This document shows positions 1 through 64,000 of a stretch of DNA of 64,000 nt, one piece after another. This DNA comes from a virus. The translations under genes were made by a program, and so were the position numbers. Location of the stretch: IMG/VR virus record IMGVR_UViG_3300045988_156211; one strand, written 5' to 3'. Position 1 is the stretch's first letter. Every line of letters starts with the position of its first letter. The notes under the pieces were generated by a model that ran no database searches, was not told where the DNA came from, and saw nothing but the letters and a program-made list of their open reading frames with translations.

Positions 1-320
1 TTGGATTGTTTTAAGAAGAAGTAAGTGGCTAAATCCAAATAACCTCTGTCTGTAATATAGCCTTCACCCTTATCTATGTATGAACGGTATAATTTAGACC
101 TAAGATTCAAAAGCCTAACGTCATCCATATACAATTCTTTAGGATCCTTAGATAGCATATCCAAATGACTTACATCTTTTGTATCCGGTATTAGATCAGA
201 CATAGAACTAGATATGAAATGAAGCTCGTCCTCCATACCAATATAACCTGGTAAATCTTTAGATAAAGTGGTTTTACCAATACCACTTGGGCCTGATATT
301 TGTATATATCTTTTACACAT
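1..320 (-). CDS. P-loop nucleotide/deoxynucleotide kinase-like protein (N-terminal part; C-terminus lies beyond window start)
   Basis: Absent from the ORF track because the window edge truncates it. ATG is the complement of cat at 318-320. Own translation is MCKRYIQISGPSGIGKTTLSKDLPGYIGMEDELHF..., with Walker A GPSGIGKT. It starts 3 nt after the stop of the upstream gene (323). Confidence 0.55.
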   Translation of the reverse strand, partial: MCKRYIQISGPSGIGKTTLSKDLPGYIGMEDELHFISSSMSDLIPDTKDVSHLDMLSKDPKELYMDDVRLLNLRSKLYRSYIDKGEGYITDRGYLDLATYFFLKQS

Positions 321-322
321 AG

Positions 323-1216
323 TTATTTATTATATAAAGTTATAAATGGTTTTATAAAGTCTATAGTAAGAAAAGACATGAGTGAGTATGAGATACATAG
401 CTTTTTAAACTTGTCCTTATTTATGGACTTATTTACATATACCATGGGCATTTCAGATAATGGGTATGTATCTATAAAATACCTAAGATCTATAAGCTTC
501 TTATTTATTTCGGATATATCTTCTATGTTTTCTTTACATCCTTGTTTTAAAGCTTCATTAATACTACCATACTTATCTAAGAATTTACGGGTTTTTACAG
601 GACCCATACCTTTTACACCGGGTATATCATCTGAACTATCTCCAACTAAAGATAAGTAATCTACGGTTTCTTCTGGAGAATATCCAAACTCTTTCATACA
701 GGTTTTATCATAGATAATCTTCTCTTTCCTGGGATTGAATATCTTAAGGTTTTTACCTAATAACTGGTTGAAGTCTTTATCGGAGGATATAAGGGTTATC
801 TTATTATTATCCTTATTATATACCTTTAATACTAAAAAAGCCAGTAAATCATCTCCTTCATAATTTGTAGCCTTATGTTCATCATATACATAAGGTACTC
901 TCAATAACTTAAGTATCTTAAGTATCACTTTCTTTTGAGATTGTAGTGATTCATAATCTATAGAGATATTTTTACGATGACCTTTGTAATTTGGCAATAA
1001 ACAAGTCCTATATGGTGAATGGCCATTATCAAACGATATAGTTACTTCATCAGGATCAAACCTTCTAAGGTACATATTTAAGGATTTAAAAAATCCAAAT
1101 ATAGCTCCTGAAGGTTTACCGTCACTAGACCTTAGATTAGCAAACTTATGAAATGATTGATGGAGTATGTTTTCTCCATCAATCAATAGTACCTTTTTAT
1201 TCTTATGATTTTTCAT
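323..1216 (-). CDS. 5'-3' exonuclease / flap endonuclease (FEN, RNase H-like)
   Basis: N-terminal LLIDGENILHQSF and C-terminal LVGDSSDDIPGVKGMGPVKTRKFL match the PIN plus helix-3-turn-helix pattern (GDxSDNIPGVxGIGxKTA) of Pol I-type 5' nucleases. Confidence 0.85.
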   Translation of the reverse strand: MKNHKNKKVLLIDGENILHQSFHKFANLRSSDGKPSGAIFGFFKSLNMYLRRFDPDEVTISFDNGHSPYRTCLLPNYKGHRKNISIDYESLQSQKKVILKILKLLRVPYVYDEHKATNYEGDDLLAFLVLKVYNKDNNKITLISSDKDFNQLLGKNLKIFNPRKEKIIYDKTCMKEFGYSPEETVDYLSLVGDSSDDIPGVKGMGPVKTRKFLDKYGSINEALKQGCKENIEDISEINKKLIDLRYFIDTYPLSEMPMVYVNKSINKDKFKKLCISYSLMSFLTIDFIKPFITLYNK

Positions 1217-1233
1217 ATAAATAATATATTTGT

Positions 1234-2373
1234 TTATTCATCATAGTCTTCCTCTTCTTCAGGTGAGTATGATTCATATTCTACTCCATCAACAGGAAAA
1301 TAGTTAGTAGTAAGTTTTGACAAAGCTTTTTTAGTACTACCTATAGTATTAATATGAGCTTTTCTAAGTAACTTTCTTCTAAGTTCATCATCTTCCTCCA
1401 ATAGTTTTTGGAATTTCTCTTCTCCCCTAGCTAAAGTTTCTCCTTTATACTTATAAACTCCTCCGGAAGATTTTTCAATAATACCATTTTCTATGAGAAC
1501 ATCATCCAAACCAAAACATCTATCAAAACCAACTTCATGAAATTTAGGGTTAAAGTAAACTGGACATTTACTAAGTGTTGGTCTTGGTGGAGCAACCTTA
1601 TTTTTAATAAGTCGGATAGTTACTAACTTACCTGCTCTACGTTCTTTACCATTTTGTTTTACTGTTATTGACCTACCTGCATAAAAAGCTGCCCTTATTG
1701 AAGACCAGAATTTTAAGGCAGCTCCTCCAGTTGTAGTTGTATTATCTTTACCAAAACCAACATTAAGAGCAGTTCTTAACTGATTTATATAAATCTGAGT
1801 TACTCCCAATCTATAGAATAATTCACTACGAATTCTAAAATACTTGTATAAAGCCTTAGCTCTACCTCCCATTTCAGCTTTACTTCCAACCATCTTAGAA
1901 TCTATATTATCTGAACAGTCCATAGCAGCTATAGAATCTATAACCAGCAAAATTGGTTCATTATGAACTAATTGTGATCTTAGATATAAAGCTATATCTG
2001 CTACAGCATCTGATATATACTCTATTCGTGTATCATTTATAACTGTAACCTTATTGGGATCAACTCCATTAGTCTCAGCCCATGAATTCATCCAGGATTG
2101 TTCGGCATCTACCCATATTACATGACCACCTAGTTGTTGACAAGAATATGCGAAGTTATAAGCTATCAATGATTTACCAGAACTTTCTTCTCCGGCTACT
2201 TCCAAAATTTTACCAAATGGGATTCCACCACCAAAGGTATAATTTAAAGCAAAGAAAGTAGAGGGTAACCATAAACCAGATTCCTTAGTATCAGAAGCTA
2301 ATTTAACTATATCACCATACTTCTTAAGTAAATCATTCTTAGTAGGTATCTTTAAAGAACTATTTTTAGCCAT
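1234..2373 (-). CDS. RecA/UvsX-family recombinase
   Basis: GKILEVAGEESSGKSLIA is a RecA-type Walker A, LLVIDSIAAM is a Walker B, and the tail is acidic (EEEEDYDE). I prefer the start at M22 (MAKNSS, cat at 2371-2373) over the track start at 2436. Confidence 0.8.
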   Translation of the reverse strand: MAKNSSLKIPTKNDLLKKYGDIVKLASDTKESGLWLPSTFFALNYTFGGGIPFGKILEVAGEESSGKSLIAYNFAYSCQQLGGHVIWVDAEQSWMNSWAETNGVDPNKVTVINDTRIEYISDAVADIALYLRSQLVHNEPILLVIDSIAAMDCSDNIDSKMVGSKAEMGGRAKALYKYFRIRSELFYRLGVTQIYINQLRTALNVGFGKDNTTTTGGAALKFWSSIRAAFYAGRSITVKQNGKERRAGKLVTIRLIKNKVAPPRPTLSKCPVYFNPKFHEVGFDRCFGLDDVLIENGIIEKSSGGVYKYKGETLARGEEKFQKLLEEDDELRRKLLRKAHINTIGSTKKALSKLTTNYFPVDGVEYESYSPEEEEDYDE

Positions 2374-2470
2374 AAATACGATTACTTTAAAAGTTAACAA
2401 AGAGGGAGGAACAATTACTAGAACTATCCCTCCCAAACAAACGAATATATTAACTCACTGAAAAGAAGAA

Positions 2471-3259
2471 TTAGATATCAGACTTATATCTCTTAGAACT
2501 AGATTTTACCTTCTTTTTGTTCTTAGTTTTTGAAGATTTTTTAGAGGGTTTTGATGTTTCATGATCATCCCCCTCATCATCTGAACTATCATTAAGGAAC
2601 TTAGAAAGCATATCCTCCAATTCATCATAGGATTTTATCTGGTTCCTTACTATGCCTTCAAGATCAATGTTACCTCTGAACTTCTTATCAAGTTTTGAAG
2701 ATTTACATGCTCTTACTGAATAAGTAGTATCTAACTTACCAGAACCAGATCGGCTAATTTTAATGTCATAACCATTTAGTGGATCGGTCATATCTCCATA
2801 ATCATCCTCATCCAGATATAGGTCGATAATATCCTGATATACCGAAGATGATATAAGTACTCCCTTATCGTTTCCTTCATAATCTGGTTTTGTACCTTTC
2901 TCATCTTCATAAATAATACCACCTATTACGTATTTTCTCCTGGGTATGAGCTTTTTAGCTAAAGCCTTATCATCTTCATCCTTTGAGTTTTTCAATTCCT
3001 GATATTTATCCATAAATGGGCATGGATCACCAAAAGTAGCCGGAGATATTATACCACCAATTTCTGGATTAGGGTAGAATTGAATAATCTCTATACCCAG
3101 TTCTTTGTCATCTCCTGGAGATTTCATCCTTATTCGAGTTATACCCTCTTTAGGAAATACCAATCCACCGCCTCCGTTAGATCTAGAAGCCAACTGCTTC
3201 TTTCTAGCTAGCATCTTCTCTTTAGTAGAAGATCCATTTTCTGAAAGTTTCTTTACCAT
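2471..3259 (-). CDS. putative ssDNA-binding protein
   Basis: It sits between the recombinase and the polymerase. The core is beta-rich with GYDIKISRSGSGKLDTTYSV. The C-terminus has an acidic stretch DSSDDEGDD followed by a basic tail. No clear family motif, so the call rests on context and composition. Confidence 0.4.
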   Translation of the reverse strand: MVKKLSENGSSTKEKMLARKKQLASRSNGGGGLVFPKEGITRIRMKSPGDDKELGIEIIQFYPNPEIGGIISPATFGDPCPFMDKYQELKNSKDEDDKALAKKLIPRRKYVIGGIIYEDEKGTKPDYEGNDKGVLISSSVYQDIIDLYLDEDDYGDMTDPLNGYDIKISRSGSGKLDTTYSVRACKSSKLDKKFRGNIDLEGIVRNQIKSYDELEDMLSKFLNDSSDDEGDDHETSKPSKKSSKTKNKKKVKSSSKRYKSDI

Positions 3260-3267
3260 AATATTAC

Positions 3268-3657
3268 TTATTTGTTGTTCTCAATATAAGCTATCTCATT
3301 CAATGATAAAATAGTTAAATTATTATCACTTAGCAGATGTTTAAGATCATCCGGGAATATTTCCAACGGCAATGATAGTTCCTTACCAGCATACAAACCA
3401 TAAGTAATTATACTTCCTACTTTTAAGGTTTTTTTCAAAAAAGCCTCATCTTCGGTTATACTACTAATCTGGATGATTACTCCCTTTTTTGGTTTACTAT
3501 TATCGGCATTACCCGGGATAATAATACTACCACTCTTACTTTCTCCTGTAGGAGAAAGTATCAACACCTTATTTTCACTTGGTACTCCATGACTGGATAA
3601 GATCTCATTGAAACGTAATGCTTGTTCAACGCTAATGTAATTTAAATTTATGTTCAT
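3268..3657 (-). CDS. GroES/Cpn10-like co-chaperonin
   Basis: Pattern VLILSPTGESKSGSIIIPGNA...KKGVIIQ...LKVGSIITYG...LTILSLNEIAYIE parallels GroES (mobile loop, GxVxAVG, VGDxV, ILAIxE). Size is 129 aa. Confidence 0.55.
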   Translation of the reverse strand: MNINLNYISVEQALRFNEILSSHGVPSENKVLILSPTGESKSGSIIIPGNADNSKPKKGVIIQISSITEDEAFLKKTLKVGSIITYGLYAGKELSLPLEIFPDDLKHLLSDNNLTILSLNEIAYIENNK

Positions 3658-3687
3658 AACACTTTATATTTAAGTAATTATTTATAG

Positions 3688-4140
3688 TTAAAAGTTCATC
3701 TTCCTTAGATTGGCATTCAAAGTTCTCAAAACCTCTATACGATTCTCATAAGCTCTACATAAAGATATAAACTTACTAGCTTTCTCACAAGCCTGTATGT
3801 ATCTTTCGCAAAGTGATAAGTATTTAGAGTTAGTTTTGGATTTATTATCTACATAATCATTATTCCATCTAGCATTGGCTTCTTTATAGAATATCCAAGC
3901 ATTAGAATAAGCTTTATCCCTTTCAATAGCTAGAGTATCTCTTTTCTTTATAAGATAATCTCTTACAGTACTCAATATAAACAAGTTAAATGAGGAATCT
4001 CTTAACTGAGTTTCTATATTATTCTTATCTATATGAAATTCTTTAGAGACATCTATATAATAGGTTTTACCCTCTACTTTTACTTTTACGGGTTTTATAC
4101 CTATATCCTTTATATTATGGGTTACTACAGATTTTTTCAT
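3688..4140 (-). CDS. hypothetical protein
   Basis: 150-aa ORF translationally coupled to the polymerase gene (4-nt overlap). No recognisable motif. Confidence 0.6.
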   Translation of the reverse strand: MKKSVVTHNIKDIGIKPVKVKVEGKTYYIDVSKEFHIDKNNIETQLRDSSFNLFILSTVRDYLIKKRDTLAIERDKAYSNAWIFYKEANARWNNDYVDNKSKTNSKYLSLCERYIQACEKASKFISLCRAYENRIEVLRTLNANLRKMNF

Positions 4141-6437
4141 AGATCCTTATCATGTTTATGGTATATTGATTCATACTTGTCCATAAGTTTTGGAAATTTA
4201 TCTGGATATTCCTTAATACTTATAGATTTATACTTCTTATGCTCTTGAAGGTATTCCTCTACTGAGAAATCTGGTTGAAGCATTTTGTTATAATCATATC
4301 CCGGGATAAATGGTAATTCTTCAGCCATAGTCCTACCAACTGAATAATCCATATCCATTTCAACATCATCAATCTGAAAACCGAAGTATGGCTCTGTTAA
4401 AGGGTTTTTAAATATTTGCCACATCTTATTTACAGTCCATACATTTATATCTTTAGGATCAGCATTATAATATACAGCATCATGAACTGTAGCAACTTCT
4501 TTCATATAGGGTAGTTTTCCTTGTCTCATATCCCAATATATAAGGATACTACCAAATAAGGTCATATCAGATGCTGGAGATTGACATGGGAAGTTTAGTC
4601 CCAATCTTACTGCATAAGCTTCCTCATCACTATTTTCAGAATATATTTGAGGTAATCTACGTCTTCTACCAAATAAAGACATAAGATATCCATGCTTCCT
4701 TAAGTATATTTCCTGTTTCTCTTTAAACTCTCTTAATTTTGGATGTTCATTAAAGTATTCATCCATTTCTTTTTGAGCTTCTTGTTTAGAAACTATAATA
4801 CCAGCTTTTGGATCTGACAACTTAACTGCTAATAGATTTGCTCCGATACCATATATCAATCCAAAAGCAGTTTGCTTAGCATTCTTTCTGCGTATTTTCC
4901 AAAGAGTATGTTCAGGATGTTGTTCATCATCATATATTGCAAAAGCTTCATCATATGGTACTTTATATTTTTTAGCAGCAATAGCTAAGTGTGGATCTTG
5001 TCCTTCTGCAAATGCTCTTAGATAAGTTTCATCTCCAGATAGATGAGCCATCATTCTTAATTCTGCCTGAGAGAAATCGGATTCGAAGTATAATTTACCT
5101 GGTTCGGCTACTAATTGCTTCTTTATATTTGGGTCTACCGTAGTTTTAGGTATTTGCTGCATATTAGGTTCAGCAGATGATAATCTACCAGATGTAGTAC
5201 CATGAATAAGATATCGGCCATGTAATCTGTGATCATCCTGATATTTTTCACTCCATCCCAAGATATAGGTTTTATACATTTTTTCCAAACCTCTTAATTC
5301 AAGTAGGTTATCCAGGAATATTGCTTTGGGTGAATCAGGGTTTTTTATCTTTAACCTTAAGTTTGATAGAGTTTCCTCATCCGTACTGGGTTTACCTTTA
5401 TCCGTATATTTCAAAACTGGGAATTTAAATCCTTCATCACTATACATAAGTTGAGGTAAATCATTATTACTGTTTAGATTTACTCCTCTTGTCAGATCTA
5501 ATTCCTTTTTAGAATTATATATCCCAGCTTTAATATTGGATATTTTAGTCAATCTATTAGCTATTTTCTTTTCATTAGAACTGCCATCTGATTCTTCTAG
5601 TTCTTCAATTTCTTTTTGGATAGATTCTATATAGTTACTTACTTTAGTATCTACTAGATATTTACTAAATCTTTTAACCTTTGGCAAATTATAAATATTC
5701 TCATAGGCTTTCTCTATTTTAGGTTGATAATCCTGTAAGAGTTTTTTATTAAATTCAGTATCTATATACAAACCATTCCTTTCAACACATTGAATAACCC
5801 TTGAAGCAGGCATTATAAGATTCCTGAATAAATTGTAAAATCCCAGTTTAATCAGCTTATTCTCTAAGAATATACATAACCTAAAAGTATAATCACTATC
5901 CTGACATCCATATTTACATAGGGGTTCTAATTCCTTTTTATCCCAGGGTATCTTATCGAAATTATCCTGTTTCTCATAATCCCCATATTCAGGTAAATAT
6001 CTCCTAACCATACTTTTAAGATCGTTAGGCTTCTCTTCATTAAGAACATATTTAGCAAGCATACCATCTATAACAGTACCTCTATACCAAATATTATATC
6101 TATCGAATATCTGAAAGTCAAATTTTAAGTTCCAACCCAATTTAACTACTCTGGGATTTTCTATAATATGCTTACCAAAAATTAGCAAAGCTTTTCTCCA
6201 ATTATATCCTTTATCAGTGTACTGTTTTGTCTGAAAATGATCTAAAGGGATAGAACAACCCATACCTGGTTGAAAACATACCGATAGTATAGTTGGTTTA
6301 AAGGTATCATTATATATGGGTTCACTGTTAGTTTCAAAGTCTACAGATGAATATCCAGTAGACTTACAAGCTCTAATTAATTTGTAAAGCTCTTTATAGT
6401 TTCTTATTATGTGATATTTAGTTTCCATATATAACAA
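4137..6437 (-). CDS. family A DNA polymerase with 3'-5' exonuclease domain
   Basis: Exo I is VDFETNS. Pol motifs are TSGRLSSAEPNMQQIP, DFSQAELRMMAHLSGD (motif A), RRKNAKQTAFGLIYGIG (motif B) and VHDAV (motif C). Confidence 0.95.
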   Translation of the reverse strand: MLYMETKYHIIRNYKELYKLIRACKSTGYSSVDFETNSEPIYNDTFKPTILSVCFQPGMGCSIPLDHFQTKQYTDKGYNWRKALLIFGKHIIENPRVVKLGWNLKFDFQIFDRYNIWYRGTVIDGMLAKYVLNEEKPNDLKSMVRRYLPEYGDYEKQDNFDKIPWDKKELEPLCKYGCQDSDYTFRLCIFLENKLIKLGFYNLFRNLIMPASRVIQCVERNGLYIDTEFNKKLLQDYQPKIEKAYENIYNLPKVKRFSKYLVDTKVSNYIESIQKEIEELEESDGSSNEKKIANRLTKISNIKAGIYNSKKELDLTRGVNLNSNNDLPQLMYSDEGFKFPVLKYTDKGKPSTDEETLSNLRLKIKNPDSPKAIFLDNLLELRGLEKMYKTYILGWSEKYQDDHRLHGRYLIHGTTSGRLSSAEPNMQQIPKTTVDPNIKKQLVAEPGKLYFESDFSQAELRMMAHLSGDETYLRAFAEGQDPHLAIAAKKYKVPYDEAFAIYDDEQHPEHTLWKIRRKNAKQTAFGLIYGIGANLLAVKLSDPKAGIIVSKQEAQKEMDEYFNEHPKLREFKEKQEIYLRKHGYLMSLFGRRRRLPQIYSENSDEEAYAVRLGLNFPCQSPASDMTLFGSILIYWDMRQGKLPYMKEVATVHDAVYYNADPKDINVWTVNKMWQIFKNPLTEPYFGFQIDDVEMDMDYSVGRTMAEELPFIPGYDYNKMLQPDFSVEEYLQEHKKYKSISIKEYPDKFPKLMDKYESIYHKHDKDL

Positions 6438-6443
6438 GATTTA

Positions 6444-6465
6444 AGGGTGAGAATATTCTCACCCT
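6444..6465 (-). terminator. perfect 22-bp palindrome / stem-loop between the ThyA-like and polymerase genes
   Basis: AGGGTGAGAATATTCTCACCCT. On the minus strand it is followed by moderately T-rich TAAATCTTGTTAT, so it may act as an attenuator or a protein-binding site. Confidence 0.45.
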
Positions 6466-6471
6466 ATATAT

Positions 6472-7248
6472 TTAATATTTATCTACTAATTCTGACAGAT
6501 CTCTACTGAGCTCATTCCAGTCTTTTTTGTAAGCATGTAGAGAATCTATATTATGGTATAAGTAACCAGGTGTAATACCTATTTCCTTAGCCACATAATT
6601 CTTTAATCTCCAAGCCAAGTATACATCGTTACCGAAGTGTTGGATATAATCTGAAGACCTTTGATTATAGATCATATGAAGTACCTTTCCTCCGCCTATG
6701 TTCTCTCTTACTAAGAAGTGATAATACATTGAACAGGGTATTCTTCTAGAACCGTCAATATAATCCTTATCTATAGTTGTATCCCATACACTTAATATTG
6801 CTTTACGAGTATCTGGATCATCCTTAAGTAATTGTATCACATTGTCAATGTAATTATTCCAACCACCCTTATAAGAGGCTAAATCATTAAACCTCTCATT
6901 ATAGGTATAATCAAATACTCCGTGATCATTACCTCTATCTACCAAGAATTGTTCCCAAAGATCTCTTCTTTCTTTCCAAGCTTCTCCTGGGTTTATAAAG
7001 TTTCTATTTATTCTCTCATTAAATTCGGCTTTAGCCCAATCATATGAATGAGAGAATGTGAACAACCAAACTGGATCACCCATATCTACCAAACAATAAG
7101 ACTGAGCTATTATCTCCTTGGTTATATAATCCTCATTACCCTCAATGTCTTTATTCTGGTAATGTTTAGGTTTTACAGTAATACCGTAACTCCTTAATTC
7201 TCGGCCCATTTCGGACATGAGCTCGAATGAATCTCCAAATATTCTCAT
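6472..7248 (-). CDS. divergent thymidylate synthase (ThyA)-fold pyrimidine nucleotide C5-transferase (synthase, hydroxymethylase or methylase)
   Basis: IDNVIQLLKDDPDTRKAILSVWD, the catalytic-Cys motif IPCSMYYHFLV, YNQRSSDYIQHFGNDVYLAW and IDSLHAY align with ThyA motifs (DPxSRR, PCH, QRSxD..PFN, GDxHxY). The N-terminal third is atypical. Confidence 0.75.
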   Translation of the reverse strand: MRIFGDSFELMSEMGRELRSYGITVKPKHYQNKDIEGNEDYITKEIIAQSYCLVDMGDPVWLFTFSHSYDWAKAEFNERINRNFINPGEAWKERRDLWEQFLVDRGNDHGVFDYTYNERFNDLASYKGGWNNYIDNVIQLLKDDPDTRKAILSVWDTTIDKDYIDGSRRIPCSMYYHFLVRENIGGGKVLHMIYNQRSSDYIQHFGNDVYLAWRLKNYVAKEIGITPGYLYHNIDSLHAYKKDWNELSRDLSELVDKY

Positions 7249-7288
7249 AGTTTTATTGATTTTTTATTGTTTATAAATAGCAAATCAC

Positions 7289-8227
7289 CTATTCTTTACT
7301 GTTAGAGTTATTCTTAGCTTCTCTTTTCAGCTTAGCCAGATATTTTTTCTTATAGGCTTTTCTCTGTGAGAAGCTTATAATATTCTCGGGATAATCAATA
7401 TCGTCTTCCTCTATTACTAAATCCTTAGCATACAAAGGTTTGTAAGTATATAGGTCCGGTCTAAGTACTTTAAAACTTCTAAAGTATACCTTGAATGAAG
7501 AGAAGTCCTTTTCATCTCCCTTCTTAAACTTATCAAATACTGACTTAACTTTAGTTACCCAGGGATTATCTATACCCTTTAATACCTTCTTAAGTGATTT
7601 ATGAGTATGGTACATTATAAGAGTTTCGGTATTACCATACATCTGAGTAGCAAATACATTTAGCTGTACGGACTGATTAGGCCCATAAATATATTCTGCC
7701 ATTCTCTGAACCAATAAGAAATCAAATATAAGCCTCTTAGTAATTTCTGAAGCTCTTAATACCATAGTTATTACCGGTATATCTTCCTGAAATCTTTTAG
7801 AGAATGTAGCCGATATTAGGCATTGCTTACCATTATCATGCTTATTATTGAAGATGTAACTTACATTATAATTCTGATTATACTTTACTTTTAAGAATCT
7901 TAACTTACTTCTAAGTAAATCTAGCTTGTTAAAATCAATATAATTATTCAGCAAGCTTGACCATTTAGAACTTGTATAGTTAAAACATCTACCATAATCA
8001 AATTCGGGATCAACCCAGGCTTTCCTTATTCGGATAAATACGTTATATACTACGGCTAATCCACTGTTTGCTATAGCTCCTTTACTAAATAATGATGGGT
8101 TTAACTGTAAGAAGTACTCATTGAGTTTTTCCCATGCCTCTTGAGAGGTAGAGAACTCCAGAGTATGTATATTCTCTGAACAATCCATGTTCTCTAACCC
8201 CTCTAATTGTTTATTCCATCCAGACAT
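7289..8227 (-). CDS. hypothetical protein, possibly a second very divergent ThyA-fold paralogue
   Basis: GKQCLISATF ... VLRASEITKRLIFDFLLVQRMAEYIYG ... VFATQMYG loosely mirrors the Cys, QRSxD and terminal-Tyr motif order of ThyA. This is weak by-eye similarity only. Confidence 0.3.
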   Translation of the reverse strand: MSGWNKQLEGLENMDCSENIHTLEFSTSQEAWEKLNEYFLQLNPSLFSKGAIANSGLAVVYNVFIRIRKAWVDPEFDYGRCFNYTSSKWSSLLNNYIDFNKLDLLRSKLRFLKVKYNQNYNVSYIFNNKHDNGKQCLISATFSKRFQEDIPVITMVLRASEITKRLIFDFLLVQRMAEYIYGPNQSVQLNVFATQMYGNTETLIMYHTHKSLKKVLKGIDNPWVTKVKSVFDKFKKGDEKDFSSFKVYFRSFKVLRPDLYTYKPLYAKDLVIEEDDIDYPENIISFSQRKAYKKKYLAKLKREAKNNSNSKE

Positions 8228-8228
8228 A

Positions 8229-9077
8229 TTAATAATTCGTTTTTAATCTCCAAATGTTTAACTTATACTTCTTAAAGTAAAGATTGGTTATACTATAAGG
8301 ATCAAATCCATACATCTTAAGAAAACCCATAAATAGATAGAAAGCCTCTACGATATAACTCTGAACCTCGTTTTCTTTGGTTAATACCTGAGTTTTCTTC
8401 CATGGTCTACACTTAAGATCATTTCTAGCCATATTAAGGCAATATGTTATACTAAATATGGCTAATTTCTCCGTTCGGTGATAACCATAATTCATACGAC
8501 TAAATCCCGGGATATATTCACTATCGGAAGATGTTTGGTAATCTACTATATCATATGGAGCCGTAGTTACAGCATAATCATCCATCTTACTTATAAGTAA
8601 ATCACGTCCAACAGCCATTACCTGGTTTAAGTTAGTACATACCTTAGTTACATGCTTACCTGACCATCTTAGTAAATCATCACTACCAATGTTCAAATAA
8701 AGAAGGATAGTCATCATGAATCCCAAAGCATCAGCCTGTTCTTCACAAGCATTTTGCAATGTATCCTTTATATACTGGGTGCTTTCATCATCCAACCTAT
8801 CCATGTTCCATCCGATAGAATCATTGTTCAATAACTGATATACAATATCGGTAGATTCAAATCCCTCATTTAGTTCCTCTATAACCCTACTTATAAAATC
8901 CTTTATAACCTCCTGATTACGAGGTATATTGATATTCATTGGGTAATCAGGTAATTGTTCTATACCACTATCTTTATAAGCTTTAAGTTGTTCTTTAGCT
9001 ATATCGAATATAGTTTCTAAAAAATTTAGATTATAAGGATCTATCGGTAATTTTTCTTTAATATTGCGTATATCCAT
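8229..9077 (-). CDS. all-alpha NTP pyrophosphohydrolase-like protein (MazG / dimeric dUTPase / dCTPase-like)
   Basis: Acidic helix motifs RVIEELNEGFES and ACEEQADALGFMMTILLYL, then CRPWKK, resemble the EExxE...ExxD metal-binding helices of all-alpha NTP-PPases. Neighbours are nucleotide-metabolism genes. Confidence 0.45.
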   Translation of the reverse strand: MDIRNIKEKLPIDPYNLNFLETIFDIAKEQLKAYKDSGIEQLPDYPMNINIPRNQEVIKDFISRVIEELNEGFESTDIVYQLLNNDSIGWNMDRLDDESTQYIKDTLQNACEEQADALGFMMTILLYLNIGSDDLLRWSGKHVTKVCTNLNQVMAVGRDLLISKMDDYAVTTAPYDIVDYQTSSDSEYIPGFSRMNYGYHRTEKLAIFSITYCLNMARNDLKCRPWKKTQVLTKENEVQSYIVEAFYLFMGFLKMYGFDPYSITNLYFKKYKLNIWRLKTNY

Positions 9078-9082
9078 AGCGA

Positions 9083-9862
9083 TTAAAGTTTTTCAGTTGA
9101 AACTCCAGACCCCATACCGTTTGTTCCTCTATCACTCTCCTTTGATAGTCTATCATAAGATGTATCGGTAGTTTCCAATAATATACTTCTAATATAGGGT
9201 ACATGTAAGAATTGTATAAGTCCCTTATTCTTAGCATAAGTAGCCATATCCAAAGTTATGGGCTTATCACTGATATTAGCTAATCCAATATGTATCTCCC
9301 CCGTATAGTCAGCATCTACTACTTCTGCAGTAAATATAAGACCATTATCGGTAGCCATACCAGATTTATTCTTAGCCAATAGACAAGTACCTTTGTCTAC
9401 TATCCATACTCTTATACCTGAAGGAATAGAAACTCTTCCATTTGGTCTGATAACTATGTTATCCACTTCTCCAAGTAGATTAGTATTGATCAGACAATGA
9501 CGGTATTTAATTATATCAGAAGGTTTTAGTACTGGCATAAAGAAATCTATACCAGCATCGTTCATACAGGCTCTTCTTGGACATTTTACTTCCCTTAATC
9601 TGGTGAAGTAAATCATATCTGATTCTCTAACTGGCTTTAAATCATCATGGAGATGAATTACATTATCATTTTTTCTTTTGCTAACCATGTCTTCATTTTT
9701 ATTATTTGTTTCTAAACTACCATCTCCAACAAAATCAAGTCTACTAATAAATTCCTCTTTTCTCTTAGCCCGATTCTCTCGATTTTCTTTAGAGATAGCC
9801 TCAATATCTTTATAAAAATTAATATACTTATATTTCAGACGTTTAACTCTTCTTGTTACCAT
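9083..9862 (-). CDS. dut: trimeric dUTPase with a roughly 90-aa basic N-terminal extension
   Basis: All five dUTPase motifs are present: NDAGIDFF, AKNKSGMA, VVDADYTGEIHIG, GLIQFL and DRGTNGMGSG. The start is uncertain (20-nt overlap with the upstream ORF; internal Met candidates exist). Confidence 0.85.
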   Translation of the reverse strand: MVTRRVKRLKYKYINFYKDIEAISKENRENRAKRKEEFISRLDFVGDGSLETNNKNEDMVSKRKNDNVIHLHDDLKPVRESDMIYFTRLREVKCPRRACMNDAGIDFFMPVLKPSDIIKYRHCLINTNLLGEVDNIVIRPNGRVSIPSGIRVWIVDKGTCLLAKNKSGMATDNGLIFTAEVVDADYTGEIHIGLANISDKPITLDMATYAKNKGLIQFLHVPYIRSILLETTDTSYDRLSKESDRGTNGMGSGVSTEKL

Positions 9863-10256
9863 ATAAGTCTCTGTATATTTTCCTTACATCCTTAGCAGGT
9901 ATTTCGAATTTCTCAGAGCATTTATTTATTATCTCCCTACGAGTATATTCGTCTTTCCTCTTTAACCTACGAATGTATTTCTTTAACCCGGGTATATCTA
10001 TTAGGGTATCGAGATCTTTATAGTGATTCTTATCCTCTAATTCCTTTCGAGTTATATTTAAGTTTTGAGACATTTTAAAAGCACATAATTCAGAATCGCC
10101 GCACATCTTACATTCTGAAGTACTTAGATCGTAATTTTTACCAAAACAAGGATCTCCATTAGAACCTATATCCTTTATGTTTATAGGTTCTAAGGGATCC
10201 TGTTTTGTAAGATCTAACATTTTTTTCTTTTTATTAGTCTTACCTATAGAACCCAT
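9843..10256 (-). CDS. hypothetical Cys-cluster protein
   Basis: 137-aa ORF with DPCFGKNYDLSTSECKMCGDSELC (a possible zinc knuckle) and a basic C-terminal half. Confidence 0.55.
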   Translation of the reverse strand: MGSIGKTNKKKKMLDLTKQDPLEPINIKDIGSNGDPCFGKNYDLSTSECKMCGDSELCAFKMSQNLNITRKELEDKNHYKDLDTLIDIPGLKKYIRRLKRKDEYTRREIINKCSEKFEIPAKDVRKIYRDLYGNKKS

Positions 10257-10260
10257 AATA

Positions 10261-10803
10261 TTATGATATCTTTAGATCATACTTATAGATTACGTGAACA
10301 ATTCCGGACCACATACCGTCTTCTTTGCTTACCTCTTCATAGTATTCTGAACCAACCAGTGGACTTGGTAAACCATAGATAGTGTATAGCTGATTATTAA
10401 GCTTAGCATCTATCAACTGATTCTTAATACGAATGAGATCTTGAAGATTCAACAAGGATAGAGTTAATACCATGTTATCATATACAATGCTAAACCGGTG
10501 AATAGTAAATGGTCCAAGTTTAGAACCGCTTATACTGGTTACAAACCTAAAACCAGGATCAATAAATATATTATTGCATACATCTATCTGGTTATTCACC
10601 TGTTCGACCTTTTCTTTTAGATCTTCCTTACTCTTAGGATCTATTTCCAATTCGGTTACCTCACCACCTATAACATTGAAGGTCTCTCCGCATTTTTTAC
10701 AGATAATGCTTACCTTATTATCTGAAGGACTAATTGTAACCCCATTTTCAGTACCGCATTTTGGGCACTTAAAGAATGATTTTTGAAATTTGCTCATGTT
10801 CAA
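10261..10803 (-). CDS. zinc-ribbon protein
   Basis: CPKCGTEN...N17...CKKCGETF is a CxxC-N-CxxC ribbon at the N-terminus. 180 aa. Confidence 0.55.
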   Translation of the reverse strand: MNMSKFQKSFFKCPKCGTENGVTISPSDNKVSIICKKCGETFNVIGGEVTELEIDPKSKEDLKEKVEQVNNQIDVCNNIFIDPGFRFVTSISGSKLGPFTIHRFSIVYDNMVLTLSLLNLQDLIRIKNQLIDAKLNNQLYTIYGLPSPLVGSEYYEEVSKEDGMWSGIVHVIYKYDLKIS

Positions 10804-10864
10804 AGTATTTAATTAATGTTTAACATTATATAATAGGTCGAAAGTAATATTTAATGTACTGGTA

Positions 10865-11365
10865 TTATTCCATAGTAATATGATTGATCAGCTCTGATAT
10901 AAGCTTGTAGTCTTTCTCTCGATGATAAGCAAGTTTCTTTGAAAGCATGTTTTCTAGATTTGCAAAGGGATAAGCAACAGTTCCCTCATTATCCAGTCTA
11001 CTGAAGCTACTTCCCAGGATAACCGAATTATCATTGTTATCAATTATGATAAGGTTAATGATAACTCCCTTGTAATAGAAAGCAACATTATTGGTATTAT
11101 AAGAGGGATCCATTTTAATATCGCTGGCATCGATAAGAGTTTGGATAGTAGATTTTATTGATAGGTATTCGGGTTTATTAATAAGTATATCCACGTCTCC
11201 CACCATATATTTATGCTTTTCAGCAAACTTAGGAAATTGCTTATATAAAGCAACTCTGCCAGTAATAGCAGTTTGTTCTGCAATACTGTTCTTTATTAGA
11301 ATGTCAGCATAGAAGCTTTCAATAGCTTTGGTATACTTCTCTTTGGTAAAAACTTTGTTAAGCAT
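10865..11365 (-). CDS. nucleotidyltransferase-fold protein (minimal NTase / DUF6036-AbiEii-like pattern)
   Basis: ITGRVALY...N19...VGDVDILI fits the hG[GS]...DxD NTase signature. The C-terminal LENMLSKKLAYHREKDYKLISELI resembles the conserved helix of that family. It is the first gene after a strong promoter. Confidence 0.4.
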   Translation of the reverse strand: MLNKVFTKEKYTKAIESFYADILIKNSIAEQTAITGRVALYKQFPKFAEKHKYMVGDVDILINKPEYLSIKSTIQTLIDASDIKMDPSYNTNNVAFYYKGVIINLIIIDNNDNSVILGSSFSRLDNEGTVAYPFANLENMLSKKLAYHREKDYKLISELINHITME

Positions 11366-11403
11366 AATTTTTATAATTTAAAGTGAAACAATTTATTTAT
11401 ATG

Positions 11404-11435
11404 CAAATATACTACATTTATTTTATATATGCAAA
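11404..11435 (-). promoter_or_regulatory. Bacteroidota-type promoter TTTG-N20-TATATTTG
   Basis: The minus strand reads TTTGCATATATAAAATAAATGTAGTATATTTGCA. The -7 box is at 11404-11411 and the -33 box at 11432-11435. It lies 39 nt upstream of the ATG at 11365. Confidence 0.7.
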
Positions 11436-11530
11436 TTTTATTTTATAATAAGCTGAGCTAAGTACTTATTGTTGTGGATTAGATCTTATCTTTTAGATCT
11501 TCCTTATTTTTGGGATTTATAGGTAGTGCC

Positions 11531-11558
11531 TATCTTCAGTTCCTGGGAACTGAAGATA
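11531..11558 (-). terminator. 13-bp stem-loop downstream of the helicase gene (no T-run)
   Basis: tATCTTCAGTTCCtgGGAACTGAAGATa. It lies between the helicase stop (11580) and the next promoter. Confidence 0.4.
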
Positions 11559-11579
11559 TGACATCATAGTACTTATGAT

Positions 11580-13058
11580 TTATATAGGATACGAGTATTT
11601 ATGCCTATTCTTCGAGAGATCTATAACCTTCAACCCCTGATCCATATAATAATTCTTTCTATGCCTACTATGCCTAGAAAGATATTTGCCCGGGTAAGCT
11701 AGATCATCCAAATAAACTCTACTCTTAGTTTTACTGGTTCTTACTAATCGTCCAAGGAACTGAATAGATTTTTCCTGAGAATCCATAGAGGATGCCTGTA
11801 TCATACATCTCAATAAAGGAAAGTTTTTACCACGAGCTATAATGGTAGTGGATATTAGGATATCTATATCACCACTCCTAAATTTATTCATTATATCTAC
11901 TCTCTCTTTAGTTGGAGTATTTACATGTACACAGGCAATTTTATATTTCTTAAGTTTATCTTTTAAGAATGTATAAAGATTTTCTGCATGTTTAACATAT
12001 TTGCATACTACGAGAGCAGGAACTCTGCCGTATGATAAATTATATTTTAATCGGAATAATACCATTTGCCAATTACGAGTATTATTCGTAATCATATCAT
12101 CATATAGATCCTTATAATCAGTATATTTTGATTCATAGTTACCATACCAATATTTCCCAGGAACTATCTTCACTATGGTATTAGTAGAATAACCCTTTTT
12201 AATGGATTCCTTTAAAGTGAATTTAGCTATTTCAGGACCAAAGAAAGATTCAAGGTTAAAGTTCTTAAGTTTATCCTTTGCTAACTTACTCATATAAATG
12301 GTTCCAGATAAACCTATTCTTACCCGGGTATTATATAAATGAGTTATAACGCTTTGATACATTTTATTGTTTGCCAAGTCAGCCTCATCTACTAATACCA
12401 TATCAATTTTAGATAACTCCCTTTGATAGGTTTTTATATTCCGGGATATAGATTGAACCATACCTATAGAAAACTGAGACCAATTATTTACTTTACTACC
12501 CTGAACATAGGTTATATTCTCATTGGGTAGATATTTACAAAATTCATCTTTGGCTTGTCTTAACCAATCGGCATCATTAGTTATCAATAAAGTTTTCAGT
12601 TTCTTTTTAAAGGATAGATACAAGGCTGACATAATTAAACTCTTACCAGCATTAACTGTATAGTTTATTACACCAATAGGATAAGATATACCCAATATCT
12701 TATTGTTTATAACGGATTCTACGGCTTTAATTTGTTCTGGCCTTAGTTTATATTCTCCTATAGACCTTATAGATTTATCTACCTTAGGTATTGGTAACCT
12801 TTCATCTAATATCCTAAAGTCTTTATACCCATAGCTATGTAATAGGTTTACTATCCTGGGTAACATACCAATTTTGAATTGTCCTCTGGCAGAAATAAAC
12901 TTCACCTTACCATCCCAATTAGCCATACCTCTGGCTCTGGTTCTTAAATAAAAGGCATTTGGATGTCTTATTGACAAATCATTGTATAATTTCAATGCCC
13001 ACTTCTGAGGTATATCAACCTCTCCTACATTACAATTTTTAATAATTATCCTTCCCAT
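11580..13058 (-). CDS. SF2 DEAD-box type DNA helicase (UvsW-like)
   Basis: Motif I is VNAGKSLIMS, motif II is VLVDEADL, motif III is LSGT and motif VI is QFLGRLVR. Confidence 0.85.
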   Translation of the reverse strand: MGRIIIKNCNVGEVDIPQKWALKLYNDLSIRHPNAFYLRTRARGMANWDGKVKFISARGQFKIGMLPRIVNLLHSYGYKDFRILDERLPIPKVDKSIRSIGEYKLRPEQIKAVESVINNKILGISYPIGVINYTVNAGKSLIMSALYLSFKKKLKTLLITNDADWLRQAKDEFCKYLPNENITYVQGSKVNNWSQFSIGMVQSISRNIKTYQRELSKIDMVLVDEADLANNKMYQSVITHLYNTRVRIGLSGTIYMSKLAKDKLKNFNLESFFGPEIAKFTLKESIKKGYSTNTIVKIVPGKYWYGNYESKYTDYKDLYDDMITNNTRNWQMVLFRLKYNLSYGRVPALVVCKYVKHAENLYTFLKDKLKKYKIACVHVNTPTKERVDIMNKFRSGDIDILISTTIIARGKNFPLLRCMIQASSMDSQEKSIQFLGRLVRTSKTKSRVYLDDLAYPGKYLSRHSRHRKNYYMDQGLKVIDLSKNRHKYSYPI

Positions 13059-13060
13059 GA

Positions 13061-13897
13061 TTATTTTATTTTATCCCATAAACTACCTTCATCCTCCTCT
13101 TCTTCATCTGATTCGGATTCTTTGCCCATAAATTTATATAAATACTTATTATACCTTGCTATAGACTTATCACTAGTTAGTGAAGAAAGTTCCGGTATCC
13201 CATTACACCAAGATAAACCCTCAAATTGAGCTGTGATATAATCTGGATAGTTATATAACCAATCCTTATCTTTCAAGAAATAATACAACTGAATAAAGTA
13301 TTGATACTTATTCATGTCTTTCTCAAAGGATTCTAGTATACCCGTTTTATCTGCAATTTTCTTTACATAATAATCGTGCATATCCTTTATTATCCTCTTA
13401 TCCTCTGAGGATAATTCCATGTATTCTTTCTGAGCTACATAAGTTTCGGTTATAACCTCTTGCATAGATATAAGCCTTTGAACTAAATTATGGGCATTGT
13501 TCATTTTAGATATGCCTATCTCTATGTATTTTATAAAACCTTCCCGGGCTTCCAATTGGAAATCCTTACAGAAGATATTACATATCTGAGCTAACTTTTT
13601 GCAATTAGTCCATTCCCTTTGTTGGGTTTCATTTATTTTTCTTACTCCTCGATGTTTTAATTTTATACGGGTAGCATATATAATATCGGCTACCAAATAG
13701 GCATCTCCCGTATTTGCTAGTAATATATTGTTAACTTTCTTATCAACTTTTTTACTGTTAACTAATATACTTCTAGAATTTAAAGCCGTTTTCTTAGCAT
13801 AAATTAACACATCTCTTACAGGTACATCAATCCCTAATTTATCGAAAATAATCTTCAACTGAGTACCCGTAACATGGATTGAAGGTTCTCTTTTCAT
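13061..13897 (-). CDS. hypothetical replication-module protein with acidic C-terminal tail
   Basis: 278-aa ORF between the helicase and the primase. It ends ESESDEEEEDEGSLWDKIK. Confidence 0.6.
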   Translation of the reverse strand: MKREPSIHVTGTQLKIIFDKLGIDVPVRDVLIYAKKTALNSRSILVNSKKVDKKVNNILLANTGDAYLVADIIYATRIKLKHRGVRKINETQQREWTNCKKLAQICNIFCKDFQLEAREGFIKYIEIGISKMNNAHNLVQRLISMQEVITETYVAQKEYMELSSEDKRIIKDMHDYYVKKIADKTGILESFEKDMNKYQYFIQLYYFLKDKDWLYNYPDYITAQFEGLSWCNGIPELSSLTSDKSIARYNKYLYKFMGKESESDEEEEDEGSLWDKIK

Positions 13898-13929
13898 ATA
13901 CTTTTTATTTATAAATATGAACTACTGTA

Positions 13930-14880
13930 TCATAATGAGTTCTTCATAGAAATGAGTTCTTGATAGTCTTGGTAATGATACTTGTACACATAAGATAAAA
14001 CTTTGTTTTTACCCAGGTCATTACAATCTTTACCATCTGGTAGATATACCACTTTTACCTTTTTATAGGCTACCAATTTTAAAGCCAGGTTTATAGCATA
14101 GGCTTTAGCATCTGGATCTAGTAAAATAATGAATCTTTCTACTGGAGACTTAATAAGTTCGTTTACTTGATAAGCACTTATAGATTTACCCATAGTAGCT
14201 ATGGCATTATTTCCCATGGTTAAAGCATTAAAAGCTCCTTCACATATAAATACTTTATTATACATCTCTAAAGCATCATGATTATATATGATAAACTCTT
14301 TACCTAAACCAGTAGTATCCTTATTGGGATTAGAATATCTTGGACCAGATCCTAAAACATTCCTGGCATTATAATACCTAAGTTCATTACCATAAAAAAA
14401 GGGTATTATCAAATATCCAAATAGATTACCCTTGTTACAATAACCAACTCCTTGAGAAGATAACTGATCTATATCAAACCCTCTATGTATAGCATAATTC
14501 CTTATTGACCTAGCTAACTGGGATTTACCGAACTTAATATTTATAAACCCCTCTGGAAGATATACATCTTTCTTTTCGGCTAATTCTATCTTCTCCTCTT
14601 TAAACTCTAAGTCATTGAAGTCTCCCTTGTTTAAGAAATGCAATAGTTCTCCATAATTATCGAACCCCTCTATATCCATAATTAATTGAGCTGGAGAAGG
14701 GTGGGCATTACATCTAAAACAATTACATCTATACAAGGATAGGTTTACTCCTAACTTCTCTACCCTATGACAATATGGGCATACGGGTATTCTCATCCAC
14801 CCATGTTTATAATCCCAAGCTCCTAACCTTTTTACAAAATAGGTCTTTAACTGGGATTTAAATCTATTGGTTATCTTCAT
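13930..14880 (-). CDS. DNA primase (zinc finger plus TOPRIM)
   Basis: CPYCHRVEK...CNCFRC is the zinc-binding region. The TOPRIM motifs are FICEGAFNAL and ILLDPD. Confidence 0.8.
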   Translation of the reverse strand: MKITNRFKSQLKTYFVKRLGAWDYKHGWMRIPVCPYCHRVEKLGVNLSLYRCNCFRCNAHPSPAQLIMDIEGFDNYGELLHFLNKGDFNDLEFKEEKIELAEKKDVYLPEGFINIKFGKSQLARSIRNYAIHRGFDIDQLSSQGVGYCNKGNLFGYLIIPFFYGNELRYYNARNVLGSGPRYSNPNKDTTGLGKEFIIYNHDALEMYNKVFICEGAFNALTMGNNAIATMGKSISAYQVNELIKSPVERFIILLDPDAKAYAINLALKLVAYKKVKVVYLPDGKDCNDLGKNKVLSYVYKYHYQDYQELISMKNSL

Positions 14881-15043
14881 GCTCTTTTAAGAAATTATTT
14901 ATACACTTCTTTATTTTCTTAATATCTCTTATACTAAGACAACCTATTGAGGTATATTGCCATCCATTTTGACTTATACTTAAACAATATCCTCCAAACC
15001 GTTTTGTAATTTCTACTATTGGTAATCTCTTCTTTTTATCCAT
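14864..15043 (-). CDS. hypothetical small protein
   Basis: ORF 14864..15088. I prefer the internal start MDKKKRLPIV (cat at 15041-15043), which abuts the stop of the helicase gene instead of overlapping it by 44 nt. Confidence 0.4.
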   Translation of the reverse strand: MDKKKRLPIVEITKRFGGYCLSISQNGWQYTSIGCLSIRDIKKIKKCINNFLKEHEDNQ

Positions 15044-15044
15044 A

Positions 15045-16487
15045 TTATATATCTCCACTAAGTTTATTACGTTTTTCTGGATCAGCATCTGGATTCACTT
15101 TCTTAGTTTTACCCTTGAGTTTTTCATCCAGTTTAGAACCATAAATCTGGTCATAATTCTTTCGTTGATCTTTGGTAAACTCTACTGCCCTTTGTCTATC
15201 TACATCTACCTTAAATAAAGCTCTTCCGAAAGGAACTCCATCTCGGTTAACTACTATCTCCAATCTTTGGATATTGTCCTTCTCCTCTTGAATAGTAGCA
15301 TTTAGACCTAATATACATTGGGCATTACGAACAATAGATATAGCTCCAGATATGTCATTTTCCTCATACCTAGTTTCTCTATGTTTAGCACCTTCTCGAG
15401 TAATGTGGTTCGCAGTCCATATACAATCTAATTGCATTTCATCGGCTAAATTTTGTATATCTACATAGATATTGGATATTCTATCGAAATCCTCTTTATC
15501 CCTATTTATTGAAGCTAGCTTGGCTGCATAGTCTATCATCACTACCCTTATATCTATACCCTGATTACGTAATTTAATAATCATATTCCTTATATAATTA
15601 CAATCGGTAATCATAGCAGGGACTCTATCGACTATAAACTCAACTCCAAATCTAGAAAGCTTTCTCATATGTTTAGCTTCCAGTTTATCATAGTCTCCAG
15701 AATATAATTCCTTTTTAGTTTTATTAATAGAAGACTGGATCATTCTATCCATGATCTGAGTTTTACCGTTTTCAGTGTCTATATATAAAACTGACTTCTT
15801 CATCCTAAGATAACCTCTTGCAGTATTAATTAGAAAGAAGGTTTTCTTAGCTTTTGGTTTATCTAATAATACTATTACTGAACCAGAAGGAAATCCGTTA
15901 GCATTGGTAAGTTGATTCAATTGTCTGAACGGAGAAGGTATTACATCTGGTTCAGCTTGACGTTTAAATTGTCTTTCTGTTATGTCCCTAATGAGATATA
16001 TGGGTTCATCCTCTTGTTTAGGCTTAGACTTCTTAAGTATTTGATCTACCTTCTTAGCATATTCTTCATATTGGTCAAAGTTGTTCAGGTCAAAAGAATC
16101 ATTAAGGTTCTTCATCTCTATATAGGTAGAAAACTTATAAATCTTATCTTGAATAAAGTCCGAATCTTTCAGTGGCTCTTCGTATAGGTTACGTATAATC
16201 TTAAATATATTAGGAATATCATCCTTAGTAACTAAATCAACGTATTCTTTAGATTCTAGTAACTCCTTCACTACCTCCTTTAATACATTTTGAGAAGGAA
16301 CATGTAAAGTCTTCTTATAATACTTAAACAATGCCTCGGCTATTAAAGCATGCTCTATTAAAACTAGGTAACTGGGCTTAATACGTTTTATCATCAAGCC
16401 CATCTCCTTTCCCTGGATTAGAAACCTTAAGATCTCTAATTGGAAATCCGTACTAAATTCGAACTTAACCTTACTACGACTATTCAT
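15045..16487 (-). CDS. DnaB-like replicative helicase
   Basis: LLDKPKAKKTFFLINTA is a deviant Walker A (compare RPxxGKTxF), VVMIDYAAKL is a Walker B, and LADEMQLDCIWTANHITREG follows. An N-terminal helical domain is present. Confidence 0.7.
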   Translation of the reverse strand: MNSRSKVKFEFSTDFQLEILRFLIQGKEMGLMIKRIKPSYLVLIEHALIAEALFKYYKKTLHVPSQNVLKEVVKELLESKEYVDLVTKDDIPNIFKIIRNLYEEPLKDSDFIQDKIYKFSTYIEMKNLNDSFDLNNFDQYEEYAKKVDQILKKSKPKQEDEPIYLIRDITERQFKRQAEPDVIPSPFRQLNQLTNANGFPSGSVIVLLDKPKAKKTFFLINTARGYLRMKKSVLYIDTENGKTQIMDRMIQSSINKTKKELYSGDYDKLEAKHMRKLSRFGVEFIVDRVPAMITDCNYIRNMIIKLRNQGIDIRVVMIDYAAKLASINRDKEDFDRISNIYVDIQNLADEMQLDCIWTANHITREGAKHRETRYEENDISGAISIVRNAQCILGLNATIQEEKDNIQRLEIVVNRDGVPFGRALFKVDVDRQRAVEFTKDQRKNYDQIYGSKLDEKLKGKTKKVNPDADPEKRNKLSGDI

Positions 16488-16579
16488 ATTTCTTAATATT
16501 TTATTTACTAATAGTTATAAGTTAGTATAGTAGGTGGAAACCCGCCAGTACTATGGACTACTAATCATAGACCACCTTT

Positions 16580-16648
16580 CAATCCTCAGCTATTTTTATA
16601 AAAATATGTATATTTATTTGCATATATAAAATAAATGTAATATATTTG
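16580..16648 (+). promoter_or_regulatory. Bacteroidota-type promoter with conserved 26-bp upstream box
   Basis: CAATCCTCAGCTATTTTTATAAAAAT, then TTTG (16617-16620), N20 and TATATTTG (16641-16648). The ATG is at 16676. It is near-identical to 55377-55445. Confidence 0.7.
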
Positions 16649-16675
16649 CAAAAATTATATTAAATAACCCGTATT

Positions 16676-17326
16676 ATGAGGAGAGAGAGTTACAATGGTT
16701 CAGAAATACATAGACTAAAACCTATGAAATCCTATGATAACAAGGTTTTTATGAAAATGTATAATCTGTGTAAACCAGTAATTAAGAACCTGGTATATCA
16801 CATAGATTATAGAAGATTTAACCTTACTCAGGATATCATAGAATCCTACTTCTGGGATAAGATGTTATATGTATTTAATAAGTACTATGATTCTTCTACT
16901 GAAGAACATCTTAAAGCTAGAATATTAGCTTCATTAAGTACTTATAAAAATAAGTTATTACGTTATGCTTATAGTGATAAAGCTTCCTATAATCAGAAGC
17001 TATCTAAGTTGGAGGATTTATTAGATAAGGATAAAGAAAGTTTAGATGATTCGGAAGATAATGAAGCATTATCCGAGATGTGGAACATGTTTACGGATTA
17101 TATGTATAAGAATTTATCCGAAGATGCTAAACTTATATTTGAGTGTTTAGTTAGTCCTCCCCCATATATAAAAGAAAGAATCAAAGAGGGTAGTAGAATA
17201 ACTAACATGATATTATTAGAGTTTTTTGATATGCCCCGTACTAAGAGTTCCCTAAAATATATTTCGGAAATAAGGGAGGATATAGATTATTGGTTAGATA
17301 GAGCTAAAAAAGATTTACACTACTAA
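16676..17326 (+). CDS. sigma-70/ECF-like transcription factor candidate
   Basis: LTQDIIESYFWDKMLYVFNKY...LKARILASLSTYKNKLLRYA resembles sigma region 2. LSEDAKLIFECLV...ITNMILLEF resembles region 4. It is the only + strand gene here, with its own promoter and a bidirectional terminator. Confidence 0.4.
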   Translation: MRRESYNGSEIHRLKPMKSYDNKVFMKMYNLCKPVIKNLVYHIDYRRFNLTQDIIESYFWDKMLYVFNKYYDSSTEEHLKARILASLSTYKNKLLRYAYSDKASYNQKLSKLEDLLDKDKESLDDSEDNEALSEMWNMFTDYMYKNLSEDAKLIFECLVSPPPYIKERIKEGSRITNMILLEFFDMPRTKSSLKYISEIREDIDYWLDRAKKDLHY

Positions 17327-17331
17327 CACAC

Positions 17332-17366
17332 AAAAATAGGGTAGAGATAATCTCTACCCTATTTTA
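17332..17366. terminator. bidirectional intrinsic terminator between convergent genes
   Basis: AAAAATAGGGTAGAGAtaaTCTCTACCCTATTTT has an A-run and a T-run on both sides. It lies between the + gene ending at 17326 and the - gene ending at 17371. Confidence 0.8.
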
Positions 17367-17370
17367 ATGA

Positions 17371-18777
17371 TTATTTTTTACGTATCAATACTAACGTTAT
17401 ATGTGGAGGTAATATTACTATAGACTTCTGAGATGTCTGTGCTTCTGCCTTATCCTCGTTGTTTATGGGGTTAGTAGTATAACCCCATTGCCTATTGTCA
17501 TCATCATAGTGTTTATGTAAATTGACATAAGTAGCAGAAGCCTTACCACTCCATACATTTATAGAAGGATCACAATCTCCGGTAGTTAACATTGGGTTAT
17601 CTCTTGGACCTGATTCTCCACTCATAGCTACATCCTGAACTCCTAACATATGTTTATGCAAAGGCAGTTCTGACTTGTCTATAGTAAATTCATAAGTAGA
17701 ATTAAATCCTCCAGTCTGGCCTGGTACATTAAAGTATATATTATCTTTAATGGTTAAACCACCCTCTTTATAACCTATTATAACTCGGCCTGCACCCTTA
17801 TTATAAATCTCCCATCCATCGGGTATTTCCAATGATTCCCATAACATTATAGCTCCAGATGGAACAAGGGCATTCTTTAACTCATTCTGTACATACTCTT
17901 TTAAGGAAGATATTTGCTCATCTATATAATCAGTAACATTCTGACCTTCCTCATTATCCTCAGTAAGATTGCCAAACAAACCATCATACTTAGTTAAACA
18001 ATCCATTACATATTTATGGATTGAAGCTGTATATGGTATGTTATTTGGCCATTTATGATTATATGGTATTAAGCTATAATCTACCATTACTCCATCTACT
18101 GACCTTCTACCATATATGCCTATGATAGTAGAATATATATCATCACTGGGCTTTTCACTACCAAGTATGTTTTCAAATACTAAACCAGATAACCCTTCAT
18201 AAGAGAATACCGAGGTATCATATAGATCATGATAGGTATTTTCATTTTCCCATCCATCCCATTTAGTGGGATCTTTAGATATTTGATATAAGTTGTAAAA
18301 TGATGTTTTACTCTGTACATCGTTAGAGGTTATGTTTATATTATCATGGTTAAGATAGTATGCCTCAAATGTCAGAGTATCTGGCTTAGCCTCAGTATCA
18401 GGTCTATGCTTAGCAAATATAACTATATCATATTCTTGGTCACTTCCAGTGTTATTAGAATTAGCCAATGGTACAGTTATATCTTGATCTGTAGCATGTA
18501 AGTATCCATCTGAGGTTATACATACGTTAATAGCTTTAACATTCTTGTTTATAGCTACATTATGGGATTTTACCAAAGAATTAATATAGTTTATGATAGC
18601 TCTATTATCTTCTTTAGTAGAAGCCGAATAACCTATGGTTACTACATCTCCACTTTTCTTAAAGTTATTGAATCCACATATTGGACCAATACCCTTGGAT
18701 ATACATATTGCCTGACTTAAATCCCAGGACTTCAAGATATTTTCGAAATTAAAAAAGGTTTTGTAACTATTAGCCAT
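17371..18777 (-). CDS. tail fibre / receptor-binding protein with tail-collar type C-terminal domain
   Basis: PSGAIMLWESLEIPDGWEI...AGRVIIGY...ELPLHKH fits the phage tail-collar pattern (GxI..w....iPxGW, lPxHxH). It is the last gene of the baseplate cluster. Confidence 0.55.
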   Translation of the reverse strand: MANSYKTFFNFENILKSWDLSQAICISKGIGPICGFNNFKKSGDVVTIGYSASTKEDNRAIINYINSLVKSHNVAINKNVKAINVCITSDGYLHATDQDITVPLANSNNTGSDQEYDIVIFAKHRPDTEAKPDTLTFEAYYLNHDNINITSNDVQSKTSFYNLYQISKDPTKWDGWENENTYHDLYDTSVFSYEGLSGLVFENILGSEKPSDDIYSTIIGIYGRRSVDGVMVDYSLIPYNHKWPNNIPYTASIHKYVMDCLTKYDGLFGNLTEDNEEGQNVTDYIDEQISSLKEYVQNELKNALVPSGAIMLWESLEIPDGWEIYNKGAGRVIIGYKEGGLTIKDNIYFNVPGQTGGFNSTYEFTIDKSELPLHKHMLGVQDVAMSGESGPRDNPMLTTGDCDPSINVWSGKASATYVNLHKHYDDDNRQWGYTTNPINNEDKAEAQTSQKSIVILPPHITLVLIRKK

Positions 18778-18782
18778 ATCTC

Positions 18783-19436
18783 TTATTTATTAAGGTTGTG
18801 GTAAAAATCTAACTTTATATTATCATAGACCATTTTTATATTAGTATAACACCTATCTTCATTATACCCGCTCTCATTATATATCTCAGATTTCATAGAT
18901 TCTGATACCTGTTTTACCCAATTATCAGTTTCTGTATAATGAGATAATTTGTTTGATTGATATTTATATACATCAAACTTAGAGTTGATATCCTCGAATA
19001 GGTTTTGTACTAATTGGTGTATCTTCTCTTCTGTTTTTTTCCTATTTACTATATTGTTCTCTACTAGTATCCTTTTCACTAACCTCATAGTATTTAAAAA
19101 GGCTAGATCAAATATTGTGTTTGAAGTAGTTTTTATTCTCAACTGAGTTTCAGGTATTAAACCCTCTGAGATATCTTCTATTATCTCATTACTCTTTTTA
19201 ACAGTTTCATTCAGCTGATTAAGTTGAAAAGTGTAATTGCTGATAATACCATTTATCAAGTTTTTAAACCATACGAAACAGGATATCATCAATGCAGCAG
19301 ATAGTAGTAAAAATACTGCACAAATGATTACGGTTACACCATAGTCATGAATACCCTTAGCTAATTCAATAGAGGCGTTGGTAGCCTGAGATACTTTGTC
19401 TAGACTACCAACATTTGTTAAAAATAGATTTACCAT
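18783..19436 (-). CDS. membrane-anchored hypothetical protein
   Basis: One clear TM helix (VTVIICAVFLLLSAALMISCFVWF) followed by a helical domain. Confidence 0.55.
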   Translation of the reverse strand: MVNLFLTNVGSLDKVSQATNASIELAKGIHDYGVTVIICAVFLLLSAALMISCFVWFKNLINGIISNYTFQLNQLNETVKKSNEIIEDISEGLIPETQLRIKTTSNTIFDLAFLNTMRLVKRILVENNIVNRKKTEEKIHQLVQNLFEDINSKFDVYKYQSNKLSHYTETDNWVKQVSESMKSEIYNESGYNEDRCYTNIKMVYDNIKLDFYHNLNK

Positions 19437-19440
19437 AGAA

Positions 19441-22400
19441 TCATTTATTTAAAATTAAGGTCATATCAGAATAGAACTGGTCAGTTTTATATATTGACTT
19501 TAACTGTAAGTTTTCTTTTACTACTTCTAATTTATTCCCAATTGTACAAACTGTGTTTACTAACTCTTTAGAGTCTTCATTGTTATCTTGTAGTATAACG
19601 TTTAATTCAGTAGTATCATCACCAGAATACCTCCTTAACCATAAATTACGTACTGATAACGTCCAGTAACCATCTGAAGGACCCGAAGAAGTATTAATAG
19701 TATTGAAAAAATCAGTGGTATCCTCATCTATTTCTTTTGAGCCAATACTAAGAGTAATGGGTTCTGAGTTACCGTAGGATAATACCAAATCAATACCAAC
19801 TAACTGGTACTTAGTACCGGGTATCATGTTTTTAAACTTTACAGTTATACCATAATCCTTAGTTTCTCCAGTATTTTCACTGAAAGATATAGTAGCAGTT
19901 ATTTCAGGATTGCTATCGCATTTCCACTTATAAGTACCGAAATCAAAGAAACTAATAACTAATGGAGATTTACCAGATGTTGGAGATGGTTGATTACTCT
20001 CTGGGTTTTTCATATCAGCCGATACTAAACTAACATCAACACCAGATATATAACCACCTTCTCCATCAAGTACTTTTAAAGTAGTAACATTATGACTACT
20101 ATCCACTACTCCACCAGATGGATCAAACTTCATAGAAGCAGGTTCTTTAGATGATGATCCACCTCCTCCAATACACTTAAATGTACTTTTAGATAATATA
20201 CCATCATATTCTACCTTTATAGTAGTAGTACCTATAGTTAGATTATAATCAAACTTATAAGTATCACCATATTGAGAAATAGGTGATTCTACTGATACCC
20301 ATGAAGATTCAGGTAAACTAACTATACCTTGATTACTGTAAATCTTAACCTTACTAATATCAACATCTTGCATATATTCTCCCTTAGAATTTAATACCTT
20401 AAATGATATAGTGATAGTCTTGGGAGAATCCAGTATTTCAGTTTGTGGTTCTATCTCTATGGATTTAGGTCTGATTACCTCTTTTACTGTAAAGGTAGCA
20501 GTAAGTGATGGGTTATCATTAGATTTAAAGGTATATATACCAGGACTGGTTGCTCTAAAAGTAATGGGTGAACCATTTAGTGAACCATCTGGCATTATGA
20601 TTTTATACAGATTAGAAGTTATAGCCTGATCATTAGTGTCAACTAAATGTACATTAGTATCGGCTGTACCAGAACTTGGCATTTCGGCTTCTTTAGGTTC
20701 ACATACTATACTTTTAATAGTCTGAGAAGAACTTAATACAGTAAATGTAGCCATAGCCTTATCCTTATCTGATTCTCCTATTTGATCTATTACACTAGAC
20801 TTAATTGTATAATTACCTATTAAGCTAGTATCATTAGGTAAACCCGTACCTATAAGAGTTATGGTAGAACCAGATATATTTTCAAAGCCTGGGACTAACT
20901 TTCCGTCCTTATATAAATTATACTTTAAACTATTTGATACACTAGGTTTATTCGAATTAATACTTACTTGTATTGTTACTTTGCCATCTTCTGGTCTGTA
21001 CACTACAGTAGAGGGAGTACAAGTAATTACCACTTGCAATGATAGATCTTCAACCTTTACTTCACAATTGGTATATAACCCAGAATACCTAGTCCAACCT
21101 ATATAATTATTTTCTATGGTATCACCTATATTATAGGTTTTACCAGTATCGGTACCAGATACATTAGATCCTTGACCTGGGTCATAATCTTCTGGTAAAT
21201 GATACTCTCTTATGGTATCCACATATTCTGATGGTTCTCCGTTTATACCTCCAAGTATTTTAAACTTTGCTACATCATCTTCTGAAGCTAATTTATATAC
21301 AGCTTTAGTAGTCTCAGTATTCCAATCTCCTTCTAAAGGAGAAATCCAGTTTTTAGTATCAATTGGTGATATGTAACTTATCTTTATATCCATTGAAGGT
21401 ATAGGAGTATAGTTAACATATCCCAATTTAGAGGTCAACTGAATAGTGTAACCATGATTTATATTACCATTCCTAAGTATATCTACTCTGAATTTCAAAG
21501 GAACATTACCAAACCCATCTGGGAATAGTTCATCAAATCCACTAGTAGTTGGTTCTATTTTTGGTACAGTATATTTTATATCTCCCTTCTCAAATAGGTT
21601 AATCTGACTTGGGTCCATATCATACCAATAGGGAGTTATCATATATACATATGGCCATTCATCTTTATCTTCCTCAGTATTATTAGAAGAACTACCGCTA
21701 AATAGTAATCTACTCTTAGATTTAACTACTAATCTTATACCACTAACAAATCTAAGTCCTTCGGTATCTTGTGATTCATCTACTGTTGGCCTTATTTTAA
21801 AGTTAAACGTACGATCTTCATCTGATGAAGCTATTACCTGAATACCCTGAGTATCTACGTTATTGTTCTTAAGGTAAACTGTAGATGGAGAAAAATCATA
21901 TTTATATGAACCTTCGAATACTCCCCAACCCCTTTCTAATAAGTATGTACTTACGTTTATCTGATTTACATCGAGAGTACAATAGAAATAATAGGTTACT
22001 CCAGTAGATGGGGGAGTAAACAGATCTCCATTAGAGTATTCTTCAGTAGAGCCTATCCTTTTTATCTTTAGTAAATTGGGATTATTTACAAATCTTGGAT
22101 CTTTAGTTTCTACTATAAGCTTTACTTTAAAATCAGATAGAGGTTGATCATTAGATTCTTGAGATGCTACATATTCGGAAGTATAATTCTCCACATCATC
22201 ATCAGGTTTACCCATCAGTACTTTATAGGTATATTCAGGATAAGCCATAACATTATATGACCTGGTTGCTTGTTGATTACCCTTAGTATCTAATAGGTAA
22301 AACTTATAAGTACCTGGTAATTTAGCTTTATATGTATTACCAGATACTTCAAGATTACTAGGACTATAGTATACCTGGATATTATTATCTATAACTGGTT

Positions 22401-23685
22401 TTTCTTCTTCTACACTGTTAGATCCCCACCTTATAAAGTTACCCTTGTAATCTTCTATTTTCTTACGAGTTTCTCTAGAATGAGTAAGTACTTTAAAGGT
22501 TATAGGAGAACCTTCTTCATCCATAGTATAAAGGGGTAGGTCTTCATTATAACCGTCTACCTCTATGTTGAGTATGTAGGTATCTATACTTACTAACTTA
22601 TTTATTTTAATTGGGTTAGTAGTATTATCGCTATATACATTTTTAAAGATATACTCTCCTGGACCATTAACTACATATACACCATAATCACTGTCTCCAG
22701 GACGTATAGCATTACTCCAAGTAATACCTCCATCCTTAGATACCATATATGGCTCATTTACTTGAGTATCTCCTATTATACCTACAGAAGTTACGGGTAA
22801 TTCAAATGGCGATTTAAAGTAATCCAGATTTTCTGAATAGTTTACAGTTATGGTATGTTCTACAGATATATCATTACCTACCCATTTTATTTCATAACAT
22901 ACATTATATGGTATGAATTTATCTATGAAGTTGATTACAGATTGTTTAAAATCATTCAAACTATCAAAATCAGATAAATCTCCACTGTTTGGTATTGGTA
23001 TATTGAAGGTTACCTTTATACACTGAGTACATCGATAGGTGTTATCAAAATAGGTATCCTTATCAGTTAAATTGTATTCACGGTCTAACACAGTAGCATG
23101 AGGCAATATCTTCTCAGTGTCAGTATTATAATCTCCTTTATAAGAGTAATTCTCTTTATACCAACCATCATAATCTAGAGCTTTAGTTGGATCTTCTATC
23201 AGATCAACACCAGAATCTTCTGTCCAAATGTCATATATAGAAAACATAGTTTTGAAAAACTTTTCAGTACCTCTCCACTTTAATAGTGTTATAGAGTACT
23301 TAATAATATCTCTCAACTTTTTATCTATGTCTTCTGTATTTGTATAAAATCCTACGGGTAAATTCTCTTTTAACCATAGAGATTCTTTGGCTGAAAAATT
23401 TGGGTCATCAAACCCCTTAAAATAATTAAACCATTTATTAGTATCTATGATGTATCTATTCGCATAAGGAATGCTGCCTAGCATATTCCACAAGTAACCC
23501 AAATAATATTTAGATGTAGTTTCTATGTTTAAATTATCTAATACACTAGATATTTCGGGAGTAATTACATCATCAAAATAGGTACCACAAATGTTTAAGA
23601 ATTTTTCTAATATACCTTTACCATCGGAATCTTTATATGTATCATGAGATTTAAAATAGTAAGGCAAAAAATCTATTAAGTTCAT
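19441..23685 (-). CDS. giant baseplate-attached protein: gpI-like N-terminus plus a long array of Ig-like beta domains
   Basis: 1414 aa, immediately downstream of the J/gp6-like gene. The N-terminus (LPYYFKSHDTYKDSDGKGILEKFL) recalls P2 gpI-type wedge proteins. Repeated roughly 90-aa beta segments recur (e.g. ITFRATSPGIYTFKS...ATFTVKE, ATFTVLSS). Confidence 0.6.
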   Translation of the reverse strand: MNLIDFLPYYFKSHDTYKDSDGKGILEKFLNICGTYFDDVITPEISSVLDNLNIETTSKYYLGYLWNMLGSIPYANRYIIDTNKWFNYFKGFDDPNFSAKESLWLKENLPVGFYTNTEDIDKKLRDIIKYSITLLKWRGTEKFFKTMFSIYDIWTEDSGVDLIEDPTKALDYDGWYKENYSYKGDYNTDTEKILPHATVLDREYNLTDKDTYFDNTYRCTQCIKVTFNIPIPNSGDLSDFDSLNDFKQSVINFIDKFIPYNVCYEIKWVGNDISVEHTITVNYSENLDYFKSPFELPVTSVGIIGDTQVNEPYMVSKDGGITWSNAIRPGDSDYGVYVVNGPGEYIFKNVYSDNTTNPIKINKLVSIDTYILNIEVDGYNEDLPLYTMDEEGSPITFKVLTHSRETRKKIEDYKGNFIRWGSNSVEEEKPVIDNNIQVYYSPSNLEVSGNTYKAKLPGTYKFYLLDTKGNQQATRSYNVMAYPEYTYKVLMGKPDDDVENYTSEYVASQESNDQPLSDFKVKLIVETKDPRFVNNPNLLKIKRIGSTEEYSNGDLFTPPSTGVTYYFYCTLDVNQINVSTYLLERGWGVFEGSYKYDFSPSTVYLKNNNVDTQGIQVIASSDEDRTFNFKIRPTVDESQDTEGLRFVSGIRLVVKSKSRLLFSGSSSNNTEEDKDEWPYVYMITPYWYDMDPSQINLFEKGDIKYTVPKIEPTTSGFDELFPDGFGNVPLKFRVDILRNGNINHGYTIQLTSKLGYVNYTPIPSMDIKISYISPIDTKNWISPLEGDWNTETTKAVYKLASEDDVAKFKILGGINGEPSEYVDTIREYHLPEDYDPGQGSNVSGTDTGKTYNIGDTIENNYIGWTRYSGLYTNCEVKVEDLSLQVVITCTPSTVVYRPEDGKVTIQVSINSNKPSVSNSLKYNLYKDGKLVPGFENISGSTITLIGTGLPNDTSLIGNYTIKSSVIDQIGESDKDKAMATFTVLSSSQTIKSIVCEPKEAEMPSSGTADTNVHLVDTNDQAITSNLYKIIMPDGSLNGSPITFRATSPGIYTFKSNDNPSLTATFTVKEVIRPKSIEIEPQTEILDSPKTITISFKVLNSKGEYMQDVDISKVKIYSNQGIVSLPESSWVSVESPISQYGDTYKFDYNLTIGTTTIKVEYDGILSKSTFKCIGGGGSSSKEPASMKFDPSGGVVDSSHNVTTLKVLDGEGGYISGVDVSLVSADMKNPESNQPSPTSGKSPLVISFFDFGTYKWKCDSNPEITATISFSENTGETKDYGITVKFKNMIPGTKYQLVGIDLVLSYGNSEPITLSIGSKEIDEDTTDFFNTINTSSGPSDGYWTLSVRNLWLRRYSGDDTTELNVILQDNNEDSKELVNTVCTIGNKLEVVKENLQLKSIYKTDQFYSDMTLILNK

Positions 23686-23687
23686 GG

Positions 23688-25400
23688 CTATACTGTTTCG
23701 GTTATATTACAAGAAAGATTTTTCTCATAGAACAAAGCTACATTATAATTAGAAGCCTCATAGTCAGAATTAATGGCTCCCAAATAGATAGAATATTTGT
23801 ATCCCATCTGTTGAGAATTTCCATTTACATTGATATAGAATTCATTATCATTCTTTGTATCCTTAATGAGTACATTACTACTCATATTTAGTTTATCTGA
23901 AATGAATCCTCCACTTTCAGAATAAATATAATAGGTATTAGAAGATAACACTTCGATGATATAATTCAAAGGAGTATTAGCCTTCTTAAGGTCAAAGCTG
24001 AGTATATCTATGGATGTACCGTATATTACTTTTGGCCATGGTGTTACATAGAACTTATTTATATGTAAGTAATCTACAGATTCAAGGTTATCTATCAGGG
24101 CATATAAATCGGATATACGTACACTATTACCCATGAGAGTACTTACAGGAGAATAAGCATTACCTAAAGCTTCTACTATTTGACTACGGATAAAACTACC
24201 CTTGTACCCTTTATTACCAGTAACGTCTATATCCAAATTTATGGATACTACACTAACCGATTTTACACTTAACCAAGTAGTTAAAGGAGATCTCAAAGAA
24301 ATATATTCTTTTACCTTTTGACATAATCCTTCTGAAGCTACTGGGTAACCATTATCGGAAGTAACTGCACTTATGTAGATATTCATCTTTCTACCGCAGA
24401 TATACTCTATATTAGCTTGATGTACTCCAGGGTACATTTCAGCTAGATCCTTAAAATCTTGCTTGGTTATGGCTACTTCCCGGGTATTTACACTTAAAGA
24501 TATATGCCTCTTTAAAGTATCAAAATCTTCATAATCGGAACCTCCACTAGCAGGCAATGGGTTATTTATAGTAAAGTCTTTAAGTAAGTCTTCTCCATCA
24601 TCCTGAGTATTACTACTGCTACTTATATACCCAGAACCAATATTACTCTTAGACCCATGAGTATATTTATAAGTAATGGTTACATCTGAACTGTGGTCTG
24701 TAGGTATTTTACCAAAGATGCCATCTCCAAAAACTATTATGGGTATACTATCCTGTATTACCACTTTAAAGTGATTATCTTTAGGACTTGAATTGGCGAA
24801 TGAATTAACTAATGACCATTTCTCAGAACCTATGGTCAATTCCATACTACCTTCTACATAGTATACATCACCATTCAAATCTACTGATATGATATTATCA
24901 TCTGGCAGTTTACCCATATTTTCAGTGTTATACTCATACTGAAATACTGATAAATAGGACATGGTTATACCCTGGGATATCTTATATTCCTTATCGGTAT
25001 ACCAAGTATAACCATAAGCAGTATCTATAAACTTACTGCCAACTGGTATCACAATATCTTTATCTGCTACACCTGTAAGTATAAGATCTGCAGAAGCCGA
25101 TGTTGCACCTCTTGGTGAATAATCTACTAAGGCTGCATGTTTTAAAAGTGATGTGTATTTACGAGCGGTAAGTAAAAAAGTTTCTCTACCAAGATTATCA
25201 ATATAAAAATGTAATACTTCAGCTATAGCTGAAAACATGGATATTATCAGTACTAAGATGTTTCCTTCTGATAAATCAGATATCAGTGGTTTATCTGGGT
25301 TGTTTGGATCTTTTATAGTTTTTAACTTATCCAATAGCTTTTGTTTAATATCACTAAAAGATCTTTCTAATGGGGTTAACCATTTATTACTTAGTGCCAT
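23688..25400 (-). CDS. baseplate wedge protein (P2 gpJ / T4 gp6-like)
   Basis: 570 aa, directly after the gp25-like gene in the conserved order W-J-I. The call rests mainly on synteny and size. Confidence 0.65.
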   Translation of the reverse strand: MALSNKWLTPLERSFSDIKQKLLDKLKTIKDPNNPDKPLISDLSEGNILVLIISMFSAIAEVLHFYIDNLGRETFLLTARKYTSLLKHAALVDYSPRGATSASADLILTGVADKDIVIPVGSKFIDTAYGYTWYTDKEYKISQGITMSYLSVFQYEYNTENMGKLPDDNIISVDLNGDVYYVEGSMELTIGSEKWSLVNSFANSSPKDNHFKVVIQDSIPIIVFGDGIFGKIPTDHSSDVTITYKYTHGSKSNIGSGYISSSSNTQDDGEDLLKDFTINNPLPASGGSDYEDFDTLKRHISLSVNTREVAITKQDFKDLAEMYPGVHQANIEYICGRKMNIYISAVTSDNGYPVASEGLCQKVKEYISLRSPLTTWLSVKSVSVVSINLDIDVTGNKGYKGSFIRSQIVEALGNAYSPVSTLMGNSVRISDLYALIDNLESVDYLHINKFYVTPWPKVIYGTSIDILSFDLKKANTPLNYIIEVLSSNTYYIYSESGGFISDKLNMSSNVLIKDTKNDNEFYINVNGNSQQMGYKYSIYLGAINSDYEASNYNVALFYEKNLSCNITETV

Positions 25401-25412
25401 AGTATAATGAGT

Positions 25413-25835
25413 TTAATGATTATTAATATTATCAAAATAAATCTCTAATGATTGTTGATCCGAACTTTGATCTATAGTGTATAAGATGTTTAAGAATATC
25501 TTGTCTCCTTTAAGATATCCTTCTACATCCTTGAATTTTATACGTGGCTCCCACTCTTCTATAGATTCACGTATAAACTGATTAGTTATATATAAAAGTA
25601 ATGGTATCGAGGGTTCTTCTAGTGTTTCCCATAGCCTAGATCCATAATACTCTTGCCTAAATCTCTGATATATCTGGTGTTCAAATAAAGATCTAAGGTT
25701 ATGTTTTATTAAATCGGGATCTCCAGAAACTGGATACCATCCACTGAGGTTTGGGTTTTTTGGGTTTTTAGTTATAACTATTGGAAATAGTACACCCTTA
25801 CCTATTAAAGTATCATTTATGTTATTATCCATCAT
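25413..25835 (-). CDS. baseplate wedge protein gp25/GPW-like
   Basis: GKGVLFPIVI and IKHNLRSLFEHQIYQRFRQEYYGSRLWETLEEP fit the GPW_gp25 pattern (GxGxxFP, L.T..GER....yGs.l......P). 140 aa. Confidence 0.8.
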   Translation of the reverse strand: MMDNNINDTLIGKGVLFPIVITKNPKNPNLSGWYPVSGDPDLIKHNLRSLFEHQIYQRFRQEYYGSRLWETLEEPSIPLLLYITNQFIRESIEEWEPRIKFKDVEGYLKGDKIFLNILYTIDQSSDQQSLEIYFDNINNH

Positions 25836-26500
25836 TGCTTTATTTTAGGATTTTCATAATCTGATTTATTAAATTTAGTGATAGGTTTACTAACCATGTT
25901 GTTAGTAACTCCACTAACACTTGTACCAGAAGTTACACCAGAATGTGTATGAGTATTGAAAGCATTTCTTAGTGTTTCTATCTCATTTACCAGGTTATTG
26001 AGTTTATCAGTTAACTCCTGTATCTTTACTAAACCTTGGTTATTGCCTTGATTAAATACTACGGTATCTTCACAATCTATAGAAATACGACCTTTAGTAT
26101 ATACAGTTACTTCTCCCGTATCTTCATTGATGAGGAATTTATGACCACTTTTAGTAATTATACCAAATACGTTTATATCCTTAAAATCTTCGGGTATATG
26201 TTTTGGATCTACCCATCCTAGATAATCCCAAACTGGAGCTCCAACATTTCCTTGTTGAAATAGAGCTATTACTAAATCGCCCTTTTTAGGTATAGGTTTC
26301 CTTGAACCAAATCCCTTAGAACCATAGTGAGATTTAGCAAAAGCCCAAAAAACATATCCTTCATTTATCTGATAGTTTATTAATTGTAACCTACCCATAT
26401 TTAAAGGGTCTTTATTATCTAGTACTTTGCAAATATAAAAAGAATAATATCTACCAAAAGTTTCTAATCCTTCCTCTGATAATATGCTAAACCCGCCCAT
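25832..26500 (-). CDS. baseplate central spike protein (gpV / gp5 OB-fold type)
   Basis: YICKVLDNKDPLNMGRLQL is the typical spike OB-fold opening (V.dn.DP...GRvkV). The C-terminal part is HTHSGVTSGTSVSG. Confidence 0.7.
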   Translation of the reverse strand: MGGFSILSEEGLETFGRYYSFYICKVLDNKDPLNMGRLQLINYQINEGYVFWAFAKSHYGSKGFGSRKPIPKKGDLVIALFQQGNVGAPVWDYLGWVDPKHIPEDFKDINVFGIITKSGHKFLINEDTGEVTVYTKGRISIDCEDTVVFNQGNNQGLVKIQELTDKLNNLVNEIETLRNAFNTHTHSGVTSGTSVSGVTNNMVSKPITKFNKSDYENPKIKQ

Positions 26501-26503
26501 AAT

Positions 26504-28000
26504 TTATCTTTTTACTAAATTTAATATAGTTAGATATCCATTACTATCTATATTATGAGTACAATCCCTGATATACCATTTACCAGACCATTTTGAACCA
26601 ACATTATAGATATTAATGTACTTATAGTTAGTTAGACCTGGTTTACCAACTACGGTTAATTCACAAGTCTTTTCTAACTCAACCTGTTTAGATAGAGCAT
26701 TTTCTAAAGCTCCAAGCCTATTACTCAAGCCTGATATCTGGTTAGCTATCTGGTTCTTAAGTTCATAGTTTTCTTTAAGGATCTGTATATCTGGAGATTG
26801 ATCAGCAGATCTCATGATAACATCTCCAACACTTACTTGACCTTGCTTAGTACCTTCTACAGTATATGCTTCTACTCTTAAAGCTTTCTCCTTATATGTT
26901 TTGGGAGATACTCCAGGAGCCATACCTCCAGAACTGGTTACTATAGTAGAAGCAGACCTCTTAGTAACTGTTATTGGTTTAGAAGATATTAATACTTCTC
27001 CCGGATACAAGTAACTATTTGGATCCAACGGATCTGCTCCGGCTTTTACTGGAGATGTTCTAACTACCCTAGAAGTTTTACCTCTATTAAAGGGTTTACC
27101 TTTTAACCTGGTTACATTGTATTTTGAATTAAACAGTTTACCATGTTTTTTCTTAAAGGATTCTAAATCTCCACCTTCATAATAAAGAGTAGCATAATCT
27201 CTAAGGAACTCTAGATATTCTTGGGGATGCTTTTTAGCATACTCTTCCATTATGTTGTTTACAGCTCTTGGTGATAAAGCATTTACGTCCAGGTTATTAG
27301 ATACATTACCCTTCTTTACATCAGATAATACCTTAAACCTTTTCTTTAAACTACCCAGATATTTTTCTTTATCTTTACTATTACCTATGTATTTTTCTGT
27401 TGGATCTCCAGGAGCTTTACTACCATATATAGTAGCAACCCGGGTAGCATCCCTCGGAGCATAATCTCTAATCTCTAATTCATACTTACTATCAGGAGAT
27501 AAGTCCTTTATCTGATTATCTATAGCATCCTTTAACCGATTGTAAGCAGAACTAACTTGATCATTGTAGGGATCTTTAGGATTTATACGATTTACTCTCA
27601 TAACGGGATTACCCGAAGTACCTCCAGTATACTTAGTCTGTAAACTAAATGAAGCTCTAATAAATTCTCCATTTTCATCTTTATAGGTATAATCTGGTAC
27701 ATCTGAAGTATCCTCGAAATCCCTATTATGTACATAGATAATACCCTGAATAGAATCTATATACCATGGACCTCCGGGTATATTCTTAAAGATATTATTC
27801 AACTGAGAGTATACATTATTACCAGCTACCCCATTAGATGTATTAAGTATAGCCCTTAAATCATCGGGTAACTGGTCTATATCTGGAGTATCATCCAACC
27901 CATTACTAAATAGGATTGTTCCTTTAGTGTTATCTATTATTGGTTTAGAAGCTTGTACACTTTGGAACACTGGATGATTAGCTAATTCTGTACTTAACAT
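26504..28000 (-). CDS. baseplate hub protein (gpD / gp27 / Mu gp44-like)
   Basis: The C-terminal WSGKWYIRDCTHNIDSNGYLTILNLVKR matches the conserved GxYxIxxVxHxxxxxGYxTxLxLxR ending of gpD/VgrG-type hubs. Its position upstream of the spike also fits. Confidence 0.65.
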   Translation of the reverse strand: MLSTELANHPVFQSVQASKPIIDNTKGTILFSNGLDDTPDIDQLPDDLRAILNTSNGVAGNNVYSQLNNIFKNIPGGPWYIDSIQGIIYVHNRDFEDTSDVPDYTYKDENGEFIRASFSLQTKYTGGTSGNPVMRVNRINPKDPYNDQVSSAYNRLKDAIDNQIKDLSPDSKYELEIRDYAPRDATRVATIYGSKAPGDPTEKYIGNSKDKEKYLGSLKKRFKVLSDVKKGNVSNNLDVNALSPRAVNNIMEEYAKKHPQEYLEFLRDYATLYYEGGDLESFKKKHGKLFNSKYNVTRLKGKPFNRGKTSRVVRTSPVKAGADPLDPNSYLYPGEVLISSKPITVTKRSASTIVTSSGGMAPGVSPKTYKEKALRVEAYTVEGTKQGQVSVGDVIMRSADQSPDIQILKENYELKNQIANQISGLSNRLGALENALSKQVELEKTCELTVVGKPGLTNYKYINIYNVGSKWSGKWYIRDCTHNIDSNGYLTILNLVKR

Positions 28001-28001
28001 A

Positions 28002-28544
28002 TTAAAACTTTTTAATGATTACACCAACATCATATCCACAACCTTCTTTAAGCCATTTTAAAAAAGTATCATTACCCGATAAAGGCGAATAAGGTTTTTT
28101 ATATTTCATCAAATCTGATTTGTCCTTAGTAAGGATTGTAATAGTTACACCATTATTATCAAATACAGCATCTATTTGCCTTATAACAGTAGATAATATT
28201 GGGCTTGTTAAAAATGAACCATCAGGAAATATATATCCATACTGTATAAATATTTTAGAGTTTTCTTGTAGACCCGAAATATCTATGGTGTTTGGATCTT
28301 CGCTTCTGAATATAAGTTTACCTTCATTACCTGGGTTAGTATTTTTCCTAAATCCTCTAGAACTCCTAGAATTGGCCTCTTGGAAAGTATACCTAAAGGA
28401 ATCCATGTATAGTCCAAGAGGTAAATTCGTTAAGGGATTTAGTATAGGCTGAGAAGCTTCATCAAATAAAGCTATGTATGGTGTACCGGTACCAACATAT
28501 AGTGTTGGCTTTTCGGGTTGTTTACTAGATTTAACTGTTGCCAT
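28002..28544 (-). CDS. tail/baseplate-associated hypothetical protein
   Basis: 180-aa ORF tightly packed between the LysM protein and the hub. Confidence 0.55.
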   Translation of the reverse strand: MATVKSSKQPEKPTLYVGTGTPYIALFDEASQPILNPLTNLPLGLYMDSFRYTFQEANSRSSRGFRKNTNPGNEGKLIFRSEDPNTIDISGLQENSKIFIQYGYIFPDGSFLTSPILSTVIRQIDAVFDNNGVTITILTKDKSDLMKYKKPYSPLSGNDTFLKWLKEGCGYDVGVIIKKF

Positions 28545-28548
28545 AGTA

Positions 28549-28833
28549 TTAGATATTAGGTATCTTCAATATCATCCCTGCTTTCAATTCATCAAAGGGA
28601 TTTAGAATCTTATTTAAATCAGCTATATAGTACCATTTACCAGAATCTCCATAATAAAAAGCGGCTAAACCTTGTAGCGTTTCCCCTTCCATTAGAGTAT
28701 GTAATTTATAATCTAGAGTTTCATCCCAATTAATAGGAGCATATTCTTTTAGTGTTAAGTTATCTTCTGGTATTGATACCTGTATGTAGTCTAAAAAAGG
28801 ACTATCAATGAAATTATCAGAATTAAGTATCAT
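28549..28833 (-). CDS. LysM-domain tail protein (P2 gpX-like)
   Basis: GETLQGLAAFYYGDSGKWYYIADLNKILNPFDELKAGMILKIP is a LysM motif. 94 aa, between the tape measure and the hub as in P2/Mu-like tails. Confidence 0.7.
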   Translation of the reverse strand: MILNSDNFIDSPFLDYIQVSIPEDNLTLKEYAPINWDETLDYKLHTLMEGETLQGLAAFYYGDSGKWYYIADLNKILNPFDELKAGMILKIPNI

Positions 28834-28834
28834 A

Positions 28835-29833
28835 TTATTCTATGTTTTGGTTGTTCAACTTTAATCTACTTATACCATCAGAAGATATTATCTGTTCTGA
28901 AGTAGTATTGATATTGTTAACTCTTTTAAATACCAAAGATTGTACCGCTGTCATTGGATAAATATGATCTCCTATTATCATATTACCCTGATGGTTATCT
29001 CTTATATCTATAGCCATATCTTTGAGAGTATAAGAAGCTGAAAACAGTATGAACTTATATCCTTTGAATATGTCATTGTCTGAACTGTTACCAAACAGTA
29101 GTTCTAGTATAGGTGGACTAGACAGGTACCCATTGGATTTACTCCAAGATTCTAACAGCCTACATTTTAACAGTACCTCATCCCTATTATTAGGATCATT
29201 ACAATACCAGGATACATCGAAAGATATAGTATCTTCAGAACCAGTATATTGATAGAAGGGGTTATTCCTTCCCATAGATTTTACTACAGCCCATGATGTT
29301 TCTGGCTGAACCTCTAATTGACTTGGTCTATTCTGTATCTTAAGTACTTGATACGGTGATATGGTACGGTTTATAATATAAACTCCTACATCTTTACGAT
29401 GACTAAGCTTATATGATTGCCACAAAGGTATTTTACTGTGATCATAGTTATCCTTACTTACATCCACATATCTATAATCTAGGGACCTATTTAAAGGCCT
29501 ATACATAGAATGATAAGCTCCGGCTATGGTCATATGAGACCTATCTGCTCCCAGTCTATTAGCTTCATTTACTATTGTAGATTCTGTACTTATTGGTGAT
29601 AAGTAGGATCTACTAGTAGATCCTACTATAGCCAGGTGTGGTATACGGTTTGGGTTTACTATATCCTTTATTGAAGGTTCTGCCTTTGGTTTTAACCCAT
29701 TCTTTACAAACCTATCTCTAATTATCTTAGCTCTCCACTCTGTCAAATTCTTATTAGACTGTACAGCTGATATACTTAAAGATACTATAGAGTTAGAACC
29801 TCTTTTAGTTATTTGACCTATTATAGTTGCCAT
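28835..29833 (-). CDS. tail protein downstream of tape measure (distal tail / DNA-circulation-like position)
   Basis: 332-aa ORF. Synteny only. Confidence 0.5.
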   Translation of the reverse strand: MATIIGQITKRGSNSIVSLSISAVQSNKNLTEWRAKIIRDRFVKNGLKPKAEPSIKDIVNPNRIPHLAIVGSTSRSYLSPISTESTIVNEANRLGADRSHMTIAGAYHSMYRPLNRSLDYRYVDVSKDNYDHSKIPLWQSYKLSHRKDVGVYIINRTISPYQVLKIQNRPSQLEVQPETSWAVVKSMGRNNPFYQYTGSEDTISFDVSWYCNDPNNRDEVLLKCRLLESWSKSNGYLSSPPILELLFGNSSDNDIFKGYKFILFSASYTLKDMAIDIRDNHQGNMIIGDHIYPMTAVQSLVFKRVNNINTTSEQIISSDGISRLKLNNQNIE

Positions 29834-29844
29834 AGTATTAAAAT

Positions 29845-31890
29845 TTAATAAATTATACCTAATTGATCTAAGTCATAGGTTGAACCATCAGTAAGAGTTC
29901 CCACATCTCTACCATTTATAGTTAAAGCAACTCTGGTTACTCTATCAGTCATACCCTTAGCAGCTGCTACAACGGCTTCATCTCTTTTATAGTTAGGTAT
30001 GAAATATGGGTTATAATTCGTTTTGAAAGGATCCAATATTACATAATCCCTCATATCCCGGGTTACTGAAAGATCTTTATTGGTACTAGTGTTACCAGCT
30101 ATGCTTGATAACAGGTCTATTATCTCGGGCATAAAAGTAACCAAAGTAGCTACTCCCCAACCCCAACCGGGTAAGAATCTACCAAGCATAGCTCCTATTC
30201 CTGTAATCTTACTCAATAGTGAACCACCAAGTTTAGTAGCGGCTTTAGTAGTTGCAGCTGCTGCAGCACCTTTACCAGCAGCTGTTGCAGCGGCTTTAGT
30301 AGCTGATGTTGCAGCTGATGATGTACTACCTGACATGGCTTTGCCCAATATTAAAGCTGATAAGGTGTTATCTAATCCAGACATGGATGATTTACCATTC
30401 TTACCTTTCCTTTGAACCCATAAAGCTCCAGTAGCTGGGTTGATACCCATCTTAGTTATAAGACCAGAATTAAGTCCAACTAGTATACCCATTAATCTGG
30501 TGATATTACTTAGTTTGGCTTCTGTAGAAGTTAAGGCAGCATTTACTGAGGTTACTCCTGCTTTTAATGCAGTAGTACTACCTGCAGCAGTTTTAAACCC
30601 AAGACTTATCATCTTTATATTCATAACTGCCATCTTTACACCATTTACTACTAATCCCAGGGCTGATACTATACCTAAAAATTCTACAGTCTTTTTACCT
30701 ACAGGAGTTTGTATAAAATCCTGAACTGTATCTATTATCTTAGTAAGACCTTGTACTAAAGGTGTAAATACAGTAAGTACTTCTCCTAAACTAACTCTTA
30801 AGTTCTCCCAGCTTGATTCTAGCATTGATAATCTACCAGCGGGAGTTTCATTGAATTCTTTTATAGTGTTGTCTACTCTACCCTGGTTTTCATCATATGT
30901 ACCCATAATCCTAGCATAAGCATTACTGTTAGCCATATCTCTAAGCATAGTAGCTACAGCTCTAGAACCACGAACCTGGAATATCTCATTCCATAACTTT
31001 ATTTTATCTTTATCGGTTACTCCATCGAAAGCCTTATTTAAGGTTTGGAATATAGTCTGTAAATCTTTAAGTCTACCTTGAGCATCAAAGAAATCTTTCT
31101 GATCCAATCCTAAAGCCTTCAATCCCATGTAACCTTTCTTCCTAGCTTCTGAAGCAGATAATGATAGGTATCTGATCATGTTGCCTAAAGCAACACCAGC
31201 CATTGAACCCTGGATACCAGAGTTACCCATTACACCGATAGCTGCAGCCATCTCTCTAAGAGATATACCTGCATTTGCAGCATCTCCCGCAGCATACTTA
31301 ATTGATTCGGCCAAATCAGGCAATGACATGTTAGCATTTGTTACAGCTGTATAAATATCATCTCCAACCTGTTTTACTTGATTCATAGGTATAGAGAAGG
31401 TAGACATAATATTGGTCATCAAGTCTGCTACTCCACCCTTACCTCCTACGGGTGTACCCAATATAGTACCCAACTTAGCAATGGTAGGGATCATGGCTTT
31501 TATGGCTTCGGTTTTATTACCAGCCATTGCCAAAAATCTTTCTGCTGATGCTATATCTGCTGAAGTAAGTGGGGTTATCTCATTGACATCTTTAGCTAAT
31601 TGTAATAATTCGTTCTGTTGACTATTGGTGGCTCCAGCTATCTTAGAAGCCATCCATACTTCTTTCTGTACTCCAGCTGAATACCTATAAGCATCAGCCA
31701 TACCTCCAACAACAGATAAAGCAGCGGATGTAAGGGTTCCGCTGCTAGAGTTTATGGCTTGTTTATAAGTATTAACTTCACTCATCAATTGACGGAAGTC
31801 TCTAGATATAATACCAGCTTGAGTAGAAAATCTATTTTGTAGAGTAATGGCTACACCAATATCTACTAAACTTGATCCAGGATTAAACAT
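29845..31890 (-). CDS. tail tape measure protein
   Basis: 681 aa, Ala/Gly-rich and helical, with hydrophobic C-terminal segments. It follows the frameshifted chaperone pair. Confidence 0.85.
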   Translation of the reverse strand: MFNPGSSLVDIGVAITLQNRFSTQAGIISRDFRQLMSEVNTYKQAINSSSGTLTSAALSVVGGMADAYRYSAGVQKEVWMASKIAGATNSQQNELLQLAKDVNEITPLTSADIASAERFLAMAGNKTEAIKAMIPTIAKLGTILGTPVGGKGGVADLMTNIMSTFSIPMNQVKQVGDDIYTAVTNANMSLPDLAESIKYAAGDAANAGISLREMAAAIGVMGNSGIQGSMAGVALGNMIRYLSLSASEARKKGYMGLKALGLDQKDFFDAQGRLKDLQTIFQTLNKAFDGVTDKDKIKLWNEIFQVRGSRAVATMLRDMANSNAYARIMGTYDENQGRVDNTIKEFNETPAGRLSMLESSWENLRVSLGEVLTVFTPLVQGLTKIIDTVQDFIQTPVGKKTVEFLGIVSALGLVVNGVKMAVMNIKMISLGFKTAAGSTTALKAGVTSVNAALTSTEAKLSNITRLMGILVGLNSGLITKMGINPATGALWVQRKGKNGKSSMSGLDNTLSALILGKAMSGSTSSAATSATKAAATAAGKGAAAAATTKAATKLGGSLLSKITGIGAMLGRFLPGWGWGVATLVTFMPEIIDLLSSIAGNTSTNKDLSVTRDMRDYVILDPFKTNYNPYFIPNYKRDEAVVAAAKGMTDRVTRVALTINGRDVGTLTDGSTYDLDQLGIIY

Positions 31891-32077
31891 GATTATTAGA
31901 GGTATTAATTTTTTTCTTTAAATCTTTTAAGGCTCCGATATAAGCTTCAGCTTCATCCAAAAAGTACTTCCTTACTCTGTAGGGAAGTACTAAAAAGGTG
32001 AGATAATCTAACCTTATCTCACCTCTTACTAATTTAATAAATTGAGCTGAAAGATCTAATCGGAGAGGCAAAAAAAA
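31883..32077 (-). CDS. tail assembly chaperone C-terminal extension (T-like), read in the -1 frame after a slip at 32070-32077
   Basis: The ORF 31883..32071 has no ATG (it begins TTG inside the T8 run), is in the -1 frame relative to 32056..32838, and overlaps the tape measure start by 8 nt. This is the classical G/GT arrangement. Confidence 0.7.
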   Translation of the reverse strand, partial: FFLPLRLDLSAQFIKLVRGEIRLDYLTFLVLPYRVRKYFLDEAEAYIGALKDLKKKINTSNNHV

Positions 32078-32838
32078 CTTGGAACTCCCATGATACCAAC
32101 TATACCCTTTTCTGATGGGTTATTTGGATTCTCTACTTCTATATTTGAAGTAAATACGGGATCTATAGCCGATACAAAATCTCTTATCTCCTTCATATCT
32201 CTTACTGAGAAGCATGAGAAATTGGTTACTCTCTCGTATTTACCATTTACGTTCAACTTAAGGTTCTTTGCAATAAGCTCTGAATTTCTGGTTCTCTTAG
32301 ATTCAGGCAGATTTATGATGTATCTTTCACTTTCACCATTAAGTAAATCTATGGTTAACAGTTTACCTGAAGAAAGCGAAAACTCTATGTCTTTAGTTTT
32401 TATATGACCTTCACTATCACAATCTCCCGGGTAGTAAGGTAAAGCAAAAGGTTTACTATCAAGTTCTTCCTCAGAAGGAGCTTTGCTATAGTCTTCAAAA
32501 ACTAACTCATTAAGATCTTGTTCAAACCCATAACTGGTACCATCATTGAATGTATAGTCAAATTCTACGGTATCACCCATAGAGAACATCCTATTTTTAA
32601 TAAGGATATAATTTCTATCCAAAGCCGGAATAGCTCTTGATTGTTCTACGGTTAACTTACCTGATTTAGTAAAATCAGTAGATACTACTATGGCAGCTAT
32701 GAATTTAGCCAAATTGGTTAAATCCTTACTATCTACAGGATTAGACAGGATATCCTCATCTGCACCGTTTTGTTCCCTTATGGTATACTTATAACCAGAG
32801 GGAGCCACTAAATCTAAAGTTCTAAGTTGAATGTCCAT
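32056..32838 (-). CDS. tail assembly chaperone (G-like, frame 0 product)
   Basis: 260 aa between tube and tape measure. It ends 8 codons after a T TTT TTT G slippery run. Confidence 0.75.
   Translation of the reverse strand: MDIQLRTLDLVAPSGYKYTIREQNGADEDILSNPVDSKDLTNLAKFIAAIVVSTDFTKSGKLTVEQSRAIPALDRNYILIKNRMFSMGDTVEFDYTFNDGTSYGFEQDLNELVFEDYSKAPSEEELDSKPFALPYYPGDCDSEGHIKTKDIEFSLSSGKLLTIDLLNGESERYIINLPESKRTRNSELIAKNLKLNVNGKYERVTNFSCFSVRDMKEIRDFVSAIDPVFTSNIEVENPNNPSEKGIVGIMGVPSFFCLSD
32070..32077 (-). other. programmed -1 ribosomal frameshift slippery site (T TTT TTT G)
   Basis: The A8 run on the + strand is a T8 run on the coding strand. Frame 0 reads AGT TTT TTT TGC. After a -1 slip the next codon is TTG, continuing into ORF 31883..32071. 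Confidence 0.7.
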
Positions 32839-32900
32839 TGTTTTTAAAGTTTTAAGTGAATGAATATTTGTATTGTATAATAGTCTAAGGATTTACATAG

Positions 32901-32938
32901 AAAAGAGGTGAAACCAAAGTAAATTATGGTCCCACCTC
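32901..32938 (-). terminator. strand-specific intrinsic terminator after the tail tube gene
   Basis: Minus-strand RNA GAGGUGGGACC-N12-GGUUUCACCUC forms 11 bp including 2 G-U pairs, followed by UUUUCU. The + strand version would have A-C mismatches. Confidence 0.65.
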
Positions 32939-32974
32939 CCATCCACCTAAATCCTTAATAAAAACAATTAAGTA

Positions 32975-33439
32975 TTAGTATCGGTCTGCTGTTCCTACAG
33001 AAAATTCTATATTCTCTATAGTATTCTCCGAAGCAGTTCTATCGAAATCCATGCCGGTTATCTTAGTAGGCCATACCTCTTCATAATGATGAGTGTTTAA
33101 TATGGTTACTCCATCTTCTGCAAGATCATTTACCTCTACTACTTCCCAGTAATCTTCTGGAACTAAACCTCCACCAAGTATCATATCTTGACAAGAGTTT
33201 AACCAGTCCCATATCCATGTATCTGAACCTGCAGTAGTAAGGAGTTTTTCTATTACTAAGTTACCTACAGTAACTCTACCCGCAGTTTTTACATCTCGGT
33301 TTATATCTCCATGAGTTACCTGGTCTATCTCTATATCCGGTAATGTAACCTTCTGACACAGGTACGGATTTATAGGGTGTTTTGGGAAAGAAACACTGAA
33401 TAGGAATTTCTTTCTTGGATTTTTTACTTTTGCTCCCAT
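32975..33439 (-). CDS. tail tube protein
   Basis: 154 aa, immediately downstream of the sheath gene and followed by a strand-specific terminator. Confidence 0.7.
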   Translation of the reverse strand: MGAKVKNPRKKFLFSVSFPKHPINPYLCQKVTLPDIEIDQVTHGDINRDVKTAGRVTVGNLVIEKLLTTAGSDTWIWDWLNSCQDMILGGGLVPEDYWEVVEVNDLAEDGVTILNTHHYEEVWPTKITGMDFDRTASENTIENIEFSVGTADRY

Positions 33440-33451
33440 ATATAAAACATT

Positions 33452-35206
33452 TTAAGCGTTATCAGTTGAATCTATAGATACAGTACTTGAAGCTGCATCT
33501 ATAGTTATTACTATAGAGATTTCTTGCATAGGCACTACATCTTTATACTTAAGTATAGCCTTGTATTTACCCTGCCTTACATCAGCTTCATTGTTTACTT
33601 CAAGATTAGAGTAGTCAGTTGCATATTGATCACCCATCCAGGTATACTCTGACATAGCATTCTGGTCTACCAAGCTATCAAGCTTCGGTTTTACCTCTAA
33701 GTAGATAGACTTCCATGTATCCCATATGTTAGGTTCCTCTATGTACTTCTCAAGTATTGGTCTAAGAGTTTTCTTGAGATACAAGTTAAGTCTAACTATA
33801 GACAAGAATCTTTCAGAATCCTGTTTAACCTGAGAAGTGAATAGATGCCAAAGCATAGTCTGCTTACCCATTGAACTAGTGTCCTTAATGACTATCATGT
33901 TGATATAATTATGGGCCAGTTCATTTAAATCATCATACCTAGAAGGTGATCCATAGTTGGGACATACTGGACCTTTAGCATCGGTTATAATTCCTCGATT
34001 AGCCCCAGCGAATGACTTCCATGGACCATAGTTACTAGCCGAAGAATCACCAAGACCAAGTATGGTACCAATTACATCACAACTCTGAAGTCTTCCGGAT
34101 TCATTATAGTACTTGATACCACCTCCGAAATATGCAATATACTTAGAGTTACCTATAGTATTCATAACTTCATTTTGCCAAGCTACCATGTCATCAATTT
34201 TGGTTAAAGTCTTAGGTATCTCTATATAATAGGTGAATTCCTGCAAACTCTTTATTTCTTCGGCAATCTTAGTATGTATGTTGAGTTGATACTCCTTGTT
34301 GGTCTCTTCCTCTTCATCAAATACTCGATTGTACAATGATGAACAAGTTATCTGGTATACATCAACATAATCCTTGATGGTATCGAAAGCATTAACCCAA
34401 TCATCTACTGATCCCGGGTATTCTGCATTTGGCAGTTCTTCGTAGTTAGGCTGTATAACTTGTACCTTCTCATTACCACTATTCCAATCAGTTACAGTAA
34501 GCTTATTGGTTGACTGATCATATTTCTTTATAGAATCTATGAGCTTATCAAAGCTTACTTCATCAAGATTACCCTTACTATCTACAGGCTGGAAGTATGA
34601 TGTATTGCTTATAAAGTCATACAACATCTGATAATCTACAGTAGTAGGGTTAACTTCAGTAGAATTCTGATAAGAGAAGATGTTTCCACTTTCTACTTCG
34701 GTATTTGAGCTATCCTTAATTGAGTAAGTATAGTTTACTATACCCGAGGATTCTCTCTTTTTAAATGTTACCGTATAGGTATCATCTTTCTGTCCGTTGA
34801 TCTTTACTCCAAGCTTTAGAGTACCTAATTCACCAAAGGTTAGAAGAGTAAATGTTGGCTGACCTGCAGCACTTGCAAGTTCAGTCTCATATTCATCGGC
34901 CATCAATACACCAGCACCGGGATCTGAGAAATTTCCTGGCTGTAGAGTTTCACTGGCACATACTCTTACTACTCGTAATTTAGAACCTAAAGCCAAAGCT
35001 TTCTTAACGTTTGAAATAGTACCATCTGGCATAACTTCATCACCATATATCCTTTGGAACTGTGGCCATGAAGTGATTATCTCCGATGGGTCATTAAACG
35101 GACCTTTAGTAGTTCTTGTTATTATACAAGAAACACCGTTTAACGGAGTACTTTCTTGAACATTGTTGTTCTCAAAAGTAAATTTAACTGAAGGTGAATT
35201 TGACAT
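33452..35206 (-). CDS. contractile tail sheath protein
   Basis: 584 aa, in the sheath-tube-chaperone-TMP order. Synteny and size. Confidence 0.75.
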   Translation of the reverse strand: MSNSPSVKFTFENNNVQESTPLNGVSCIITRTTKGPFNDPSEIITSWPQFQRIYGDEVMPDGTISNVKKALALGSKLRVVRVCASETLQPGNFSDPGAGVLMADEYETELASAAGQPTFTLLTFGELGTLKLGVKINGQKDDTYTVTFKKRESSGIVNYTYSIKDSSNTEVESGNIFSYQNSTEVNPTTVDYQMLYDFISNTSYFQPVDSKGNLDEVSFDKLIDSIKKYDQSTNKLTVTDWNSGNEKVQVIQPNYEELPNAEYPGSVDDWVNAFDTIKDYVDVYQITCSSLYNRVFDEEEETNKEYQLNIHTKIAEEIKSLQEFTYYIEIPKTLTKIDDMVAWQNEVMNTIGNSKYIAYFGGGIKYYNESGRLQSCDVIGTILGLGDSSASNYGPWKSFAGANRGIITDAKGPVCPNYGSPSRYDDLNELAHNYINMIVIKDTSSMGKQTMLWHLFTSQVKQDSERFLSIVRLNLYLKKTLRPILEKYIEEPNIWDTWKSIYLEVKPKLDSLVDQNAMSEYTWMGDQYATDYSNLEVNNEADVRQGKYKAILKYKDVVPMQEISIVITIDAASSTVSIDSTDNA

Positions 35207-35255
35207 ATCTTTGAATATTTAGTTACCTATTTAATAAATATCTTATAGTATTGTA

Positions 35256-35954
35256 TTATTGTGGTATATGTACCTTAGTCATATCTGATTCACTCTTACC
35301 GTAAGCCCCTATTAAGGTAATTATATCATTAATAGGCTTTATATCACCATCTATGATATTAGAGTAATCTATGATACTATCGTTACAGGTATAACTGTAT
35401 ACCTTCTCTAATATACCATGCTCTTTATCATTGTAATCATAGTAATTGCCTATCTCTATATAAATATTACCTGTTGGCTGTACTTTCTGATTTACCCATT
35501 CATAGAAGTTATTCAGATATGGTACTAAATAACCTCTAGCTGGTAGTGACATATACATTATATTGTGCAATAACCTTAGGTCTGGCATATTATTGGCCAC
35601 TAGATGAACATCTATGGTTATATCTTTAGTTTCAAAAGGATGTTCTACTCTATTATAATTGCCCTCGGTATTATTTTCTATGGCATATTTTTCCATACCA
35701 ATCATACCTGGGTAATATGATTGTAGATCTAAGGTTATTCTTGGGCATTCTTTAGCTCCACGAGTTTGATTATTACCCACTCCAAATATGCTTACGAAGT
35801 TTTCAATATTGGCTTTATCTTTATTAAACCTATCTTCATTTTCTTGGGATATAGGTAGATAATCATCGGGATTCAAAGTTAAGCCCATCTTTATGGCAGT
35901 ACTAAGTAAACTGGCATAAAAAGTTCTTTCAACAATCTCTTCAGAATTTACCAT
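35256..35954 (-). CDS. neck/tail completion protein candidate
   Basis: 232-aa ORF directly upstream of the sheath gene. Position only. Confidence 0.4.
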   Translation of the reverse strand: MVNSEEIVERTFYASLLSTAIKMGLTLNPDDYLPISQENEDRFNKDKANIENFVSIFGVGNNQTRGAKECPRITLDLQSYYPGMIGMEKYAIENNTEGNYNRVEHPFETKDITIDVHLVANNMPDLRLLHNIMYMSLPARGYLVPYLNNFYEWVNQKVQPTGNIYIEIGNYYDYNDKEHGILEKVYSYTCNDSIIDYSNIIDGDIKPINDIITLIGAYGKSESDMTKVHIPQ

Positions 35955-35955
35955 A

Positions 35956-36573
35956 TTACTTAATCGTTAATTTAGTTTTATCACCCATACTCAAGTTATA
36001 AACTACAGAACCATAGAAACTTGTGTATCTATTTATAGCTTCCCTCAACCCCTTAACTACTTCCTTTTTAAGTCTCTCTTTACCTCCAGCTTGTTCATAA
36101 GCTGGTCTCCATAAGGGTCTAGCTGGTAAATCTCCATCACCTGAACCATACTCTAACATCCTAGCTATTTGAGCCATTGTCCTTTTACTTGATCCCTTTA
36201 GTCCAGACGGTCTTCTCAATCCTTGAGGTAATCCAACATATACTATACCGTTTTTACGGGTATTAATTCTTATATACCTAGCATAAAATCCTGATAAATA
36301 CATTATTGGATGTGATCCCAAAGTTTTTGTAGTTGATTCTGCATGTGGTTTCCAACTAACTCCCTTTGGAGGAGTTCCCTTTTTTAAACACGTAGTAACT
36401 ATCCTATAAAGTCTATCAGCAAATCTATTAGCACCAATACTATATCCTTGCAATAACAGTTTCGGTACATTATTTAAAAGATTTACTGCTAACTTATTTT
36501 TATTTTGGTTAACATATATCTTTATTTCCCCTAAACCTCTTAAGTCTATATTAGGTACTTTATTTGTTGCCAT
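35956..36573 (-). CDS. head-tail joining protein candidate (HK97 gp10-like position)
   Basis: 205 aa, basic, with DLPARPLWRPAYEQ. Position in the neck cluster. Confidence 0.35.
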   Translation of the reverse strand: MATNKVPNIDLRGLGEIKIYVNQNKNKLAVNLLNNVPKLLLQGYSIGANRFADRLYRIVTTCLKKGTPPKGVSWKPHAESTTKTLGSHPIMYLSGFYARYIRINTRKNGIVYVGLPQGLRRPSGLKGSSKRTMAQIARMLEYGSGDGDLPARPLWRPAYEQAGGKERLKKEVVKGLREAINRYTSFYGSVVYNLSMGDKTKLTIK

Positions 36574-36595
36574 ATAGTGTAGTTTATTTTAATTT

Positions 36596-37177
36596 CTAGA
36601 ACTCTTCCCAGTTTATAGATATAAACTTATCATGATGTTCTCTATCCATAAACTTAGACCATTCTTTTAATATAAACCCCTTATATAAAACTTTATTTTC
36701 AATAAGTAATCGTAGGAGATTCATACAGGATAAAACTGAACATATAAAATCAGGATATAATCTGAAATATATCCAGTTAACTAAATAAGTTATATCACCT
36801 AATGATAAGTAGTCAGGTATATCTATACTTAAAGTATTAAGATGATTATTTATAGTATTGGGATACAATGGGCTATTAACCTTATCACTATGCAATAAAC
36901 TAATGGCATATTCTGAAAGCTCAAGGTTAAATTTACCACCTACCCTTTTAAAATAATCATCAAAAGCCTTATCAGTACTATTGGTGTTTTTTTCAAACAC
37001 TATATTATGTTGATCTTCTCTAATGGCAATAGGTAATATATCTGCACCTTCTGAGAGAATATCTGTTGTTGTAGTAGTCTCAGTTTCAGGGTTATCTATA
37101 GTCATATGATCAACGGGTTCCTCAATGGGTATTGATTCACGAGGAACCCTCTTTTTAATTATTACCATTCTACTCAT
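36596..37177 (-). CDS. hypothetical neck-module protein
   Basis: 193-aa ORF with no motif. Confidence 0.5.
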   Translation of the reverse strand: MSRMVIIKKRVPRESIPIEEPVDHMTIDNPETETTTTTDILSEGADILPIAIREDQHNIVFEKNTNSTDKAFDDYFKRVGGKFNLELSEYAISLLHSDKVNSPLYPNTINNHLNTLSIDIPDYLSLGDITYLVNWIYFRLYPDFICSVLSCMNLLRLLIENKVLYKGFILKEWSKFMDREHHDKFISINWEEF

Positions 37178-37179
37178 AA

Positions 37180-37683
37180 CTATATCTTTTGAAGTATTTT
37201 GGACATCATGTCTTTTAGTTCTCCCATATCATTCTTTAATTCCCCTACATTACTTTCTATCTGTTTAAACCTACCTTCGGTTTCTCTCTTCTGTTTAATA
37301 ATAGGATTATGTTCAGCTAATACTTCATCACATAACTGAACTACCTTTTTATTGTAGGCTTCTCTATCTAACTCTCCCTGAGATTTATCTCTGAATATCT
37401 CCAGTTCTTTTAAAGCAACCTCTTTACTTACACATATTACGATATTATCTATTGTATATGAGACATCCTTTTCACTAAAGGTATATCTCAAACTGGGATT
37501 ACGATTAGGTATACTTAACCTTAAATCTACTACTCTATCAGTCATACCGGGTATACTAGAATCGTAATGAGGGTCAGTACTACTCTCTACCTTTAATGGG
37601 AAGAGTGTTAACTTATCTTGATCTATTTGGCTCTTATCTATAATATAGATAGAAGCACCTTCTTTAATATCTTTAAATGTCAT
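37180..37683 (-). CDS. hypothetical neck-module protein with C-terminal coiled coil
   Basis: 167-aa ORF, the first gene after the terminator at 37721-37751. Confidence 0.5.
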   Translation of the reverse strand: MTFKDIKEGASIYIIDKSQIDQDKLTLFPLKVESSTDPHYDSSIPGMTDRVVDLRLSIPNRNPSLRYTFSEKDVSYTIDNIVICVSKEVALKELEIFRDKSQGELDREAYNKKVVQLCDEVLAEHNPIIKQKRETEGRFKQIESNVGELKNDMGELKDMMSKILQKI

Positions 37684-37720
37684 AATCGTATTTATTAGGT
37701 TTAGGTTATATAAAAATATA

Positions 37721-37751
37721 GAAAGCCAGTAATGATTAGTTACTGGCTTTC
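37721..37751 (-). terminator. intrinsic terminator after the 147-aa gene
   Basis: GAAAGCCAGTAA-tgattag-TTACTGGCTTTC is a perfect 12-bp stem, followed on the minus strand by TATATTTTTA. Confidence 0.7.
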
Positions 37752-37767
37752 AAGTAGAGATTTAAAA

Positions 37768-38211
37768 TTATGATGCAGAAGAAGAAGCACCTATAGATAC
37801 TACCACAGAATCGTTGATAACATATCCATAAGCAGCACCATTGTTTACACATGCAACACCCTGATCAGTACCAACTGAAGTGATTGTAGGAGTACTTGAT
37901 GGAAGAGCAGTCCTACCTTGGAAAGCTACCTTAAATCTTCCAGTATAAGGTATTACATCAGACTTACAACCACACTTACCGGGTACTACTATTTGAATGT
38001 ACACTGTGATTGGTACAAATACTGTAGTCCCAATCAATACTGAATTGCCAACTTCATACCTTACAGTAGCATTTGGCTGATTATCATTAGCGATGCAAAA
38101 AGGTTTACAAAAGCTGGCTTTAAAGGTTATCATCTCAGATAACTGATTTGCTACTGGTGCTTCTGATAGCCCAACTGGGCTCTGGTAAATTTGCAAACGC
38201 GGCTGTGACAT
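37768..38211 (-). CDS. small beta-rich, Cys-containing protein of unknown function (probably abundant)
   Basis: 147 aa with a visibly higher GC than its surroundings. It is followed by a perfect 12-bp stem terminator and contains CKPFC and GKCGC. Confidence 0.65.
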   Translation of the reverse strand: MSQPRLQIYQSPVGLSEAPVANQLSEMITFKASFCKPFCIANDNQPNATVRYEVGNSVLIGTTVFVPITVYIQIVVPGKCGCKSDVIPYTGRFKVAFQGRTALPSSTPTITSVGTDQGVACVNNGAAYGYVINDSVVVSIGASSSAS

Positions 38212-38238
38212 AATTCTAATGGTTTAAAGGGTTAAACA

Positions 38239-47620: not shown

Positions 47621-47640
47621 AATTAAAAATTTTTTAAAGT

Positions 47641-48087
47641 TTAACGTACCAATACTTGTATAACTTCGTTAGCTTCGTCAGCAGGGTTCAAAGCCAAGAA
47701 ATCTTCTTCTATGCCCTGATTAGCTTTTACGAATCTACCGTTCAATACATCTCCAGAAGGGATAACCGGACCACATTTAACAGTACCATTAGATACCCAG
47801 TTAACTATGGCATATCCTCTCATCATTACAGTTACTTCTACTGGATAATTTCTCTGTTCTCCATAAGCAGGAGTTTCACTACTTGTAAGAGCTATGCCCA
47901 AATAGTTCTTCTTACCATCCTTAAAAGGTTCTATCTGACCTTCATCTGTAAGACATACAGGCATACCCTGATATATCTTTTCTCCTGACTTTACTGTGAA
48001 CGCTTGACAAAGTTTATGTGATTCACTCTTGTAAATCACAACTTTAGGAGTTCTCTGTCCTAAAAGTGTTAATGGACTTTCTTTCAT
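47641..48087 (-). CDS. head decoration/auxiliary protein candidate (DUF2190-like pattern)
   Basis: 148 aa between protease and MCP. GEKIYQGMPVCL...YLGIALTS...VTVMMRGYAIV fits the beta-clam pattern of that family. Weak. Confidence 0.4.
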   Translation of the reverse strand: MKESPLTLLGQRTPKVVIYKSESHKLCQAFTVKSGEKIYQGMPVCLTDEGQIEPFKDGKKNYLGIALTSSETPAYGEQRNYPVEVTVMMRGYAIVNWVSNGTVKCGPVIPSGDVLNGRFVKANQGIEEDFLALNPADEANEVIQVLVR

Positions 48088-48118
48088 AATATTATGTTTT
48101 TAATGAATATTTCACAAT

Positions 48119-49570
48119 TTAGATCTTAGATCTATACAAAGTCTCGGCATTGAATTCTTCATGGTTCTGAGTTTCACCCTCTTTTCTAGAAGAAGCCCGG
48201 CTGATATCATGTGAACCGCATTTTGAACAAGTCAATGGGAATTTCTCCTCAAGTCTTGAAGTATAGTCTTTATTCAAAGCTACGAGAGTTTCTACACCAG
48301 TAGTTTCTGCACTAAGCATTTTAACGATAGACTGGTCTACTGTCTCCTCAGAAGGATATAACTTCTTATAGTTGGCAATAGTAGTATCTCTCAGTTCTGT
48401 AATGTAATTTTTACCAACTTCTGAGTACTTCTCAAGGGATTTAACCTGAGCTTCAAGATTTGTGATCTTTTCACTAAGTGTGGTTTTTTCAGTACGAAGA
48501 TTGCTGTTGTCAGATTCCAGATTACTACATTTCTCTACCAATGAAGATATAGAGTTATAAGCTTCTTCAAGGTTTATCTTTCCATCTTCTGAATCATTTA
48601 GCTTGATTAAGCCTTTATTTCCGAAGATTCGGTCTAAAAACTGTTGTAATTCCTCTTTCATATCATTTTTATTTTGATTAATATTATTTTCTTTATTATA
48701 TCCTTGAGTATCGTCGTTATATGGACAAGTTTTATAATCCTCATATGAGTAATGTTTTGGTTCATCCATGTACTCTTTATAAGAGTTATAAACTCGATTA
48801 GCATAAGTTGGGTTAACTATTTTACCGTTATCCCCAATTTTCTGTGCATAAGGATCAGCTCCATGTGATACTAATGAAGTTTCGGCATACCGTATTACTT
48901 CAGTAACTACCCTACATATCAGATTACCCTTAGAGTCATATGTTCCAAGTTTTTCCCAAAATTCGTTGTTATCCAACTCAGGATGGGATTTATCCCATCT
49001 AAATTGAACCGTTACTGAATTAGAGTGTATAGATGGTGGTTCCATCAATATACCTCTAGCAATACGTGGATTAGATTTACCATCTATCTTAAGTACTCCA
49101 TTTATTCCAGCAGGTATCTTGAATTTACCATCAGTATAACCTTCTTGCCACATAACTTGTGAAACTGATCCTATAGCATTACCTATGCTAGTTTCATGAT
49201 CACAATTTACTGTTTGACCAAGCATCAGTTTCATAGAAGCCTTAAGAACGCCATTCTTACTAAAATCTGTAGGCATCCAATTTTTAGATACTATAGTCTC
49301 AGATATTAGCCTAAATACTGGCTCTATGAACTCATCGTCTTTAGGTTTAAGATCATCTAAGGATAAATCAGGATAATAGGTATTATAATCTATATCACTG
49401 AAAAATCCAAACTGAGCTACACTTTCTGGGCTTACTTTAGACCACTTATAAAAGTTTTCGTTAAAGGTCAACGGATCTATACTCTTTGGTATATGATTCG
49501 CCATTATAGTATGACCTTGGTCTATGATCATACTATCCTCAAAACTTTGGTTTTTCTTGTAGTAATTCAT
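48119..49570 (-). CDS. prohead serine protease (HK97/S78-like) fused to a coiled-coil scaffold-like C-terminus
   Basis: VNCDHETSIGNAIGSV, IHSNSVTVQF and AETSLVSHGADPYAQ correspond to the NHd..piG, SiGf and EvSlV..PA motifs. Residues about 330-400 are coiled coil. Confidence 0.7.
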   Translation of the reverse strand: MNYYKKNQSFEDSMIIDQGHTIMANHIPKSIDPLTFNENFYKWSKVSPESVAQFGFFSDIDYNTYYPDLSLDDLKPKDDEFIEPVFRLISETIVSKNWMPTDFSKNGVLKASMKLMLGQTVNCDHETSIGNAIGSVSQVMWQEGYTDGKFKIPAGINGVLKIDGKSNPRIARGILMEPPSIHSNSVTVQFRWDKSHPELDNNEFWEKLGTYDSKGNLICRVVTEVIRYAETSLVSHGADPYAQKIGDNGKIVNPTYANRVYNSYKEYMDEPKHYSYEDYKTCPYNDDTQGYNKENNINQNKNDMKEELQQFLDRIFGNKGLIKLNDSEDGKINLEEAYNSISSLVEKCSNLESDNSNLRTEKTTLSEKITNLEAQVKSLEKYSEVGKNYITELRDTTIANYKKLYPSEETVDQSIVKMLSAETTGVETLVALNKDYTSRLEEKFPLTCSKCGSHDISRASSRKEGETQNHEEFNAETLYRSKI

Positions 49571-49600
49571 AATGATAGTTTTTATAATGATTAATATGCT

Positions 49601-51070
49601 TTATCTTGCTTTTGGATCTTGGTCTTTCCTCTTTGGTACCGGATTGTTCTTATCTCTAGATCTACGGTTAGACTGATTCTTATCATCTTGACGCTGTTTC
49701 TTTTTAGTAGCTTCCTGTGGATCGGAATTATTACTATCTTCAAGAGGTACTCTAGGTTCATCCTGATCTGGAGAATCATACCCCATTTCCCAAGCATACT
49801 GCCACTGTGATATAATTCCTGCAGAGTATAGTAAGTTAAGATTTTGTATCTTATACTGTCTTCCCTGCTGAACTTTAACTTCATCAGAGATAGTAGAAGT
49901 TCCCCAAGTAATAGTGATACCCTTATTATTAAATCCAGCTAATCTAAGTTCCAAAGTATATATAAACTTAAGTACATAACCAACAATTGTTTGTATATTA
50001 CTTAGCTGAGATATAAGTTTACTTAAAGCTATACCACTACCACCTTCAGTATTAGAGTTATTAAGACCTATTATAGAACTATTAACTCCCAATCCATTAG
50101 CAACAGATTGTTGATTCATGTTCCAAGGAGTTTGTAGATTACCGAGTTCTTTAGTAGTGGCATTAAGTTTAAATTCCGATTCATCCATAAATCCGGTAAC
50201 CACACCATCTTTAAGAGATTCTTTTAGGTTTACCTTTAATCTCTTAAGCATACGTTCAAGTCTTAATTCATATGCTTTAAGAGATTCACCACCAGATTGA
50301 CTTGGCTTCTCTACTTTAGCTTCTAAAAATCCAACCATACCCATTAAATCCATGATATGCTTGAAGTTGATTCTCATGTCTTGCTGGCTTTTTAATGAAT
50401 CTAATGAAGCCATGAATGGAGGTATTCCGTATGGTTCATCAGTATCATTATACATACTAGCATATACATAAGTTTCGGTATTCAGCTTTATAAAATCCTC
50501 TCCGGATTTTCTTAGAAAGTTTACGTTCCTTTGGTATGGTACATATACTCCATCATTCTGTTGGTGGAAATAGATATTCTCAGGTTTAAGGAATAGTATA
50601 GTTGAAATACCATCAAGTTTAATATTTGGTACTGCTTCAACTGATACAGCTCCTCCGACCATTAACTGTACGATCATCTTATTTACCAATCCATCTATAC
50701 CAGCCGTATATTGTGACCATTTAGATGACACCTTTATTAGGTGATCTCTCATGGCATTAGCCTCTTTATCAGTATTGTTTGGAAATAAGATGTTATGGTG
50801 AGTATTAGTTAATTTGAATGTATCCTGTAGAGCTATACTCATATCAGGATTCACCTTATATAGATCTCTTATTAAGGGTATCACTTCTCTACGAAAAGAT
50901 GGATTTACCATCTTAGTCATGCCCTTAAGTATAGAGTATACACTAGTATTAGAACTATCTTCAGGTACTGATACTCGCCCAGGAGATATGGCAACTATAT
51001 CTTTTATAGCCTTTTTAGGACTGCCACTACCTTTACTCTTGGTTTTAAATATGTTAAAAAAATTTCTCAT
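49601..51070 (-). CDS. portal protein
   Basis: 489 aa, 4-nt overlap with TerL, upstream of the protease, with a basic/acidic C-terminal tail. Confidence 0.7.
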   Translation of the reverse strand: MRNFFNIFKTKSKGSGSPKKAIKDIVAISPGRVSVPEDSSNTSVYSILKGMTKMVNPSFRREVIPLIRDLYKVNPDMSIALQDTFKLTNTHHNILFPNNTDKEANAMRDHLIKVSSKWSQYTAGIDGLVNKMIVQLMVGGAVSVEAVPNIKLDGISTILFLKPENIYFHQQNDGVYVPYQRNVNFLRKSGEDFIKLNTETYVYASMYNDTDEPYGIPPFMASLDSLKSQQDMRINFKHIMDLMGMVGFLEAKVEKPSQSGGESLKAYELRLERMLKRLKVNLKESLKDGVVTGFMDESEFKLNATTKELGNLQTPWNMNQQSVANGLGVNSSIIGLNNSNTEGGSGIALSKLISQLSNIQTIVGYVLKFIYTLELRLAGFNNKGITITWGTSTISDEVKVQQGRQYKIQNLNLLYSAGIISQWQYAWEMGYDSPDQDEPRVPLEDSNNSDPQEATKKKQRQDDKNQSNRRSRDKNNPVPKRKDQDPKAR

Positions 51071-52569
51071 TTTGGTAATATGATTACATTAGACTTACCT
51101 TTCCTTATATGATTAGTTATAGCCTTACCCATGATATCATCATCTGCATATACCTCTCCTTCAAGATCTACATCACCTTGAGAATTAGCTCTATGCTTAC
51201 CCATAGCAACTGGCCTATTTAAACTATCATATATAAAAGTATAGGCTTCCTGTACAAAGAACGGGTCCTTTACTATTATATTGTTCTCTCTTATGTCTGT
51301 TTCTAGTCCATCAATTATAACAGGTCTATTCTTATTAGTAGTTAACCAACCAGGACACTTGTCCATCTCTGGTTTACTCTTACCTTTTTTCTTAACAAGC
51401 TTTTGATAGTAGTATAAATTTGGATAACCCTCTGCTTGTAAAAAAGCAGTAACTGCCATACCGACATCATTGGATTCTGGAGCTAAGGTAGCATAGTTGT
51501 AATAAGTTCCAGTATCACCCAATAACTTACTATACTTATCAACTGATATCTTGCCTTTAAATACTGATTGTTCTTCACCATCTTTATCCATACAAGTAAA
51601 GGATGAATAGTCAGAAGCTCTACCAGTTGAAACGTCAGCTCCAATGAAATACTTCTTGTCTTTCTCTGGTTCGTTGAATCTTCTATACTGACCATTCATA
51701 GCAGTATATATAGCAGGGTAATCAGATAAGCAATCTTCTATAGCTTTTATATCAGTCAAATCAAATACTGTATTACCAGAACCAAGAAAGTCACCATCAA
51801 TCTCCTGGGCAGTTCTTCTAGGTCCAAGAGCTTTTGCCATCTCGGTATACCAAGCATCATCTCTTTCTGGGTGCATCCTCCAATATAACCTTATAGGTAC
51901 AAATGGATTAGATCCAGCTAAAGCTTCAACCCAACTTGAATGATAAAATCCACCGATACCAAAAGGAGTACTGTTAACTATAGCGGATCCTCCAGTTGAT
52001 AGTGTTGGGAATGCTGCAGCCCATATTTGAGCAGACCATCTAACGATGGCAGCTTCATCTATTATTAGCAGTGACAAAGATTCTGAACGTCCAGCTTCTG
52101 ATGAAGTAGGTATAGATTCAATAAAGGATCCATTATCAAATTCTATCATTGAAGCACTACCATATTCTCCAGTTCTACCATTTATGATTGGTACTTGTAG
52201 ATACCATGGCAGATTCTTATACATATACTTAATTTTCCTAAGTACCTTTTTAGCAGTAGTATCCTTAATGGAGATAATATTTATCTTCTTATTTGGGTGA
52301 TACATAGCTAACCACAGACAGTACATAGAAATAAGCTCAGTAATACCTGCTTGCCTAAATTTAAGTATTATGTTAAACCTATTACATAAGAATTGGTATA
52401 ATACGGATTTTTGATAAGGATATAGATTGAAATGAACTTTACCTTTTACTGGATGTATAACGTATATAAAGGTACTAAAGAAGAATGGATCTTTAGTAAC
52501 TTGATATAAGTTATGTAATTCAGTACTTGTTAGGTTCTTAGAACTAAAATCTTCAATCTTTTTTGCCAT
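51067..52569 (-). CDS. terL: terminase large subunit
   Basis: FRQAGITELIS is a deviant Walker A, LLIIDEAA is a Walker B, VNSTPFG is the coupling motif, and the nuclease-domain Asp is in IGADVSTGRASDYS. Confidence 0.9.
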   Translation of the reverse strand: MAKKIEDFSSKNLTSTELHNLYQVTKDPFFFSTFIYVIHPVKGKVHFNLYPYQKSVLYQFLCNRFNIILKFRQAGITELISMYCLWLAMYHPNKKINIISIKDTTAKKVLRKIKYMYKNLPWYLQVPIINGRTGEYGSASMIEFDNGSFIESIPTSSEAGRSESLSLLIIDEAAIVRWSAQIWAAAFPTLSTGGSAIVNSTPFGIGGFYHSSWVEALAGSNPFVPIRLYWRMHPERDDAWYTEMAKALGPRRTAQEIDGDFLGSGNTVFDLTDIKAIEDCLSDYPAIYTAMNGQYRRFNEPEKDKKYFIGADVSTGRASDYSSFTCMDKDGEEQSVFKGKISVDKYSKLLGDTGTYYNYATLAPESNDVGMAVTAFLQAEGYPNLYYYQKLVKKKGKSKPEMDKCPGWLTTNKNRPVIIDGLETDIRENNIIVKDPFFVQEAYTFIYDSLNRPVAMGKHRANSQGDVDLEGEVYADDDIMGKAITNHIRKGKSNVIILPK

Positions 52570-52570
52570 A

Positions 52571-53266
52571 TTATTTAAACTTATATGTAACGGAAACCTC
52601 TATGTCTTTCCCAATGTTTTTTTGTAAACTTGGGTAATAGAATAGATTTATTCCTAGGTTATAATTAAATCTCTTAGTCTCGAGAGATATACCTGAGGTT
52701 AAGTCTAAAAATCGATTAAACATACGATATTTACCATTGATGTAAGGTGTTAACTTAATATTAGATTTAACCTCTTTAAAGGTTAATTTACCATCAACCC
52801 AATTATAATCATACTTATCTAAATCAATATAGTAATCTTCGATCTTATAACTACTATCTAGAGTATTTTTAAAAGTGAGAGATAATTTATTTCTAGATAA
52901 CAGGAATTGATACATAGAATCACGGAGAGACCCTCTGGAGTAACCGTTTGCAGGAGGGTTGATCATGAGTAAAGTCTGATAAGCAGTATCATCCGTTGCA
53001 AGAGTATCATCGACATAACGGCCATTTTCCAGAGGGTCTTTGTCCTTAAAGAGAGTTACCCCAGTAGGAATTTTTAAAGTTGAGTAGGGGTCGACTTTCT
53101 TGAATTCATCCAGATTTTTATAAACCGTATCCGGTACGGAAGTTTCATGTTTGATGTCCGTACCGGACTTAAGCTTGTTATCAAGATAAATTGACCGAAA
53201 GCAAAAATATATAGTCATTAGTGATAAAATTATGATGATTATATTCTTGATATTGTTTTTATCCAT
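52571..53266 (-). CDS. N-terminally membrane-anchored beta-rich protein (occupies the position where a small terminase is expected)
   Basis: TM helix IKNIIIIILSLMTIYFCF, then alternating beta-like sequence ending VSVTYKFK. Confidence 0.55.
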   Translation of the reverse strand: MDKNNIKNIIIIILSLMTIYFCFRSIYLDNKLKSGTDIKHETSVPDTVYKNLDEFKKVDPYSTLKIPTGVTLFKDKDPLENGRYVDDTLATDDTAYQTLLMINPPANGYSRGSLRDSMYQFLLSRNKLSLTFKNTLDSSYKIEDYYIDLDKYDYNWVDGKLTFKEVKSNIKLTPYINGKYRMFNRFLDLTSGISLETKRFNYNLGINLFYYPSLQKNIGKDIEVSVTYKFK

Positions 53267-53312
53267 AATCTGATTTTTTAAGGTTCTATCAGTTAGTGAA
53301 TTATGATGTTAT

Positions 53313-53364
53313 TATTGGGCTTTACTCGTAAAGCCCAATATTGATTGAGCGTAGCGAAATCAAT
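53313..53364. repeat. two adjacent hairpins in the intergenic region upstream of the packaging genes
   Basis: TATTGGGCTTTAC-tc-GTAAAGCCCAATA (53313-53340, 12-13 bp) and ATTGATT-gagcgtagcga-AATCAAT (53340-53364). They contain the GGGCTTTA and AGCGAAAT words that are also seen in the early-region modules. Confidence 0.7.
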
Positions 53365-53403
53365 TCATTATGTTTTATTCTTTTCTTTCTTTCTATTACT
53401 CCT

Positions 53404-53443
53404 CGTATATATACATACATATAAAAATTTATATATATATACG
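53404..53443. repeat. AT-only palindrome
   Basis: CGTATATATA...TATATATACG arms around CATACATATAAAAATTTA. Further small palindromes (ATAATATAT/ATATATTAT) lie at about 53487-53510. Confidence 0.7.
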
Positions 53444-53522
53444 AAGTATAGTATATATATAAATTTTTCAAGGTACCCCGACGCTTATAATATATAATCA
53501 TATATTATATCGTGAAACTTTA

Positions 53523-54542
53523 CTAAGGCTTTAATAAGCATCTCTTAAACCATAACCCTATCTCATATACCGAACCTTTGGCTAAGGTATACCTTGCCTT
53601 ATTTAACCAATAATCATACCTTGATTCGTCCATGTAGATTTTATACCTTTTAGGAAATCCCATTATGTGTTTTATATCCTGTATACCCAAAGGATAACCA
53701 TCTGGTCTAAATTGTCTATCTGCAGGTCTAACAGTAAGAGGACATCTATCTGGATCTAATCTATATACTCCAGGTAAAGTTGACATCTTCTTAGTCTTTA
53801 TTGGCCATTTTCTTTCATCTTTAAAATCGGTATCCCATAATTTTTTTATCTGGGCTACTGTAAGATTTTTCTTTTCTGGTAATTTCCTATAATCATACAT
53901 CGCTAGGGTTTTATCTAAACCCGGCATATAATTATGTTTATTTCCTTTAAAATAGGCAGGTTCCAGTAAATTTCTAGAAACTTTTATTGTGTTTATGCTA
54001 AATATATTGTTAAACTTATTTATTAAGTTCTTACAACTATCCTTTATACCTATTATGATTAGCCTATTCCTTGACTTCTGAGAATTACCAAACTCCGATA
54101 CAGAATGGCAATGATAAACTAAATGATAACCCTTAAAGGTTTCTTCCCATGTTTCTTTGGGTATTAAGTCCAATAACCTGGGTAAATTTTCTATAAGGAA
54201 TATCTCTGGCTTATAATGAAGTATACACTCTATCACTAGATTTATGGACTTATTCTTTTCGGGTTTACCCAAGGTTTTAACCTTAGATAATCTCATTACT
54301 GAACTAGCTCCACAATCTGGTGAAGATAAGATTATGTTCGGATGTTCAAAATCTAAGTATTTTTCTCTTAGAAATGGTACTTGGTTAAAGTTAAGTTTCC
54401 ACTGTTCTTCTAGAGGAGTATGAAATACTCCTCTAGATTCTATGTTTCCTATTAGATGTTTTCTAAAAGGGAATAGTAAAGCTCCTTGACCAGCACATAC
54501 ACCAAGTACCTTTAAAGATTTAAAGGTAATCTTTCCAGGCAT
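53523..54542 (-). CDS. DNA cytosine-C5 methyltransferase-like enzyme (divergent)
   Basis: Motif I is VLGVCAGQGALLF, motif IV is SSPDCGASS (PDC instead of PC), motif VI is FLIENLPRL, motif VIII is EFGNSQKSRNRLIIIG, and motif X-like is LAKGSVYEI. Confidence 0.7.
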   Translation of the reverse strand: MPGKITFKSLKVLGVCAGQGALLFPFRKHLIGNIESRGVFHTPLEEQWKLNFNQVPFLREKYLDFEHPNIILSSPDCGASSVMRLSKVKTLGKPEKNKSINLVIECILHYKPEIFLIENLPRLLDLIPKETWEETFKGYHLVYHCHSVSEFGNSQKSRNRLIIIGIKDSCKNLINKFNNIFSINTIKVSRNLLEPAYFKGNKHNYMPGLDKTLAMYDYRKLPEKKNLTVAQIKKLWDTDFKDERKWPIKTKKMSTLPGVYRLDPDRCPLTVRPADRQFRPDGYPLGIQDIKHIMGFPKRYKIYMDESRYDYWLNKARYTLAKGSVYEIGLWFKRCLLKP

Positions 54543-54846
54543 ATTTCTCTCGATAAATCAAATAATTAGGGTAATCATCATTGTTGTAAGCTTCAAGTTC
54601 AAAGCATATATTTCTATAAGCCTTGTGAAAATTCCAATACACTAACAATAGGTAAAGCAAGTGAAGTACATACAAAAGAGCAAAACCTATATACCATGTT
54701 TCTCTCCATTGTATAGAATGTATGTTCTCATGATTAAGCTCTTTCTCAGTAAGAGTTTCTCCTTTTCTTACAAACAGCCATATACCAAATAGGTTTAAAG
54801 CTTTAAACCCTTTAAAGGGTATAATTGAACTATACTTTATCTTCAT
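54520..54846 (-). CDS. small membrane protein with HExxH...E zincin-like motif (holin/lysis accessory candidate)
   Basis: NHENIHSIQWRE, then TM WYIGFALLYVLHLLYLLLVYW, then CFELEAY. 108 aa, next to the putative lysin. Confidence 0.5.
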   Translation of the reverse strand: MKIKYSSIIPFKGFKALNLFGIWLFVRKGETLTEKELNHENIHSIQWRETWYIGFALLYVLHLLYLLLVYWNFHKAYRNICFELEAYNNDDYPNYLIYREKYAWKDYL

Positions 54847-54848
54847 AA

Positions 54849-55316
54849 TTACTCAATAGTTATGGTTATTTTATCGTAATTTACTAACTCATCGTGATAC
54901 AATTTCTTTAGAGTATCCTTAGAATTGATTACCTGACCTACTACTTTGTTTTCTCCAACCAATATACATCCCTCGGTATCCTTGGGAGTATTACCTGAAT
55001 GTATAAGTATGCCATCAAATCCCGGGACATTTAGTAATCTTGGCACTCTACCTCCATTCATATTGGTTTTGTACCAAGATACCTTAGAATACTTAGGGGA
55101 TACAACCGATAAAGTTACATCGTAAGTACCTTTTGGGATAGCTGTTTCTCCTTTTTTCTTAGTACTCTTGATATCATTTAGAGGCATTTCACTGTTTAAA
55201 CCACGATCTTTATCCTCCAAAGTATCACAAAAATACTTACCATTAAGATACAGGTGACCTATAGTATACTTGTCTTTACGGGCCACCCTCTTTAATACCA
55301 TTTTTAACTCTTTCAT
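54849..55316 (-). CDS. putative cell-wall hydrolase (DUF5675 / YkuD-like H-x-G-N...G-C core)
   Basis: RLLNVPGFDGILIHSGNTPKDTEGCILVG. I prefer the start at M22 (55316) or M27 (55301), because the track start at 55379 runs into the divergent promoter region. Confidence 0.5.
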   Translation of the reverse strand: MKELKMVLKRVARKDKYTIGHLYLNGKYFCDTLEDKDRGLNSEMPLNDIKSTKKKGETAIPKGTYDVTLSVVSPKYSKVSWYKTNMNGGRVPRLLNVPGFDGILIHSGNTPKDTEGCILVGENKVVGQVINSKDTLKKLYHDELVNYDKITITIE

Positions 55317-55376
55317 ACCTATAAATTTTATATTATAACATAATACGAACATATAGTCTTGCCTTGAACTTAGCTC

Positions 55377-55445
55377 CAATCCTCAGCTATTTTTATAAAA
55401 ATGTCTGTATTTATTTGCATATATAAAATATTTATATTAATTTTG
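55377..55445 (+). promoter_or_regulatory. Bacteroidota-type promoter with conserved 26-bp upstream box
   Basis: It has the same 26-bp box, then TTTG (55414-55417), N20 and TAATTTTG (55438-55445). The ATG is at 55474. Confidence 0.7.
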
Positions 55446-55473
55446 CACTATAAATAATTTAAATCAAAAATTT

Positions 55474-55866
55474 ATGAAAAAAGAATTTATTTTAAAGGTT
55501 GGTTCAGAGGTATTATATTATGATACCGGGTTTAATATTACGAAACACAAGGTTACAGATATAACCAATGGAGTTGCAAAGCTTGATAATCAAGTAAGAT
55601 GCCATATTAAGCTAAATAAATCCGAAATTTATCCCAGATTGGATCATAAATCAGGAGTTGTTTTGCCTATAACCGAAGAAAATCAGTTGCAATATGATTT
55701 AAACCGAGATTTACAGGATAAAATCAATAGAATTGGCCAACTTCCGGATAAATTAAGGACTGTAAAGCATAGATTATTAGAAAATCCAGATGATGAAACA
55801 GTTCAAATGGCCAGTAAATTGATAAAACTTTTAGATAAAACCTTAAAAATAACCGAAAATTTATAA
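55474..55866 (+). CDS. hypothetical early/accessory protein
   Basis: First ORF after the promoter at 55414-55445. 130 aa. Confidence 0.6.
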   Translation: MKKEFILKVGSEVLYYDTGFNITKHKVTDITNGVAKLDNQVRCHIKLNKSEIYPRLDHKSGVVLPITEENQLQYDLNRDLQDKINRIGQLPDKLRTVKHRLLENPDDETVQMASKLIKLLDKTLKITENL

Positions 55867-55871
55867 TAAAG

Positions 55872-56057
55872 ATGAGTTTAACTTGGGATATTATAGGATG
55901 TATTTATGTAATTTGCTTAATACCAGCAATTTTACTGACAGTAGTATTGAAAAATAGATTGAATATGAGTACTTTGCTTATATTTGGTACTGTTTGGTTA
56001 GTATTACCTCTATTCCCTATATGGTGTTTAGTCAAAAAATTTCAAAACAATGATTAA
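55872..56057 (+). CDS. small membrane protein
   Basis: 61 aa with two hydrophobic helices. Confidence 0.5.
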   Translation: MSLTWDIIGCIYVICLIPAILLTVVLKNRLNMSTLLIFGTVWLVLPLFPIWCLVKKFQNND

Positions 56058-56060
56058 GAT

Positions 56061-56297
56061 ATGGATATATTTGGTCACTTTAATACTGATGGAGAATTAA
56101 AAGGGTTCTCAGCTAACATTGCACCTATATTAGGTGCATTGTTAGTAGTTGTTTTAACCTTAGTTGGCTTGTTTGTTGTAGTGGTATTTCCATTTGTAGG
56201 ATGGTTATCTCCCTGGGTTTTTAAGAAAACTTACTTAAAAGTAATGTTTACTATAGCTTGGTTAATGAGTTTAGTATCATTTTTCACTTATTTTTAA
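56061..56297 (+). CDS. small membrane protein
   Basis: 78 aa with two or three TM segments (ILGALLVVVLTLVGLFVVVVFPFVGW). Confidence 0.5.
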   Translation: MDIFGHFNTDGELKGFSANIAPILGALLVVVLTLVGLFVVVVFPFVGWLSPWVFKKTYLKVMFTIAWLMSLVSFFTYF

Positions 56298-56373
56298 TAT
56301 GGAAGATCAAGAGTTAGAAGAAGTAGGATATTTGCCTGATTGGGCAGTTATAGAGTAATAGGAGGATTTTGTT

Positions 56374-56832
56374 ATGCAAGTATTTATACCTTATGCACAA
56401 CCAATAGATGTTGCACAAACTCTATGGAATGATCAAAAACGTTATAATAAACAGATAATAGAATGTATTCAGATACTAAGAGCTATGGATGGACATACAG
56501 CTTGGTCTAATCATCCTGTAGTTAAGATGTATAAAAATAACCGTGACTGGTTAGTATGTTATGCTAAATGCCTTAGTAGTTATCGTCTATTTAAGGAAAC
56601 TGGAGATAGGAAGTATATAGGTGAAGCCAATGCTTGGAATATTAATGCTGATAGCTGTAGACCTGACTTTATAAATAAGGATGAGATAATTATTCAACAT
56701 AGAAAGAGACTTTATACAAAAGCTCCAGAATTATATCCTCAGTTTAGTAAGTATGGTACTAGTGATATAAATTATTACTTCGTAGATGGTAAAATCTTAA
56801 AATACAGAAATGGTAAACTCATAGAAGAGTGA
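56374..56832 (+). CDS. pyrimidine-dimer DNA glycosylase-family-like protein (weak)
   Basis: MQVFIPY..IDVAQTLWNDQKRYNKQIIECIQILRAMDGHTAWSNHPVVKMY resembles the LD..RL..Q..E...IL.....W.nHP...M pattern of that family. By-eye only. Confidence 0.35.
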   Translation: MQVFIPYAQPIDVAQTLWNDQKRYNKQIIECIQILRAMDGHTAWSNHPVVKMYKNNRDWLVCYAKCLSSYRLFKETGDRKYIGEANAWNINADSCRPDFINKDEIIIQHRKRLYTKAPELYPQFSKYGTSDINYYFVDGKILKYRNGKLIEE

Positions 56833-56892
56833 ATCACTAACGAACATAGTAGATAGTGTTCATATATAAATTAACTTTAAATTATAAAAATT

Positions 56893-57078
56893 ATGGATAA
56901 AGATCAGATCACATTAAACCAATTCAGAGCCTTTAAAAGATTAAGGAATAGAGGCATTATAAACATGAACGATATAGTTACTGGAGCTAGATTATGTAAA
57001 ATTACAGAAGAAGCCTATGAAACTATCATGTGGAACTACAGATATTTAGAGGAGAAATTTAACCCAAAAGAATTTTAA
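56893..57078 (+). CDS. hypothetical small protein
   Basis: 61-aa ORF in the + strand block. Confidence 0.45.
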   Translation: MDKDQITLNQFRAFKRLRNRGIINMNDIVTGARLCKITEEAYETIMWNYRYLEEKFNPKEF

Positions 57079-57088
57079 AAGTAGTGAT

Positions 57089-57376
57089 ATGGTAAAGAAG
57101 ATAGTTAAAGAGGGTATTGTTCCAAGATATATGGGAAAATGCCCCTTATGTGGTACTGAGTTTACTTTCGAGCATACAGACATAGAAAGTAAAACTGAAA
57201 TGCAGATAGCTGAGAATCGTAACATAAACATGATAACTTCATGTGATCCTTTTGTAAAAGTAAATTTCGTTACTTGTCCTAAATGCTATACTCACATAGA
57301 CATGGGTAGTCCCGGGATAAATAGATTGTATGATATACCTTCACGATCACGATCAGGTAAAAATCCTAAGAAGTAA
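57089..57376 (+). CDS. zinc-ribbon protein
   Basis: CPLCGTEF ... CPKCYTH. Confidence 0.5.
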   Translation: MVKKIVKEGIVPRYMGKCPLCGTEFTFEHTDIESKTEMQIAENRNINMITSCDPFVKVNFVTCPKCYTHIDMGSPGINRLYDIPSRSRSGKNPKK

Positions 57377-57388
57377 ATTTAAAAGAAT

Positions 57389-57757
57389 ATGGTAACAGAC
57401 ATCCCATTACATACGGCGGTCAATTTATATCAAGTTGTGATAGAATCCAATGAAGTAATATCGGAGATTATCCGTATCAGTGGTTGGTCACCTATCAGTG
57501 GCGGTTATTATTGGTTAGGGAATGGAGATGTTGGATATATGGTATGGGATAAGAAACTAAATTCATGGCGATGGGACGTAAGTTTCAATGTAATGGACAG
57601 TTTTGTAACTCATGTAGTTCCATATGATTACCTTAACCCTTTTTATGGTAAATGGCGTGAAAGGAGTTATTATCATCAATATTTCGATACTAATTTCTTT
57701 AAGGGGGATTATACATGGTATGATTTTAAGAAAGAAAACTTCATAAAAACAAGTTAA
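57389..57757 (+). CDS. hypothetical protein (Trp/Tyr-rich)
   Basis: 122-aa ORF. Confidence 0.5.
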   Translation: MVTDIPLHTAVNLYQVVIESNEVISEIIRISGWSPISGGYYWLGNGDVGYMVWDKKLNSWRWDVSFNVMDSFVTHVVPYDYLNPFYGKWRERSYYHQYFDTNFFKGDYTWYDFKKENFIKTS

Positions 57758-57761
57758 CAGT

Positions 57762-58232
57762 ATGATAAAATTCAATATTGTAGTATGGTTAGTAATCCTG
57801 GTATTTTTACTGGGATTACTGGTTTATATAAGTTCAACTATAGGGGCTTATTTGCATATGACTTATCTAAGAGCAAAGTTATATATTGCTCGCAATAATT
57901 ATTTATGTTTAAGATTACTTTTCACTAGAGATTACCTAATTTATTTAAAAGTGTTACATAATATGCACATTCTTAAATTTATAGGTAAATCTTCAGTTAA
58001 TGTATCATTTAATAATGATAAAGTTTCATGTATATTTAAAGTATATGCCGATGAAAAGTATACACTACTAATCAATACTAGAATAGATGGTGAAGCCTTG
58101 TTATTGAATAAGCCAGCAAAAGTAGATAAAGGTGGTGTAATAATCGTAGAGGATTCTGTTAAGTGTACCATAAACAAGGTATCATTTCCGAGAGAAGCCA
58201 AGAAGTTATACGATAAATATATAACAGCTTAG
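57762..58232 (+). CDS. N-terminally membrane-anchored hypothetical protein
   Basis: TM VVWLVILVFLLGLLVYISSTIGAYL. 156 aa. Confidence 0.5.
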   Translation: MIKFNIVVWLVILVFLLGLLVYISSTIGAYLHMTYLRAKLYIARNNYLCLRLLFTRDYLIYLKVLHNMHILKFIGKSSVNVSFNNDKVSCIFKVYADEKYTLLINTRIDGEALLLNKPAKVDKGGVIIVEDSVKCTINKVSFPREAKKLYDKYITA

Positions 58233-58234
58233 AT

Positions 58235-58558
58235 ATGGTAAGAAACTTTATATGGCCATTGATAGAATTCATAGGATCTTATATATTTATAATGAGCCTA
58301 ATAGTTCCAGTTAACCCATACAGTGATGAAACCCATGATTATGTGTTCAACGTTACTTATGTAAATGGAGACTGTAAGGATATCCTAGTTAATTTACCAG
58401 AGGATTTTAAGTATGGTATATCAAATAACAAGGGTAGTTATTATCTGGAATTTACTTCAGAAGGAAAAACCATTTGGGGTTATAAATCCATATTCGAATA
58501 TGAGGGATATGGTGATATATCGGGAGTTTTATATGTAAATACCATAACTAAGAAATAA
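58235..58558 (+). CDS. N-terminally membrane-anchored hypothetical protein
   Basis: TM WPLIEFIGSYIFIMSLIVPV. 107 aa. Confidence 0.5.
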   Translation: MVRNFIWPLIEFIGSYIFIMSLIVPVNPYSDETHDYVFNVTYVNGDCKDILVNLPEDFKYGISNNKGSYYLEFTSEGKTIWGYKSIFEYEGYGDISGVLYVNTITKK

Positions 58559-58597
58559 GTAGAGATAATAGTGATAATTATTAAAGATTAGAAAGTT

Positions 58598-59128
58598 ATG
58601 AAGTGGAAGAGATATAATAGGTACTCATTACCTCCAGAGGGTGTAGAGGTATTGGCTTATAATAGTAAATGGGTAAGTGATCCAAATTCTAAGGAGGTAA
58701 TATTAGGGAAAAACCCAAAAGGTATAAGAATAGGAAGGCTATCTAATGGAATATTTTATTCGGCTTCTTATTTCGAAAGTTATGGATACCATGAATATGA
58801 GGCTTTGGAAGAAACTCCAGAGTACTGGTTGGAATTACCCGAATACCCAGAATCGGAGAACCATAAAATTAGGATGTGGATTGCCCGGGATGAAGGTATA
58901 TATGAAGAACCTGATGATAGAAAACCTCAAAGGGGTAAGCTTCATTTATTTTATGACACCCCAATAATAGAGAGGGATCATGATACCAATACTATGAAGT
59001 GGGGATATGCAAGGTGTATTGGAGAGATACCATCTTATATGTACCCATTTATTGAGGAGTGTACCCGTCATGAAATTATTGGTGAAGTAGAAAAGAGAGA
59101 GGATTATATATTCGAAGAAGAACCTTAA
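58598..59128 (+). CDS. hypothetical protein (DUF551-like N-terminus)
   Basis: MKWKRYNRYSLPPEGVEVLAYN resembles the W...lP....VLv opening of DUF551 phage proteins. Weak. Confidence 0.4.
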   Translation: MKWKRYNRYSLPPEGVEVLAYNSKWVSDPNSKEVILGKNPKGIRIGRLSNGIFYSASYFESYGYHEYEALEETPEYWLELPEYPESENHKIRMWIARDEGIYEEPDDRKPQRGKLHLFYDTPIIERDHDTNTMKWGYARCIGEIPSYMYPFIEECTRHEIIGEVEKREDYIFEEEP

Positions 59129-59139
59129 AAGTTAATTAT

Positions 59140-59796
59140 ATGTTAGGAAGTCATAATTCATTCAGTTACCTCAAGCCAGTTAAATGGTGGATGAGATTAA
59201 TTAATTTTGCAGGGAAATGTCAATCCCTGGATGTTTACGATCAGATACTGCTTCAAGATGTAAAATTCTTCGATGTAAGGCTTAAATGGGATAATAAGTC
59301 CCAAGAATTTTATTTAGCTCATGGGATTATAAGGTATTCCTGGGATATATCACCTTTAATGAGTTTTTTGGATTGGTTATATACCGATGAGTTGGATGAT
59401 TTAATAAATATAGGTGGTAAGAAATTTAAGTGTAGCTATTCTCCCATATTTAGGTTTGTTCTAGAGTATAATAATCCAATAGAGGATAGAACTATCATTG
59501 ATAAGTTTAAATCATTACTTGATACTTTAATATTTAGGTATGATGGTATTAATATCCTGGGAGGATATACCAAATGGGATGAGCAATGTATTTATACTGG
59601 GATAGGTGATAAAGATGTTACCTTAAATCATGGGTATTCTTCTGTATTGGGATGGAAGAGGTATTTCCTTATACCCTGGGTTTATGCTTGGTATTATAAT
59701 AGGGCTCATGATACCTATATAAAGAATTTGGTTAATAAGAATAAGGAAGTTATACTTTTGGATTTTGTGGATTTACTAGATACAGACTATAATTAA
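59140..59796 (+). CDS. PLC-like phosphodiesterase (PI-PLC X-domain pattern)
   Basis: MLGSHNSFSY...GKCQSLDVYDQILLQDVKFFDVRLKW...FYLAHG matches GTHxS....tQ..si.eQL..GvRyfDlR.....l.HG, including both catalytic His positions. Confidence 0.5.
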   Translation: MLGSHNSFSYLKPVKWWMRLINFAGKCQSLDVYDQILLQDVKFFDVRLKWDNKSQEFYLAHGIIRYSWDISPLMSFLDWLYTDELDDLINIGGKKFKCSYSPIFRFVLEYNNPIEDRTIIDKFKSLLDTLIFRYDGINILGGYTKWDEQCIYTGIGDKDVTLNHGYSSVLGWKRYFLIPWVYAWYYNRAHDTYIKNLVNKNKEVILLDFVDLLDTDYN

Positions 59797-60002
59797 TTGT
59801 TAGTTTTGTGTTTTTATTATTTTTTAGTTTTTGTGTAGTTTTCGATTATGGGGTATTGGGATTTCTCGGTACCCCTTTATTGTGTGTGTTGTGTTTTTGT
59901 GTGGTATATTTTTCGAGGAACCCCTTTAATACGTACGGGAAATGGCCAGGTAGTTTCAGGGGAGCACGGTTGCAGTGATATTAAAAAAGTAAAAATAAAA
60001 GT

Positions 60003-60030
60003 AGGGTACAAACATTTTTATTTGTACCCT
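60003..60030 (+). terminator. stem-loop ending the + strand accessory block
   Basis: AGGGTACAAA-cattttta-TTTGTACCCT is a 10-bp stem, followed by T-rich AACATTTTATCTTTTT. Confidence 0.55.
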
Positions 60031-60246
60031 AACATTTTATCTTTTTGCAGCTATTATTTATAATTTTACAATATAATTTGTTGTACTATTTTTTTCGTTA
60101 CATATTAGTTTTGGTCTGATACTAAAACTATAAATGAATAACTCTTGTATGTTTACAATATCATTTTTGTTGTTTAAAATAGATGTTTCAAAACTTTTAA
60201 TGAATTTTTTTGTACTATAATAGTATAATTTAATTGTAATCTTTTT

Positions 60247-60277
60247 AAAAGCAGGTCTTTTAAAACCTGCTTTTTTT
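60247..60277 (+). terminator. intrinsic terminator hairpin with T7 run
   Basis: AAAAGCAGGT-cttttaaa-ACCTGCTTTTTTT. It may also stop minus-strand transcripts from the 60316..60702 gene (weaker, no T-run on that side). Confidence 0.6.
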
Positions 60278-60315
60278 GATTTACCAACAAATTCTAAACT
60301 ATAATGTTTCATAAT

Positions 60316-60702
60316 TTATTTAGTTTTGTTTGTAGTACGTTTTGGTTTTGCTTGCTCCTGATTATTTGATTTTTGCAAATAATCTTTGCAAATCTGCAAA
60401 CAATTTGCATATGTTTCACGTTTTTCGTTTCTTGTATTTTCGCTGCAAACGCTTGCGAGTGAATAATCGTTTATTGCATAAACTTGCTGATAGAAATCTA
60501 TAAACTGATTTATAGATTTTTCAGTTTTTGACAAAACAACGTCGTTTGCAAATGCAAATGCAATTTTTCTGATTTTGCGTCTTGCTTTTTTCAAGTCATT
60601 TTCATTTAAACCTGTAAATAACTCTTTTTTGTAGATTTCACGATTTGAATTTACGTTTACGTTTACATTCAGTTTTGAAAAAATTTCATTTAAAGTTGCC
60701 AT
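60316..60702 (-). CDS. hypothetical early-cassette protein
   Basis: 128 aa, with its own TAtcTTTG promoter and a leader conserved with the 63.4-kb cassette. Confidence 0.6.
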   Translation of the reverse strand: MATLNEIFSKLNVNVNVNSNREIYKKELFTGLNENDLKKARRKIRKIAFAFANDVVLSKTEKSINQFIDFYQQVYAINDYSLASVCSENTRNEKRETYANCLQICKDYLQKSNNQEQAKPKRTTNKTK

Positions 60703-60750
60703 AATCTTAAAGTTTTAATTGGTTATACATTTTGTTTAAATTTCACGTTG

Positions 60751-60782
60751 CAAAGATAGTGAGTTTTTTCTAAACTTGCAAG
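60751..60782 (-). promoter_or_regulatory. weaker promoter cTTG-N20-TATCTTTG
   Basis: The minus strand reads CTTGCAAGTTTAGAAAAAACTCACTATCTTTGCA, upstream of the ATG at 60702. Confidence 0.5.
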
Positions 60783-60832
60783 CATTTTTCAAGAAAAATT
60801 TTAATTATTATATGATTTTTGATTTAAATCAA

Positions 60833-60850
60833 AAAATCGTGCCGGATTTT
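60833..60850. promoter_or_regulatory. palindromic-arm site AAAATC-N6-GATTTT, copy 1
   Basis: AAAATCGTGCCGGATTTT. Confidence 0.5.
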
Positions 60851-61049
60851 AAATTTTAACAAAAATAATTTTGATATTTGAAAATTTATTTTATTTGCGT
60901 GTACATTATATAAATAAATTAATAGTCCTTAAATGTTCATGCAATGTTTTTAAATGTTCGTAACCTAAAATCAATCTATTTTTTAAATTTAACCCAAAAT
61001 TCTAAAAATTTTTTAAATTTAAGATTTTTGTGAAAATTTTTTAAAAATA

Positions 61050-61067
61050 AAAATCATGCCGGATTTT
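61050..61067. promoter_or_regulatory. palindromic-arm site AAAATC-N6-GATTTT, copy 2
   Basis: AAAATCATGCCGGATTTT, 217 bp from copy 1. The two copies differ at one base. Confidence 0.5.
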
Positions 61068-61148
61068 TTAATATTATTGTTTGTGTATTTAAAATTTTCA
61101 TATATAATTTAAAATTTGTGGCTATGAGGATCACTGAGCCCATAATAA

Positions 61149-61290
61149 CTATAGGGGCCTTGTCTCCATAGGGGCTTTATCTCTATAGGGATTATATAAG
61201 CCTATGTGTATATATGATATAAGGCCTTATATCTAATCTTAATATACCCGATAAGAGATATAGGGGCTTTAATACTTTATCTCTATATGG
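61149..61290. repeat. array of GGGGCYTT motifs (often followed by TTTATCTCTA)
   Basis: GGGGCCTT at 61154, GGGGCTTT at 61171, AGGCCTT at 61222 and GGGGCTTT at 61263. TTTATCTCTATA occurs at 61177 and 61276. Confidence 0.8.
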
Positions 61291-61307
61291 TTATTAAGGT
61301 TTAAGGT

Positions 61308-61340
61308 ATGTAACAAAGTTAGCGAATGTAACAAAGTTAG
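61308..61340. repeat. tandem 15-mer ATGTAACAAAGTTAG x2 (18-bp period)
   Basis: Copies at 61308-61322 and 61326-61340, separated by CGA. Confidence 0.85.
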
Positions 61341-61346
61341 GCTCAC

Positions 61347-61381
61347 AAAAAAAGATCCCGAGTATCACTACTGAGGATCTT
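61347..61381 (-). terminator. intrinsic terminator of the 63.4-61.6 kb cassette
   Basis: AAGATCC(61352-61358)...GGATCTT(61375-61381) with an inner AGTA/TACT stem. The A7 run at 61347-61353 gives a T-run on the minus strand. Confidence 0.6.
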
Positions 61382-61559
61382 CGACAATTATGATCTTAGA
61401 ATAATGTGAAAAATTTAACGAAAATAAGAAGAGCTTAAGATATATCACATAGGTTAAGCTCTAAAATGTATAACAATTTTATAAACTCTGTAATCGCAAC
61501 TAATATGTTTGTATATAATCGGTGTTCATATTAATATAGTTTATCCTAGAGAAAAGTAA

Positions 61560-61582
61560 GGGAAAGCCTAGTAGACTTTCCC
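61560..61582 (-). terminator. stem-loop overlapping the stop codon of 61568..62011
   Basis: GGGAAAG-cctagtaga-CTTTCCC, followed on the minus strand by TTACTTTTCTC. A further hairpin AGAGCTTAA...TTAAGCTCT lies at 61430-61462. Confidence 0.4.
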
Positions 61583-62011
61583 ACGTGGTACGTTAATTGA
61601 TTCTCTATCGAATAGTTCTGTAAGCGTTATTTTGATTATAGAATCGGGTTTAAAGTTGAGAGCAATTTCCTTGGTTATTAATGGGTACTGTTCTACGGTT
61701 TCCTCTAGGAATACTTCCCAGATTTCCTTTATCTTATCTCTGTGTTGAGCTTGGATTCTCTTATTGCCTTTGACAGGTTCTGGGTATTCTAAAGAGACCG
61801 TCAATTCTAAGAACTTATAGTTATACCAGTTCTTTTCTTGAATATCCTCTATGATAATGGAATTGATCTCTTTACTGTATTGGTAAGGATGAGATTCATT
61901 ACCAAAGGTTTCGGATATCTTCTTCTCTATTAGTTTTAAGAGATATCGGGTCTCTATGGTTAGAGAATCAAGTTCATCCCTTTCCTTGATGATATTTGTG
62001 AATTTGAACAT
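61568..62011 (-). CDS. hypothetical early-cassette protein
   Basis: 147 aa, followed by serial hairpins. It shows weak similarity to the C-terminal half of 62024..62890. Confidence 0.6.
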   Translation of the reverse strand: MFKFTNIIKERDELDSLTIETRYLLKLIEKKISETFGNESHPYQYSKEINSIIIEDIQEKNWYNYKFLELTVSLEYPEPVKGNKRIQAQHRDKIKEIWEVFLEETVEQYPLITKEIALNFKPDSIIKITLTELFDRESINVPRGKVY

Positions 62012-62023
62012 AGCAGTATGGGT

Positions 62024-62890
62024 TTAGAAGTTATTTTTATCGAATGTATCTGTGAATACTATGAGAGTATAGAATTGTTTATTCGAATCGGTAAGATGGG
62101 TTATCTCATCTATGTGATTATTCTCGGATTCCATCTCATCCTCTTCGAAAAGCTTTTCGATAGAATCGATTAGGGATTTGCCATGATCCTTATCCTTAGT
62201 GGGATAACTTAGAGTGAAGGTTACCATAAGTTTATCATCGGTTTCCTTAACCTTGGTAATGGTTAGCTTATCGCAATATGAAGTAATGGGATGATCTGCA
62301 TAAGTACAGTCATCTGTGATATTCATATCGATCTCCTTAAGCATCATCCTCGCCTTCATTGATAGGTCTAGGTTTAAATCATGTGGATCATATCTATTGA
62401 TATATTTCTCTGTAGGTATAGGCCAATACTTCGTAGAGATTACTATGTTATATACTGCATGAACGTAATGTGCCATCTTTTCGCAATATATCTTAGTGCA
62501 GGCTACGTTGGTATGTGGAAGTTTTGGGCAAACATCCATAGCATTTAGTATATGGGATGTTTGTTGGGCTAGCTTAACCCTAATGGGATAGGATAAATCC
62601 GGGCTATCCAGCTTATCGTAAATCATAATGGATATAGTAAATGTATGGGTATCCACTGGGATTTTGGTATCTGATAGTAAAACTGGATATAGCTCTGGAT
62701 TCAATGTTACCATTGAAGGTTCTGTATCGAAGGCATCGTAGGAATATTTGGTTAGTTCGATATCCAATACCTCGTCCTCTACTTTTAGAGATAGCATCTT
62801 CTTTCTGAAGTCCTTGATGTAATCTAAGGGTGTTTCGTATAGGTTATCGATTACCTTATCGATCGAATTAAGGAAGTTTCTAGTGTCCAT
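62024..62890 (-). CDS. hypothetical early-cassette protein
   Basis: 288-aa ORF. Confidence 0.6.
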   Translation of the reverse strand: MDTRNFLNSIDKVIDNLYETPLDYIKDFRKKMLSLKVEDEVLDIELTKYSYDAFDTEPSMVTLNPELYPVLLSDTKIPVDTHTFTISIMIYDKLDSPDLSYPIRVKLAQQTSHILNAMDVCPKLPHTNVACTKIYCEKMAHYVHAVYNIVISTKYWPIPTEKYINRYDPHDLNLDLSMKARMMLKEIDMNITDDCTYADHPITSYCDKLTITKVKETDDKLMVTFTLSYPTKDKDHGKSLIDSIEKLFEEDEMESENNHIDEITHLTDSNKQFYTLIVFTDTFDKNNF

Positions 62891-62990
62891 ATCTGTTGTT
62901 AATTAAAGATTGATAATACGATTAATACTAAGTATACTATGATAAACGTAAGGATTACGAAGAGTACATCCTTTAAGAGTGATTCCTTCT

Positions 62991-63428
62991 TCATTTGAGA
63001 TTTGTTGTTAAGGTTATTGTTATTTGTGTGTTATGTATATTCCCGGTCCTGTGTAATCTGATAAGATTATTATCCTTATCGCAGAATACGATGTGATATT
63101 TATCGAATTCCCGGGATTGATAGGTAGTGGTTTCGAGGAAGTTAACTAGGATATCGCATACTAGGTTCCAAATGAGATTATTATTGAATCTAGCCTGGGA
63201 TGTAGCTTCTTCGTTTCCCTTAAGATTTCGATTTGATAGGGATATTGATAATACTTCGGTATGGAATGGAAGTATAACCATTGGGATTAAATCCAAGTAA
63301 TTCTCTTGATGTTTGAAAGAGTATGAGTTATCTTTTTTGATTTCGATACATGCCTCTTCTACCTTTGAAAGGATTGCATTAAGATCGAGATCCTTGAAGG
63401 TGATCGGTTTGATGGTTGATTTTTTCAT
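62991..63428 (-). CDS. hypothetical early-cassette protein
   Basis: 145 aa, the first gene after the promoter at 63476-63507. Confidence 0.6.
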   Translation of the reverse strand: MKKSTIKPITFKDLDLNAILSKVEEACIEIKKDNSYSFKHQENYLDLIPMVILPFHTEVLSISLSNRNLKGNEEATSQARFNNNLIWNLVCDILVNFLETTTYQSREFDKYHIVFCDKDNNLIRLHRTGNIHNTQITITLTTNLK

Positions 63429-63475
63429 TTTTACTACATTTTAATTGTTATACATATTATTTAATTTTCATGCTG

Positions 63476-63507
63476 CAAAATTAATGCAAATAATTTATAT
63501 ATGCAAA
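63476..63507 (-). promoter_or_regulatory. Bacteroidota-type promoter TTTG-N20-TAATTTTG
   Basis: The minus strand reads TTTGCATATATAAATTATTTGCATTAATTTTGCA, upstream of the ATG at 63428. Confidence 0.65.
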
Positions 63508-63675
63508 TATTTTTGCAACAAATTTATAATTTCAGCTCGTTTGAAGATAGTTTAAGATAGTAGATGAGTAAGATTTGCTCTTTTAGCATATCCCGGGATA
63601 ATTCTAGAGGAGTATTTTTAATTTTAGATAAGATTAGTAAGTTAATAAGTGGGATATTTTTCTAGATATGAGTAG

Positions 63676-64000: not shown

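Follow-up and report, generated by a model that had tools for sequence, protein, structure and literature searches.

A divergent ThyA-fold protein paired with an Asp-type ThyA homolog in a putative cytosine-modification cassette of a Flandersviridae-like gut phage

The window, which is the whole 64,000-nucleotide stretch of viral DNA analysed here, contains a block of four genes followed by a gene for a family A DNA polymerase, PolA (Table 1). Four consecutive genes had been proposed in a preliminary description, and their open reading frames were found at exactly the proposed positions, all on the minus strand. Transcription of the block runs from 9862 to 6472 and then into PolA, with the dUTPase as the first gene and PolA directly downstream of P1; PolA would be the consumer of a modified dNTP. 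At the level of genes, every testable statement of that description was borne out, even the second ThyA-like protein, for which the argument had been weak, and the base-specifying Asp.

Table 1. Genes of the proposed cassette and related features of the window
Feature	Position	Strand	Evidence
Trimeric dUTPase, 259 aa	9083..9862	-	Pfam dUTPase, PHROG, PDB, motifs
P3, all-alpha MazG / dimeric-dUTPase-type NTP pyrophosphatase, 282 aa	8229..9077	-	Pfam dUTPase_2, PHROG, invariant motifs
P2, deeply divergent ThyA-fold protein, 312 aa, uncharacterised family	7289..8227	-	AF2 model, Foldseek, invariant residues
P1, Asp-type C-terminally short ThyA homolog, 258 aa	6472..7248	-	Pfam Thymidylat_synt, alignments
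Family A DNA polymerase (PolA) with 3'-5' exonuclease domain	4137..6437	-	Pfam DNA_pol_A 2e-67, DNA_pol_A_exo1 4.7e-17
P-loop dNK/dNMP-kinase-like protein, N-terminal 106 codons, cut by window edge	3..320	-	Walker A, DRG
5'-3' exonuclease, gene separate from P-loop kinase	323-1216	- (kinase's strand)	Pfam-type search
DNA C5-cytosine methyltransferase, 339 aa	53523..54542	-	Pfam DNA_methylase, NCBIfam, motifs

The first gene product had been called a canonical trimeric dUTPase, an assignment borne out by matches to Pfam dUTPase (3.7e-6, above cutoff), to the PHROG dUTPase family (1.2e-20) and to 33 trimeric dUTPases in the PDB at E<=0.01. The five dUTPase motifs are present (AGID at 103, NKSG at 165, VDADYTGE at 182, LIQF at 215 and RGTNGMGSG at 245), together with a basic N-terminal extension of roughly 100 aa; in the NCBIfam search the protein scored below the equivalog cutoffs. 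P3 was likewise found to be an all-alpha NTP pyrophosphatase, as had been described: it matches Pfam dUTPase_2 (8.7e-6; 26.5 bits, cutoff 22.9) and a PHROG NTP-pyrophosphohydrolase family (8.9e-13), and the family keeps its motifs EExxE (67-71) and EExxD (112-116) without change. The invariant residues are E67, E68, E71, E112, E113 and D116, and, near the C-terminus, K269, K270, N274, R277 and Y282. P3 also aligns by hhalign with the C-terminus of the T4 dCTPase-dUTPase gp56 (E 1.4e-4, probability 52%), and is a candidate dCTPase that would supply dCMP.

P1 has the ThyA fold previously assigned to it, with a Pfam Thymidylat_synt match of 7e-17 (61.9 bits, cutoff 24.3) and the motifs PC, QRSSD and DSLHAY; its best PDB sequence match is the CMP hydroxymethylase MilA (1.7e-8). 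An Asp at the base-specifying position, at first only a possibility seen by eye, was recovered in HMMER and BLASTP alignments with Staphylococcus aureus ThyA, MilA and T4 gp42, in which Asp208 of the motif FGND falls on ThyA N177 and T4 D179. Across 12 homologs, Asp208 is invariant and Asn207 varies. The remaining equivalences to ThyA are C172 with C146, D200 with D169, S173 with H147 and R169 with L143, and P1-type proteins have Ser or Thr in place of His147. Beyond the conserved His, P1 continues for only about 20 residues, where E. coli ThyA and Xp12 gp59 have more than 55, and the ThyA C-terminal tail is absent. In ThyA, hydride transfer depends on this segment folding over the folate. In the NCBIfam search, P1 reached at most 65 bits against thymidylate synthase equivalog cutoffs of 108-427. 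N177D is the established switch from dUMP to dCMP (PMC8670742), Asp177 combined with a residue other than His at 147 is a mark of modified-cytosine contigs (PMC8670742; PMC13326640), and Asp-type ThyA homologs are the Pfam domain most strongly tied to such contigs (PMC8670742). The residues of P1 support a cytosine nucleotide as its substrate class, and the protein is a candidate dCMP C5-hydroxymethylase. The earlier expectation of a modified C or U/T was retained for C and dropped for U/T, since both P1 and P2 carry Asp rather than Asn at the N177 position.

P2 gave no sequence match in Pfam, NCBIfam or the PDB. Its AlphaFold (AF2) model, built from 49 diverse homologs, has a pLDDT of 92.2 and a pTM of 0.87, and all of its best 50 PDB matches in Foldseek (50/50) are ThyA-fold enzymes, which substantiates the second ThyA-like protein suspected at this position. 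The top matches are the dCMP hydroxylase of phage HY126 (2e-5), MilA (7e-5) and T4 dCMP hydroxymethylase (1e-4), cytosine-specific enzymes scoring best among the ThyA-fold structures; matches in BFVD include PMBT14 gp48 (2.6e-8). The alignment of P2 to P1 by hhalign pairs C136 with C172, R158 with R197, E161 with D200 and D169 with D208; sequence similarity to ThyA is statistically weak (hhalign probability 5.8%), and these active-site equivalences draw on that alignment together with the predicted structure. On this basis P2 keeps the Cys nucleophile, the base-position Asp, the Arg equivalent to ThyA R166 and the Tyr equivalent to Y94, has Glu as the acidic residue at the pterin position, and is without the Arg-Arg phosphate clamp of the ThyA partner subunit. 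From gut phages to phages of Clostridium, Pseudomonas and Mycobacterium, no variation occurs at Y96, C136, R158 or D169, with an overall identity of only 18-20% between these lineages. Median identity across 80 relatives was found to be 76% for P2, 61% for P1 and 68.5% for PolA. Judged by these identities, purifying selection acts more strongly on P2 than on PolA, and P2 is not a degenerating duplicate; the earlier wording, that its motif order weakly echoes ThyA, understated a protein with invariant Cys, Arg, Asp and Tyr. P2 is a strongly conserved partner of P1 that is apparently catalytic and probably a second enzyme acting at cytosine C5/C6. A literature search found no paper describing P2, and the new point here is this very divergent, unstudied ThyA-fold protein in a fixed cassette with P1.

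The start of the P-loop gene at 320 was confirmed; its other end lies beyond the left edge of the window. Its product contains a Walker A motif (GPSGIGKT, residues 10-17) and DRG at 91-93. A full-length form of 261 aa was found in a 98%-identical relative (L003:16932-17717), with Pfam matches to dNK (0.0037) and AAA_28 (0.0013), both below cutoff, and with a match to the PDB deoxynucleoside kinase 8puu (0.0013) in which the P-loop and DRS motif are aligned. These weak dNK-family matches agree with the (d)NMP-kinase-like character first ascribed to the gene, and the protein would be the kinase for a modified dNMP. Among 80 related loci, most of which do not extend to this gene, the kinase was recovered in one, at 35% identity.

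P2 and P1 form a fixed cassette across many distant phage lineages. In phages of Clostridium, Pseudomonas, Serratia, Yersinia, Brevundimonas and Mycobacterium, P2 was found immediately upstream of a gene of the P1 type; for the Serratia, Yersinia and Brevundimonas phages and for further Pseudomonas phages, the adjacency was read from coordinates. The order kinase, pyrophosphatase, P2, P1 and then PolA is kept in three cultured phages, in which PolA follows P1 directly or after 1-3 short genes: Clostridium phage P21 (P2-like protein by hhalign at 99.4% probability, E 1e-21; pyrophosphatase by BLASTP at 6.6e-14), Pseudomonas phage PMBT14 (P2-like protein by hhalign at 94%, E 8e-8, and by Foldseek at 2.6e-8) and Mycobacterium phage Muddy (P2-like protein by hhalign at 77%, E 2e-5; P1-like protein by BLASTP at 7e-21). 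The kinase is part of the cassette in four distant lineages. The P2 and P1 genes of PMBT14 overlap by 4 bp, and some relatives have two P2 paralogs with one P1. The carriers of the pair include a therapeutic mycobacteriophage, Muddy. Database records label P1 homologs "thymidylate synthase" and their neighbours "thymidylate kinase" or "dUTPase".

Overall, the block is rather probably a T4-type pre-replicative cytosine-modification cassette. P3 would hydrolyse dCTP to dCMP, with the trimeric dUTPase keeping dUTP out of the pool. P1 would then use its catalytic Cys, pterin-binding Asp and base-position Asp to transfer a one-carbon unit to C5 of dCMP, with methylene-tetrahydrofolate as the donor; with no tail for hydride transfer, the exocyclic methylene would be quenched by water, the product probably being 5-hydroxymethyl-dCMP. 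The P-loop kinase and a host NDP kinase may raise this to the diphosphate and triphosphate, respectively, for incorporation by the adjacent PolA. P2, as the obligatory partner of P1-type enzymes, would most likely carry out another C5/C6 reaction on a cytosine nucleotide, either after that of P1 or alongside it, or else join P1 as the other subunit of a two-protein complex. The pathway product, the P3 substrate and the make-up of virion DNA are predictions of this scheme.

The T4 logic invoked earlier (gp56, gp42 and gp1, for hydroxymethylcytosine DNA) fits in the gp56-like pyrophosphatase, the gp42-like C5 transferase and the gp1-like kinase. Common to both systems are an all-alpha NTP pyrophosphatase whose C-terminus is of the gp56 kind, a C-terminally short ThyA-fold protein with the Cys and with Asp at position D179, a P-loop nucleotide kinase, and the draining of dCTP and rebuilding of a modified dCTP. 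P1 and gp42 share 26% identity over 120 residues, with Arg in P1 where gp42 has Asp145. T4 uses a family B polymerase, whereas here the genes form one contiguous run ahead of a family A polymerase; the separate dUTPase, P2 and a DNA C5-methyltransferase are additional, and no glycosyltransferase was found among the window ORFs scanned, in line with the preliminary description. Among solved structures, MilA, from the mildiomycin pathway of Streptomyces (PDB 5b6d/5jnh), matches P1 best in sequence and ranks second for P2 in fold, and it has Asp at the base-specifying position; it differs as a bacterial antibiotic-pathway enzyme preferring a ribonucleotide, its L143 position holds Asp, and its chain is longer (325 aa). 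The 5-hydroxy-dCMP synthases (RB69 gp48, DLP3 gp80 and HY126 AfhB, the top fold match of P2; PDB 9iqu/9iqc) also have the ThyA fold and are dCMP-specific via Asp177, but they are marked by a D169N signature and employ flavin and O2 (PMC13326640). The D169 position is Asp in P1, which therefore lacks that signature, and Glu in P2, and the hosts here are presumably gut anaerobes.

The alternative that survives best concerns P2 alone, which could be a non-catalytic ThyA-fold subunit or regulator, either a heterodimer partner completing or tuning P1 or a decoy of host ThyA. The missing Arg-Arg pair, which ThyA donates to the phosphate site of its partner subunit, the constant position directly upstream of P1 with the overlap in PMBT14, and the relatives with two P2 paralogs per P1 would all suit such a role. 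Overall identity is so low that the invariance of Cys136, Arg158, Asp169 and Tyr96 would be difficult to account for if P2 neither catalysed a reaction nor bound nucleotides specifically, and a catalytic P2 is preferred, with the subunit role a minor but serious contender.

It is rather unlikely that P1 is instead a dCMP methylase as in Xanthomonas phage XP12, which would yield 5-methyl-dCTP and 5-methylcytosine DNA. Asp at N177 alone makes ThyA a dCMP methylase (Liu and Santi 1992; Hardy and Nalivaika 1992, as cited in PMC8670742), and P1 has Arg at the L143 position, where T4-type hydroxymethylases have Asp or Glu; this position is no clean predictor of product, because the presumed methylase of Xp12 has Asn there. 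Xp12 resembles the present phage in having an Asp177 ThyA homolog and a nucleotide-metabolism gene cluster. However, its gp59 keeps the long C-terminal domain that P1 lacks, DHFR (two genes downstream) and dCMP deaminase genes lie just beyond gp59, and it is without a P2-like partner, whereas no DHFR gene was found among the window ORFs scanned.

About equally improbable is that the cassette alters nucleotide pools and cytosine is replaced partly or not at all, protection coming from the C5-methyltransferase; the product could then serve a minor or site-limited modification, or starve or poison host replication. The methyltransferase gene is apparently intact (Pfam DNA_methylase 1.6e-11; NCBIfam dcm superfamily 5e-9), with readable motifs I (GVCAGQGA), IV (PDC), VI (ENL) and VIII (QxRxR), and one is also named in the GenBank record of a relative. 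As read from these motifs, it argues against complete substitution at C5, because no substrate would be left if every cytosine carried a C5 substituent. Phages of this kind are also described as assembling well from ordinary short-read metagenomes (PMC8008677). Against this stands a translationally compact cassette directly upstream of the replicative polymerase, with a kinase in four distant lineages, which is the arrangement needed to feed that polymerase. Moreover, hydroxymethylcytosine DNA sequences normally. The association of Asp-type ThyA homologs with modified-cytosine contigs (PMC8670742) likewise favours replacement.

That P1 is an ordinary dUMP-specific thymidylate synthase, in a routine dTTP supply of dUTPase, thymidylate synthase and thymidylate kinase with P2 as a degenerate duplicate, accords with the database labels but is very improbable given the invariant Asp208, Ser/Thr for His147, the absent tail, scores far under all equivalog cutoffs, and the strong selection on P2 with its catalytic-type residues.

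By likeness to its relatives and by gene content, the phage is a Flandersviridae/Gubaphage-like gut myovirus. Shared features are genome size (~82-88 kb in relatives of the window phage), a contractile tail, a replication module of DnaB, primase and PolA, and human-gut origin. The passages of Benler et al. 2021 (PMC8008677) considered here describe neither the ThyA-fold pair nor DNA modification. Also common, in some relatives, is an insertion of ispD and licD in the replication module, genes whose targets, in the reading of that source, are the lipids or cell wall of the host.

The window derives from a low-GC (about 32%), contractile-tailed phage, and the region containing the cassette is part of its replication module, with every gene of interest carried by the minus strand. 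A search for reading frames left open at the edge of the window recovered, as a separate gene, the P-loop gene that the preliminary description placed as starting at 320. An identical gene order was found on a 98%-identical relative, an 82.6-kb gut-metagenome contig, which gives the complete kinase-like protein (261 aa), with SbcCD-like genes coming next. On this contig, past the left edge of the window, the kinase gene is followed by genes for an SbcD/Mre11-like phosphoesterase, an SbcC-like ATPase and a PD-(D/E)xK nuclease, which could have a part in host DNA degradation. Hundreds of contigs encode homologs of the ThyA homolog P1, the divergent ThyA-fold protein P2 and the pyrophosphatase P3, and most of the longest of these contigs measure about 82-88 kb. 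Among GenBank records, the closest belong to uncultured phages of human faeces from Ireland, and a megablast search of GenBank phages with the cassette region gave no match. The described "Flandersviridae" (PMC8008677) agree in genome extent, tail type, DnaB/primase/PolA module and, in relatives, an ispD+licD insertion, a likeness of features that makes this phage a candidate member.

Coordinates of the features discussed (window features of the replication module in order of transcription)
Sequence	Feature	Position	Strand	Remark
Window	SF2 helicase and three small genes of unknown function		-	Transcribed ahead of dUTPase
Window	Trimeric dUTPase (P4)	9862-9083	-	
Window	All-alpha NTP pyrophosphatase (P3)	9077-8229	-	
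Window	Divergent ThyA-fold protein (P2)	8227-7289	-	312 aa
Window	ThyA homolog (P1)	7248-6472	-	
Window	PolA	6437-4137	-	766 aa
Window	150-aa protein of unknown function, Cpn10, gp32-like SSB, RecA, 5'-3' exonuclease		-	After PolA
Window	Cpn10/GroES homolog	3268-3657	-	
Window	5'-3' exonuclease	323-1216	-	Separate from the P-loop gene
Window	P-loop, kinase-like protein	3-320	-	Starts at 320, runs off left edge
Window	DNA C5-cytosine methyltransferase	53523-54542	-	
Window	DUF5675/L,D-transpeptidase-like protein	54849-55379	-	
Window	T4 endonuclease V-like glycosylase	56374-56832	+	
98%-identical relative (L003)	SbcD/Mre11-like, SbcC-like and PD-(D/E)xK genes	17729-20777		After kinase
Irish gut phage MT121964 (L001)	Two P2 paralogs and one P1	6000-7767		
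Irish gut phage MT121964 (L001)	IspD-family and LicD-family genes	9154-10774		
Irish gut phage MT121964 (L001)	PolA	10895-14173		1092 aa
Second Irish gut phage (L086)	Two P2 paralogs and one P1	8986-11585		
Second Irish gut phage (L086)	PolA	13245-17510		1421 aa
Mycobacterium phage Muddy (L090)	gp46-gp49	3771-6443		Thymidylate kinase to P1-like

P1 matches Pfam PF00303, the ThyA/dCMP hydroxymethylase superfamily, at 61.9 bits (cutoff 24.3, E 7e-17), and contains the catalytic Cys in a Pro-Cys motif (C172), the Arg-Ser-x-Asp motif (R197, S198 and D200) and the Tyr and Trp active-site residues. The columns W80, Y94, R126, C146, R166, S167, D169 and H207 are invariant in an alignment of P1, E. 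coli ThyA, T4 gp42 and Xp12 gp59. Cys172 of P1 corresponds to ThyA C146 and T4 C148, Asp200 to ThyA D169, Asp208 to ThyA N177 and T4 D179, Ser173 to ThyA H147, and Arg169 to ThyA L143; these equivalences agree among ungapped HMMER alignments (MilA and S. aureus ThyA), BLASTP (T4 gp42) and a nine-sequence MAFFT alignment. In the BLASTP alignment with T4 gp42, FGND208 falls on FRND179 and IPC172 on FMC148, the Asp and Cys of gp42-type dCMP hydroxymethylases both being present. The preliminary description had seen an N-D dipeptide at the base-specifying position and had called for its alignment to ThyA N177 and T4 gp42 D179; all three methods place Asp208 at that position, and this Asp is invariant in 12 P1 homologs, the residue just before it being N, S or D. 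By sequence, the closest relative of solved structure is the CMP hydroxymethylase MilA.

Asp at ThyA position 177 moves specificity from dUMP to dCMP, and positions 177 and 147 best discriminate ThyA homologs on modified-cytosine contigs from others (PMC8670742). Asn at position 169 is a mark of flavin/O2 5-hydroxy-dCMP synthases, and an acidic residue at position 143 accompanies hydroxymethyl products (PMC13326640). Judged by its residues at positions 177, 147 and 169, P1 is a cytosine-type and folate-type enzyme, and not a 5-hydroxylase. As to its product, P1 resembles T4 gp42 in the Asp at the D179 position, the Cys at the C148 position and the short C-terminus, with about 20 residues following the conserved His in both proteins. 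By contrast, more than 55 residues follow this His in E. coli ThyA and in the homolog of the 5-methylcytosine phage Xp12, and P1 is without such a tail. The C-terminal tail of ThyA folds over the cofactor for hydride transfer, and since P1 lacks it, a hydroxymethyl product would be favoured over a methyl product. However, P1 is unlike T4 gp42 at the L143 position, where the acidic residue of T4 (D145) is thought to admit water and P1 has Arg169. This Arg is invariant in the P1 family and is also found in the homologs of Clostridium phage P21, Pseudomonas phage PMBT14 and Muddy, and it matches neither the hydroxymethylase nor the ThyA pattern. A canonical dUMP thymidylate synthase would have Asn177, His147 and a folate-closing tail, in place of which P1 has Asp208, Ser173 and a short C-terminus; its best score against the NCBIfam thymidylate synthase equivalogs is 64.9 bits versus a cutoff of 174.55, the others being at most 47 versus 108-427. 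A flavin/O2 5-hydroxy-dCMP synthase was rejected for both P1 and P2, which have Asp200 and Glu161, respectively, in place of the diagnostic Asn at position 169 (PMC13326640).

P2, encoded next to P1, had been regarded as a possible second ThyA-like protein, and Foldseek bears this out at the level of fold. Sequence searches of Pfam, NCBIfam and PDB with P2 gave no match, nor did Pfam for any of 49 homologs. An AlphaFold model built from 49 diverse members reached a pLDDT of 92.2 and a pTM of 0.87 and was the model used (17 close homologs by themselves gave a pLDDT of 57). The top 50 Foldseek matches of this model in PDB were all of the ThyA family (probability 1.00, E down to 2e-5). The best were the cytosine-specific HY126 dCMP hydroxylase, MilA and T4 dCMP hydroxymethylase (E 2e-5 to 8e-4), with TM-scores that are moderate (0.35-0.57) because of about 110 extra C-terminal residues forming helices. 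The ThyA fold was found again in the BFVD fold search.

The family comprises 136 clusters at 50% identity, as found by exhaustive HMMER search. Y84, K88, W89, L92, Y96, C136, R158, R165 and D169 are invariant in 49 diverse members, and E161 is nearly so. Between P2 and the P1 family, hhalign gives a match too weak for sequence-profile membership (E 0.0066, probability 5.8%), which pairs C136 with C172, R158 with R197, E161 with D200 and D169 with D208. As the invariant residues land on ThyA positions in this weak alignment, P2 appears to keep the nucleophilic Cys, counterparts of Arg R166 and Tyr Y94, the acid at the pterin position and, as in P1, Asp at the base-specifying position. The Arg-Arg phosphate clamp contributed by the partner subunit (ThyA R126/R127) is missing, Leu112 and Lys113 being aligned there by hhalign. 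Across 80 related IMG/VR loci, the median identity to the window protein was 76% for P2, 68.5% for PolA, 61% for P1 and 44.5% for P3. The search for related loci returned close relatives only with a 12-sequence P2 alignment and nothing with one divergent member. Two contigs encoding divergent members are only 1.4 kb long, and the genomic context of such members was taken from GenBank phages. Longer members, checked for fusion domains, showed none, their extensions being of low complexity.

The call of P3 as an all-alpha pyrophosphatase was substantiated by a match to Pfam PF08761 (dimeric dUTPase; 26.5 bits, cutoff 22.9) and by the two acidic metal-binding motifs that mark all-alpha NTP pyrophosphatases (E67, E68 and E71; E112, E113 and D116), which are invariant across its family. 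Sequence and profile searches of PDB with P3 gave nothing significant. Compared with a shorter Clostridium phage homolog, P3 contains roughly 80 additional residues, inserted at 130-215. Alignment with the dCTPase-dUTPase gp56 of T4 covers no more of P3 than its C-terminal 44 residues, which fall on the end of gp56 (hhalign E 1.4e-4, probability 52%), both proteins finishing on Tyr, and pairwise BLASTP between the two was not significant. Because a separate trimeric dUTPase is encoded next door, we infer that P3 would act on a substrate other than dUTP, most simply dCTP. This dUTPase, P4, matches Pfam PF00692 at 27.2 bits (cutoff 22), contains all five dUTPase motifs with small deviations, and has PDB matches exclusively to dUTPases; it falls under the NCBIfam equivalog cutoffs (49 versus 103). 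Its residues 1-100 form a basic N-terminal extension without a family match. The gene at the left edge is called kinase-like because of two motifs, Walker A and DRG, and of matches to deoxynucleoside kinases that fall below threshold (Pfam dNK, 17.5 bits versus a cutoff of 27; PDB dNK 8puu, 0.0013), with no match in PHROG or NCBIfam.

The order kinase, pyrophosphatase, P2 and P1 upstream of PolA recurs in cultured phages. The fold search of viral models (BFVD) with P2 gave an uncharacterised protein of PMBT14 (gp48) at 2.6e-8, which also matches the P2 profile with 94% probability. In PMBT14, the order is thymidylate kinase, nucleotide pyrophosphohydrolase, gp48, "thymidylate synthase" gp47 with Asp-Asp at the key site, dCMP deaminase and PolA. 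The closest cultured relative of P1 is the ThyA homolog of Clostridium phage P21 (39% identity). In that phage, a P-loop kinase, a P3 homolog (6.6e-14), a P2 homolog (99.4% probability, E 1e-21) and the P1 homolog are followed slightly further on by PolA. In Mycobacterium phage Muddy, a thymidylate kinase and a "dUTPase" are followed by a hypothetical protein resembling P2 (77% probability, E 2e-5), an Asp-type protein resembling P1 (7e-21; His-Asn-Asp), one small gene and PolA. P2-like and P1-like genes also adjoin by coordinates in Serratia phages Serbin, Tlacuache and Opt-155, Pseudomonas phage Lebethron, Yersinia phage P744, Brevundimonas phages and two spring-water viral contigs. Y96, C136, R158 and D169 of P2 are invariant through all cassette-carrying lineages compared. 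The two Irish gut phages each have two P2 paralogs, both retaining the Cys, Arg and Asp, and one P1, giving three ThyA-fold genes in a row. No P2-like gene adjoins the ThyA homolog of Xp12, and phage-collection searches with P2 or PMBT14 gp48 gave no match in T4. About 81 Gordonia phage records also match P1. For these phages, many database entries called "thymidylate synthase", "thymidylate kinase" or "dUTPase" probably bear the wrong name.

Elsewhere in the window lies the gene for a DNA C5-cytosine methyltransferase that is intact, every catalytic motif (I, PDC, ENL and QxRxR) being present; close to it lies a gene for a DUF5675/L,D-transpeptidase-like protein (1e-29). Since this methyltransferase would be idle if every cytosine had a C5 group, replacement of cytosine may be incomplete; alternatively, the methyltransferase may have other DNA as its target or use a different chemistry. 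The ORFs scanned in the window include no glycosyltransferase, in line with the preliminary description, and about 20 kb of the genome lies beyond. In one Irish gut phage (MT121964, Phage DP SC_6_H4_2017), genes for an IspD-family cytidylyltransferase (Pfam 1.4e-26) and a LicD-family phosphotransferase (8e-39) lie exactly between the P1 homolog and PolA. Benler et al. (PMC8008677) assigned the ispD/licD insertion a role in isoprenoid or teichoic acid chemistry. That it adjoins cytosine-modifying genes suggests instead that the two proteins might attach a CDP-activated phospho-alcohol to a hydroxymethyl group on DNA. A wider reading, which we hold to be unlikely, is that P1 and P2 together make an undescribed cytosine derivative. 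P1 would form 5-hydroxymethyl (or exocyclic methylene) dCMP, and P2, acting on the nucleotide by the same Cys-at-C6 chemistry, would lengthen the C5 substituent or swap it for another. Carriers of the modification would then include both abundant phages of the human gut and cultured phages, Muddy among them, with the CDP-activated phospho-alcohol being added to the hydroxymethyl group in relatives encoding IspD and LicD. If true, this joint action would add a new class of reaction to those of the ThyA fold.

The T4-like logic and the use of Asp-type ThyA homologs as markers of cytosine modification are already known. In searches of the open-access literature, no description was found of the P1 subclass, which combines Arg at 143 and Ser or Thr at 147 with a short C-terminus, of its constant partner P2 and the P2 family, or of the fixed gene order upstream of PolA; nor did these searches find a paper dealing with modified DNA in Flandersviridae, PMBT14, C. 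perfringens phages or Muddy. As a strongly conserved ThyA-fold family with catalytic-type residues intact, P2 is a candidate enzyme for pyrimidine chemistry of a new kind and might also provide a new enzyme tool. The cassette or the P2-P1 pair is found in C. perfringens, Pseudomonas, Serratia, Yersinia and Mycobacterium phages, the gut carriers being among the commonest phages of the human gut, and Muddy is a phage used in patients; the cultured carriers make the question of modification directly testable. C5-modified cytosine, if present, would bear on the restriction and CRISPR resistance of these phages and alter the behaviour of their DNA in enzymatic library preparation and nanopore base-calling.

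Some further features of these genomes were observed. In the two Irish gut phages PolA is longer, and its match is broken into two or three blocks, a pattern suggestive of inserted inteins or homing endonucleases. Among the genes of the window's replication module is one for a Cpn10/GroES homolog (Pfam 1.2e-7). Another gene of the window specifies a pyrimidine-dimer DNA glycosylase similar to T4 endonuclease V (Pfam Pyr_excise, 2.1e-8), UV damage being unexpected in the gut.

Follow-up and report, generated by a model that had tools for sequence, protein, structure and literature searches.

A non-coding module between early gene cassettes of a gut phage looks like a candidate protein-binding platform, possibly a replication origin

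In plasmid origins of replication the iterons adjoin an unwinding element (PMC4980987). In phage T4 the origin oriE, where 12-nt direct repeats are clustered, requires an early promoter and is situated close to where the transcribed strand switches (PMC3016281), and in SPP1 the G38P protein binds two separate sites, oriL and oriR (PMC3485210). T4-like phages also carry PeSLs, composites of a terminator and a promoter that are found at points of indel or replacement (PMC2839356, PMC4122927). Here we compare with these systems a module located between early gene cassettes of an uncultured gut phage, which looks like a candidate protein-binding platform and is possibly a replication origin. The analysis covers a window of 64,000 nt (the whole stretch of DNA that was analysed) as well as the complete genome of 82,467 bp, which was rebuilt from the window's own contig with overlaps identical to the window.

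On the minus strand the order of module 1 is terminator, box or boxes, array of GC-rich words, AT-rich tract, promoter and a gene that we call gene X. Both the terminator and the two 15-mers of a preliminary description of the window were recovered in place on the minus strand. The intrinsic terminator T3 (61347..61382) opens the module and is the last of three hairpins after the gene at 61568-62011. It consists of the stem GAAGATCC../..GGGATC followed by T7, i.e. the GC-containing hairpin and U7 downstream of an operon that characterize Rho-independent terminators, and its fold of -18.3 kcal/mol (z = -3.6) was matched in stability by 0/200 shuffles. Across 8 lineages T3 differs only by a single G/A change in its stem and by how long the T-run is. 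Compensatory changes were seen in the T2 hairpin, read directly from the sequences.

The tandem 15-mer reads ATGTAACAAAGTTAG on the plus strand with a period of 18, and on the minus strand two copies of the box CTAACTTTGTTAC are present, the first at 61328..61340 as an inverted repeat TAAC-N3-GTTA with polar flanks and the second at 61310..61322, where a preceding CG creates CGCTAAC (61318-61324). The AGCGAAT word of the preliminary description is contained only in part in this CGCTAAC. The box is a polar inverted repeat, CTAAC-N3-GTTAC, with the centres TTT, TAT, TTA, TCA and CCC. It occurs in the two modules only in the 82,467-bp genome, and on the sense strand only, and across three clades its arms are kept while the centre varies. 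Fixed arms around a variable centre are the pattern of a dimeric protein site.

The array that follows had been described as four G-rich motifs of the GGGGCYTT type. Three of these are indeed such words, namely word a (AGAGATAAAG plus GTATTAAAGCCCCTAT, 61260..61284, minus strand), with an RGCCCC core that is invariant in 9 lineages, and the words d1 (GAGATAAAGCCCCTAT, 61168-61183) and d2 (GAGACAAGGCCCCTAT, 61151-61166), which form a 17-nt tandem on the minus strand. As G-rich motifs the three span 61260-61276, 61168-61184 and 61151-61167. The third motif is instead a perfect 12-bp palindrome, ATAAGGCCTTAT (61219..61230), composed of two AAGGC half-words and, judged by eye, probably a homologue of GGCCTTATCAATATACAGGTATATAA, the block that is best conserved in the sister clade. 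A short imperfect hairpin, TGGGCT..AGCCA, weakly suggested at 61119..61142 on the minus strand, would end the array, and the sister clade has the hairpin ACAAGG..CCTTGT at the equivalent position.

It is clear from the full genome that the word clusters are confined to the two modules and to one strand. The shape of the word is 16 nt, GANNYAARGCCCCWAT, and its four exact and three near copies lie without exception in the modules and on the minus strand, so that at least three direct repeats of a defined word on one strand are present as in iteron arrays. GGGGCYTT was observed 6 times in the window against 1.9 expected, every time on the same strand and within two stretches of about 130-180 nt. 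In the 82,467-bp genome AARGCCCC is found six times, always within the two modules on the gene strand and never on the opposite strand, and the words ATTCGCTA (two copies), AGAGATAAAG (three), TTTTTTGTGA (two) and TAACTTTGTTAC (two) are likewise exclusive to the modules. Expressed as density inside versus outside modules, the words reach 12.6 vs 0.13 per kb in this phage and 6.0 vs 0.8 in the related locus L217, and AAGGC reaches 6.7 vs 0.9 in 12 sister-clade loci. The spacing is irregular: the cores of module 1 follow each other at 42, 50 and 17 nt, those of module 2 at 32, 25, 21, 27 and 61 nt, and even, helically phased spacing of the iteron kind was not found, the distances by eye not being multiples of 10.5. 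As regards a G-quadruplex, the G-tract loops of the words, judged by eye, are at least 13 nt. An explanation through GGCC or restriction sites was rejected, GGCC not being avoided genome-wide (43 observed vs 47.6 expected).

Module 2 (63676..64000, minus strand) is a paralogue of module 1 with shared words. The T-tail of its terminator is at 63990-64000, with the stem just past the end of the window (it is seen in L001 and L025), and CGCTATC (63957-63963) and the minus-strand words e (63842-63857), f (63810-63825), g (63764-63779) and i (63676-63691) follow, i being accompanied by AGAGATAAAG at 63691-63700. Word g has decayed in this phage and is intact in L001/L018/L136. The recurrence of the vocabulary at 63676-64000 is real and includes TTTTTTGTGA and ATTCGCTA after the terminator, but the order is only loosely shared, and a global alignment of the two modules scored 123.5 vs 94 +/- 8 for shuffles, i.e. 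slightly better. The CACAAAAAAA(A)G sequence is also present, but turned out to be the terminator T-tail read as its reverse complement. An AT-rich tract comparable to that of module 1 is absent from module 2.

The AT-rich tract of module 1 (60713..61112) has 17.8% GC over 400 nt and is our proposed DNA-unwinding element. It adjoins the array, and nowhere in the 82.5-kb genome are 200, 300 or 400 nt richer in AT, so that an unwinding element adjacent to the repeats would be present at module 1 and not at module 2. The tract contains two AAAATCCGGCAYGATTTT hairpins, TTTTCACAAAAAT and the 18-bp palindrome TTTTGATTTAAATCAAAA. In the loci fetched for L139 and L217 the GC minimum likewise falls in the corresponding tract (15.5% and 9%). 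Part of the tract is dispensable, approximately 140 bp being absent in L009.

Within the tract, a match to the Bacteroidota-type consensus (CTTG-N20-TATCTTTG) marks the putative promoter P_C at 60751..60782 on the minus strand, kept in the sister clade as GTATCTTTGCAATGTGA. The early promoter P_B (TTTG-N20-TAATTTTG, 63474..63507, minus strand) drives the cassette 63428->61568 and is one of seven near-identical early-promoter cassettes in the genome, each of about 110 bp; five other copies of the cassette are without any such module. The sites are upstream of early promoters, as had been proposed, but at a distance of 170-400 bp, which is far for ordinary bacterial activators or repressors; for boxes and words together the range is 170-590 bp, with the boxes at the far end. 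Closer by are two palindromes, TATCCCGGGATAT approximately 80 nt before P_B and TTTTGATTTAAATCAAAA approximately 35 nt before P_C.

Gene X (60316..60702, minus strand) encodes a basic helical protein of 128 aa belonging to a wide family without annotation, which comprises 138 clusters at 50% identity and whose members invariably follow a long intergenic region of the module type. Searches of Pfam and PHROGs were empty, and BFVD gave one match, an uncharacterised Myoviridae protein with 38% identity. Two AlphaFold models (pLDDT 72 and 85) showed no significant fold match in the PDB, and the helical bundle with pLDDT 85 gave no match to a winged-helix Rep. The cassette proteins had no real match in Pfam, PHROGs or PDB sequences. 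What was left over from the latter searches was a compositional match to a designed propeller and a sub-threshold match to AF_0924. A Rep-like winged-helix initiator was not recognised among the neighbours of the module by Pfam, PHROG, PDB sequence or the gene X model.

As read from the sequences, the main new result is comparative, namely that the layout is kept upstream of gene X across clades. The layout of terminator, CTAAC-N3-GTTAC box, WWRGCCYY word array, extreme AT tract, Bacteroidota-type promoter and gene X recurs in at least three related clades upstream of X proteins that are 35-45% identical. The sister clade (X 45% identical) has kept it, with approximately two CGCTAAC per locus, and so has the third clade (X 44% identical), where the boxes are CTAACTTAGTTAC, CTAACTCAGTTAC and CTAACCCCGTTAC, the words are ATATGGCCT/AAGCCCCTATAC, and the GC content of the tract is 9%. 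A fourth clade has a 1-kb region upstream with at least seven ATGGCC words. Variants of the word are AARGCCCC, ATGGCCTT and AAGGCAAT.

Close relatives comprise 70 protein clusters. Between lineages individual copies of the word come and go: L006 has lost e and L009 has lost f, only L001/L018/L136 have g, and L201 shows a tandem duplication. The array persists despite this turnover, as expected for redundant binding sites. Variable columns amount to 2/42 in the word cores vs 58/425 in the rest of the module, a difference that is not significant, and since the region is mosaic, conservation among close relatives cannot alone prove constraint. Phylogenetic footprinting within the close clade was rejected, divergence being too small and confounded by mosaicism. 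When compared with L001, a 147-aa gene is swapped for a 58%-identical allele and the identity is 96-100% from exactly T3 onward. Mosaicism or recombination accounts in part for how closely the module matches L001. L019 has a deletion of a 288-aa gene, which is present in halved form in L001.

No ORF in the module is longer than 25 aa, the length of a GTG frame at 61269-61346, ARAGORN found no tRNA or tmRNA in it, Rfam gave only chance-level matches, and folding was not better than for shuffled sequence on either strand (z = -0.75 and -1.06). With ARAGORN, Rfam and the folding z-scores all negative a structured RNA or RNA gene was rejected, and we conclude that module 1 is a cis-acting DNA element and neither a gene nor a structured RNA. 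A Bacteroidota sigma-A promoter at the 15-mers (consensus TTTG-N19-21-TAnnTTTG) was also rejected: TAACTTTG has its nearest TTTG at 24 or 10 nt, and other clades have not kept the TTTG; a strict promoter scan recovered only the true early promoters. Middle promoters of T4 have a MotA box, (a/t)3TGCTT(t/c)A, at -30 and a -10 element 11-13 bp downstream. The plus-strand words GGGGCTTTA/GGGGCCTTA loosely resemble this box (compare PMC4122927). By eye these words have no -7/-10 element at the right distance, and they are antisense to all neighbouring genes.

How does the locus compare with the described systems? In common with the iteron origins of RK2, pSC101 and P1 and with lambda ori, it has same-strand repeats of approximately 16 bp, here beside the AT-richest tract, and a small conserved gene just downstream; iteron origins often lie beside the initiator gene. 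Inverted half-iterons are used for autoregulation, and the palindrome ATAAGGCCTTAT beside the direct copies recalls them. Unlike in iteron origins, the words are irregularly spaced and have a short core (RGCCCC) between loose flanks, a Rep-like winged-helix protein was not found, DnaA boxes show no enrichment over the chance level, and two modules lie 2.5 kb apart with the AT-rich tract at one only. The two copies of a repeat-containing candidate binding region in a phage with its own DnaB-type helicase resemble oriL and oriR of SPP1. The SPP1 sites are far apart, one of them inside the initiator gene, and homology to them is not expected.

The resemblance to T4 oriE lies in the direct repeats in the early region of a T4-like phage beside small early genes, in the host-type early promoter, and in a strand switch (59978/60058) approximately 1.1 kb from the module. 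In contrast, T4 has evenly spaced 12-nt repeats without sequence similarity to those found here, and neither box nor terminator, both present in our locus, is part of the description of oriE, where the role of the repeats is likewise unproven (PMC3016281). Like PeSLs, the module combines conserved non-coding terminator and promoter sequence, is located in a T4-like phage between small early genes, and is tied to gene replacement and deletion between close relatives; the genome also has the near-identical early-promoter cassettes. Unlike the PeSL, a compact stem-loop with -35/-10 present in many copies, our module places T3 approximately 590 bp from P_C and the module-2 terminator approximately 490 bp from P_B, its vocabulary occurs at two places, and it has a word array and a box that PeSLs lack.

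Taken together, the module is quite possibly, although we would not call it probable, a DNA platform for sequence-specific proteins arranged like an iteron-plus-unwinding-element origin. The clustered protein-binding sites of the preliminary description are the best-fitting reading, given the 16-nt shape on one strand in two modules, the failure of the RNA alternatives and the cross-clade layout; the partition role that was suggested along with them is not borne out, as the Pfam families listed for the called genes of the fetched loci include no par genes, and a link to a sigma-like factor is likewise unsupported. From this arrangement we infer binding by a protein, its identity and activity as an origin. 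A sequence-specific protein, of host origin or from the early region of the phage, would bind the box, present in one or two copies of (CG)CTAAC-N3-GTTAC, as a dimer, and would bind as an array the three to six same-strand GC words (GANNYAARGCCCCWAT; WWRGCCYY elsewhere) and the palindromic double word ATAAGGCCTTAT, with the strong T3 closing the upstream early cassette. The nucleoprotein complex beside the AT-rich tract could then act as an iteron-type origin, in which initiator sites and an unwinding element are combined with early transcription close by and a small early gene next to it, and module 2 may be a second site for the same protein. The phage encodes its own DnaB-type helicase, primase and PolA and therefore needs an origin and a helicase-loading site; GC-skew cannot locate it because nearly all genes are on one strand. 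It is a rather doubtful extension that the gene X family is a new kind of origin-binding or -organising protein and forms, with box, RGCC words and AT tract, an undescribed replicon module.

The close rival, which we consider somewhat unlikely, is a transcription-control region without any role in replication, where the box is an operator and the words are a regulator platform that times, represses or insulates P_C and the P_B cassettes, possibly with the gene X product as the regulator acting on its own promoter. In both copies the module lies between a terminator and the next host-type promoter, operators classically take the form of an inverted repeat whose arms are fixed and whose centre is free, autoregulation would predict that the module stays next to gene X across clades, as it does, and the palindromes TATCCCGGGATAT and TTTTGATTTAAATCAAAA are nearer to the promoters. 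However, the boxes and words are far from the promoters, the boxes farthest, the five other promoter-cassette copies do without a module, gene X has no recognisable DNA-binding fold, and this reading does not account for DNA as extremely AT-rich as that which separates array and promoter in three clades. If the module is instead a recombination linker of the PeSL type, the conserved blocks, namely the terminator with the sequence after it and the promoter cassettes, provide homology for shuffling of early cassettes between co-infecting relatives and the GC words have no binding function. The T4-like gene content (gp32, RecA/UvsX, SbcCD, Cpn10, EndoV, T4-type TerL), the seven promoter cassettes, the allele replacement against L001 that ends exactly at T3, the 288-aa gene deleted or halved, and the location of PeSLs at such indel and replacement points (PMC2839356, PMC4122927) agree with this. 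We nevertheless find it unlikely, since such a linker needs no particular words and leaves the one-strand 16-nt motif and the arms-fixed box unexplained, since the layout is retained with different sequence in clades too diverged to recombine, and since a module present only twice with its stem-loop 490-590 bp from the promoter is unlike the compact, repeated PeSL.

Quite unlikely is an element acting at the RNA level by read-through, either a rut region that backs up the terminator or a small RNA starting at TAACTTTG, which is present in both 15-mers and matches the Bacteroidota -7 box TAnnTTTG. The 80 nt after the module-2 terminator (63990-63911) are C-rich and G-poor (25 C/6 G), the best overlapping 80-nt window having 25 C/4 G and genome rank 2 for C excess, and the region around that terminator folds somewhat better than shuffles (z = -2.35). 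Against this, module 1 has no C bias past its terminator (14 C/10 G), there is no -33 element at 19-21 nt, TAnnTTTG is not retained in other clades (TAACTATG, TAACTTAG, TAACTCAG) while the palindrome arms are kept, the Rfam and folding results are negative as mentioned above, and a generic rut site does not require a conserved 16-nt word. Least probable, and in our opinion very improbable, is a neutral relic of an old intergenic duplication with local tandem duplications that have not yet decayed. It would fit the loose colinearity of the two modules, the d1/d2 tandem 17-mer together with the fresh tandem duplication in L201, and the loss of single word copies in some lineages. Yet each module, in spite of near-random divergence, keeps at least three copies of a word that is absent elsewhere in 82 kb, and the layout is kept at 35-45% protein identity, where neutral DNA is unrecognisable.

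Phages of this group are common in human-gut metagenomes and their early regions consist entirely of unannotated genes. A conserved cis-module tied to one conserved small gene is a concrete handle. It offers a candidate origin or control region for replicons or reporters in Prevotella/Bacteroidota phages, a candidate function for the gene X family, and a marker of the cassette borders where genes shuffle. Should the gene X replicon module be true, it would be common to several clades of abundant 80-87 kb gut Bacteroidota phages, hundreds of contigs of that size encoding the wider family; should the module be merely a regulatory spacer, it would reflect ordinary, lineage-specific phage gene regulation.

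In wider collections, a near-identity search of the phage collection gave no match, and the distant TerL relatives MT121964.1 and MT835790.1 have neither the early region nor the words. Scans of viral contigs with P0075 and P0083 found no further clades, and a scan of the same kind for exact AGAGATAAAGCCCCTAT gave the L001 contig and three unrelated chance matches. Two contigs, both already known, were obtained in a metagenome scan with the box. At 106 loci with DUF5675 homologues (viral and GTDB) no clusters of A[AG]GCCCC were found beyond the L001 contig and L121. The L121 locus (53% GC) has a chance group of three A[AG]GCCCC. The best DUF5675 matches are in Prevotella/Prevotellaceae MAGs, which gives a weak hint of the host.

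Module 1 (61140-61385, minus strand) contains all of the elements named in the preliminary description. It opens with a strong terminator, T3 (61347-61382; -18.3 kcal/mol, z = -3.6, followed by U7), which has CACAAAAAAAG as its tail, and the pair of 15-mers reads CTAACTTTGTTAC on the transcribed strand, at 61328-61340 and 61310-61322. The G-rich words are likewise real and were refined to GANNYAARGCCCCWAT, although the supposed third word is a perfect palindrome, ATAAGGCCTTAT (61219-61230). For whole-genome counts the window was joined, for analysis only, to contig ena:ERZ27262007:k109_95502 of the same phage into a complete circular sequence of 82,467 bp, with 0 mismatches in the overlap. The four exact and three near copies of GANNYAARGCCCCWAT lie without exception on the minus strand and within module 1 or its paralogue, module 2 (63676-64000), as do all six copies of AARGCCCC, and ATTCGCTA, AGAGATAAAG, TTTTTTGTGA and TAACTTTGTTAC are also confined to the modules. 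Across the genome the placement of the words is very far from random, the opposite of the outcome that would have refuted the preliminary description.

Module 2 also opens with a terminator, whose stem, seen from the relatives, lies just beyond the end of the window, and the 489-nt region around it has a folding z of -2.35. Just 5' of this terminator is a G-rich stretch (GGGGGTGGGGCG.., TTGGGGATAGGATAAAGGGGGG; L001 2530-2590) that shows rough complementarity to CCAAATCCTCATCCTCAATCCCCAAC, where module 2 begins with a C-rich run (window 63910-63990). The two modules do share a vocabulary, but their claimed common order holds only loosely, as would be expected for old paralogues.

The early region is a series of small minus-strand cassettes, each with a host-type promoter, and the module is present in just two of the intergenic regions: module 2 between a cassette outside the window and cassette 63428->61568, and module 1 between the latter and cassette 60702->60058. 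After module 1 come 400 nt at 17.8% GC, the AT-richest of the entire genome in 200-, 300- and 400-nt windows, then the promoter P_C (60751-60782, minus strand) and gene X (60316-60702, minus strand), encoding a 128-aa protein; module 2 has no AT-rich tract. The tract carries two copies of the hairpin word AAAATCCGGCAYGATTTT (61050-61067 and 60833-60850), which has no other copy in the genome, and an 18-bp perfect AT palindrome, TTTTGATTTAAATCAAAA (60817-60834), about 35 nt upstream of P_C. Some 140 bp of the tract, including one AAAATCCGGCAYGATTTT copy, are dispensable, since they are missing in the relative L009.

Three hairpins follow the gene at 61568-62011: T1 (61560-61582), T2 (61430-61462, minus strand) and T3. 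T2 has the stem AGAGCTTAA/TTAAGCTCT and a loop of 15 nt, CCTATGKGATATATC, that is conserved: L001 and L136 keep it, although three to four pairs of their stem differ in both arms (AGGGTTGGA/TCTAACCC).

Within the module we found no ORF above 25 aa, no tRNA, no Rfam family above noise and no folding signal on either strand, and DnaA boxes were at chance level. Both 15-mers hold the Bacteroidota -7 word TAnnTTTG; a promoter there was ruled out, as no -33 element lies at the correct distance and the TTTG is lost in other clades. GGCC as a selected or avoided site was also ruled out.

The arrays are kept in related phages, both modules being found in nine distinct lineages of close relatives (contigs of 80-83 kb from human-gut metagenomes). 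L001/L136 is the most divergent lineage; against it, the stretch from terminator through boxes is 96-100% identical and the array 82-92%, compared with just 40-70% for the gene and spacer directly upstream of T3. This jump looks like a recombination boundary, and the identity of the module is therefore not to be taken simply as a sign of purifying selection. Among the nine lineages, module 1 shows no variation in its RGCCCC cores. The difference in variable columns between word cores (2/42) and the rest (58/425) is not significant. In module 2, copy e is absent in L006, f is absent in L009 and g occurs only in L001, L018 and L136, which we read as turnover inside a persisting array.

A profile search with gene X gave 138 clusters at 50% identity, with no annotation from Pfam or PHROG; the confidently predicted structure (pLDDT 85) is a plain helical bundle, and a fold search found no match. 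In a sister clade of about 80 viral contigs (85-87 kb, X homologue 45% identical), the region upstream of X has, in the same order, a terminator, TTACGCTAACTTAGTAAGCCC and the array ATAGGCTTAC, TATGGCCTTAT, AAGGGCCTTAAT, TAATGGCCTTATC, followed by a short hairpin, an AT-rich tract with TTTTCACAAAAAT and TTTTCTTGAAAATGTTTG, and the promoter GTATCTTTGCAATGTGA. Another 1.2-2.3 kb upstream there is a second box, CGCTAACTATGTTACATAATACC, with at least nine AAGGC words after it; the two-module arrangement is therefore also conserved. In one genome of this clade, L201, an array unit is tandemly duplicated around 1298-1440 (TATAGGCTATCCTAATCTCTATAGGCTTACCGTAGTCCC), which shows a route by which arrays grow. 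In the third clade (L217/L218), whose X is 44% identical, there are boxes CTAACTTAGTTAC, CTAACTCAGTTAC and CTAACCCCGTTAC, words ATATGGCCT and AAGCCCCTATAC, an AT tract of 9% GC and, upstream of gene X (L217 4797, L218 2873), TTGATTTAAATCAA, the core of the AT palindrome TTTTGATTTAAATCAAAA. In the fourth clade (L219/L220) the 1-kb upstream region holds at least seven ATGGCC words and no clear box. The box, CTAAC-N3-GTTAC, is limited to these X-upstream regions and to the sense strand, with centres TTT, TAT, TTA, TCA and CCC. Because its arms are fixed, its centre is free and it is polar, it has the pattern of a protein site and not of a promoter or RNA helix.

On sequence grounds, the best explanation of the module is DNA on which sequence-specific proteins would assemble. 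The earlier proposal of clustered protein-binding sites is partly supported, by the fixed-arm polar box and the module-only words, but the spacing of the array words is irregular. Our tentative preference is an origin-like platform, in which a site array would be followed by the most meltable DNA, an early promoter and a small conserved gene. We prefer it because this layout matches iteron-type origins, where an array precedes meltable DNA (PMC4980987), albeit with irregular spacing here; because it recalls T4 oriE, a 12-nt repeat cluster that adjoins small early genes, is close to a strand switch and depends on an early promoter (PMC3016281); and because the second module may be likened to the SPP1 oriL/oriR pair, a precedent for a second bound site (PMC3485210). 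A close rival, possible if somewhat less probable, is a region that controls the downstream cassettes.

Seven promoters, among them P_B, the early promoter of cassette 63428->61568, have in common a near-identical cassette of about 110 bp with core TTTGCATATATAAAATAAATGTATTAATTTTGCA, including upstream and leader sequence (63474-63507 and ~11404-11435, minus strand; ~16617-16648 and ~55414-55445, plus strand; three more outside the window). T4-like phages have similar promoter cassettes, the PeSLs, and a PeSL-like recombination linker (PMC2839356, PMC4122927) would account for them and for the mosaic border; it leaves words and box unexplained and appears unlikely. Slightly more doubtful is a role at the RNA level, such as a rut-like back-up terminator, which is compatible with the start of module 2 only. 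That the module is a neutral relic is very improbable, as the layout kept across clades speaks against it. The kind of element is familiar and the variant, a polar box with an irregular RGCC-word array, is undescribed; several clades of abundant gut phages have it, linked to a protein family that lacks annotation.

The phage itself is a tailed phage of 32% GC, and a myovirus-like virion is indicated by the tape-measure protein, Baseplate_J and tail fibres encoded in the 64-kb window. Among its own genes are those for PolA, a DnaB-type helicase, a primase and an SNF2 helicase, for a TerL of T4 type and for T4 endonuclease V (56374-56832), and the joined contig also codes for gp32, RecA/UvsX, SbcCD, Cpn10 and thymidylate synthase. 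Start codons have no Shine-Dalgarno sequences, and the promoters follow the Bacteroidota pattern, TTTG-N19-21-TAnnTTTG. The host assignment is a lead only, since it is based on the nearest DUF5675 homologues, located in Prevotella/Prevotellaceae MAG bins. GCGC and CGCG occur once each in 64 kb against 47.6 expected from base composition, and CpG is depleted in the full genome (observed/expected 0.47), which could be restriction avoidance or mutational bias. In a distant relative, L022 (MT835790.1), the TerL homologue is in two pieces about 1 kb apart (6952-7563 and 8539-9339), which suggests an intron, intein or inserted gene.

With three copies, the 13-bp palindrome TATCCCGGGATAT is far more frequent in the 82.5-kb genome than expected by chance. 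It lies at 63588-63600, at 4296-4308 and outside the window (~18630 in L027): one copy is about 80 nt before P_B (where L136 has one mismatch), one falls within the PolA gene and one precedes a start codon by about 40 nt. The three genes of cassette 61568-63428 have a C-rich coding strand, the opposite of every other gene in the window, so that plus-strand GC skew is positive despite minus-strand genes. By eye, its 145-aa and 147-aa products and the C-terminal part of the 288-aa product are paralogue-like. The 288-aa gene (62024-62890) is missing in L019 and cut to 151 aa in L001, and in place of the 147-aa gene (61568-62011) L001 carries an allele for 124 aa that is about 58% identical at the nucleotide level, the break falling exactly at T3.
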